Assembly (NCBI GenBank): GCA_050613775.1
Contig: JBODTK010000012.1
Coordinates: 372,001-436,000 of the forward strand
Source: Neocallimastix sp. 'constans'
Taxonomy: Eukaryota
Direction: 5' to 3'
Length of the DNA: 64,000 bases
Shown here: one piece after another, positions 1 through 64,000 of the stretch
Numbering within the stretch: the stretch's first letter is position 1
Layout: each line of letters opens with the position of its first letter
The notes under the pieces: model-generated
What the model saw: only the letters and a program-made list of their open reading frames with translations
What the model was told of the DNA's origin: nothing
The model's database searches: none
Position numbers and translations under genes: made by a program

Positions 1-258
1 TTAATTATGTGTAATAATAATGATATTAATAATGATATTAATTTTTATATTAATTTTTTTTTATTTATAAATATTATTATTATTATCCCACAACAAATAA
101 ATGAATAAATAATATAAAAATAAATAAATAATATAATCATTAATTAAGTGTAAGAATATTAAAATTATATTTTTTTTCATTTTAAATTTATTAATGACAA
201 AAAATTTATTAATTGGTAAAATAATTTATACAATTTTTATTGGTATAAATAAATTAAA

Positions 259-289
<31 letters not shown>

Positions 290-445
290 TAAATAAAAAT
301 AAGTAATGTAATCTTAATTGGAAAAATAAATAAAAAAATATAAATATATAAATAAATTTAAATAAAAATTATTTGTTTTATCTCATTATAATAAAATATT
401 AAATCATTTTATGTTGAAATGATTATCATAATTAGGAACTAAATA

Positions 446-539
446 ATTATTGTAATATTTATATATTTAAATAATTTTATTTTAATATACTTCATTATTG
501 TAATATTTATATATTAAAATAATTTTATTTTAATATACT
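446..539. repeat. Two-copy tandem duplication, 48-bp period
   Basis: ATTATTGTAATATTTATATATT(T/A)AAATAATTTTATTTTAATATACT occurs at 446 and 494. Confidence 0.8.
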
Positions 540-955
540 ATAAGTTTAGAGCAAAATATGACTTTTCTTTCTCTAATTTGAAGTACTATTGAATAATTAT
601 CTTAATTCATAATTGAATGTAGAAATAAACATTTTGGAGATAATAATTAATTTATTTTTTCTTGGAATTTTTTTAATATTATGTTTATAAATTTAATATA
701 AATCAAAATTTATATTTCGTAATGTCAACATTCTTATTTTGAGGTAATTTTTTCAAAAACAAATTTTTTTTTTTTTTTTGGTTGAAAAAAAAAGTATAAT
801 ATTAATTTGTATATATATAATGTTAATCTATAGATTTATGTATGTATGGATAATATGGATAACTTTTACTAAAAAAAAAATATTATAAATATAAATATTT
901 ATAACATATTTACTCATATATTATCTATATGCTAATAAAATAAATATCTAAATAT

Positions 956-1000
<45 letters not shown>

Positions 1001-1295
1001 TAATGTATTTATTAATGACAGTTTAAAATTTTAATCTGTCAATAATCGATACAATATCTTTTTTTTTTTTTTTACAATATATAATGTTTTATTTAATTTA
1101 ATTTTGAAAAACTATTGTATATTATACATATATATATTAATTGTAATATTAATAATGAAATTAATAATGTATATATATATATTTTTTTTAAAAAAGAATA
1201 ATAAATAAAATCTTAAATAAATATTTATAATATAATATAATTAATATATATTACCTAAATTAGTTCTAATCTAACCGAATGAAATTTTATGATAT

Positions 1296-1333
<38 letters not shown>

Positions 1334-1975
1334 AAATAGGTTTTTAATATTTCATTAGAAAGAAATTTTATAATTTATTTATGTATTTTTTTTTTTAACT
1401 TTATTCCGTTTAATTAACATTAATTTTTATATTAAAATATAAAACAAGTAAAAGGGAAAAAGAAAAGAAACAAAAAACTAAAATTTAAAGAATAATTGTA
1501 ATGAAGTACTTATATTTTTATATATAAATAATTTTAATTATGATATCAATTAATTATCTGAAATCTTTATTATAAAAAATACAAGAGAATTATATAAAAT
1601 ATAATAATAAACAATGAATATTATATATAATGTCTATTTTTTTATTAATTTATTTTATATAAACATAAATTAATTGTTATATAATTTATATGTACATATA
1701 TTAATAATTTATATTTTATTTTCTCTTTAAAAACTTTTTATTCATTATTTTAATATTACATTTTTCTATTATATTTAATATTATTTTCGTATACTTTTTA
1801 TACTAAATATTTTCAATAGTCAATTAGTATTATAAGAATATTTTTATATATTAATTTAAAAGGGTATACCTATTAAGAAAAAAAAAAAACATTTCATTAT
1901 ATGAAAATAATTAATATTTTAATTTCATAAACTTTGTTTAATATATAAAAAAAAAGTTATTTTCAAATAACAGCC

Positions 1976-2011
<36 letters not shown>

Positions 2012-5000
2012 CATGATATTAATTTTTTTATAAACATTTAATGTATTTATAAAACATGAAGACTAAAAATTCCAAGAAATTTACAATTATTGTATTTAAT
2101 AGAATAATTTAAAAGCTCTTGTATTCATATCAAAATTTATTATATTGAACCAATAAATTGGATGATGATTTTATGATGATGGCCTAAAAAAAATATATCC
2201 TATTTATATATATATACATATCAAAATACAAAAATAAAATATTTATTTTTTAAATAATAATTATTTAGAATGTAATAATATTAATAATTTATAACATAAT
2301 TGACATAACAATAAAAAAAAAATATTTTAATGAATATTTTAATAAACAAATAGTTATTTGTATTCTATATTATATACACATTTCAAAAAAGAAATCCTTA
2401 AAAGATTTTCTTTAGAACTGTTAATGTTTTTAATTATTAAAATTTTTGTAATTCATACCAATAAAAAGTTTTTTTTAATTTTATTTTAACAATTTTCTTT
2501 GATATCATTACTTTTTAAATAATTTAAAATTAAAAATTTTAACATTAATATTATAATTAATTAAATAAATATAATAACTTTTTTGGTTATTTACTTTTAT
2601 ATTTCATTCATTTATTTAATTTAGGATAATAATAATATAATTATTGCTATTATTAATAAAATTATTAATATAATTATTAATATAATTATTAAACATCATT
2701 ACACAGATTTAATATAGTTTGTACCAAACTATTTTTTTTTTTTTTGTTTTATAAAATAAATTAAAAGTATACCAGCAATAAAATTAAATTAATATAAATA
2801 TAATTTTATATATACATTAATATAAACATTATTAATAAGTATTAATTTTATTTTTAAATGTACTAAAAATAACTTTTGTAATTATTTATATGGTATAATT
2901 ATATAAAGTTTTTTTTTGTAAACTTTATATTAATGGTTTACATATTCATTTATACATTTATATATCTTTCCATTTTTTTTTTTTTTTTGGTATATATAAA
3001 AATTAATGGCAAAAAAAACAAATTTTTTATTATCATAATATTAATCTTTTTCCAAGAAATCTTTAAAAGCAGTATTAGGTATTGAAATAAAAATTAAAAT
3101 ATCATTTTACAAAACTTCAAACTTTTATTATTATTAACATCATAAATAAATATATATAAATAAATATTTAATATTTGCGATATTTCAATAAATATTAATA
3201 AATTTTAAGACATTTTAATATAATATATAAATTAAAACATTATAAAATTGTTAACAATGGATAATTAAATATATATATAAGTGAATATATATATTCAAAA
3301 TTTTGAAAATATATATTTATATATATATTTATATATATATATATATATAATAGGTACGTATTAAATATATATTCACATTTCTCAAAAATATCAATAAAAA
3401 AATATTTTATTACAATAAAATATATTTTTATTATTAAAATAAACTAATAAATGCTTAAAGATTTATATTAAAAGATTTAATTAATATCATAAACTTTATT
3501 TTATAAAAAATATTGAAAGAGCCAACAAAACTAATCATTATATTAAAATTTGTATTGATATTTTTTTTTTTTTTGAATATTGACATTTAAAACGACAGAT
3601 AAAAAAAATAAATAAAACATATATATATTATAAATATAATTTTATAAAATTATTGAGCATAAAAGACATAAATTTTTTCTTCTTATGTTGAATTTTCACT
3701 TCAAATCCAATTATTGTAAATAATTATATATAGGTTTTTTAAATTAATTTTTAAATATTTTTTTCACTGGTTGAAAATAAATTTAATTATAACAATTAAT
3801 AAATTAAAGAATTAAAGTTTTATTTTTTTTAATAAATTTATATATTGCATATATAAATATAAATATAATAAAAAAATTAAATATTTACATTGCAATTTTA
3901 TACGCATCCTTAGTATAATTAGTAATAATATTATTAGTAATGATTATTAATATCTGTTTTTCTTCATTTGATTTAAATCTATTTAATATATTTTGGGATA
4001 TATCATTTTTAATTAATTAAATAATAAAAAGACTATAGCCAATATTAAAAATTCTATATTAATTTTTGTTCATTGTTATAAATCTATATGATAAAAATAC
4101 TTTATTCTTCATTATATATAAGTCTTTTTAGAATAGTTGTAATATAATTTAAAAATTTTTTATATAAAAAATTACATAAATTTTAATTTTAATATTAAAA
4201 AGATTTAATTTATTAAAATATCTATAATTTATATTTAAAAATTTTATTTTTTTGTGATAATAATATTAAATATTTATATTTAATTTATTTTAAAACAGGT
4301 TTAATTTATAATAGTAATTTTATTATATTTTATAACAACTAAAATATGTCCTTTAAATTTTAAAAAAAAAAAACAGAAAAACAGAGAAACAAAAAAAAAA
4401 AAAAAAAAGATTGTAATAATTTTTATTTAAATAAGATTAACTTTTGAGTAAAATATTTGAAAAATTTTTAATATAAATAATATAATGATAATACGATTAT
4501 TAATTATTATTAAAATAATATTAAAATAAAATAAAATAAAAACATATATATTATAAATATATATATCACGATTTAATGATTTTATTTATTTTTTCTTTTT
4601 AAATATAATAATTTATAATTATATTTTTGTAGACTGTAATATTTATATATTATTATATTTTAAGGCACATAAATATTAATATTTTTTTATTTTTGTTAAC
4701 ATTTTTGACAAATTAAAAGAATAATTTTCATTTTAAACTTTACATATAAAAAAAATTTATATATATATATAATATATTTGTCAACCATAAAAAAATTAAT
4801 ATCATAAACTTTATTAAATAAAGAAAAATTCAACAACCAACAGTAACTAACGGCATATATATATGTATAAATATATATATATTTGAAATTTTAAAAAAAT
4901 ATAAAAGAAGAAAATTTTCATTCTATTTTTTATACTTCACCTTATATTAATTAATTATTGTATATTAATATTTTAAAAACTTTTTATAATTTTTTCACTG

Positions 5001-5148
5001 GTTGAAAATAATTTTAATTAAAATAAAAATTTTATAAATATATTTAAAATTTGTATAAGATAAATATTTATATATTGAATATATAAATAATTCTATTTTG
5101 TAAATTATACTTTTAAATTTACTTGTATAATATTTGTGGTATAACAAA

Positions 5149-8100
5149 ATGAAATCATTTAAATCAATTAATTTTATATTTTCTATCATTGCTGCTAGTG
5201 GTCTTGTCAGTGCTCAAAGTTTTTGTAGTTCAGCTTCTCACTCTGGTGAAAGTGTTACTAATTACAGTAATACTGTAAGCACTATTGGAAATGTAGGTTA
5301 TGAACTCTGGGCTGATAGTGGTGAAAATAGTGCCACTTTCTATTCTGATGGTTCTTTCTCTTGTTCTTTCAAGAATGCTGGTGATTATTTATGTCGTGCT
5401 GGTCTTTCTTTCGATTCTACTCAATCTCATCAACAAATTGGTCATATGTATGCTGATTTCAAACTTGTCAAACAAAATATTGCCAATGTTGATTATTCAT
5501 TTGTTGGTGTTTATGGTTGGACCAGACAACCACTTGTTGAATATTATATTGTTGATAACTGGCTCAGTCAATATCGTCCAGGTGAATGGGTTGGTGATAC
5601 TAATCTTGGTGATCATGTTATTGATGGTGCTGAATACACTGTTTATAAAAACACTCGTACTGGACCTTCTATTGATGGAGATACTACTTTCACTCAATAT
5701 TTCAGTATTCGTAAAGAAGCTCGTGATTGTGGTACCATTGATATTTCAGCCCACTTTGATCAATGGGAAAAACTTGGAATGAAACTTGGAGTTATGCATG
5801 AAGCTAAAGTTTTAGGAGAAGCAGGTAGTAACAATGGAGGTACTAGTGGTACCGCTGATTTCCCATATGCTAAAGTTTATATTGGTAATTCACAAAGTCA
5901 AGCTCCAGCTCAAGAACCAGTTCAAGCTCCAGCTCCAGCTCAACAAGCTCCAGCTCAAGAACCAGTTCAAGCTCAAGAACCAGTTCAAGCTCAAGCTCCA
6001 GCTCAAGAACCAGTTCAAGCTCAAGAACCAGTTCAAGCTCAAGCTCCAGCTCAAGAACAAGCTCCAGCTCCAGCTCCAGTTGCCGCTTCTGCTGGATCTG
6101 ATTTTTGTAGTTCAGCTAATCACTCTGGTGAAAGTGTTATTAATTACAGTAATATTGTAAGCACTATTGGAAATGTAGGTTATGAACTCTGGGCTGATAG
6201 TGGTGAAAATAGTGCCACTTTCTATTCCGATGGTTCTTTCTCTTGTTCTTTCAAGAATGCTGGTGATTATTTATGTCGTGCTGGTCTTTCTTTCGATTCT
6301 ACTCAATCTCATCAACAAATTGGTCATATGTATGCTGATTTCAAACTTGTCAAACAAAATATTGCCAATGTTGATTATTCATTTGTTGGTGTTTATGGTT
6401 GGACCAGACAACCACTTGTTGAATATTATATTGTTGATAACTGGCTCAGTCAATATCGTCCAGGTGAATGGGTTGGTGATACTAATCTTGGTGATCATGT
6501 TATTGATGGTGCTGAATACACTGTTTATAAAAACACTCGTACTGGACCTTCTATTGATGGAGATACTACTTTCACTCAATATTTCAGTATTCGTAAAGAA
6601 GCTCGTGATTGTGGTACCATTGATATTTCAGCCCACTTTGATCAATGGGAAAAACTTGGAATGAAACTTGGAGTTATGCATGAAGCTAAAGTTTTAGGAG
6701 AAGCAGGTAGTAACAATGGAGGTACTAGTGGTACCGCTGATTTCCCATATGCTAAAGTTTATATTGGTAATTCACAAAGTCAAGCTCCAGCTCAAGAACC
6801 AGTTCAAGCTCCAGCTCCAGCTCAACAAGCTCCAGCTCAAGAACCAGTTCAAGCTCAAGAACCAGTTCAAGCTCAAGCTCCAGCTCAAGAACCAGTTCAA
6901 GCTCAAGAACCAGTTCAAGCTCAAGCTCCAGCTCAAGAACAAGCTCCAGCTCCAGCTCCAGTTGCCGCTTCTGCTGGATCTGATTTTTGTAGTTCAGCTA
7001 ATCACTCTGGTGAAAGTGTTACTAATTACAGTAATACTGTAAGCACTATTGGAAATGTAGGTTATGAACTCTGGGCTGATAGTGGTGAAAATAGTGCCAC
7101 TTTCTATTCCGATGGTTCTTTCTCTTGTTCTTTCAAGAATGCTGGTGATTATTTATGTCGTGCTGGTCTTTCTTTCGATTCTACTCAATCTCATCAACAA
7201 ATTGGTCATATGTATGCTGATTTCAAACTTGTCAAACAAAATATTGCCAATGTTGATTATTCATTTGTTGGTGTTTATGGTTGGACCAGACAACCACTTG
7301 TTGAATATTATATTGTTGATAACTGGCTCAGTCAATATCGTCCAGGTGAATGGGTTGGTGATACTAATCTTGGTGATCATGTTATTGATGGTGCTGAATA
7401 CACTGTTTATAAAAACACTCGTACTGGACCTTCTATTGATGGAGATACTACTTTCACTCAATATTTCAGTATTCGTAAAGAAGCTCGTGATTGTGGTACC
7501 ATTGATATTTCAGCCCACTTTGATCAATGGGAAAAACTTGGAATGAAACTTGGAGTTATGCATGAAGCTAAAGTTTTAGGAGAAGCAGGTAGTAACAATG
7601 GAGGTACTAGTGGTACCGCTGATTTCCCATATGCTAAAGTTTATATTGGTAATTCTCAAGCTCAAGCTCCAGCTGCTGCTCCAGCCCCAGCTCAAGAACA
7701 AGCTCCAGCTCAAGAACCAGTTCAAGCTCAACAACCAGCTCCAGCTCCAGCTACAGCTCAATCTCAATATCCAAAGGGTTCAGGATTCCAATTCTATACT
7801 CAATGTGTTAATCCAAAGAATTGGGCTATGACTTATGATGATGGTCCAACTGAATTTGCTGATGCTATTTTAGATCTTTTAAAGGAAAAGGGTGTTAAGG
7901 CTACTTTCTTTGTTCTTGGTAAATTCTATATGGATAGTACTGATCCAGAATGGGCAAGAATTATTAAGAGAATGGATAGTGAAGGTCATATTGTTGGTAC
8001 TCACACTTTCTCTCATCAAGATTTAACTCAATTAAGTTATGATCAAATCATTGATGAAATGAATAAAATTACCGAAGCTGTTGAAAAGGTTATTGGAAAG

Positions 8101-8427
8101 AAACCAGCCTTCATGCGTCCACCATATGGATCTGGTAGAGGTAATCAAACTGTTATGAGTGCTCTTCAAGGTCTTGGCTATACTGCAGCTATCACATGGA
8201 ATGTTGATCCAATGGATTACAGTAATGGAGGAGATATTGATTATGCTGTTAGTGCGATTAAACAAACCATTGGTAATCCAATTATTACATTAAATCACTT
8301 AAAATATGAAGGATCATCTCTTGATGGTATTTTAGCCTTAGCTAAAGCTGAAATTGATACTTTATTAAACAGTGGATACACTTCAGTTACCATGGAGGAA
8401 TGTCTTGGAATGAGTGCCTATCAGTAA
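5149..8427 (+). CDS. Secreted multimodular enzyme: 3x GH11 endo-1,4-beta-xylanase plus C-terminal CE4 (NodB-type polysaccharide deacetylase / putative acetylxylan esterase)
   Basis: ATG at 5149 begins a signal peptide (MKSFKSINFIFSIIAASGLVSA). Three GH11 domains each carry YGWT..PLVEYYIVD and EAKVLGEAG (both catalytic Glu) and are separated by Q/A/P/E linkers. CE4 motifs are TYDDGP, HTFSH, MRPPYG, DPMDY and TLNH. Intronless. Confidence 0.95.
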   Translation: MKSFKSINFIFSIIAASGLVSAQSFCSSASHSGESVTNYSNTVSTIGNVGYELWADSGENSATFYSDGSFSCSFKNAGDYLCRAGLSFDSTQSHQQIGHMYADFKLVKQNIANVDYSFVGVYGWTRQPLVEYYIVDNWLSQYRPGEWVGDTNLGDHVIDGAEYTVYKNTRTGPSIDGDTTFTQYFSIRKEARDCGTIDISAHFDQWEKLGMKLGVMHEAKVLGEAGSNNGGTSGTADFPYAKVYIGNSQSQAPAQEPVQAPAPAQQAPAQEPVQAQEPVQAQAPAQEPVQAQEPVQAQAPAQEQAPAPAPVAASAGSDFCSSANHSGESVINYSNIVSTIGNVGYELWADSGENSATFYSDGSFSCSFKNAGDYLCRAGLSFDSTQSHQQIGHMYADFKLVKQNIANVDYSFVGVYGWTRQPLVEYYIVDNWLSQYRPGEWVGDTNLGDHVIDGAEYTVYKNTRTGPSIDGDTTFTQYFSIRKEARDCGTIDISAHFDQWEKLGMKLGVMHEAKVLGEAGSNNGGTSGTADFPYAKVYIGNSQSQAPAQEPVQAPAPAQQAPAQEPVQAQEPVQAQAPAQEPVQAQEPVQAQAPAQEQAPAPAPVAASAGSDFCSSANHSGESVTNYSNTVSTIGNVGYELWADSGENSATFYSDGSFSCSFKNAGDYLCRAGLSFDSTQSHQQIGHMYADFKLVKQNIANVDYSFVGVYGWTRQPLVEYYIVDNWLSQYRPGEWVGDTNLGDHVIDGAEYTVYKNTRTGPSIDGDTTFTQYFSIRKEARDCGTIDISAHFDQWEKLGMKLGVMHEAKVLGEAGSNNGGTSGTADFPYAKVYIGNSQAQAPAAAPAPAQEQAPAQEPVQAQQPAPAPATAQSQYPKGSGFQFYTQCVNPKNWAMTYDDGPTEFADAILDLLKEKGVKATFFVLGKFYMDSTDPEWARIIKRMDSEGHIVGTHTFSHQDLTQLSYDQIIDEMNKITEAVEKVIGKKPAFMRPPYGSGRGNQTVMSALQGLGYTAAITWNVDPMDYSNGGDIDYAVSAIKQTIGNPIITLNHLKYEGSSLDGILALAKAEIDTLLNSGYTSVTMEECLGMSAYQ
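5220..7654 (+). repeat. Intragenic tandem triplication, 882-bp period (GH11 + linker)
   Basis: The same sequence recurs at 882-bp offsets (shadow ORFs start at 5300, 6182 and 7064). Only a few substitutions separate the copies. Confidence 0.95.
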
Positions 8428-9968
8428 ATTCAATAAAAATATATAAAGAGATATTTTTTAATAATATATTAATAATATAGGAAATATTCTTTTATATAAT
8501 TTCTTTACTAATAATTTTATGTTAATATTATTTAGAAATTAAATTTATTTTTGTTTATATATGAAAAATTAATTATATTTTTACTTTTTGTATATATCAT
8601 TTATATTTATTAAAATAATTAAAAAATACAAAAATAATAATTATAGATATTATGTAGTTAAATAATAAACTATAATAAAATTAAACAATAATAAACTTTA
8701 AAAATTTAATTTAATAAAAAAAAAAATTATTAAATAAATATTTTTTTATTATTTATCAACTTTTATATCAATATTATTAATTATACGAATATTATAAAAC
8801 AAAATTTTCATTAAATACTTTTATTTTTATAATTTTTATTAATATCTTTTATATCTTAAAACAAAAAAAAGGATGTTTTAATTATAAATTTAATTTAAAG
8901 TTTTATTAAACTTATAATTTTTATATTAATATTAAAAAATTTTTTTTAAATAATATTTCATTTAATAATTATAAGAAATTTAAAGAATATTTTATTTATA
9001 CTTTTTAAGATATATATATATTTAATTTTTAACTATTTATTTTATTTTATTAAATACTTTTTATAAATTTCGAGAATATTTTATTTTATATATATATGAA
9101 GTAGAAAATGAAAAAGCCTATTAATTATTCCCTTTATGTTTTCTAAATTTTCTTATACACTTCACTTCTTTAATCATTTCTGCATTTATGCGAATCTCTC
9201 TCGGAACAAGATAAAATCATTCTTAACAGTTTATTAGGGACCTGTATCATTGATTTTCTGAACATTCATTATAAATTATAATAAATTTTTAAAATTACAT
9301 AGAAAATTATTATTATTATTATATTATTATTAATATAAAAATACCACCTATTTAAGAATTAATTGTACTTGTTAGGTCACCTTAATTTCTTATTTAACTT
9401 TTTCAATCATGTTATATGAATACTTTAAGAAAAATAAAATATATAAAAAATAAAAATAAATAGTGTGACGTGACACTAAAAATTATTTTAAATTAGATTC
9501 TAGAATTTATTTATTTAATTTTTTTGTTATTTATATAATGTATTATATTTATTGATTTGTTTTATATACTTATATATATTTTTATTAATTAAATAAAATT
9601 ATATATTTATTAAATTTATTATTATTATATTTATTATTATTATTAACTCCTAACCCCTAGTAACATAATGAAAATTTTACTATATAAAGAGCAAAAGAAT
9701 AGGTGCCCTTTTATGTTCTTTGAAAAATTATAATTATAGATTTTTATAAATTATACAATAAAACGAAAATTAATAAATAATAAAACTTTATAAAAAAAAA
9801 GAATATAAAAAATTTTAAATTATTGTAATAAAAAAAAAAACAAAAACAAAAAAGCAAAAACAAACAAATAATCAATAAATAGGATAAATATAAGAAAACT
9901 TTAGTAAATAATATAAAAGTAATCAAAGAACAGTAAAAAAATAAAAAAAAAAAATTTAAAAATTAAAA

Positions 9969-10857
9969 ATGAAAAGTCAAAATTCAATTTTATATAGAAT
10001 TATATTATTTTTCATACTTTTGAATTTAATCTCTGGTAAAAGTATTTTTGAAAACTCAAAATTTACTCCTGCTTCAAATATTACTCTTAGTTCAATAAAA
10101 AATGTAGAAATGTAAACAATTTTTAATTAATTATTATTTTACAATAATATTAAATAAAAAATGAAATTTCAAAAAAAAAAAAAAAAAAAAAAAAACTTTT
10201 TTATTTTTTATTTCTTATAATTATTTTATGTAATTTTTCTAAAATATGAAATAATTTATTTATTATGTTTATATATTTATATGAATATTATATAGTAAAA
10301 CTTCTTGCCAATCTATTTCTGATTGCTCAGAAGGTGCTTTGGAATGCAGAAAGGATAACAATGGAAATAATTCTATTTGTATTTATCCTGAATATATATG
10401 TTCTAATGCTGAAACGTGTTACCTTTTGGATAAGAGTATTGATAAAACTATTTTTGATAATACTACCCCTGTTAGCTGTACCAGTAATGATGAATGCATT
10501 TCGAATCAGTGTACTTCGGGTCAATGCCAAGTAAATTTAAATTCACCAAATGTTTTATGCACTGTTGATAATTCTAAATATCAATGTAATAAATTAACAG
10601 GTGAAGAAAAAGTCAGTAATAAAACTTCAGAAAAACAAGAGGAAAAGAATGATGATTCATCATCTTCAAATATCACTTTATATATTATTATTGGCATTGG
10701 AATTATTGTTGGTGCAGTAATAATAGGTATTGTTATTAGAGTCTGTTATGAAAGTGCTCAATATTTGGAAGAAGATCCAGATATTAAAGAATTTAGAAAA
10801 GAAAATAAATTAAAATTAGGAGACTCAGTAGTAATTAGCACTTTAGCTTTAGCTTAA
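9969..10857 (+). CDS. Cys-rich type I membrane protein (~234 aa); exons 9969-10111 and 10296-10857
   Basis: Exon 1 encodes a signal peptide (MKSQNSILYRIILFFILLNLISG). The GT-AG intron 10112-10295 joins in frame to the 10339-10857 ORF. Features are a Cys-rich ectodomain (CQSISDC, CTSNDECISNQCTSGQC), a TM helix (ITLYIIIGIGIIVGAVIIGIVI) and a short cytosolic tail. Confidence 0.8.
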
Positions 10858-10958
10858 TTTATAATTACAATATAATAATTGAATTTTTTTGTATTTTTTT
10901 ATTTACCTTCTATGAATAATGAATGTAAAAATAAAGTTTAAAAATATAATAAATAAAT

Positions 10959-11094
10959 AAAAATAAAAATAAAAATAAAAATAAAAATAAAAATAAAAAT
11001 AAAAATAAAAATAAAAATAAAAATAAAAATAAAAATAAAAATAAAAATAAAAATAAAAATAAAAATAAAAATAAAAATAAAAATAAAAATAAAA
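10959..11094. repeat. (AAAAAT)n microsatellite
   Basis: Hexamer array seen directly. Confidence 0.95.
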
Positions 11095-11261
11095 CCAGAA
11101 TAGTATTTTATTATAATTGTTTATTGTATATTTTATTATTAAACAGTTTTAATTGATAATTAAGATAAAAAAGAAAGGTTATTTATGTATATTATTTTGT
11201 AAGAAATATGGTTTTGAAAAATTGATAAAAAGAGGGGAAATGATAGTTAAATGGATTGTTT

Positions 11262-11262
<1 letters not shown>

Positions 11263-11345
<83 letters not shown>
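11263..11345. repeat. (AAAT)n microsatellite
   Basis: Tetramer array seen directly. Confidence 0.95.
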
Positions 11346-12221
11346 CTAAAAATAAATACATAAGAAAAATTATTTAATAAAGAATAAAAAATAAGTGAAA
11401 AATTATTAATTTATTTATTGCGTTTATTTTAAATGAAATGTTATTAAAGTTTTTAAAGAGAAGATTGATATTTAATTAAAGAAAATATTTATTTTTTTTT
11501 AAAATTAATTTATAATAAATAAAAAAAATATTTTCAATGATTTTATAATTTTTTTTCATTTAAATAAAAGTTGTATTTTCTTTTTGTTTGAAGTAAAAAT
11601 ATATATGAGAGCTTTTTTTTTTTTTTTTTTAATTTTTTATTTTTTATGCTATATATATATATTCTATTTAAATAAAAAATAAAGGTATTGAATAATTTTT
11701 TAAAATAATATAATATTATATTTATTATATTAATCTTAAATTATTACTATTATCTATTAAATATTATTCTTAACTAAATATTATATATTTATATATTATG
11801 AATAGTTTTAAAAATAATTGTATTAAGTTCTATTCACTATAATACTCATATACATGTATTTATTGATATTCATTAATAAAATTTTTTATTATTTTTTTTA
11901 TATATAATTTTCAATATTATAATTACATATATATATAGGTGAGATTTAAAACATGTTAATTAGGATTTTAAGTGATTAAGTTGAAGCAACGAATTAAATA
12001 TTTAATATTGTCAATTTTTTATTATAGGGAAAAAAGATACAGATTCGAATGATAATTTTCATCCACATGGAGTTATCTTCGATGAATGGGAAGAGTTAGA
12101 GGCCTTTTCGTCCTCGAATCTCATAACGTAGTTTTTTAATATTAATATAAAAAATAATTTCATGTATTTAAATTTCATGTATTTTTTAAAAAAAATATTA
12201 TTAAATAAAGTTTATTCCTAG

Positions 12222-12265
<44 letters not shown>

Positions 12266-12272
12266 AAAAAAG

Positions 12273-12305
<33 letters not shown>

Positions 12306-12908
12306 TTTATAACATTCGTTACATTTTCAACAAGGAATTAATATTAATATAATAATAACTATATCATAGTTCAATGGAAATATGTTCAAATAGATTATAA
12401 AGCATTAATTAATAAGGATTTATTATATGAAACATATTTATTATATATAAAATATTTATTATATATAAAGTGTTTATTATAAACTTAATGTCTAAATAAA
12501 TATTCTTTAATAAATATATTTTAATGTTATAAAATATTCCTCTAATAGGTATATTAAACCTGGCTTTAAAAAGAACACTTTTATTTAAAGAATTTTTTAT
12601 ATGAAAATTACATATTTCTATAATAAAATAGTATTTAATTTTATTTTATTAATATTTTAGATTTCCTGTAAATTAATTAAATTATCGGCATACAGAACGA
12701 TTATGATTGGATTTAAAATATATCAAATTATTATATTTAAAGTTTTTGTTTTATGTTAAGTATTATTAAAGTATTTTAATAATAATGAAAATATTATTAC
12801 CATATTTAAAATTAATGTAAAGTTCAATGTAGATTCTTTTAAAAAATTTTTTATTTTATTTTATTATTATTATTTTTTTTTTTATAGTGAGGTGAGAGAC
12901 AAAGAAAC

Positions 12909-13406
12909 ATGTTGCTTACCCTTATTATCCTTGCTGCCATTTGTCTGTTGGCAACTATATTATTATTAGATTTCATTGTAGTTATACCCAAATTTGGCTC
13001 AGAACATTTTGGAGCACCGGATGATATCAAAGATATGATGAAAAAAATTCCAGATAGACCAAGATATGTCAATGTGTTGGGGGTAATTATCATGGTTATG
13101 GCATTTATCGGATGCTTAGCAGTGTTGATATGGGCAGGAGCGGATGCTGTAAATAAAGATATGAGTTTTGTTCAGATATTTTTGAGATTCCTTATCATAT
13201 TTGATGGATATAAGTTATATGATATAATATGTTTTGACTGGATTATGCTAACAAAAATGAAATTTCCTGAAAAACTTTATCCTGATACTAAAGGTGCAAA
13301 AGGATATGAATCTTTTGGTTTTAATGCAAAAAGTCAATTAGCAAAATTATTTATCATATTTCCTTTAATATGCCTTATATTGGCATTCATTTTATCAAAA
13401 TTATAA
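12909..13406 (+). CDS. Uncharacterised 165-aa membrane protein with about 4 TM helices, bacterial-like
   Basis: Intronless ORF with four hydrophobic segments and a D..FDW..LTK....YPDTKG..GY..FGFN segment that I recall from Firmicutes hypothetical membrane proteins (unverified). Codon use (CCG, GCG, GGG, GTG, TTG) differs from neighbouring genes. Confidence 0.8.
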   Translation: MLLTLIILAAICLLATILLLDFIVVIPKFGSEHFGAPDDIKDMMKKIPDRPRYVNVLGVIIMVMAFIGCLAVLIWAGADAVNKDMSFVQIFLRFLIIFDGYKLYDIICFDWIMLTKMKFPEKLYPDTKGAKGYESFGFNAKSQLAKLFIIFPLICLILAFILSKL

Positions 13407-14082
13407 AAAAAAATTTTTTTTTTGTTATTTCCACAAAGATATATTTGTATAATATGCACATTACTACTACCACTACTATTTCTGGGATAGAAAACCATGA
13501 TAAATAAAAGTTTTAATCATTTTCATAAGAAAATTTAGGATATTATATATATGTGTTTGTTGGGAAATTATCATAGATTCTATTCCTCAAAATTTAACAA
13601 ATATACATATATTAAATAATTAACCAAAGAAATAAACACAATAATACTTATTTTATAAATTAAGAAAAAAAATAATGAATTATATAAATACATATGTAAA
13701 AGAAAAAAAATTATAAAATAAAATTATTAATTTATATTAAATACTATAACTATAGCATAATAAATAGTATTTATTATGTTATCATTTTATGTCAAATTAT
13801 ATATTATTATTATTTTTTTTTTATTTATTTTATTTTGCTATTATGTAAACAATACTTAAACAACATAAAAACTATTATTTATTTAAGCTGACATGTTCAA
13901 TATTTTCTTATAATATAAAATATTAATATTAACATATTACTATCTTTATAATATTTTTTTATAATTTATTGTTAATAATCCTAAAATTGAATAGTTTTTC
14001 ATAATTTAATTTACACATTAAAAAGTAAATAAAATAGATTTACTTAAAATTTAATAATTAATAACTAATGAATATATGTATA

Positions 14083-14114
<32 letters not shown>

Positions 14115-14445
14115 ATTTTATTTTATTTTATTAAGTTTAAGTTAAGTTTAAGTTTAAGTTTAAGTTAAGTTAAAGTCTTACATTTTAATATTAATTAATT
14201 CATAAATTAATTAATATTAGTTTATTTTAAAAAATGAACAGTTTTCAATTTTAGTTGTTTTTTTTTTTTTTTTTAAAAAAATTTACTTTATATTATATAT
14301 ATATATAATATTATTTTGATACTTTTTATTTATTATTTTTTTTTTTTTAAATTTTTAATTTATTCAAAATTTTTTGAATTAATTATTTTAATGAAATTTA
14401 TTTTTTAAAAATTTCATTGAAATTTATGAATTCTTTTCATTAAAT

Positions 14446-15966
14446 TTAAGCTTTTCCGGCCATCTTGGCATCCATTTCTTCAAGATTGAGTCCCTTACAT
14501 TCAATTACATAGAACTGAGAGTAAATCCAGGCAAGAAGACAAGCAGCTGCAAAAAGAAGGAAAGTCTTAGTACTCCATGCTTTCATAAGAGCTGGTCCAA
14601 CAAATGCAATAATCCAATTATTAAGGAAGTTAGAGACTGTACCAACAGCACTACCCTTAACTCTGACACGAAGTGGGAAAACTTCAGCTTGATAAACCCA
14701 TGGAACTGGTCCCCAAGTCCAAGCAAAAGAAAAGACCATAAGGAAAATACTAGCAACTGCTAAATATTGCCATAACTTTCCTTTGTAGGTTTGAGTAGAG
14801 AAAGCCCAGGTAGAAATATGGAATACCATCATCATAAGTGATCCAATAACTAATAAAGTTTTACGTCCTAATTTTTCAATACCCCACATACCTGGGAAGG
14901 TTGAAATGAAATTGACAAAATTGTTAATAATTGGAAGAACAACAGTGGACATGAATTTAGTAAATCCAATTTCACCATAAATTTGAGATTGATAATACAT
15001 AATGACATTAATACCAGTCCATTGTTGGAAAAGTTGCATTAAGAAAGTAATGAAAGTACGACGACGAATAACAGGACTGAAAAGTTCACCGACAGAAGAA
15101 GAACCGGCAGCACGAGTAGCGGCAACATCTTCTTGAATAGCTTTAAGTTCTTCTTGAACAAGAGAATCAGAAGTAGAAGTAGCATTAAGTTTAGCTAAAA
15201 CTTCAGCAGCTTCTTCATCACGATCTTTAGAACATAACCATCTTGGAGATTTTGGAAGGAAACTCATAAGAATAGCAAGACCAAGACCTGGAACTACTTG
15301 GAATAAAAGTGCAAATCTCCATTCGAAATTAGGAACTTCTGCCCATTTATCTGATCTTTTCTTTCCTAATCCTTCTGGTTTAATATTAGTATAATACCAA
15401 ACGATAGAATTAATGATGGCTGCAACAATAATACCGAAAGTAGTCATAAGTTGGTAGCAAGATGAAAGAGTACCTCTGATCTTAGCTGGAGCAACTTCAG
15501 AAATGTATGTTGGACAAAGGACACCATTACATCCAATAGAAAGACCAGTGATAAGACGACCAATAGCAATCATAATCCAAGAACGAACAGATAAACCTTG
15601 AATGATAGCACCACAAGTGAAGATACAAGCACCGATCATGATGGTTCTTTGACGACCGAATCTTTCACCAAGATAAGTAGCCATGAGAGCACCACAAAGA
15701 GCACCGAGAACGAAACTTGAAGTGATAACACCTTCGAGGGTAGCTTTATTATCAGCTTCTTTTAAATCACGATACCATTTTTCTTGAGAATCATTAGTAA
15801 TTTCTTTACCATTTTCATCAAGGGCATCACCATTCCAACTATGGAACTTGAAGAAAATACGGAAAGCATCCATTACAAGGACAACATTCATGACACCACA
15901 TTCATAACCGAAAAGAAGACCACCTAACGAAGCGGTCACGGCCACTAAAAATTGAAAAGAATTCAT
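14446..15966 (-). CDS. MFS sugar porter (SP family) transporter, copy A
   Basis: 506 aa, about 12 TM helices. SP motifs: GGLLFGYE, ERFGRQR, YISEVAP..IRG, PKSPRWL, QQWTGIN, EKLGRK, WGPVPW, EVFPLRVR, IECKG. Confidence 0.95.
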   Translation of the reverse strand: MNSFQFLVAVTASLGGLLFGYECGVMNVVLVMDAFRIFFKFHSWNGDALDENGKEITNDSQEKWYRDLKEADNKATLEGVITSSFVLGALCGALMATYLGERFGRQRTIMIGACIFTCGAIIQGLSVRSWIMIAIGRLITGLSIGCNGVLCPTYISEVAPAKIRGTLSSCYQLMTTFGIIVAAIINSIVWYYTNIKPEGLGKKRSDKWAEVPNFEWRFALLFQVVPGLGLAILMSFLPKSPRWLCSKDRDEEAAEVLAKLNATSTSDSLVQEELKAIQEDVAATRAAGSSSVGELFSPVIRRRTFITFLMQLFQQWTGINVIMYYQSQIYGEIGFTKFMSTVVLPIINNFVNFISTFPGMWGIEKLGRKTLLVIGSLMMMVFHISTWAFSTQTYKGKLWQYLAVASIFLMVFSFAWTWGPVPWVYQAEVFPLRVRVKGSAVGTVSNFLNNWIIAFVGPALMKAWSTKTFLLFAAACLLAWIYSQFYVIECKGLNLEEMDAKMAGKA

Positions 15967-17396
15967 AATTTATTTTATTTACAAAACTATACTTATTATT
16001 TTTATCTTAAATTAAGTTTATAATTATTATATAATTATAATGAAGAAAAAAAAAATATAATTTAAAGAAAATTTCACTCTTTTATATTAAAATAGAATAT
16101 AATGTACTATTAATTAATTGTAAATTAATATAAAAAATGGAAAATTAAAATAATATAAAATAAAAACATTATTAAAGGGTTTTTCATTATTTAAATGCTA
16201 TAAATTGAAAGAAAATATTATGCTCTTAGTTCAGTACAATCAATTATTTTTAATTTAAAAACATATATATATATTTTTAAATTTAAATATTATTATTATA
16301 TATATTTAAAAAAACCTCCGTTGTGTTTAATTATTGTAATATTTTAAGTATAATTATAATATGCTAAGTAGTACTAATTTTATAGATTATTTTTAATATG
16401 CTTAATATATTATATTTAAAATAATCTCAAATATTAATATTCATAATATATATGGGGAAAATTTAATTCTTTAAATTTAATTACTAATTAATTATATATA
16501 TATTTTTTTAAATTATTGAATTTTATATAAAAATACATTGAAACTTATGACAATAAACAAGTAAAAAATGGAAATATAAATAATATTCATATTTAATAAC
16601 ATTTTTTATTTATCACAAATTATTAAATTTTAATGTTCATATCTTATATACTTTGTTTTTTTTTATATTAATTTCTATATTTAATAAAAATATTGAATAA
16701 ACTATAAAATGTACCTCTAATTTTTTATATTTTACATTTAAACTTTTTTAATAAAGGTTTTTTAATGAAATAAGATAAAACTTTTTTTCAAATAAAATAA
16801 AACTTTTTTTTCAAATAAAATAAAAATTATTTAGATATAAGTTCATACTAATAAAAAATTTTATGATTTATATATAAATTATATGAATTTATCTCTCTCT
16901 CTATATATATAAATATATTTGTATAGATAAAAATATAAAGTATTTCAAACATATAAAATATATTTATATATATTTTATTATATATTTAAAATATTGCTTT
17001 TAAAATTTATCTGTATATAAAGAATTAAAGAAATATAAAACATACATAAAGTTTAATTGAAGAACATTATTTATTCAAATTAACATTTTATATTAAATTA
17101 ATTGTTTTCTATCCAAAATTTAGCATTAATAATAATAGCAAATGATAAAAATAAATAATATTGATAACAAGAATGGTAATAAGTTTAATAAATAAAAAAT
17201 GCAAATTATTATATGGTTATTAATTATATTTATTTAATAATACTATTTTGAATAGTAATAATATTATTTAAAATTTATAGACTTAAAATATAATTTAAAA
17301 AAATAAATATTTATAAAATTAATATAAATACTTTTAATATTAAATTAATATATAAACTTTTTATTTGACGTTATTTATAATTTAAAAGTATAATTT

Positions 17397-17437
<41 letters not shown>

Positions 17438-18099
17438 TTTTGCTCTTTTTTTAATATTATTATGAAAATTTTAATATTGTACCTTTTTAATTATAATTAT
17501 TTAGTATTAATATAATAATAAATGTGTCATTTAAATATTTCATTTAGAATCATTGGATAATTTTAAAAAAAATATAATTAAAAAATTTAATTATAAATTT
17601 TTTTCATTTTTGACAATATTTGTAATTTTTATATTAGAATATAATATTATATATAAACTATTAAATAGAATTAAAGCATATTAAAAGTAATTATTATTAA
17701 AAAAGTTTATTATTTTAATATTAAATAAAAAAGATAAAACAAAATAAAATAAAAAATTCTAAACAAATTTTTAATTTCAAATGATAAAATAAATTAATAT
17801 TTAAAATTTATTATTATTATAATTATATTTTATAATATTAATTTTTATATTATAACATTTTTTTATAATTCAAAAATTCAACTTTAATTCATAATGTATT
17901 AAATAAAATAAACATATATAAAAAGTAATCTTTGGAGTGTTATTAATTTCCATATTATTGTAATAAAAACTAATAATTAATATTAATATTCATTATTTAT
18001 AATTTTTTTTAAAATTAATTGTTAATATGCTATTAATAAAATATTTAAAAAAAATTTTTTTTAAATATAAAATTATATAAAAAATTAAAAAAAAATATT

Positions 18100-18739
18100 A
18101 ATTTTGAAAATTTCCCATATATAAATGTTATATTAATGAATATTAATATTAGAATATATTTCTAATTCAGAAATTTTAATATAATTTATATATTTTATAA
18201 AAAATAAAATTTTAGCATATTAAAAGTAATCTTTTAAATACTATTATTTATATAAATATTTATATTTTTTAATATTAATAAAATTTTCCTTTGAAAAGTC
18301 TTATTATTTAAATATATATACACCATTTTATATAATATTAAATATAATAAAAACATATTAAAAGTAATCTTTTGGAGTATTTTTATATAGCATATTATAT
18401 TAATACTTAAAAATATTACATATCAAAATAATAAATATCCTTGAAAAAGGTTAAATATTAATATTTAATTCAAAAAACATAATTTATATACAGATTTAAT
18501 TATATATAAATATAATATAAATAAAAATTAATAATTAATATTAATACTTATAATTAAAATTTTAATTTAAAATAATTATTTATTTGTTATTATGATATAG
18601 AATATTAGAAAAATTTTTTAATATAAAAGATTGAAATTTTCTTTAAATTATTTTTTTTTTCTTCATTATAATTATATAATAATTATAGACTTAATTTAAG
18701 ATAAAACTAATAAGTATAGTTTTGTAAATAAAATAAATT
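18100..18739 (+). promoter_or_regulatory. Upstream module shared by transporter copies B, C and D (homologous blocks start near 18103, 21849 and 25733)
   Basis: The block TTTGAAAATTTCCCATATATAAATG..AATATTAGAATA.ATTTCTAATTCAGAAATTTTAAT occurs upstream of all three + strand copies. The ~100 bp next to the ATG is conserved in all four copies. Confidence 0.6.
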
Positions 18740-20260
18740 ATGAATTCTTTTCAGTTTTTAGTGGCCGTGACCGCTTCTTTAGGTGGTCTTCTTTTCGGTT
18801 ATGAATGTGGTGTCATGAATGTTGTCCTTGTAATGGATGCTTTCCGTATTTTCTTCTCGTTCCATAGTTGGAATGGTGATGCCCTTGATGAAAATGGTAA
18901 CGAAATTACTAATGATTCTCAAGAAAAATGGTATCGTAATTTAAAAGAAGCTGATAATAAAGCTACCCTTGAAGGTGTTATCACTTCAAGTTTCGTTCTC
19001 GGTGCTCTTTGTGGTGCTCTCATGGCTACTTATCTTGGTGAAAGATTCGGTCGTCAAAGAACCATCATGATCGGTGCTTGTATTTTCACTTGTGGTGCTA
19101 TCATTCAAGGTTTATCTGTTCGTTCTTGGATTATGATTGCTATTGGTCGTCTTATCACTGGTCTTTCTATTGGATGTAATGGTGTCCTTTGTCCAACATA
19201 CATTTCTGAAGTTGCTCCAGCTAAGATCAGAGGTACTCTTTCATCTTGCTACCAACTTATGACTACTTTCGGTATTATTGTTGCAGCCATCATTAATTCT
19301 ATCGTTTGGTATTATACTAATATTAAACCAGAAGGATTAGGAAAGAAAAGATCAGATAAATGGGCAGAAGTTCCTAATTTCGAATGGAGATTTGCACTTT
19401 TATTCCAAGTAGTTCCAGGTCTTGGTCTTGCTATTCTTATGAGTTTCCTTCCAAAATCTCCAAGATGGTTATGTTCTAAAGATCGTGATGAAGAAGCTGC
19501 TGAAGTTTTAGCTAAACTTAATGCTACCACTACTTCTGATTCTCTTGTCCAAGAAGAACTTAAAGCTATTCAAGAAGATGTTGCCGCTACTCGTGCTGCC
19601 GGTTCTTCTTCTGTTGGTGAACTTTTCAGTCCTGTTATTCGTCGTCGTACTTTCATTACTTTCTTAATGCAACTTTTCCAACAATGGACTGGTATTAATG
19701 TCATTATGTATTATCAATCTCAAATTTATGGTGAAATTGGATTTACTAAATTCATGTCCACTGTTGTTCTTCCAATTATTAACAACTTTGTCAATTTCAT
19801 TTCAACCTTCCCAGGTATGTGGGGTATTGAAAGATTAGGACGTAAAACTTTATTAGTTATTGGATCACTTATGATGATGGTATTCCATATTTCTACTTGG
19901 GCTTTCTCTACTCAAACCTACAAAGGAAAGTTATGGCAATATTTAGCAGTTGCTAGTATTTTCCTTATGGTCTTTTCTTTTGCTTGGACTTGGGGACCAG
20001 TTCCATGGGTTTATCAAGCTGAAGTTTTCCCACTTCGTGTCAGAGTTAAGGGTAGTGCAGTTGGTACAGTTTCTAACTTTCTTAACAATTGGATTATTGC
20101 ATTTGTTGGACCAGCTCTTATGAAAGCATGGAGTACTAAGACTTTCCTTCTTTTTGCAGCTGCTTGTCTTCTTGCCTGGATTTACTCTCAGTTCTATGTA
20201 ATTGAATGTAAGGGACTCAATCTTGAAGAAATGGATGCCAAGATGGCCGGAAAAGCTTAA
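18740..20260 (+). CDS. MFS sugar porter, copy B
   Basis: 506 aa; same motifs, only a few residues differ from copy A. Confidence 0.95.
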   Translation: MNSFQFLVAVTASLGGLLFGYECGVMNVVLVMDAFRIFFSFHSWNGDALDENGNEITNDSQEKWYRNLKEADNKATLEGVITSSFVLGALCGALMATYLGERFGRQRTIMIGACIFTCGAIIQGLSVRSWIMIAIGRLITGLSIGCNGVLCPTYISEVAPAKIRGTLSSCYQLMTTFGIIVAAIINSIVWYYTNIKPEGLGKKRSDKWAEVPNFEWRFALLFQVVPGLGLAILMSFLPKSPRWLCSKDRDEEAAEVLAKLNATTTSDSLVQEELKAIQEDVAATRAAGSSSVGELFSPVIRRRTFITFLMQLFQQWTGINVIMYYQSQIYGEIGFTKFMSTVVLPIINNFVNFISTFPGMWGIERLGRKTLLVIGSLMMMVFHISTWAFSTQTYKGKLWQYLAVASIFLMVFSFAWTWGPVPWVYQAEVFPLRVRVKGSAVGTVSNFLNNWIIAFVGPALMKAWSTKTFLLFAAACLLAWIYSQFYVIECKGLNLEEMDAKMAGKA

Positions 20261-22568
20261 ATTTAAAGAAAAGAATTCATAAATTTCAATGAAATTTTTA
20301 ATAAATAAATTTCATTAAAATAATTAATTCAAGAAATTAATTTAAAAATTTATATTAAAAAAAAATATATAAAATTAAATAAAAATAAAAAAATAAAATA
20401 TAAAATATAAAAATATATTAAAATGTATATATACATAATATAAGACAAAGCTAATCAAATATACAAAAAAACAAAATTGACTAAAAATTGAAAACTATTC
20501 ATTTTTTTAAAAAAACATGATAATAACCAATATATAATATTTTATAAAATTTTATATAGTGGTTATATCATAATATAGAATATAAACTTAACTTAAACTT
20601 AACATAAACTTAACATAAACTTAACTTAAATTAATAAATAATAAGCAATTATAAAAATAAATATATATATTCTTTTTTATCTTGTATATTTTGTGTTATT
20701 ATGATTTTTTATTTTTATTAATGTGTATAAAGTTATTTATATTTTATTTAAATATATAATTTTTTTTTTTGTTTATTTTTTAATCACATTTTCAATTTTT
20801 TTTTTTTTAATATTTTTAATAGATTGTTTTATATGTAAATAATTGCGATTATATGATAATTAATTTTTTGTATATATTATTAAACAAATAATATATAATA
20901 AAAAGATAGATTAATTGTAAGGAATATTTTTTATTAAGTATTAAAGATTATAATAATTATAAAAAAATTTTTTTTTATTATATAATTTAAAATTATATTG
21001 ATTTCCTATGTATTGGTAAAATTATTTAATATTATAAATATTAAATAATTTAAATTTTGAATAAATATTAAAATATTAATTATAAAAGGTATGATTCAGT
21101 ATTTTATTTTTATTTTTAATAATATTATATTTATTTTAGTCATATATTTTTTAAATTGTTAATTTCTAATTATTTTTACTATTATTTTATTAATTATAAA
21201 TCATCAAGATAATAAATAACTATATAAATTATTTAATAATTAATATGTAAACTTAAATATATATAAAATTTCAATTATTTTGATACAAATATTTTTTTTT
21301 TGAAATATATATTTTAATTAAATTGGATAAATTTTTATAAAAATTTTTTTTTAATATAATGGATATATAATGGATATAAAAAAAAAATATAAAACTCAAA
21401 TAATAATAAATATTAAAATTCATAAAGTACCAAAAACTAATATATTATATTAAAAAAAATATAATTATTAAAAAACAATAAATATTATAATAAAAAGTAA
21501 TTTTATTAATATTTTTATTGTAAAAAAATATATATATTTAACTTTTACTAAAAAGTGTTTATATATAATTTTAGTAAATTTTTCCATATATTAATGATAT
21601 ATTAATGAGTAATAATATTATATTTATAATTCAGAAATTTTAATATAATATTATATTATATATATATAAAATAAAATTTATTTAATAAGATTAAATGAAA
21701 TAGAAACATTAAAAGTAATCATTTTGAGTATTCCTACTTAGCATATTATATTAATACTTATGCATATTAAATTATTTCAAAAGAAATCATTGAAAAAAGT
21801 TAAATTAATAAAAAATTATATAAAAAATCAAAAAGAAAAAAAAATTATTTTGAAAATTTCCCATATATAAATGATATATTAATGAATATTAATATTAGAA
21901 TATATTTCTAATTCAGAAATTTTAATATAATATTATAAATTTTATAAAAATTAAAGTTTAACATATTAAAAGTAATTTTTGAAATATCATTATTTATATA
22001 AATATTTATAATATTTAATATTAATAAAATTTTCTTTGAAATGAAATATTTAAATATAAAATATTAAATATATATAAAAATTTAATATTATTTTTATTTT
22101 TAAATAAGTAAATTTTATTTTATAATATTTTGTAAAAATGTTTATATTATTTAATTAAAGAATTTTAATTTTAATTTAAATTTTAAATATAATAGAAACA
22201 TATTAAAATTATTTTTTTTTCTATTGAGTATTTTTACTTAGTATATTATATTAATATATAAAAGTATTACTTATTATGATAATTAACTTTTGAAAAAGAT
22301 TAAATATTAGTATTAAATTCAAAAAAATATAATTATACACCATATAAATAAAATTAATAATTAATATTAATACTCACAATTAAAATTTTAATTTATAATA
22401 ATTATTTATTTGTTATTATGATATAAAATATTAGAAAAATTTTTTTAATATAAAAGTACGAAATTTTCTTTAAATTATATTTTTTTTTTCTTCATTATAA
22501 TTATATAATAATTATAGACTTAATTTAAGATAAAACTAATAAATATAGTTTTGTAAATAAAATAAATT

Positions 22569-24089
22569 ATGAATTTTTTTCAATTTTTAGTGGCCGTGAC
22601 CGCTTCGTTAGGTGGTCTTCTTTTCGGTTATGAATGTGGTGTCATGAATGTTGTCCTTGTAATGGATGCTTTCCGTATTTTCTTCAAGTTCCATAGTTGG
22701 AATGGTGATGCCCTTGATGAAAATGGTAACGAAATTACTAATGATTCTCAAGAAAAATGGTATCGTGATTTAAAAGAAGCTGATAATAAAGCTACCCTTG
22801 AAGGTGTTATCACTTCAAGTTTCGTTCTCGGTGCTCTTTGTGGTGCTCTCATGGCTACTTATCTTGGTGAAAGATTCGGTCGTCAAAGAACCATCATGAT
22901 CGGTGCTTGTATCTTCACTTGTGGTGCTATCATTCAAGGTTTATCTGTTCGTTCTTGGATTATGATTGCTATTGGTCGTCTTATCACTGGTCTTTCTATT
23001 GGATGTAATGGTGTCCTTTGTCCAACATACATTTCTGAAGTTGCTCCAGCTAAGATCAGAGGTACTCTTTCATCTTGCTACCAACTTATGACTACTTTCG
23101 GTATTATTGTTGCAGCCATCATTAATTCTATCGTTTGGTATTATACTAATATTAAACCAGAAGGATTAGGAAAGAAAAGATCAGATAAATGGGCAGAAGT
23201 TCCTAATTTCGAATGGAGATTTGCACTTTTATTCCAAGTAGTTCCAGGTCTTGGTCTTGCTATTCTTATGAGTTTCCTTCCAAAATCTCCAAGATGGTTA
23301 TGTTCTAAAGATCGTGATGAAGAAGCTGCTGAAGTTTTAGCTAAACTTAATGCTACTTCTACTTCTGATTCTCTTGTTCAAGAAGAACTTAAAGCTATTC
23401 AAGAAGATGTTGCCGCTACTCGTGCTGCCGGTTCTTCTTCTGTTGGTGAACTTTTCAGTCCTGTTATTCGTCGTCGTACTTTCATTACTTTCTTAATGCA
23501 ACTTTTCCAACAATGGACTGGTATTAATGCCATTATGTATTATCAATCTCAAATTTATGGTGAAATTGGATTTACTAAATTCATGTCCACTGTTGTTCTT
23601 CCAATTATTAACAACTTTGTCAATTTCATTTCAACCTTCCCAGGTATGTGGGGTATTGAAAGATTAGGACGTAAAACTTTATTAGTTATTGGATCACTTA
23701 TGATGATGGTATTCCATATTTCTACTTGGGCTTTCTCTACTCAAACCTACAAAGGAAAGTTATGGCAATATTTAGCAGTTGCTAGTATTTTCCTTATGGT
23801 CTTTTCTTTCGCTTGGACTTGGGGACCAGTTCCATGGGTTTATCAAGCTGAAGTTTTCCCACTTCGTGTCAGAGTTAAGGGTAGTGCAGTTGGTACAGTC
23901 TCTAACTTCCTTAATAATTGGATTATTGCATTTGTTGGACCAGCTCTTATGAAAGCATGGAGTACTAAGACTTTCCTTCTTTTTGCAGCTGCTTGTCTTC
24001 TTGCCTGGATTTACTCTCAGTTCTATGTTATTGAATGTAAGGGACTCAATCTTGAAGAAATGGATGCCAAGATGGCCGGAAAAGCTTAA
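22569..24089 (+). CDS. MFS sugar porter, copy C
   Basis: 506 aa; same motifs, near-identical to the other copies. Confidence 0.95.
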   Translation: MNFFQFLVAVTASLGGLLFGYECGVMNVVLVMDAFRIFFKFHSWNGDALDENGNEITNDSQEKWYRDLKEADNKATLEGVITSSFVLGALCGALMATYLGERFGRQRTIMIGACIFTCGAIIQGLSVRSWIMIAIGRLITGLSIGCNGVLCPTYISEVAPAKIRGTLSSCYQLMTTFGIIVAAIINSIVWYYTNIKPEGLGKKRSDKWAEVPNFEWRFALLFQVVPGLGLAILMSFLPKSPRWLCSKDRDEEAAEVLAKLNATSTSDSLVQEELKAIQEDVAATRAAGSSSVGELFSPVIRRRTFITFLMQLFQQWTGINAIMYYQSQIYGEIGFTKFMSTVVLPIINNFVNFISTFPGMWGIERLGRKTLLVIGSLMMMVFHISTWAFSTQTYKGKLWQYLAVASIFLMVFSFAWTWGPVPWVYQAEVFPLRVRVKGSAVGTVSNFLNNWIIAFVGPALMKAWSTKTFLLFAAACLLAWIYSQFYVIECKGLNLEEMDAKMAGKA

Positions 24090-24244
24090 ATTTAAAGAAA
24101 AGAATTCATAAATTTCAATGAAGTTTTAAAAAATAAATTTCATTTAAATAATTAAAAAAAATAATTAAAAAATTAAAAAATAAAATAAATATAAAATTAA
24201 ATATAAATTAAAAAATAAAAATATAAAAAATAAAAAAATATTAA

Positions 24245-24275
<31 letters not shown>

Positions 24276-26471
24276 ATATATTTATATATATATATATATA
24301 AAACAAAGCTAATCAAATATACAAAAAAACAAAATAATCGACTAAAAATTGAAAACTGTTCATTTTTTTAAAAAAAAAAAAAACATGATAATAACCAATA
24401 TATAATATTTTATAAAATTTTATATAGTGGTTATATCAAAAATATAGAAGATAAGCTTAACTTAAACTTAACTTAAATTAATAAATAATAAACAATTGTA
24501 AAAATAAATGTATTTATAATTTTTTTTCTTGTATATTTTGTATTATTATGATTTTTTATCTTTATTAATGTGTATTAGAGTTATTTTTTTTATTAATTTT
24601 TTTTGCTTTTTATTTTTTTTATTTATTTATTTTTTTTTCTATATTTTCAATTGATTGCTTTATTTGTGAATAATAAGATTATATTATAATTAAATTTTTT
24701 TAAATTAAACTTTTAACTAATAGATTAATAGAAAGTAATATTTTTATTAATTATAAAAGATTATAATAATTATAAAGAATTATTAATTTTTATTATATAT
24801 TTTAAAATTATATTGAATTTCCTATGTATTGGTAAAATTACTTAATATCAAAACTACAGAATAATTAAATTTTTAATAAATATCATAATACTAATGATAA
24901 AATGTATAATTCAAAATTTTATTTGTATTTCTAGTAATATTATTATTATATTTATTTTAATTGCATTTATTTTAATTGTATTTATTTTACTTATATTTAT
25001 TTCTTGAACTGTTAATTTCTAATTATTATTATTATAATTATTCTTATAATTATTCTTATTATTATTCTTATTATTATTCTTATTATTATTATTTTTCTTA
25101 TAATTTTTCTTATAATTGTTATTATAATTTTTTTTATTCATTATAAATCATCTTAAAACTTTTTTTATTATATAATCATTAATATATTAATTTAAATATA
25201 TATAGAATTTCAATTATTTCGATACAAATAATTTTTTTGAAATATTTTTTTTTAATTAAAATTTAATATAATTGGATAAATTTTTATAAAAATTTATTTA
25301 TAATATAATAGATATAAAAAAAAATATAAAACTCAAATAATAATAAATATTTAAATTCATAAAGTACCAAAAATTAATATATTATATTAAAAAAAATATA
25401 ATTATTAAAAAATAATATAACTATTAAAAAAATAATAAATATTTCAAAAAAAAAATATATTACTTTTTCTAAAAAGTGTTTATATATAATTTTAATAAAA
25501 TTTTCCATATATATTAATTTAAAATACAGAATTTTAACATTATAATATATATTATAAAATAAAATTTATTTAATAATATTAAATGAAATAAAAACATAAT
25601 AAAAGTAATCTTTTTGAGTATTTTTAATTAGCATATTATATTAATACATAAAAATATTAAATTTTTATGGCGTTGAAAATGGTTAAATTAATAAAAATTG
25701 ATACAATAAATTAAAAAAAAAAAAAAATTAGTTTTGAAAATTTCCCATATATAAATGATATATTAATGAATATTAATATTAGAATACATTTCTAATTCAG
25801 AAATTTTAATATAACTATTATATTTTATAAAAAATAAAATTTTAGCATATTAAAAGTAATCTTTTAAATACTATTATTTATATAAATATTTATATTTTTT
25901 AATATTAATAAAATTTTCCTTTGAAAAGTCTTATTATTTAAATATATACACCATTTTAATATTATTTTAATTAAACAAAAATCTTATTTTATAACATGTT
26001 GTATTAGTATTTTTTTTTTTTTTTTTTTTATTATTTAATTAAAATATTTCAATTTTAATTTATATAATATTAAATATAATAAAAACATATTAAAAGTAAT
26101 CTTTTGGAATATTTTTACTTAGCATATTAAATTAATACTTAAAAATATTACATATCAAGATAATAAATATCCTTGAAAAAGGTTAAATATTAATATTCAA
26201 TTCAAAAAACATAATTTATATACAGAATTAATTATATATATATAATATAAATAAAAATCAATAATTAATATTAATACTTATAATTAAAATTTTAATTTAA
26301 AATAATTATTTATTTGTTATTTTGATATAGAATATTATAAAATTTTTTTTAATATAAAAGTACGAAATTTTCTTTAAATTATTTTTTTTTTCTTCATTAT
26401 AATTATATAATAATTATAGACTTAATTTAAGATAAAACTAATAAGTATAGTTTTGTAAATAAAATAAAATT

Positions 26472-27992
26472 ATGAATTCTTTTCAATTTTTAGTGGCCGT
26501 GACCGCTTCGTTAGGTGGTCTTCTTTTCGGTTATGAATGTGGTGTCATGAATGTTGTCCTTGTAATGGATGCTTTCCGTATTTTCTTCAAGTTCCATAGT
26601 TGGAATGGTGATGCCCTTGATGAAAATGGTAACGAAATTACTAATGATTCTCAAGAAAAATGGTATCGTAATTTAAAAGAAGCTGATAATAAAGCTACCC
26701 TTGAAGGTGTTATCACTTCAAGTTTCGTTCTCGGTGCTCTTTGTGGTGCTCTCATGGCTACTTATCTTGGTGAAAGATTCGGTCGTCAAAGAACCATCAT
26801 GATCGGTGCTTGTATTTTCACTTGTGGTGCTATCATTCAAGGTTTATCTGTTCGTTCTTGGATTATGATTGCTATTGGTCGTCTTATCACTGGTCTTTCT
26901 ATTGGATGTAATGGTGTCCTTTGTCCAACATACATTTCTGAAGTTGCTCCAGCTAAGATCAGAGGTACTCTTTCATCTTGCTACCAACTTATGACTACTT
27001 TCGGTATTATTGTTGCTGCCATCATTAATTCTATCGTTTGGTATTATACTAATATTAAACCAGAAGGATTAGGAAAGAAAAGATCAGATAAATGGGCAGA
27101 AGTTCCTAATTTCGAATGGAGATTTGCACTTTTATTCCAAGTAGTTCCAGGTCTTGGTCTTGCTATTCTTATGAGTTTCCTTCCAAAATCTCCAAGATGG
27201 TTATGTTCTAAAGATCGTGATGAAGAAGCTGCTGAAGTTTTAGCTAAACTTAATGCTACCACTACTTCTGATTCTCTTGTTCAAGAAGAACTTAAAGCTA
27301 TTCAAGAAGATGTTGCCGCTACTCGTGCTGCCGGTTCTTCTTCTGTTGGTGAACTTTTCAGTCCTATTATTCGTCGTCGTACTTTCATTACTTTCTTAAT
27401 GCAACTTTTCCAACAATGGACTGGTATTAATGTCATTATGTATTATCAATCTCAAATTTATGGTGAAATTGGTTTTACTAAATTCATGTCCACTGTTGTT
27501 CTTCCAATTATTAACAACTTTGTCAATTTCATTTCAACCTTCCCAGGTATGTGGGGTATTGAAAAATTAGGACGTAAAACTTTATTAGTTATTGGATCAC
27601 TTATGATGATGGTATTCCATATTTCTACTTGGGCTTTCTCTACTCAAACCTACAAAGGAAAGTTATGGCAATATTTAGCAGTTGCTAGTATTTTCCTTAT
27701 GGTCTTCTCTTTCGCTTGGACTTGGGGACCAGTTCCATGGGTTTATCAAGCTGAAGTTTTCCCACTTCGTGTCAGAGTTAAGGGTAGTGCAGTTGGTACA
27801 GTTTCTAACTTTCTTAACAATTGGATTATTGCATTTGTTGGACCAGCTCTTATGAAAGCATGGAGTACTAAGACTTTCCTTCTTTTTGCAGCTGCTTGTC
27901 TTCTTGCCTGGATTTACTCTCAGTTCTATGTAATTGAATGTAAAGGACTCAATCTTGAAGAAATGGATGCCAAGATGGCCGGAAAAGCTTAA
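26472..27992 (+). CDS. MFS sugar porter, copy D
   Basis: 506 aa; same motifs, near-identical to the other copies. Confidence 0.95.
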   Translation: MNSFQFLVAVTASLGGLLFGYECGVMNVVLVMDAFRIFFKFHSWNGDALDENGNEITNDSQEKWYRNLKEADNKATLEGVITSSFVLGALCGALMATYLGERFGRQRTIMIGACIFTCGAIIQGLSVRSWIMIAIGRLITGLSIGCNGVLCPTYISEVAPAKIRGTLSSCYQLMTTFGIIVAAIINSIVWYYTNIKPEGLGKKRSDKWAEVPNFEWRFALLFQVVPGLGLAILMSFLPKSPRWLCSKDRDEEAAEVLAKLNATTTSDSLVQEELKAIQEDVAATRAAGSSSVGELFSPIIRRRTFITFLMQLFQQWTGINVIMYYQSQIYGEIGFTKFMSTVVLPIINNFVNFISTFPGMWGIEKLGRKTLLVIGSLMMMVFHISTWAFSTQTYKGKLWQYLAVASIFLMVFSFAWTWGPVPWVYQAEVFPLRVRVKGSAVGTVSNFLNNWIIAFVGPALMKAWSTKTFLLFAAACLLAWIYSQFYVIECKGLNLEEMDAKMAGKA

Positions 27993-29746
27993 ATTTAATG
28001 AAAAGAATTCATAAATTTCAATGAAATTTTTAATAAATAAATTTCATTAAAATAATTAATAAAAAAAAAAATTAATTAAAAAATTAAAAAATAAAATAAA
28101 TATAAAATTAAATATAAAATAAAAAATAAAAATATAGAAAATAAAAAAATATTAAATATATATATATTATAAAACAAAACTAAAGAAATATTCAAAAGTA
28201 AAAATAGACTAAAAATTGAAAACTGTTCATTTTTTTTTTAAAAAAAAAAAAAAAAAATATGATAATAACCAATATATAATATTTTATAAAATTTTATGTA
28301 GTGGTTATATCAAAAAAATAGAAAATAAAACTTAACTTAAATTAATAAATAATAAGCAAATCAAAAAAACTAAATATATATATTATATTTTTATAATTTT
28401 TTATTTTTTTTAAATGCGTATTTTTTGTCTTTTTCTTTATTATTTTTTATTATTAAAGTTATAATTATTTTTTCATTTTTTTTTATGAAAATTTTTTCTT
28501 AAATTTTTTTTTTTTTTTTTTTTTTTAATATCATTTCATAAATAAAAAATAATTTTTAATGCTATTAAAATTTATTTAATATAAAATTAAAATTTTCAAA
28601 TACCCTCATTAAATATTTTTTTTTTATGAAATATTTTTAACTAAATTTATTATAATTGGTAAATGTTTGATCATAATAAATTTTTATTAATATTTATATC
28701 TATAAAACTATACAGAAGCTAAAATCTTTAGTATTAGAGAAGGGATTAGCATACAGAAGACTAAAAGCGATAGGAACAATAGGCTCAGATTAATAATACC
28801 TTGTTCTATCATAATTTATACTGTTAAATGTACGAATACTTGAAGTAATCTACCAACTTATTCTTTTATCAATTAAATGTTTTGTAATCATAGAAATAAC
28901 CTTCAAATAATCCATATTATTTTTATTATAATTAACTCTTAGGAAGAAGTAGTTTTCCAAATTAATTAGTATTTTTTAACATTTCTATAATAAATTCGTT
29001 ACAATTTGAAGAAATAATTATTACATAAAAAAAAAAAAAAACATGATAAATAAAACATTATATTACAATACATGAATGAATTTTATAAATGAAGAAATAG
29101 TTAATACATAAAAAAAAAAAAAGAAAGGAAGAACAATGATAATCATTTCTTAAACAAAAAAAAAAAAAAATTTTTTTTTTTTTTATTTCTTTTAAAATTA
29201 ATTTTTTAAATAATAAACAATTAAAAGACATTCATTATGAAATGTTTAGATTTTTTTTTTTTTTTTTTACCATCACCCTCATCACTATTAGAATTATGAT
29301 AGTCTTCCTTCAATTTAGAAGGTGATACGACCCTGACGATTTCTTCACTATATTCTAAAATAATTTATATATAAATGTAGAAGCAGATATTAACACTTTT
29401 TGTTATTTTATTTTTTTTATTTTTCATCTTTTTATTTTATTTTTTTTTATCATTATTAATTATTATTTTTTTATTACATTTTTTTTTTTTTTAATTACAT
29501 TTTTTTCATATTTAAAAAAAAAATATAAAATAAATAAAAAAAAGAAAAAAAAAGAAATAATAAAATAATAAGAATATTAATAAAGAAAAATAGAAAAAAA
29601 GAGTAAAAAAAAAAAAAAAAAAAAAAAAAATATTTAAATAAATAAAAAATATATATATAAATATTGAAAAAAAAAAAAAATTTTTTTTTCTTAATAAATA
29701 AAAAAGATAAAAAACTAAAAACTATAATATAAATATATATAATAAT

Positions 29747-29783
<37 letters not shown>

Positions 29784-30206
29784 ATTAAAGTAAATTATAT
29801 ATATGATTTATATATAAAATAAAATAATAATAATAAAAAAAAAAGACATTGTCTGTTATTATTGTTTAATTATTTATTTATTATTTATTATTTATTATTG
29901 TTGTTATTTTAATTTTTATTTTATGTTATTTTTATTTTAATTTTTTATTATTATCATCATTATCATAATTATTTTTATTTTTAAAATTTTTTAACTTCAA
30001 AATAAAAATGAAATAAAAATAAAAATAAAAAATAAAAATTACTTAAAAAATTAAAAAAAAATTTTTTTTTTTTTATTTCTTTTAATAACAACAATAATAT
30101 ATATAAATATTTAAATAAATAATTTAATAAATAAATTTATAAATAGTAATAGTATTCTATGTTATTTTTATTTTTTTTTTTGCCTATATAAAACAACCTT
30201 TTTCAT

Positions 30207-32845
30207 TCATTGAGCTTTCTGTTCGTTTCCTATATTAAATTTATTCAATAGTTTGGAAAAAGATGAGAAACGTTTTATAAAGGCAGTATTGCCACTGACC
30301 ATTTTAAGTGGTACATTTGTTGAAGATGAGGTAGAAGAAGAACAGGTTTTTCGGAAAGGTGATTGACTACTACCAGGTTGGAAATCCTTTAGGCTACTTA
30401 AGTAGGAAGTTATTAATTTTTGATCTTTTACCTTCGTCGACGTTTTGGAGGATGTTAAATTAATTTTTTGATTTTTGGAGATAAGTTTTGATTTTTTTGA
30501 AATACCAAGTCCTAAATTAATTTTTGTAGTATTGGTATCACTAGTGAAATTACTTGAAGATGATTTATTTTGAGGTGAAATTGGAGTAGATGATGGCATG
30601 TAGGAGGAGGTGGATGTGTTAGAAGTACCATTTTCATACGGAGAAAAAGTACAACGACTTCTACTTTCATAATTACGACCTAAAGGAGATTTGAACTTAT
30701 AAAGTGAATCTTTATCCTTTGTATTATGCTTTTTGGTATCTTCACTTTCTAAAATAGAATACTTGAATGCATTACCTTCTATTGTCATTCCATTCTGATT
30801 TTGATTTTGACATTTTTTTATTTGTTCATTATTACTATCAAGAATACTAAAGGATCGAATTATATTGGGACAATGATTTTCATTATTAAAGTAATTTGGT
30901 GATGGTGACACAAACATTTTGCATGGATCTTCAACTTTATTATTGTAAGTTTTTGTTTGAGAATGTTTATTTAAAAGGGAAGAAACAAAGGGTGATACCG
31001 CTGTTATTGCCTTATCCAATACTTTAATAGGAGAAAACAATGGTAAACCATTTTTTTTAGTTTCAGAAGTAATATTTTTTATGTTTTTGACATTTTTGTT
31101 CTGTCTTGAAAATGGATGATATCTATTACCAGCATAATGATTAGAATGATTAGCCGTTAAACGACCAGTAACAGAATAATTTTCCAATGCAATTTTCAAA
31201 TCAGGATTATGTTGAAATAATGAGGATAATGTATTGGTTTTTAGATGAAAATTAGGTGAAAAAGGCATTTTTTGATTATTTTTTAAATCAAAATCGGAGA
31301 TAATGTTAATATTAGTATTGGGATTTGTATTCGTATGAGATCCATGACAATTGCAGAACTTATAATTATGAGAAAGATGTGATAAAGAAGAGGAATTCGT
31401 ATTTAATCTAGAAGAAATTATGTTATTCATTCCTGATGAAGGACTACAATTCTCTTCCTTTTTATCTCCATCATCTATATTAATTTTAATGTTGTTTTTA
31501 CTTATTTCTGATGAATAAATACTTTGTGAGATAGCTGATGATGAAGGAGGTGTAAGTATCCCGGAATATGAATAATCTTGATCCTCATCTTCTATATAAG
31601 AACTCTCTTTTCTATTATTATCTTCTATTATTAGTTCATCCTCTTTCATAATTTTATTATTATAAGAAGAATTGATCTGATTATTGTGTTTTGATTGATT
31701 ATTGGTATCTAAATTTTCTTTTATCTTTTGAATTTCATTATTATGAATATAATTTGGTTGTGGTGATGATGATATTGTGTTTGATGGGGTTTCAATGTGA
31801 TTAAATAAAACAGAAAAATTAGGTTCTAATGAAGGATCGTAACTTATTAGTTGATTACCCTTTAATATATGATTATCTAATAATGAAAAAAGATGTTTAA
31901 TATTTTCTATTGGATTTTCATTTTTAATAGGTTGTAACGTAGATGAAGTACTATTATTATTATTGTTATCATTATGTTTGTTATTATTGCTATCGATAAT
32001 GTTATTTTCATTTTCTAATTCCTTTCCATTCAAATGATTATATTTCAATTTTAATTCATGTATACCATTATCAATTTGTTTCAAATAATCTTCCCATTCT
32101 AAATAAGAAACATTGATGTTATAATCTAAAGAACGAAGAAATAAAGATTCTAATGCATTTAATTCTCCAGTTCTAAATAACCCCATACAAACTTTTGATA
32201 TCCATCTAGAATTCCTTATATATATTGTATCTTCTAAATAATATTTTGAAGCTACAATAATAGCAACAGCGATCAATCGATTTGGTGAAAATTTTGATAA
32301 TATAACTGGCGCATTTGGAATCCTTTGAAATCGATTTATATAAATAAATGAAACAATTGGTATGAAGAAAGGTAGATCATACCTATGAATTAAAATTTCA
32401 ATAAAGCTTTGAAGTGAAATATGGGAATTAACTGAGGTGGATTTTGATGTTGTATCCTGAATAAATTTCGCATAAAATTCTATTCATATTATAAAATATA
32501 AAAAAAAATAATAATAATAATAATAAAAATAAAAAAATAAAAATATATTAATATAAATTTTATTAAAAATATCTCTAATTTTAATTAAACAAAATAATTT
32601 TTAAAAATAAAATAAAGTAAAAAAAAAAAAAAAGTATTACACTAATCTACATAATTTTATTATATATATAAATTATACTTACCAAAAAATAAATTTCTTA
32701 AATCTTTTGGAATATCCGAGCAACATAAATTTTCATAAGTAATTTGCTTATCTTTTTTTTGCCATAAATTCTGAATTAGATTATATTTATCATCTTGAAT
32801 TTCTGAATTATTATTTAATTGATTAAAAAATGAAAATAAACCCAT
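30207..32845 (-). CDS. Cyclin-fold protein of the Pho80/Pcl type with a long N/S-rich tail (~811 aa); exons 32845-32683 and 32479-30207
   Basis: The GTAAGT..AG intron joins in frame. Cyclin box-like sequence: SLQSFIEILIHRYDLPFFIPIVSFIYINRF...NRLIAVAIIVASKYYLED.....WISK...ELNALESLFLRSLDYNINVS. Confidence 0.8.
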
Positions 32846-33239
32846 TCTAACTTTTTGGCTGTATATACTGATATGGAATAATGATTTAATTTATAAGTCG
32901 ATAATTGATAATAAACAATATTCTAATTACTTAATATATATATTATTAATAAAAAAAATATATAATGATGAATATTTTAAAAATTTATTTTTTGAAAAAT
33001 AATTCTATTATTGAATATATTTATTGTTATTATTTCTATTATATACAACTCAATTTTAAAAACATAGATGTTTTCCTTTTTATATGTTTACTTATAATTT
33101 ATAAATAAAAATGATATATTTTTTGTAATTATTTGTAAAATATAAATATATATATATATATACAAAATGATAAATACTGTTTAACGATTTAGATTTAGTA
33201 AAATGTTGATAAGAATGTTAATCGATAAGTAATTTGTTT

Positions 33240-33271
<32 letters not shown>

Positions 33272-34404
33272 GATTTAATTATGTTTTATTATTATTATGG
33301 ACCAAAATAAATATAATAGTGAATATTATATAATAAAAAAAGAAAAAAAAAAAAAAAAAAAAGGAAATAAAGTATAATAATAAATAATAATGAAATTTAT
33401 TTACACTATAGGTATATTTTATAAAGGTATTATATTAATAGTTTACAATAAATTATTGTAATAATATAATTTTTTTTTTTTTAAAAAAAATAATAAATAA
33501 ATAAATTTTCAAAATTTTATAATAAAATATAAAATAGATTAAAAATTGGTATATAAATTAAATAATAAAATTTGATTGAAATGGTATATTTAAAATTCAA
33601 ATCTTAAAATAAATAATATTATATTTTTTTTTATAATGTATAAAAATAAATAAATAAATAAATAAAAATTATTTGTATATATATATTTAAATAACAATTT
33701 AGAAAAAATTATATATATATGTATATATTTTATAAAAAAGAATTATGAATCTAATCAATTCAATCTCCTTTTTTTTTTTCTAAAAAAAAAAAAAATACTT
33801 TTAAATATATATCTACGTATTTTGTTTTTTTTAAAAAAAATAATATATTCACCAAGATTATATTTATTTCTTTTATTTTATTTTATTTTATTTTATTTTT
33901 TTTTTTTTTTTTTTTATCTTTTCTTTGTTTTATTCTATTCTATATATAGTTCAACCTTATAATAAAATAAAATTATAAAAAGACAATCCTTCAAAAGAAA
34001 AAAAAAAAAACAAAATTGTGTTGAAACTTTTTAGAAAAAACTTCTGTCTTTTATATAAAAAAAATTTTTTTTTTCATATATTAAGCAATATATTAGACAT
34101 ATATAATATATAATTTTAGAAATTACAAATGATAATAATAATAATAATAATAAAATAATTATTAGTAAATATCTGTTAATATATTATGAAATTAATAAGC
34201 ATTAATAAAAAGAGTAATACAAATATAATAATTATTATTTAATTATTCCATTTCCAACAATAATAAATTTTTAATAATAAAAAATATTATAATCATTAAT
34301 AACTTGTTTAACTATTAAATAATAATTAATAATTATTAAATGATCATGTATTAAATTCTTAAATAAGGATTAAATATTATGATTAATAAAATATTTAAAA
34401 AAAC

Positions 34405-34417
34405 AAAAAAAAAAAAA
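34405..34417 (-). terminator. Oligo-dT RNA polymerase III terminator (T13)
   Basis: A13 on the + strand directly abuts the 3' strand of the terminal helix of the ncRNA. Confidence 0.6.
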
Positions 34418-34784
34418 CATAGACTTGCACATATGGGTACCCATCTCCCATATGGCCATACAGTTATTAATTAACTGTAAGGTGATGAGTTATTGGCATA
34501 CTGTATCAGCTTCGCCGCTCTCAATCGTCGTTACACACTGCCCGGAGATGCATTCCTAACGTTCCTACATATATCTCTAATGACCACGAGCATCAGAACG
34601 GAACCATTAACTCCTCCCTAGTGGGTGTAATCATTGGCGATTGGAAATTTTACAATCATCAAGGTCTATGCTTCAATTCAAAGCGTAGTATCAGGGTTGG
34701 GTGAAATAATCATCTGAGGGAAAGCCTTATGGACATCACGTGTGGTCTCATGATATCCCAGGATAGAAACCTCATCCGATTATT
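34418..34784 (-). ncRNA. Unassigned ~365-nt structured ncRNA co-transcribed downstream of the tRNA-like leader
   Basis: GC-rich island in otherwise very AT-rich DNA, with no plausible ORF, many nested helices and no internal T-run of 4 or more before the terminator. It ends exactly at a T13 run. Confidence 0.65.
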
Positions 34785-34859
34785 TGGTGCCATGCCGAGG
34801 ATTCGAACCCCGCCCTCTACAGTGACCTGTATCGTCCTAACCGACTGGACCAACATGGC
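34785..34859 (-). tRNA. tRNA-like element (aberrant anticodon arm, encoded 3' CCA); probably a Pol III promoter/leader rather than a translating tRNA
   Basis: The minus strand reads GCCATGT TG GTCC AGTCGGTTA GGAC GA TACAG GTCA CTGTA GAGGG CGGGG TTCGAAT CCTCG GCATGGC A CCA. It has a 7-bp acceptor stem, a 4-bp D stem, a T arm with TTCGA, and A and B boxes. The anticodon stem closes only a 4-nt loop. Confidence 0.85.
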
Positions 34860-35730
34860 TAAAATATTTAAAATAAAAGCTTATTTTTTTTTTATTTCTA
34901 TCATTTTTTATTATCATATCTGAATTAATTAAATTACATATATAATGGATTTATTAACAATAATATATTGTATTAATATATTTATTTATTACAATATATA
35001 ATATAATTTGTGTTATATAAAAATGTTTATAGTTTTTTATTTATTATTTTTTTTAAAAGTTGGTAAAAATGTATAATATATAATTTTATTTAATATACAT
35101 ATAATGCAATACATTTAAATATATAGTAAATAGTATCCATCTTTACATATATTTATTTATATTCAATAATACTATATAATATATTATAACATATTATAAT
35201 ATATATGTGTATATATTGTATTATATATTAGAATATAATATTATCCTTAGAATTATCTTTTCAAAGTCGAAAGAATAATTTATTTGTTTTTAAAACTACA
35301 TATATTATAATGTATTATTAATATACTATAATTATATGTCCAATAGAATAAGCCTATATATAAAAAAAATTTGAAAAGTTTCAATCATAAATTAAAATTT
35401 TAATAAATAAATGTTATAATATAAATATATTATAAATATATAATTCTATTAAATTCCAATAATAAAGAAAAAAGTATATTTTTTTTTTAAATAAGAAGAA
35501 AAAAGAGAGGAGAAGAAACATTTAGAAAATAAAATTTTTTAAAATTTAGGCAAAGCAACCATAAAATAATATAGGATAAGCCATAAAACTAGCCAAACCA
35601 ATGAAATAAAATTTTCTGATAGGTTCTAAATGCATAATAACAAATATTTAATATATTAACTAAGATTGAATATATATATATAAAATAAAAATAAAATTAA
35701 ATTTAAAATAAACTTAAATAAGAGACTTTG

Positions 35731-35921
35731 GTTAATTGGTACAATATCTATAGCTATTATTTTTTTCTGATAATAATATAAAGAAAGATAAAGAAAATTT
35801 TATAAAATAAAAAAAGGTTTCATATAGTTAATTGGTACAATATCTATGGCTATTGTTTTTTTCTGATAATAATATAAAGAATGACAAAGAAAATTTTATA
35901 AAAAAAAAAAAGTTTCATATA
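35731..35921. repeat. Two-copy tandem duplication, ~96-bp period
   Basis: GTTAATTGGTACAATATCTAT(A/G)GCTATT...CTGATAATAATATAAAGAA occurs at 35731 and 35827. Confidence 0.85.
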
Positions 35922-36670
35922 ATAATTCTTATTGTAACATATATGCTAATCATAAAAAAATTAAAAATAAAAATAAAAAAATATTTAAATATTATTAAAT
36001 AAATGTACTATGAATATCACTAATTATAATATAATAGTTTATTTAGTCCATTCAATAAATTTCTTACATAAAATAATTAAATCTATATAATAAATGACAT
36101 CATTACTAACTCCACTAACAATAAATATTTCAAAAAAAAAAAATTTTTTTTATACACTTACAATTATTAGTACACAAATACGAATACATAAATCTATATT
36201 TTCTATATTAATTTATTAAATAAGAAAATCCTCAAACTCTTATTTTAATAATTACAGTGATGACAACTAAAATTCATATTCATCATCACATACATATAAA
36301 TACATATTAATTATTAATTAAATTTTAATATCTATGGTATATTAATTATATATCCAATTTTAATATATAAATTATTTTAAATTAATTATCATTATCATTA
36401 ATTATTATTACAAATAACTGTTAATATTTTATTTTAGTAACATTAATATTATTGTTGTTGATATTATAATATTAGCTGTATTTATCAAAGCAATTATTAT
36501 AAATATAACTTTAAATGAGATTATAATAATAAATTTTATATTTCATTTTCCTTTTCTCTTGTTCCAATATTTTATATATATAATATTTTATGTTATCGTA
36601 ATTTAGAACCTAATATTTAAAAAATTTTAAATTCAAAATAAAAATTGTTTTACATTTTTTACTTAAAAGC

Positions 36671-36719
<49 letters not shown>

Positions 36720-37133
36720 TAATATATATATAATTAAAAAAAAAATAGAATGAAAAGGTCTTTTGACTATTTTTTTTATATAAAGTATTTTATAAATTAT
36801 AAAACTGATAAATATATTTTAATAAATATATAATTAATAATTTCTTTTAATAAATTAAGTTTTTTCTATATTAATTTTTAAATATGACTTTATTCTTTAT
36901 TTTTAATTTCAATAATGATGAAAATGATGATAATAAAATAAAACTAAATAAAAAATAAAATAAAATAAAATAAAATATAATAAAATAAAGTAATAATATA
37001 ATTTCATTGACAATAAATTTAAATCTTAATGTAATTATAATGATAAAAGACATTAAGAAGTGTTATTTTTTTTTTTTATTTTTTTTTATATTTTATACCA
37101 TTTATACTTTATTTTTATTTTTATTTTTATTTT

Positions 37134-37170
<37 letters not shown>

Positions 37171-37958
37171 TTTTTTTCTATTTGAAATTGAAGTATTTTT
37201 ATTATTTAGATAGTAATGAATGAATAATAGATAAAATTAATAATATTATTATTAATAGAATTTTCATTAGTATTTTCTTATCTGTCACATTTTCAAATTT
37301 TAAAATGAAATTAAAACCAAACAATATATATTGTAAAAACCACCTATTAAATAAATAAATTATATTATTGATGATCTATTAAAATAGATTGTTAAAGGTT
37401 ATTAAAATAGATTGTTAAAAGTTATTAAAATAGGAAAAAAAAAAAAAAAAAACATTTAAATTATATTTATTTAATATAATTTTTAATCTATTTCTTATTA
37501 ATAAAAATATTATTATTTATAATTTTGATACACTAAAAATTATTAATAGTTATTAATTAATAATAATTATTAATTAATAATAATTATTAATTAGTATTTA
37601 TTATTTATTTATTATTTATTTATTATTATCCATTATTATTATTAATTATTAATTATTTATTATTTACTATTTATTTATTTATTTATTATTATTAATACAA
37701 AAAAAAAAAAAAAAAAAAAAAAATTATTATATAATGTTATATATATATTTTTAAATAATATTAATTATAATCCACTATTATTGTCATTAATAATTACTAA
37801 TAATTATTATTATTAGTATTATTTTTTATTTTTTATTTCTTATTATTTATATATTAATTCATTCATTTTTTAATTTATATATTATTTATTTTTTATATTA
37901 GTTATTATTTACTATTCATTATTTATTTATTATAATTAATTATTAATTAGTTTATTCG

Positions 37959-37989
<31 letters not shown>

Positions 37990-39097
37990 GACAGTATTAA
38001 TATTACTACATGTATTAAGAATTAAAAGAAATTTATTAGTATATATTTATATTAATGAATTAAAATGTTCTGATATTGTATTTATATATTACATTAAATG
38101 AAATATGTTACTAGACAAAAAAAAAAAAATAATAATAATAATGTTTAAACTAATAACAAATTTATTAAGTATCATAATATATTTATGCTAATAATATAAA
38201 ATTAACTCAGTAAGGTTAGGAATCTTAAAAAGCGGTCTCTTGAATATATCCTCTTATAGGTTAAGCATTTCTCGGTGGTATTGAAGTTTCTAACAAATAT
38301 TAGTTGGAATATAAAGATAAATTTAACCCTAATCTCTAATACCTTTATTGGAAAAAATCATAAGAATAATGATATTGTAGGATCGACCAAAAGTGGTTAG
38401 GTATGTTTAATCGAGTTAGTAATAGATAAGACTTTAATTTAGTACAACGAAATGGTCGTCCTAATTTTCTTTTATATTATATTTCATTATTGTATATAAT
38501 TCACTTTTTGTTCCTTACATTTGAAATATTAATACATCTATATTTATAAAAAAATATTCCAATATAATATTTTATTTCTAATTAATTTATATGATAATTT
38601 TTTTTAATAATGAAAAAAAAAAAAAAAAAAAAACTTCTATGATATAAAAATTTATTTTAAAAAAGATAATAATATTTTACATATATTAATGTATTTTTCT
38701 TCAATAACTTCTGTAATAATGTAGTTTTTAAATATATAAATAATAAAAATATCTAAAAGAAGGAAGAAATTTTAAATTTAGTTTTTTTTTTTTTTTTTTT
38801 TTGTTCATATTAAAAAAGATTTTATTTCTTTTAAAATTATAAATAAAATATAAAATATAAAATATAAAATATATATATATATTTATAATAAAAAAATATA
38901 AAAAATGGATGAATATTTTGTAGATTTAAATAAATATTAATAATTTCTTGTTAGATAATTAAAAAAAAAAAAAAAAAAAAAAAAAATCCTCTATTAAAAA
39001 ATTTGGTTATATAAAAATATTAAAATATATAAAAAAAAAGAAAAAAGAAAAAATTACTATACTCTTATGTTAATTAAATTAATTAAATAAATAATTT

Positions 39098-39141
<44 letters not shown>

Positions 39142-39194
39142 AGTTATATATATGAATTATGTATTAATTAAAAAATTTTTTTTTAAGTTATAAA

Positions 39195-41922
<2,728 letters not shown>

Positions 41923-42166
41923 TTTTTTTTTTTTTCTTTGTGTATAATATATGAAAATTTAATAGCTCTTTTTTTTTGTTGTTGAATAAATTGAATAATT
42001 AAATTAATTAAAACAATAAACTTTTTTTTTTTTTTTTTTTGAAATTGATTTTATAATAATAATAACAATAAAAACTAATAATTGGATATAATATTTTAAT
42101 TTTTTTAAAAAAAAATTAAAATGAAATTTAATTTTTTATTATTAATATTATTTTAGTTTTTTTTTT

Positions 42167-42212
<46 letters not shown>

Positions 42213-45200
42213 TATATAATTAATTTATAATATGAATTATAAAATATTTATTAAATAATTAAACTTTCATTTTTATTTTATTTTTATTTTTTTTAAAAAA
42301 AAAAAAAAAAAAAACGTTTGGTATATTAAAAAAAATAATTTCAACCAATCATATCTTAAATTACTTTATGTCAATATATTTTAATATATATTTTATAAAA
42401 AATTTAAAAAATAAAAAAATTAAAAAATGAATAGATAATATTATATGTTTATATATGTCTAAAGGGGACTTTAATAATAATATTGAAAATTTAATAACCG
42501 GTCATTTAAAATTTGTTTAAATTTATAAGAATAACTGTATAAAAAATTAAATAAAAGATGAATTTAATTATAAAATTTATTACCACTACTACTTCCTTCC
42601 TTTACTAATATGATTACTACTACTATTACTATTACTATTACTATTACTACTATTACTATAACATTTTGAATTTTCCCTTTTAGAACAGTAGAAAAAAAAA
42701 TTTTTTTAAACAATTATAAATTTTAGAAAATCAAAAAAAAAAAAAAAAAGAAATGCTATTTAGAAATAATAAAATTATATATATCTTTCATAAAAATATA
42801 TAATAGATATAAGATTATTGAAATTCCTATAAAAATTAATATAATAAAAAACATGTATATAGGTTATAAAAAATTTTATTGAATAATTGTAAAAGTATTA
42901 CATGAATAAGCAATATTAACACAATAAAATTTCTTTACATATGAAGTCAAATTAGAAAATGAAAAGTAAAAGTAATCTGATGACAAAAACAAAATTAACT
43001 TAATAAGATTGAATATATTTTTATCATTCATATTAATAAAGATATAGATGGTTGATAATTAAATTAGGAAAGAAAAAATTTTCCCATCTGAGAAGTTGTT
43101 TAAAAAAAAAAAAAAAAAAAAAAGAAAGCCTATAGGATGATGTTGATGGTTTCCAGGGAATGATGACTTTTATTTAATGTATATATATATATCTTGAAGT
43201 TGATCAATCTTTGATTTTATAAAAAGTAAAATATATATCAGAGAGTAGAATTATTTTAATATTTTTTTTTGTTCTTTAAAAAAAAAAAGATCGATTTCAA
43301 TATAATTTTAATTACTTTAAAAATAATTGAAAAATAAAAAGGAGAGAGAACTTTAAGTCATCCAGAGACATAGAAAGTATTCATTATAATTTGTACTCTC
43401 ACATTATAAGCATTAGATAATATCTGAGAGTATAGCATCTCCTCAGTACAGTAGTAGTATTTTTTAATATTTAATGAAATAGTAATAGTAATATTATATC
43501 ATTGTGGATATATTTTTCATAATAATAAATATTTATTATAATTAATAATTAAAAAATTATAAAATATAAAAAAAATTTTTATTTATACTTATGAATATAT
43601 AAATTATAATTAATAGTAGTAATAATAATAGTAATAATAATATTTTTTATTATTATTATTTTTTATTATTATTATTTATTATTATTATAATTATTATTAT
43701 TATAAGATGTGATGTATTTGATATTTATTTTTTCACATCATTGAATTTATGTAACTCAAAATTATACTTGTTATATTATATTTTATTTTATTATTTTTTT
43801 TTTTTATTTTTTTGAATGTATAATGATTCTAATATATAATCTGTTCAATGAAGTAAAATATTTATTTATTTATTTATTTTTTTACAAAATGTTTAAATAA
43901 TAATAAATAAAATAAAAATATTTATAAAATAATTAAATAAAACAAAATATATTATAAAATTTAACAAAAAAAAAAATTTTTAAATAAAAATAATATAAAG
44001 TATTTTACAATGTTGATGTGATTTTATGGTTTTATATATACAATTACTATATAACAGATTGGTAAAACGAAATACTATAATATATATATATATATATATA
44101 AATAATATAATTTATAAAATTATTTATGATAATTATATATATAATAGTTACATTATATCATTAATATATCCTATATGCTTAGATATATGTGAAATATTAT
44201 AGAATCAATCATTAAAAAAATCAAATTAATTATCATACTAAAACATATATATATATAATGATAAGTGCAAAAAAAAATGACGAAAATGTATGCATGAGCA
44301 CTATATAAGAAGAATGTTTCAACAAATTATTATTTTGATAAAAGTTAATAAGTATTAAAAAAAAAACATAATAGAATTTTAATTTCTTAATTTAAAAAGT
44401 AATTAAATATTTAATATATCAAAAAAAAAAAAAAATTAATTTTTTGAGTAAAATGAATCCTGAATCACATAATGAATGAATATTTATTATATAATATAAG
44501 AACACATGAATTATATATAGTATTACTTTAAAATATAAATGAACAATAGTAATATTATATTTAATTTTTATTTAGATTTTATTTTAATTACTATCTTATT
44601 TTTATTTTCATTTATTTCATTTTAATTTTTAATTTTTAATTCTAACTTTATTTTGATGGTTCTTTTTTTTATTATTATTATTTTTTTTTTATATTTTCTT
44701 TTTTCTTAGAATAATAAATTTTTTTTTTTTTTTTTTTTTTCATTAAGATTTCATTTATTATATTAAATTATTAGGATTTGAATTATTTTTATATATTTTG
44801 TCACGGAAATTTAAAAATATTAATTAAAAATAAAGTAAAAAAAAAAAATAATAATAAAAAAATAAATTAAATTTAATTTAATTTAATTAAAAAAAAATAA
44901 AATAAAAATCTCCAAAAAAAAAAAAATTTGTTTTATTAATATTAATTAAAATTAATATTGAAATTATTTTATATATAAAAAAAAAATTATATATATATAT
45001 AAAAAAAAAATTTATATATTAAAAAAAATTTAAAAGATGAAATATAGTTTTAGAAAATTAAATATAGTTTAAAAAAAAAAAAAAATAAAATAAAATAAAA
45101 TAAAAAAAATAATTCATACCCTCTATATTTTATATATTAATATAATATATGAAATCTAAAATGAAAAAATATTTATAATGTGATCTCTCTAAAAATAATT

Positions 45201-45947
45201 ATAGTTGAAATTAATATAATAAAACAAGTATTATGAAAGGATTATCCTCCCTGTTGGTGTATTCAATTAAATTTATTAAATTTTTTTTTTTTTTTTTTGT
45301 AGTAGAATTATTACATCTAAAAAATTAAATAGAATATTCAATGTTTAATTATAGAATTTTTTATATTTTATAAAAAATTGTATTAAATAATAATAAAAAA
45401 AAAATTTTTTTTTTACATTATTTAATGATGTAATGTTATATACTAACACTTTAATTGGGAAAAATATATATATTTTTTTAAAGAAATTCTATTGTTTTAT
45501 TTTTTTTATTTTGTATAATTATTATAACTAGTATTATTAATATTTTTTTTTCTTTAATGTATATATGTATATATATATATTATATTTTTATTTATTTATT
45601 TATTATAACTTTTTAAAATATAATTGAGATATAAATATATATAAATTTTTTTTATATAAAATGAATTAATAAATATATTTTTATTGTATTTCTAAAAGAA
45701 AAAAAAATTATATATAAATATTATATATATATAATTTTTTCACTTTTTATATATTATATATCTATATTTAATTAATTATCACTAAATATTATCATTGTTG
45801 ATTTTTTTTTTTATCTTCTAAATATGTAATATATTAAGATGAATTATATTACATAATTATATATATATTAATTTTTTTCATTTCTTTTTCTTTTTCTTTT
45901 TTTTTTTTTTCTTTGAAATAAAAATGCAGTATAGGAAAAAAAAATTT

Positions 45948-45990
<43 letters not shown>

Positions 45991-46077
45991 TTCATTTCAT
46001 TATTTTCAATGTTTTATTTTTTTATTTTTATTTATTTATTTATTTTTTATTCTAATTTCTAATTTCTATTTTAAAAA

Positions 46078-51316
<5,239 letters not shown>

Positions 51317-52205
51317 TTTAAATTAAATTATCTTTTATTTAAGGTTTTATATATAAAAAAAATGTATTGTATAGATAGAAAATTTTGATAATAATATTTT
51401 TAACTGAAGGGATATAAATGTAATATTAATAAAGAATAATTTATATATGTATTATATAAATAAATATTTTATATTAAATATAAATGTATTATAATAAATA
51501 AATAAATAAATAAATAAATATTGAAGAGGTTTTAATATATATATATTTTAAATTCTATTTTAAGACAGTTTATTTTATTTGTTTTTTCTTTTATTATTTT
51601 ATTCTATTTTATTTGTTTTGTTTTGATTTTATTAAAAAAAAAAAAAAAAAAAAATCACTAGTATTGATAATTAAAAGACAATTTTTAATTATTATAATGT
51701 CTTTTATTTGAATTATATTATTTTACTTTCTTTTTATATATGATATATTAATAAACAAATTTCAAAAATAGTCTTTATATTTTAAGAAAAGAAAATAATT
51801 TTTTTTCTAATATTCTAATAAAAAATGTGAATAAATTAAGTCTTTTCTTGAAAATTATTTATATAAAAAGAAAGTAAAAAAAAAAGTTTTATATATTTAA
51901 ATCTCAATTATTATTATTATTATTATTATTAACTATTGAAGATTTTATAAATAGTATTAATTCATTTTAATATTATTAAGTTTATTTATTAATAGTTCAA
52001 AAATAAAAAAAGAAATGTATTATACATTTCATTAATTTTAATATCTTAAAAAAAAAAATAAAAAATAAAAAAAATTTAAAACGGCTTCTTTTTTTTTTGT
52101 ATTTTATAATTGATAATTAATAAAAAATTTTTTAATTAATGTATTAAAAATAATATCAAATAATGCTATTTTTTATATTTCTGTTCCTCTATATCTATTA
52201 CAAAT

Positions 52206-52236
<31 letters not shown>

Positions 52237-55200
52237 TATATTTATTTATTTATTTAGTACATAAAAATTATTGTTTTAATAATTATGTTTTAGATTTTAT
52301 TTATTTTCTATATATTTATATTAATTTACCTAAATGATAACTAAAAACTTATACAATACATTATTAATTTTACAAAAAAATATTAATAATAAATAATGAA
52401 TAATAAATAATAAATAATAAATAATAAATAATAAATAATAAATACTACTTTTTATACATACATTTATTATTATAATTTTTTTTTTTTGCCTTTTATAACT
52501 AATATTTAATATAAAACACTTTTTTTATTTATTTATTATTTAATTCAACATCATACATAATTTTTTATTTTTTTATATAAATGTTTATATCATACATTTA
52601 TATTTGTTTTATTAGAAAAATTATTCAAATTTAGTAATAAAAAATATTATGTTAAAAATTTAAAGTTACACAAAATGTTAATTTTTTTAATATAATTTTA
52701 ATATTTTTTAAAAAAAAAAAACATATATATATAATAGATACTTCTGAATTAAAATTATTTCAACTGGAAACGTGGCGTGGTAATATTTAAAATTGAAAAT
52801 TTTATTAATAAATTATTAATAGATAATTGAATACTTATATTATAGCATTATTGGTTTTATTATCATTTATTTAGTTTTATAGAGAGAAGATTTATTTTAT
52901 TAAGCATTAACTTTCAATTAGGTTTAAATAGAATTAGTATTTAGATATATTAGTTATTTAACCAAAAAATATATTTTATTAAAATTTTTGATTTATTGAC
53001 TTATTATTCAATATTATAATTATCTTTATATTTATTATTAATATTATTATTATTATTATTATGTCCATCATTTATAATATTTATTTATTATTTATTATTT
53101 ATTATATTTACTATTATTTTTTATTATAAAATATTATATATATACAAAAATAATTAATATTATCTATATATATATTTACATATGTATAATATTATTTATT
53201 CCTATTTACATATAGTATTTCATGTTTATTTATTAATTAATTAATAAAAAATTAATTACAATTGTGAGGTGATATTTTATACTTTTAAAATTAAAATATA
53301 TATATATATATATATAAATAAAACTTTAAATAGTAATAATGCTAATTGAAATATAAGAGAATTAGCAATAACATAATAATAATAATAATAACTATAATAA
53401 TAATGATAATAATTATAATTTCGATATATATAATAAAAAAAAATAATATGTATATTGAGGAGGTAATATTAATCATAGAATAAACCTTTATATATTAAGA
53501 AAAAAAAAAAAAAAAGAATTGTACAAATTGAATAGTTGCACAATTAAAAAAAAAAAAAAAAAAAAAAAAAAGGAGAATACATTATTAAATGTTTGTTTAA
53601 TTTAAAAAATATATATATTATAATATTTTAATATCTAATTTCAAATAAAAAAAATTTTAAATCTTTTAATTATTGTTATAAAGATCAAAAGTTGGCATAG
53701 AAATTAAACTGATCTCTTTATTAAGCAATTATTTTCATTTCATTTTTTATCTATATATAATATTTTATATTTGTTTTGTTATATTAATAAATGTATTTTT
53801 TAAAAAAATAAATAATTAGTATTTAATATTTAATATTTAATTATTTAATATTTAATATTTAATATTTAATATTTAATATTTATTTATTTAATATTTAAAT
53901 AAAAAATATATATATAATATATAATTAAATATAATAGAAATGTTTAGAAACATATTAGAAATGTATTAGTAAATATTTTTTATTTACTTTAATATATATA
54001 GAAATACATTAGAACTATAGTAAATAAAAAATATTTAAAAAATTAATAAATAATGATCTTTATTACATTATTTTCAATACATTCTACATTTTCAATACAA
54101 TTACGTATTTTGTATCACAGAAAATATTAAAAATAAAAAAATTAAAGGCAAAAAAAAAAAAATTTTTAAAAAAGATTTCAACAACTTATGAAGAAAAGAA
54201 AAGAAAAAAAAGCATTATTATTATTATTATCACCTGTTTTATTTTAGTAAAATATAAATAGAAAATTTAGTAATTGAACTTTTAAAAAAAAGGTTAAAAG
54301 AAAAAAATAATAATAATAAAAAATCAGTTTTTTTTTCGATATTTATAGTAATTAATAATTAAATAGCATCTATCACAAAGTAAATTAAAATATATTTACA
54401 TTAATTTTATAAATCAAATGATGTTTTAAAAAAAAAAAAAAACATGTTGCTAAATAAGATGTTCAATATTATTCATTAATATTTTATTATTATTACTATT
54501 ATTATTATTCTTTATTAAAATACCTAATCTTTATGATGATGATGATTACTAATTATTATCTATTATTAGTTATTATACTTCTTAACTCTTGTTTTATTAT
54601 TTAATTATTTATTATTATTCAATTTTTATTATTATTAAATTATTTATTATTTAATTATAACTTATTAAGTAATTAATAATATAAAAAAAATAAGTAATCA
54701 AATATGCTTCTAAATTTAGAAATTTAAAAATTTAATTCGATTTATTCAATTTATTATTTATATATTTATTTATCTATTTATTAATTAATTATTCATTTAT
54801 ATTTATATTTATTTATTTATTTATTTATATCTTTACTTGTTTATTTACATTTTTATTTATTTATTCGTTTATTTATATCATTATTTGTTTATTTACATTT
54901 TTATTTATTTATTCATTTATTTATTGTATTATCAATTACTAATATAACATATTTAATATTCCAATGACGTATCTGAAGAATTTATAATTAATTACGATTA
55001 ATATAAATATATTACAATATAATTTAATATATATTAAAATTTAATTAAATCAAGAAAGAAGGAATAAAATTCTAATTCATCCGGAGTAAAAAAAATCAAA
55101 TCAATTAAGTAATATAAATGAATATACATAAATAAATAAATAAATAATATATATTTTTTAATCTAAGTAAATAAATATTTAAATAAATTCAATAATATAT

Positions 55201-56619
55201 ATAAATAGATTTTAATTATTTATATATTAAAAATAATTTTAAGAATAAATTTTAAGAATAAATTTTATTCCACTAGTTTTTTATCTAAATATTATTTATT
55301 CATTCATTCAATTTATTGTACAAAGTGGAATAAATTATTTATTTTATTTATTCAATTATTATATTATTACATATATCTAACAATATATTAGAGTCAATTA
55401 TGTAGTATTCTATATATTATTTCTAATAACTTAACATTTATTTAGTTATTACTTACTTATACATTTATTTATTTTAAAATTATTTTACAATTTTTATAGG
55501 TTTAAAAAAAAAATTAATATATAAAAAAAAAAAGAATTTTTTTTTTCTTTTTTTTTTTTTTTTTTTTTTTTTTCGCTACTTCTTTTTTTTTTTTTTTATT
55601 TTTATATATATATATTTATTTTTGATTGTACATATGTTAGAATCTTAAAGTTTCTTTGTATTTTTTATTTTCTTATTAAAAATAAAAGTAAAAAAAATAG
55701 TAATAATAAAAAGTTCCAGTAAAAAAACTTTATTTACTTAAGAAATAGGGGGGAAAAAAAGTAAAAAATATAAAAATTTTATTTCTACTTTGTTTAAAGA
55801 AAATGAATCACTAATTTAAAAAATATATAATGAAATAAATGTTGATTTATTTTAATAAAATATCTTATTAAAAAATATTTTATATATAAACACTTGTTAG
55901 TTAAGAATATTACAAATCTATAAGTAGTCAGCATTAAAAAGAATTACAACTTTTTAAAATAAACCATAAATTAATAAATTCTAATTGTTTTTTTTTATTA
56001 TTATTATTATTGTTATTATTAATGAATTTTATAATAAGACAATATATATAAAATAAATTTCGACATTCTTTTTTTTTTTTATTATTATTATTATAAAGTC
56101 ATAATTCACAGTATAGTATTTTATTATTGAGCAATAATAATAAAAGAATCAAAGAAGAAGAAAAAAATGAAATATTCGTTATTTTAAATAAAAAATTTAT
56201 CATTCTTTTAATATATAAATTTGTTTTACATATTTACATTGTTGATAATCTTTTTTTTTAAAAAAAAAAAAAAAAGAAATTATAGAGGGACATAAAATTA
56301 AAATAATATATATATAATTTAATTGATTTATTACATTAATATTTCAATATTAATATATACTTATACATAAAAGAGAATAGTAATATAGAAAGAAATAAAA
56401 TTTAAAATATATAACAGCATATTATAATTATTATTAGTAATAATTTAATTAAAAAAAATTGTTATAATTTAATATAATTTAATAATATTTTTTATAATTT
56501 TATTTTATTTTTCACTTTTTTATTATTTTATATTATTTTATATTATTTTTTTTATTTTTTTATTTTTTCTTTTTTTTTTTTATTTATTCATCTCTTTTAA
56601 ATATAAAATTAATACTTCA

Positions 56620-58266
56620 ATGGATATAAAAGTAAAATCAGCAAAATTATCAAAAATTTTAATAATTTCTTCCATTGCCACAGGTGTAACCTTAAGTGGG
56701 GCCTACCTTATCTATAAACATAATAAAGACAATAAACAATATAAAAGAAATTCCAACTCCAACTTTTCAATAACTATTCACTTATCAAAAGATCAGGTAC
56801 ATAAGGGTAAATTTGATAATAAAACTAAAGATAAAGAGGCTATTAGTGAGGAAGATGAGCAAAGCGAAAGTGAAATTCATGACTTTAATGAATATGTTGA
56901 ATCACTACCTTCCTCGGAAGAAAAAAATTTTTTCTTAGATTTATATGATAAATTTATGAATATATTTTCTAAAAAAGAGGATTTATTAGACGATACCATT
57001 ATAATTACTAAACCTAATGAAGCTCTTTATACTCTCGATGATTCTGTAGAAATAGATGAAAATAATGATACCATAATAATTACGAAACCTAATGAATTTT
57101 CAACCTCTTCTCCTATAGATAGACCTAACAGTGATGAAAATGTAAAAATATTGAATGAAGTCATAGAACAAACTATAAATTTAGTAAATAATAATAATAA
57201 TGATAATGATAGTAATGATGAAAGTTTAGCATCGACCAGTAGTATTACTAGTACCTCAACGAAAACATTAAAAAATAAAAAGAATTTTGATAAAAATATT
57301 ATTGCTACCAATGATGGTGATCATAATAATGATATTAATATTAATAATAGTATTCATAATAGCGAATCATTGTCTGCTCAATCCTCCTCTTCTACACTCA
57401 TTGATAAACATGAATTCTCATCAGAGGAATTACAAAATAGTTCTTTTGATAATTCATTTATTATGAAAAATATAATGTCAGAAGTAGAAATAACTGAAAT
57501 TAAAGAAGCTGGAGATGAAGATGATTTTCATGAAAATAAATTTAAATTTGAAGAAATTATTAAAAATAACAATAATAATAAAAATATTGATAAAGAAAAA
57601 ATTGGTAAAGATAGTTATCCATCAAAAATCAATACCAATTATAATAATAATATCAATAATACCCTATCTACTAGAAAAAGAAAAGAAACCATCACTACCT
57701 TCAATTTTAAAAAATATGATACCGAAAACGAATTGATGGATAGTGAAAATGAAAATATTGTACCATCTACTCCAAAGATGAGTTTTTCCAGTCGTAATAT
57801 GATGTCACCTATGTCAACAGTCAGTCGTAATAATAATATTATTCAAACCCCAAAAATAGATAAAATGGATAATGAATCTATTAATCCTCTCAGTATTGAT
57901 ATTAATCAACTCTTAATGAGTCAAAATTTTGAATTTAGTGACGAAGAGGGTGAATATTCATCCGAAACCGAAACCATTGATAATAAGATTCATTCAAATG
58001 GTAAAACTCTTCATCGTGCCTCCTCCATATCATCAACTAGTACCTTCCAATCCGCTAAATCTAGTTGGACAGAAGGACATTCCTTTATGGAAGATAGTAG
58101 TCTCAATCATGAACCTTTGAGTCACTCATATGGTAATTCAATTAATGGTAATAGTAAAGATCAATTAAGTTTGAATGATGAATCATGGGAAGTGAATAGT
58201 GTATGTAGTAGTACTTCTGGATTTTATTCTGCACAAGAAGAATTTTTTGATGCCAATATGGATTAA
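56620..58266 (+). CDS. N-terminally anchored, acidic/disordered protein with a C-terminal FFAT motif (548 aa)
   Basis: Signal-anchor ILIISSIATGVTLSGAYLIY flanked by Lys residues, a low-complexity N/S/D/E-rich body, and a C-terminus STSGFYSAQEEFFDANMD. Confidence 0.8.
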   Translation: MDIKVKSAKLSKILIISSIATGVTLSGAYLIYKHNKDNKQYKRNSNSNFSITIHLSKDQVHKGKFDNKTKDKEAISEEDEQSESEIHDFNEYVESLPSSEEKNFFLDLYDKFMNIFSKKEDLLDDTIIITKPNEALYTLDDSVEIDENNDTIIITKPNEFSTSSPIDRPNSDENVKILNEVIEQTINLVNNNNNDNDSNDESLASTSSITSTSTKTLKNKKNFDKNIIATNDGDHNNDININNSIHNSESLSAQSSSSTLIDKHEFSSEELQNSSFDNSFIMKNIMSEVEITEIKEAGDEDDFHENKFKFEEIIKNNNNNKNIDKEKIGKDSYPSKINTNYNNNINNTLSTRKRKETITTFNFKKYDTENELMDSENENIVPSTPKMSFSSRNMMSPMSTVSRNNNIIQTPKIDKMDNESINPLSIDINQLLMSQNFEFSDEEGEYSSETETIDNKIHSNGKTLHRASSISSTSTFQSAKSSWTEGHSFMEDSSLNHEPLSHSYGNSINGNSKDQLSLNDESWEVNSVCSSTSGFYSAQEEFFDANMD

Positions 58267-58289
58267 AAAAAAAAAAATTCTTTATAAAA

Positions 58290-58321
<32 letters not shown>

Positions 58322-58723
58322 TTAAAAATAAAAATTACAAATTTCAAAAAAATTGAAAATAATTATATAAATGATTAAAAAAAAAAAAAAAAGTATTATA
58401 TTCTATTCTAATTTTATATATATTTATATAAATGAAAATGGTAATAAGGGTAAAGAAATTCATTTTTTTACGAGTAATAATTATAAATGTATAATTATTA
58501 ATAGAGAGAAAAAAAAAAAAAAAAAGGAAATCTCTTATTGAACCTCATTAATATGCTATTATTATTATTATTATTACTATAATTAAAAAGTTAATCATAG
58601 TAATTATAATATTAATAGTAATTTTTTTTTTTTTTTTTATCTATTAAAAAAAAAAAAAATAAAATAAAATTGATTCAAAATCCGAATCAATATTATTACA
58701 ATTCATTAAGTATAGAGAAAAAA

Positions 58724-58775
<52 letters not shown>

Positions 58776-59136
58776 GAAAAAAAAAAAGTTATAGTATATA
58801 TATATACAAATATATGTATGTTTATTATTTTTTTTATATATTGAGGAAGAGAATTATAATTCTTTGGGAAAGTAAACACGAAATAATAATAGTAATAATA
58901 ATAATAATAAAAATTATAGATAAAAAATATAAGAAAAAAAAAAAAAATGAAAAAAATGAAAAGATAAATTGTATGAATTTATATATTTATAATCTATATA
59001 TTTTATTTTTAAAAAAAAATAAATAAATAAATAAATAAATAAAATGAAATTAAAAATAAAATTAAATTAAAAAATATATATATAAAAAAAAATTAATAAA
59101 TAAATAAAAAAAAATTAAATAAATCTAAAATTAAAA

Positions 59137-59171
<35 letters not shown>

Positions 59172-59311
59172 GGTTTTAAATATATGAGATTTAAATAAGT
59201 AAAAAAAAATAAAATGGAAGAAAGATGAATTTGATTTGAACAAAAATATATAGATTTACAATTCTTTTAAATTTTTAATTATTTTCTTTTCTTATCTCTT
59301 AATGTTTATAG

Positions 59312-59382
<71 letters not shown>

Positions 59383-59789
59383 TTTAAAATAGGCTAAGAA
59401 TTACCTCTTAATATCTAATATGTTGTGATGTGATGTGATGTAACATTTTATTATGGATTTTATTTTATTTTATATGTTATATTATGTTATATTATATATT
59501 ATTTTATATTATTTTATGTTATATATAATTAAATTCCTCATTTCTTTTACTTTATAGATATATATATATATATTTATTTTATTTTTTTTTTTTTTTTTTT
59601 TTTTTTTTGACGATTATTACTGGAAATGGTAATTTTGATGACTACTACCACCACTTTTCTTCTTCTACCACCACCTTCCTATTTTTTTTTTTTTTTATTC
59701 ATCAAAAAGAAATTTGAATAATCGATAGTACTACTGTAATTATTTTAGATCACATTTATTATTATTATTAATTATTATTAATTATTATT

Positions 59790-60327
59790 AGTAGTAATAA
59801 AGGATTTTCTGATTTTCAAATTTTTTTAATAACAAAAATATACAACAACTACTATTATTAAAAGTATTTATTTTAAAGTTAAAGTATGTGTTTTGATCCA
59901 AGTAAACGATTAAAATCGTATTGTAGGAATTTCATATCTTTTAATTTAATAAAATAATAATTCAATTTCATATCGTTTATATATATATATATATTTTTTT
60001 TTCTATTTTCATTTTTTTTTTTATTTTTAAAATTAGGAAGAGTATACACCTTCATTGCTTAATTTATTAATTATAAATATATGTATATAATGTATTCCTA
60101 TACAAATGTAAAAAAATTTTATTACAAATATATTTAGATAAAATTTAAAATTAAATAAATAAATATATAAATAAATAAATAAATAAATAAATAAAAGAAT
60201 AAATTTAGATTCAAGATTATTATTATTAATTATTAGTAAGTAGTAGTAATAAAGGATTTTCTAATTTTCAAAAAATTTTTAAAAACAAAAATATACAACA
60301 ACTACTATTATTAAAAGTATTTATTTT
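59790..60327. repeat. Dispersed ~85-bp direct repeat (59790-59870 and 60242-60327)
   Basis: AGTAGTAATAAAGGATTTTCT.ATTTTCAAA...ACAAAAATATACAACAACTACTATTATTAAAAGTATTT is present twice. Confidence 0.85.
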
Positions 60328-60649
60328 GTTAAAACCAGAAAAAAAAATAATAATTATGAGAGCAGTATATTTGTATTCTGAGTATTGTAAATAGGTTTAG
60401 ACCATTCAAAAGATTTTCTTTGGTTTATTATAACCATCTGAAAGATTCTTATATAAAATTAATCAAAAAAAAAAAAAAAAAAAAAATAATAAAAAATAAA
60501 TAATAATTAAATTATAAATAAAATGTATATATATAATATATATATGAATCAATCCTAAAATAAATAATAGTAGTAATAATTTTTTTTTTTTTTTTATAAT
60601 ATTTTTATATATTATATATATATATTTATTTATTAATTCATTCATTCAT

Positions 60650-60680
<31 letters not shown>

Positions 60681-60744
60681 TTGCTTTTTTATTTATTACA
60701 ATTTTAAATACAATTTTAAATACAATTTTATTTTATTTTTATTT

Positions 60745-60803
<59 letters not shown>

Positions 60804-61363
60804 TTTTATGTTATTTTATTTATTTCATTTTATTTTATTTTATTGATTTGCTTAATCTATAAGAAAAAAAAAAAAATAAAAAAAATTATATTTAATTTTT
60901 CTATCTTTTTCTTTTTTTTCTTTTTAATGAAAATAAAAATAAAAACATAACAGAAAACACATATAAAAAAAAAAAAAAGTATTTATATTTAATTTATAAT
61001 AACATATATATTTATTAATCTAATAGAATAGAAAGTACAGTAAAAAAAAAAATAAAAAAAAATTTTTTTATATATATATTTTTTTTTTTTTTTTTTTTTT
61101 TTTTAGTAAAAAAAAATAATACATTGTATAAAATAATTTATTTATATATATATTTCTTTTTATATTTATCTTTAAACTAATAAAAAATTAATAAAATGGT
61201 TTTTCTATATATATATTAGTAATACATTTTTTTTCTTTAATCTTGTATATAAAAATTAATGGTTTTACACTAAATACTAATTATTGTTTATTTTTGTATA
61301 TTTATTGATTTATATATATATCTATCTTCTCCTTCCTTTTATTTTATTTTTTATATTTTTTAT

Positions 61364-61399
<36 letters not shown>

Positions 61400-61617
61400 C
61401 TGTTTGTTTTCTAAAAAGCTCTTATTTATTTATTTATTTTTTTTTTTAATTTAATTTTGATACTAAATTACTTATATTAATATAATAGAATAAATTTATT
61501 ATTATTAGAATTATATAAATTTTTATAACAAAAAAAAAAAAAAAGTTTATCTAATTATTTACTTATATTTTATTATTTGTTTTATTCTTCTATTAATTTG
61601 TCTTTATTTAATTTACT

Positions 61618-64000
61618 TCACTTTGGAGTTTGAACTTGTGATGGTGGAAGTGAAGGTGGTGGAGTTGGAGTTTGAGTTGGTACCATAGTAGAATTGGTAT
61701 TGGCTACTTCAAGGTTAGCTGCTGTTTTAACGTCAGTCTTATTAACATTAGTAGAAGTTTCAACCTTTTGATCTTCTTCCTTCTTTTCTTCTACCGATTT
61801 AACTTCTTCATTAGTAGAAACTGCTGAAGTAGTAGTAGTTCCAGTATCAGCTGGAATTGAAGTTGTGGCTGGAGCTTCACTAATATTATTACCTTCTTCT
61901 CCTTCTTTCTTATCTTCAATAGTCATATTTTGAAGTTGAGCAATAGTTTGTTCATTCATATTACTTGGACTAACAATATTAATATTGAAAGCTTGGTAAG
62001 CCTTCATAGTAGTTAAAGAGGATACTGCACACATCCAAATACGAGTTTTATAAACCTTGAAAAGATCACGTACTAATTCACGGAAATCAATACGTCTTTC
62101 AGAAACAAAATAGAAAGTTAACTTTCTTCTATCCCATTGATATTCAGCATCAACAACTTCCATTGGCATATTTCTTTGTCTAACCTTTTGTTGACAGAGA
62201 AGCATAGAACTGTTTTCATCTGTATTCTTTTGAACTAACATATTAACTTCAGCTGGTTGAGCCATACGATAAATACGCTTTGGATGAATATCTTTTGGGA
62301 ATTGTAAATTTTCTTCATTCACCTTTCCTTCATCACCTTCAGTAGTTGTAATAGTTGCATCGGTCTTTTCATCACCTGTTTTTTCCTTATTATCTTCCTT
62401 TTTATCTTCTTCCTTTGTAATAGATTCTTTACCATCTTCGGCGGAGGTAGTATTAGCCTCATCTTTTTTGACTTCATCTTCAGCAGTTTTTTCTTTACTA
62501 TCAGTAGTGGTTTTATCTGATGTTTTGTCTCCTTCAGTAGTACCAGTAGCACTGGCATCTCCAGCACCTTCTGATTTTGGCCAAGTAATAGGAATATTTG
62601 GAACATTATTATTATTCATATCATCATCAATAATTAAGTGACGTGGATTACCACGTTCAGCATGATAGGCAACTAATTGAGCTAAATTCTTAATATTGTT
62701 AACAATAACTTTACCAAGATCCTTACCACGATCAGCTTCAACAATAACCAAATCACCAATTTTTATAGTTAAACCACTATTTTCTGGAACATAGAAGTAA
62801 TCGGTACGACCAGCCTTGAATTCAATGACATAAAGTGGCCAATGGTAAACATTTTGTTGCATTTGATGTAAATTCTTACCAGCTTCAACCCATGCACGAG
62901 TTCTGTATTCAGTATTTTCAAAGTAATCATTAATGTCATTAATATACATATTATCACTATTCATCATCATACCATGACCACGGTTGTAATGTTGCATCAT
63001 CATCATATCATTCATACCATTATTATTCATTCCCATGTTCATACCAATATTCATACCCATTGGCATATTCTGATACATTCCTGGCATCATATTATTCATA
63101 CTCATACCACTATTTCTTCTCATATTAAATTGTTGTTGCATCATAAAGTCCATATCATTATTACCATTAAAGTTTTGATCAAAAGTTGGAGTATACATTG
63201 GTTGATTCATACCATTTTGATTACCATTATATATATTATTATTAAAGAAACGATTTCTTCTCTGTTGTTGACTATTTTGGACTTGTGCCATTCTATTGTT
63301 ACCATTCATACCTTGAGGTAAAAAGTCATTTGGACCATTAGGTTGCATCATACTACTATTCATTGCACCTAAAGCTTGTGGTTGTATTTGGTTTGGTTGT
63401 GGTGGTTGTGTTTGTGCTTGCTGAGATTGTTGACCATTCATATTCATGCCTGGCATAAAGTTATTTTGAGTAGAAAATACCTGATCATTGCTACTCAACG
63501 GACCAGTTGATGTACTAACATTATTAGTATTCCATAATGGGTAAACAGGTTGTGTATTTGAACGTTTATGAGCAAGTGCTTGATTTTCTGTGGTACTACG
63601 GAATGGCGATGAAGTGGTACTAGTAATACCAGTATTATTAGTCCATTGATTAGAAAGTATATTTACATTATTCATGCCAGTAGTGGTATTAGAATCAGCT
63701 ATAGTAGATGGTATATTCATATTAGAAAACATTAATTTATTTTGTTGTTGTTGAGTAAGTAATGAAGAATTATTATTAAGAGTAGATGGAGGAAGAGTGG
63801 TTGTCGGTGTAGTTAATAAAGAAGATGTATTTATGGTGGAGGATTCATTTGTTGAAAACATAAATCCATTATTGTTATTCAATTGAGAAGTTGGAGTAAC
63901 AGAAGAAGTTGTCATAATAGACGATAAACCATTACCATTACTATTACCACTTTGTAATGGAGATAAAAGAGTACTTTTAGATTGTAAATCAGTAGTGGAA
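61618..64000 (-). CDS. PSP1 C-terminal-domain protein (yeast Psp1 / bacterial YaaT-RicT-like domain), 5' end outside the window
   Basis: Motifs LYVIEFKAGRTDYFY, GDLVIVEADRGKDLGKV, PKRIYRMA and MEVVDAEYQWDRRKLTFYF..RRIDFRELVRDLFKVYKTRIWM. The frame stays open from the ATG at 63915 to the window edge. Confidence 0.9.
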   Translation of the reverse strand, partial: STTDLQSKSTLLSPLQSGNSNGNGLSSIMTTSSVTPTSQLNNNNGFMFSTNESSTINTSSLLTTPTTTLPPSTLNNNSSLLTQQQQNKLMFSNMNIPSTIADSNTTTGMNNVNILSNQWTNNTGITSTTSSPFRSTTENQALAHKRSNTQPVYPLWNTNNVSTSTGPLSSNDQVFSTQNNFMPGMNMNGQQSQQAQTQPPQPNQIQPQALGAMNSSMMQPNGPNDFLPQGMNGNNRMAQVQNSQQQRRNRFFNNNIYNGNQNGMNQPMYTPTFDQNFNGNNDMDFMMQQQFNMRRNSGMSMNNMMPGMYQNMPMGMNIGMNMGMNNNGMNDMMMMQHYNRGHGMMMNSDNMYINDINDYFENTEYRTRAWVEAGKNLHQMQQNVYHWPLYVIEFKAGRTDYFYVPENSGLTIKIGDLVIVEADRGKDLGKVIVNNIKNLAQLVAYHAERGNPRHLIIDDDMNNNNVPNIPITWPKSEGAGDASATGTTEGDKTSDKTTTDSKEKTAEDEVKKDEANTTSAEDGKESITKEEDKKEDNKEKTGDEKTDATITTTEGDEGKVNEENLQFPKDIHPKRIYRMAQPAEVNMLVQKNTDENSSMLLCQQKVRQRNMPMEVVDAEYQWDRRKLTFYFVSERRIDFRELVRDLFKVYKTRIWMCAVSSLTTMKAYQAFNINIVSPSNMNEQTIAQLQNMTIEDKKEGEEGNNISEAPATTSIPADTGTTTTSAVSTNEEVKSVEEKKEEDQKVETSTNVNKTDVKTAANLEVANTNSTMVPTQTPTPPPSLPPSQVQTPK

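What the first reader, a model, noticed from the sequence alone, without database searches (positions are those of the whole stretch)
34405..34859. tRNA-like leader fused to an unassigned ~365-nt structured RNA: candidate novel dicistronic Pol III ncRNA gene
Seen: on the - strand a cloverleaf with A and B boxes (34859-34785) runs with no spacer into a GC-rich, ORF-less stretch that stops at T13. Helices visible by eye: AAATAATC/GATTATTT (34785-34778 with 34711-34704) enclosing TGAGG/CCTCA, or alternatively a GGTTTC-TATCC/GGATA-GAGACC hairpin; a closing helix CATAGAC(C)TTG/CAAGTCTATG (34670-34660 with 34427-34418); TGATGA/TCATCA; CAATCG..TTACAC/GTGTAA..CGATTG; GAGATATAT/ATGCATCTC; and two perfect 8-bp hairpins, TACAGTTA/TAACTGTA (34479-34459) and CATATGGG/CCCATATG (34454-34430). 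Established: tRNA or tRNA-like leaders drive and release downstream RNAs (A/B-box leaders of yeast RPR1 and SNR52, plant tRNA-snoR43, Yarrowia tRNA-5S). I do not find the hallmark motifs of U1, U2, U5, U6, 5S, U3, SRP helix 8, or RNase P/MRP P4 (GAAAGUC). Inference: this is a functional but unrecognised or highly diverged ncRNA that uses a domesticated pseudo-tRNA as promoter and processing signal.
Basis: partly seen in the sequence, partly recalled or inferred. Interest (0 to 1): 0.9.

Follow-up and report, generated by a model that had tools for sequence, protein, structure and literature searches.

The report
T-tailed tRNA-SINE of gut fungi
This 442-base stretch, a broken tRNA joined to a folded RNA body and a run of T, sits between two copies of a 14-base repeat and turns up at other, unrelated sites in gut-fungus DNA, so it is most likely a young, transcribed jumping element (a SINE) rather than a new single-copy RNA gene.

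Summary
In detail: a pseudo-tRNA (34859-34785, A and B boxes, shortened anticodon loop) runs into a structured, ORF-less body ending at T13. Rfam finds only the tRNA. The single-copy dicistronic gene reading is not favoured. The unit lies between two exact copies of a 14-base repeat (null 0.2-2%). A 99.5%-identical full copy has unrelated flanks (L011). An 81%-identical, 5'-truncated relative is inserted antisense in a LINE 3' end, duplicating 13 bases that a second copy of that LINE holds once (L015). Another relative is decayed (L022). Contigs from two metatranscriptomes and two probable RNA runs carry head and body joined, with no mismatches and uncovered flanks. Best reading (0.7): a young, T-tailed, tRNA-derived SINE, probably Pol III-transcribed and copied by an APE-RT LINE of anaerobic gut fungi. 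Against it: no sequence shared with the LINE tested, copy number unknown, L011 without a target duplication, and a homogeneous RNA. A functional Pol III RNA that sheds retrocopies stays open (0.22). Fold conservation between the two subfamilies was not significant. Telomerase RNA and known snRNAs are unlikely. I found no such SINE in print for this phylum.

The parts
34860..34873 (-). Upstream copy of the 14-base direct repeat TTTTAAATATTTTA (likely target-site duplication); ends at the base before tRNA G1
   Evidence: this 14-mer occurs only once more on either strand of the window
34785..34859 (-). tRNA-derived head with encoded CCA (34787-34785); anticodon arm damaged (5-bp stem around a 4-nt loop GTCA); parent tRNA not identified
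   Evidence: one search found no informative full-length match among phage records
34841..34852 (-). A box (TGGTCCAGTCGG)
   Evidence: sequence; promoter role inferred
34799..34809 (-). B box (GGTTCGAATCC)
   Evidence: sequence; promoter role inferred
34704..34785 (-). 82-nt predicted rod hairpin; the relative in L015 begins inside it (5' truncation near element base 98)
34671..34703 (-). Predicted single-stranded linker; 12-mer TGATACTACGCT (34693-34682) is invariant in L015; the CCCAACCC stretch is not conserved
34418..34670 (-). 253-nt predicted multi-branch domain closed by CATAGACCTTG/CAAGTCTATG, with two 3' hairpins; about 80% identical to L015 and L022
34401..34417 (-). T-rich tail T13-G-T3 (likely Pol III terminator and priming tail)
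34387..34400 (-). Downstream copy of the 14-base direct repeat
12036..12155 (+). 3' end of an APE-RT LINE (31 aa, 97-100% identical to cluster members); holds the empty target site (12075-12087) of the L015 insertion; candidate partner family
28710..29009 (-). Decayed 5' ORF fragment of the same LINE family

Best explanation
This is most likely a recently inserted, full-length copy of a tRNA-derived SINE with a T tail, which Pol III would transcribe from the A and B boxes and a LINE reverse transcriptase would copy into new sites. Shown in sequence: head, boxes, no internal T4, T tail, flanking 14-base repeat, copies at unrelated sites, a 5'-truncated relative with a duplicated target, and LINE pieces in the same window. 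Inferred: Pol III makes a roughly 445-nt RNA that ends in oligo-U. A LINE protein with APE endonuclease and RT domains nicks AT-rich DNA. The U tail anneals to the A-rich 3' end of the nick (in the window that strand ends in AAAA) and primes reverse transcription. A second nick 13-14 bases away makes the duplication, and early stops give headless copies such as L015 and L022. The window type (A) is young; the L015/L022 type (B, about 80% identical) is an older or sister subfamily. The P0003 LINE family is only a candidate partner.
For: Exact 14-base repeat flush with G1 and the tail. In 20,000 random pairings of AT-rich flanks with T-run flanks, 1.2% reach 14 (0.2% without near-homopolymers). 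With the upstream flank fixed, 0 of 169 T-run flanks exceed 10; with the downstream flank fixed, 56 of 3000 reach 13. L011 differs at 2 of 442 bases, yet its flanks do not align with the window's and its downstream gene differs. L015 is 81% identical over element bases 97-440, headless and T-tailed. It sits antisense in a LINE 3' end between ATCATCGATGAAT and ATCATCAATGAAT, a site the window's LINE copy holds once. L022 is a decayed copy with internal deletions. Low-depth, 85-90%-alike contigs with differing loose ends are listed for 3 of 4 runs. Many APE-RT LINE relatives exist; the cluster includes a Neocallimastix protein. T-tailed tRNA SINEs are known in plants (PMC3747384, passages).
Against: Copy number is unknown: no genome, one copy in 64 kb, and only 4 true hits among 23 loci from one exact-pattern scan. 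L011 has no target duplication. The main contig in all 4 runs has no mismatch to the window, as a single gene would give. No similarity of the body to LINE proteins (139 proteins, best E 0.013), to the LINE contig L024 or to the LINE ends (12 comparisons, one gappy P 0.02). The LINE itself is not shown to be T-tailed: two copies continue past the T run into a shared short A-rich end. L013's 3' flank is joined through T29 and may be an assembly chimera. The different 5' flank in X3 and X4 could be an allele rather than another site.
Confidence: 0.7

Rival explanations
1. A functional, abundant Pol III RNA led by a pseudo-tRNA (in the manner of 7SL or rodent BC1, both recalled) is encoded by one source gene, and LINE enzymes occasionally retrocopy it. 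The window holds a fresh retrocopy; L011 or the X3/X4 locus would be a source gene, and type B the orthologue from another genus.
For: 20 of 24 listed runs hold half or more of the words, 6 of them labelled RNA. Main contigs are mismatch-free, with summed depth 155-2446 and uncovered flanks; X13 stops exactly at 34859 and X19 at 34854 (a weak hint only). L011 lacks a duplication. Blocks of 12-15 invariant bases and the closing helix persist in type B. A kink-turn-like motif lies at the same place in A and L015 (not significant).
Against: Pair retention between A and B was not clearly above a shuffled-substitution null (P 0.05-0.31), with no excess of double changes (0-1 seen, 0.4-1.2 expected). 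Near-identical copies have unrelated flanks. An active SINE is also transcribed and structured. Contigs cannot show the level or the ends of an RNA.
Confidence: 0.22
2. A highly diverged known RNA (telomerase RNA, RNase P/MRP, SRP, U3, U4 or another snoRNA) released from a tRNA leader.
For: tRNA-led dicistronic Pol III genes exist in fungi (PMC2566860, passages). The layout of stem, single-stranded linker and closed domain resembles telomerase RNA (recalled), and TGATGA follows the closing helix as a box C would.
Against: No hit to these families up to E 10 in the window or L015, or up to E 1 in five loci. The template-like CCCAACCC changes in L011 and L015. The only CTGA in the 3' half (near 34508) is not conserved. 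There is no U4-6 run for an Sm site.
Confidence: 0.05
3. A solo LTR of a tRNA-bearing TRIM (Helenus type), or another LTR-derived remnant.
For: Helenus LTRs carry A and B boxes and occur in fungi (PMC10886601, passages).
Against: Duplications here are 13-14 bases, against 5 bases for fungal Helenus. The tRNA is at the very 5' end, there is a T tail and 5' truncation, and the ends are not TG...CA.
Confidence: 0.02

Closest known systems
T-tailed tRNA SINEs of plants: p-SINE1-3, Au, ZmSINE1/2 (PMC3747384, passages)
   Same: tRNA head, unrelated body and (T)n tail; for p-SINE and Au the partner LINE is likewise unidentified and is proposed to recognise poly(U).
   Different: Fungal host; no sequence relation tested; unusually intact cloverleaf with CCA.
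Fungal tRNA SINEs: MgSINE (472 bp, about 100 copies), Foxy, SINE2-1_BG, AfuSINE2 (PMC5063351 and PMC3747384, passages)
   Same: Similar length, A and B boxes, duplications of 4-14 bases; some are transcribed.
   Different: Those named are in Dikarya. MgSINE and SINE2-1_BG have known LINE partners, whereas no shared tail was found here. AfuSINE transcripts were reported as very low, whereas this RNA is readily assembled in many libraries.
Bipartite RTE/Vingi-derived SINEs such as Bov-tA (PMC5786205, abstract, introduction, methods)
   Same: tRNA head plus a structured body that could come from LINE untranslated regions.
   Different: No similarity to the one LINE 5' region and 3' end available; other LINE families were tested only at protein level.
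Yarrowia tRNA-Trp-RUF70 and tRNA-5S dicistrons (PMC2566860, passages)
   Same: A tRNA leader directly 5' of an unassigned structured RNA, one T-track terminator, dispersed copies.
   Different: There the leader is a functional tRNA, the partner is about 70 nt and is released, with compensatory changes. Here the tRNA is damaged, the body is 365 nt, release and covariation are not shown, and copies bear retroposition marks.

Membership tests
SINE2 (tRNA-derived SINE) | 5' tRNA-derived head with A and B boxes | tested here: met
SINE2 (tRNA-derived SINE) | Short (100-600 bp), non-coding | tested here: met
   442 bases; no sense-strand ORF of 60 aa; no LINE protein match
SINE2 (tRNA-derived SINE) | Simple-sequence 3' tail | tested here: met
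   T13GT3 in the window, T11GT4 in L011, T-rich in L015
SINE2 (tRNA-derived SINE) | Variable-length target-site duplications | tested here: met
   14 bases in the window, 13 (12 of 13 alike) in L015 with the empty site known; none in L011; none seen by eye in L022; L013 lacks its 5' end
SINE2 (tRNA-derived SINE) | Dispersed copies, some 5'-truncated or decayed | tested here: met
   L011, L015, L022; they come from different assemblies, not one genome
SINE2 (tRNA-derived SINE) | Many copies within one genome | not testable with these tools
   no genome held; one copy in the 64-kb window
SINE2 (tRNA-derived SINE) | Partner LINE (shared 3' end or relaxed tail recognition) | tested here: inconclusive
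   APE-RT LINE present; no shared sequence
SINE2 (tRNA-derived SINE) | Transcribed by Pol III | tested here: inconclusive
   present in RNA libraries as contigs; polymerase, strand and ends not shown
Dicistronic tRNA-ncRNA gene (RUF70 type) | Downstream RNA released from the leader | tested here: inconclusive
   contigs span the junction in 4 of 4 runs; contigs cannot exclude cleavage
Dicistronic tRNA-ncRNA gene (RUF70 type) | Compensatory changes in the body | tested here: inconclusive
   2 of 95 predicted pairs; not above null; only two lineages
Telomerase RNA | Conserved single-stranded template | tested here: not met
   candidate stretch differs in L011 and L015
RNase P/MRP, SRP, U3, spliceosomal snRNAs | Match to the family covariance model | tested here: not met
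Helenus TRIM | Paired LTRs or solo LTR with 5-bp duplication | tested here: not met
   13-14-base duplications, T tail; PMC10886601 passages

The most novel reading that the evidence does not exclude
Anaerobic gut fungi make an abundant, uncleaved 445-nt pseudo-tRNA-headed RNA with a job of its own, conserved across genera and only secondarily retrocopied through its oligo-U end. Its invariant single-stranded 12-mer would act as an antisense guide (by recall it is complementary to the branch-point-pairing region of U2 snRNA; untested, and in L015 it also has a perfect partner inside the molecule), and its kink-turn-like motif would bind Snu13. It would be a new Pol III RNA class in an early-diverging fungal phylum.
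Probability: 0.15. Interest if true: 0.78.

Novelty: new member of a known kind. Interest (0 to 1): 0.38.

Why it matters
SINEs are sparsely described in fungi, and my searches found none in print for Neocallimastigomycota. A young, well-transcribed T-tailed family would be a fungal case of the unexplained poly(U)-ended retroposition known from plant p-SINE and Au elements. It comes with candidate LINE enzymes in the same genomes, which makes the priming mechanism testable. Its insertions could serve as strain markers in biotechnologically used gut fungi. If the rival holds, it is a new abundant Pol III RNA.

Tried and rejected
Rfam: nothing but tRNA. Telomerase template: rejected, not conserved. 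The apparent different head of L015: I first read it as a second 5' module; it is the antisense 3' end of a LINE. A T-tailed LINE: first suspected, withdrawn because two copies share sequence after the T run. Body derived from a LINE ORF, 5' region or 3' end: no support. Structure conservation test: not significant. Hammerhead, HDV-like and twister cores: looked for by eye from recalled consensus, none convincing. Parent tRNA: not identified; the GTC in the loop suggests Asp, by recall only. Pattern scans of viral contigs and prokaryote genomes found nothing; 19 of 23 metagenome loci were chance matches. The LINE was not in viral contigs. Records behind the loci are not held. The L015 RT fragment had no Pfam or PDB match but matched an RT protein. 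No DNA run was laid on the element, so copy number in the source organism and a DNA control for the contig ends remain open. Uncovered flanks in RNA runs are not proof of silence. Earlier-findings look-ups by place and sequence were empty.

Full report
Observation. The minus strand from 34859 carries a cloverleaf with A box (34852-34841), B box (34809-34799) and an encoded CCA. ARAGORN cannot assign an anticodon, and the Rfam tRNA model scores 38 bits. The body follows with no spacer and stops at T13. Predicted folding gives an 82-nt rod, a 33-nt single strand and a 253-nt closed domain, with z -1.4 (whole) and -2.2 (body) against shuffles. No Rfam family other than tRNA matches the window element or its relatives. 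The host is inferred to be a neocallimastigomycete: 18% GC, and a LINE end in the window 100% identical over 31 aa to a member of a cluster that includes a Neocallimastix protein.

Transcription. Of 24 runs listed, 20 from 17 studies hold half or more of the words, and 6 are on record as RNA. I laid 4 of the 24: two labelled metatranscriptomes (X13, X19) and two guessed RNA runs (X3, X4). In each, one contig with no mismatch covers head and body together. X13 (449 nt) stops at 34859 and X19 (462 nt) at 34854, while X3 and X4 run 7 bases further and then leave the window's flank. The window's own flanks have no long cover. Contigs cannot show strand, ends or level, and no DNA run was laid, so a discrete 445-nt RNA is a hint and not a finding. 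Three of the four runs also list short, low-depth contigs 85-90% alike to 34555-34705.

Relatives. One exact-pattern scan of metagenome contigs gave 23 loci; 4 are real and 19 are chance. L011 is a full copy with 2 differences in 442 bases; its flanks do not align with the window's and its downstream gene is different. L013 is identical from base 23 but joined through T29 to a convergent ORF, possibly a chimera. L015 (81% over bases 97-440) and L022 (81% over bases 200-427, with deletions) form a second type, 88% alike to each other.

Retroposition marks. In the window the 14-mer TTTTAAATATTTTA ends at the base before G1 and recurs right after T13GT3. It occurs only once more in the window on either strand, and three nulls give 0 of 169, 0.2-1.2% and 56 of 3000. 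In L015 the relative lacks its first 97 bases, ends in a T-rich tail and lies antisense inside the last codons of a LINE. An RT match and tblastn with the 1361-aa APE-RT protein P0003 show this. The 13-mer on both sides of the insert is present once in the window's copy of that LINE end (12075-12087), so this duplication is checked against an empty site. A second, inverted piece in L015 shares the same junction, so the LINE end carrying the insert was later copied again or assembled twice. L011 shows no duplication.

Mechanism. Shown: head, boxes, absence of internal T4, tail, duplications, truncation, dispersal across assemblies, LINE presence. Inferred from established SINE biology (PMC5786205, abstract and introduction; PMC5063351, passages): Pol III transcription to an oligo-U end, target-primed reverse transcription by a LINE protein, and priming of the U tail on an A-rich nick end. 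Plant p-SINE and Au elements end in (T)n, and a poly(U)-recognising partner was proposed but not identified (PMC3747384, passages). Here the partner is also unproven. The body matched none of 139 LINE-related proteins, nor the LINE contig L024, nor the LINE ends, and this LINE's own end seems to finish in a short A-rich stretch after its T run.

Results against the SINE reading. Copy number could not be measured. The expressed sequence is homogeneous in 4 of 4 runs. Type B could be the orthologue from other genera. Invariant blocks and the closing helix persist between A and B. But a test that maps each type's confident pairs onto the other found retention at P 0.05-0.31 and no excess of double changes, so selection on structure is not shown either way. 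I give 0.7 to the SINE, 0.22 to a functional RNA with retrocopies and 0.05 to a diverged known RNA.

Comparison and novelty. It works like T-tailed plant SINEs and fungal MgSINE, and meets five of eight SINE2 features; one could not be tested and two are inconclusive. It differs from Yarrowia tRNA-RUF70, where a working tRNA releases a 70-nt RNA (PMC2566860, passages), and from Helenus TRIMs with 5-bp duplications (PMC10886601, passages). Ten searches of the held library listed no SINE or such RNA for this phylum; most were seen as listings only. PMC6416283 (passages) added nothing. Repbase, Dfam and subscription journals were not searched, and no supplements were read. An earlier scan note (e1-8067693) reports a 437-base tRNA-headed SINE-like copy in another gut-fungus-like genome. 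It did not match by sequence look-up, so it may be another family, and it is not independent support.

Noticed in passing
L024:79-127: The 5' region of the APE-RT LINE has a canonical-looking kink-turn hairpin (CACCCC-GAT-GA...GA-GGGGTG; crude scan P 0.002; fold). A weaker version lies at the same place in types A (34637) and B.
   Followed up: partly
window 12036-12155 (+) and L015: This single-ORF LINE has almost no 3' UTR: stop codon, T run, about 11 bases, then a short A run. Clade not determined.
   Followed up: partly
L024 (contig CADBSQ010000037.1): A gut-fungus LINE (98% to P0003) is binned in a bacterial MAG of the prokaryote genome collection: likely contamination.
   Followed up: no
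window 5131-8427 (+): Intronless 1098-aa ORF with three near-identical repeats that look like GH11 xylanase domains and a C-terminal deacetylase-like domain (labels recalled, not scanned).
   Followed up: no
window 14446-27992: Four near-identical intronless sugar transporter genes, one inverted (one scanned as Sugar_tr).
   Followed up: no
window 38200-38520: A 300-base patch of raised GC (23%) downstream of KRR1 with no Rfam hit and no LINE protein match; possibly a decayed mobile-element fragment.
   Followed up: partly
window 35731-35921: Two tandem copies of a 96-base unit, 93% alike, 900 bases upstream of the element.
   Followed up: no
L022:355-1205: The decayed type B copy lies just upstream of an intronless isochorismatase-family ORF on the same strand, possibly in its 5' leader.
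   Followed up: no
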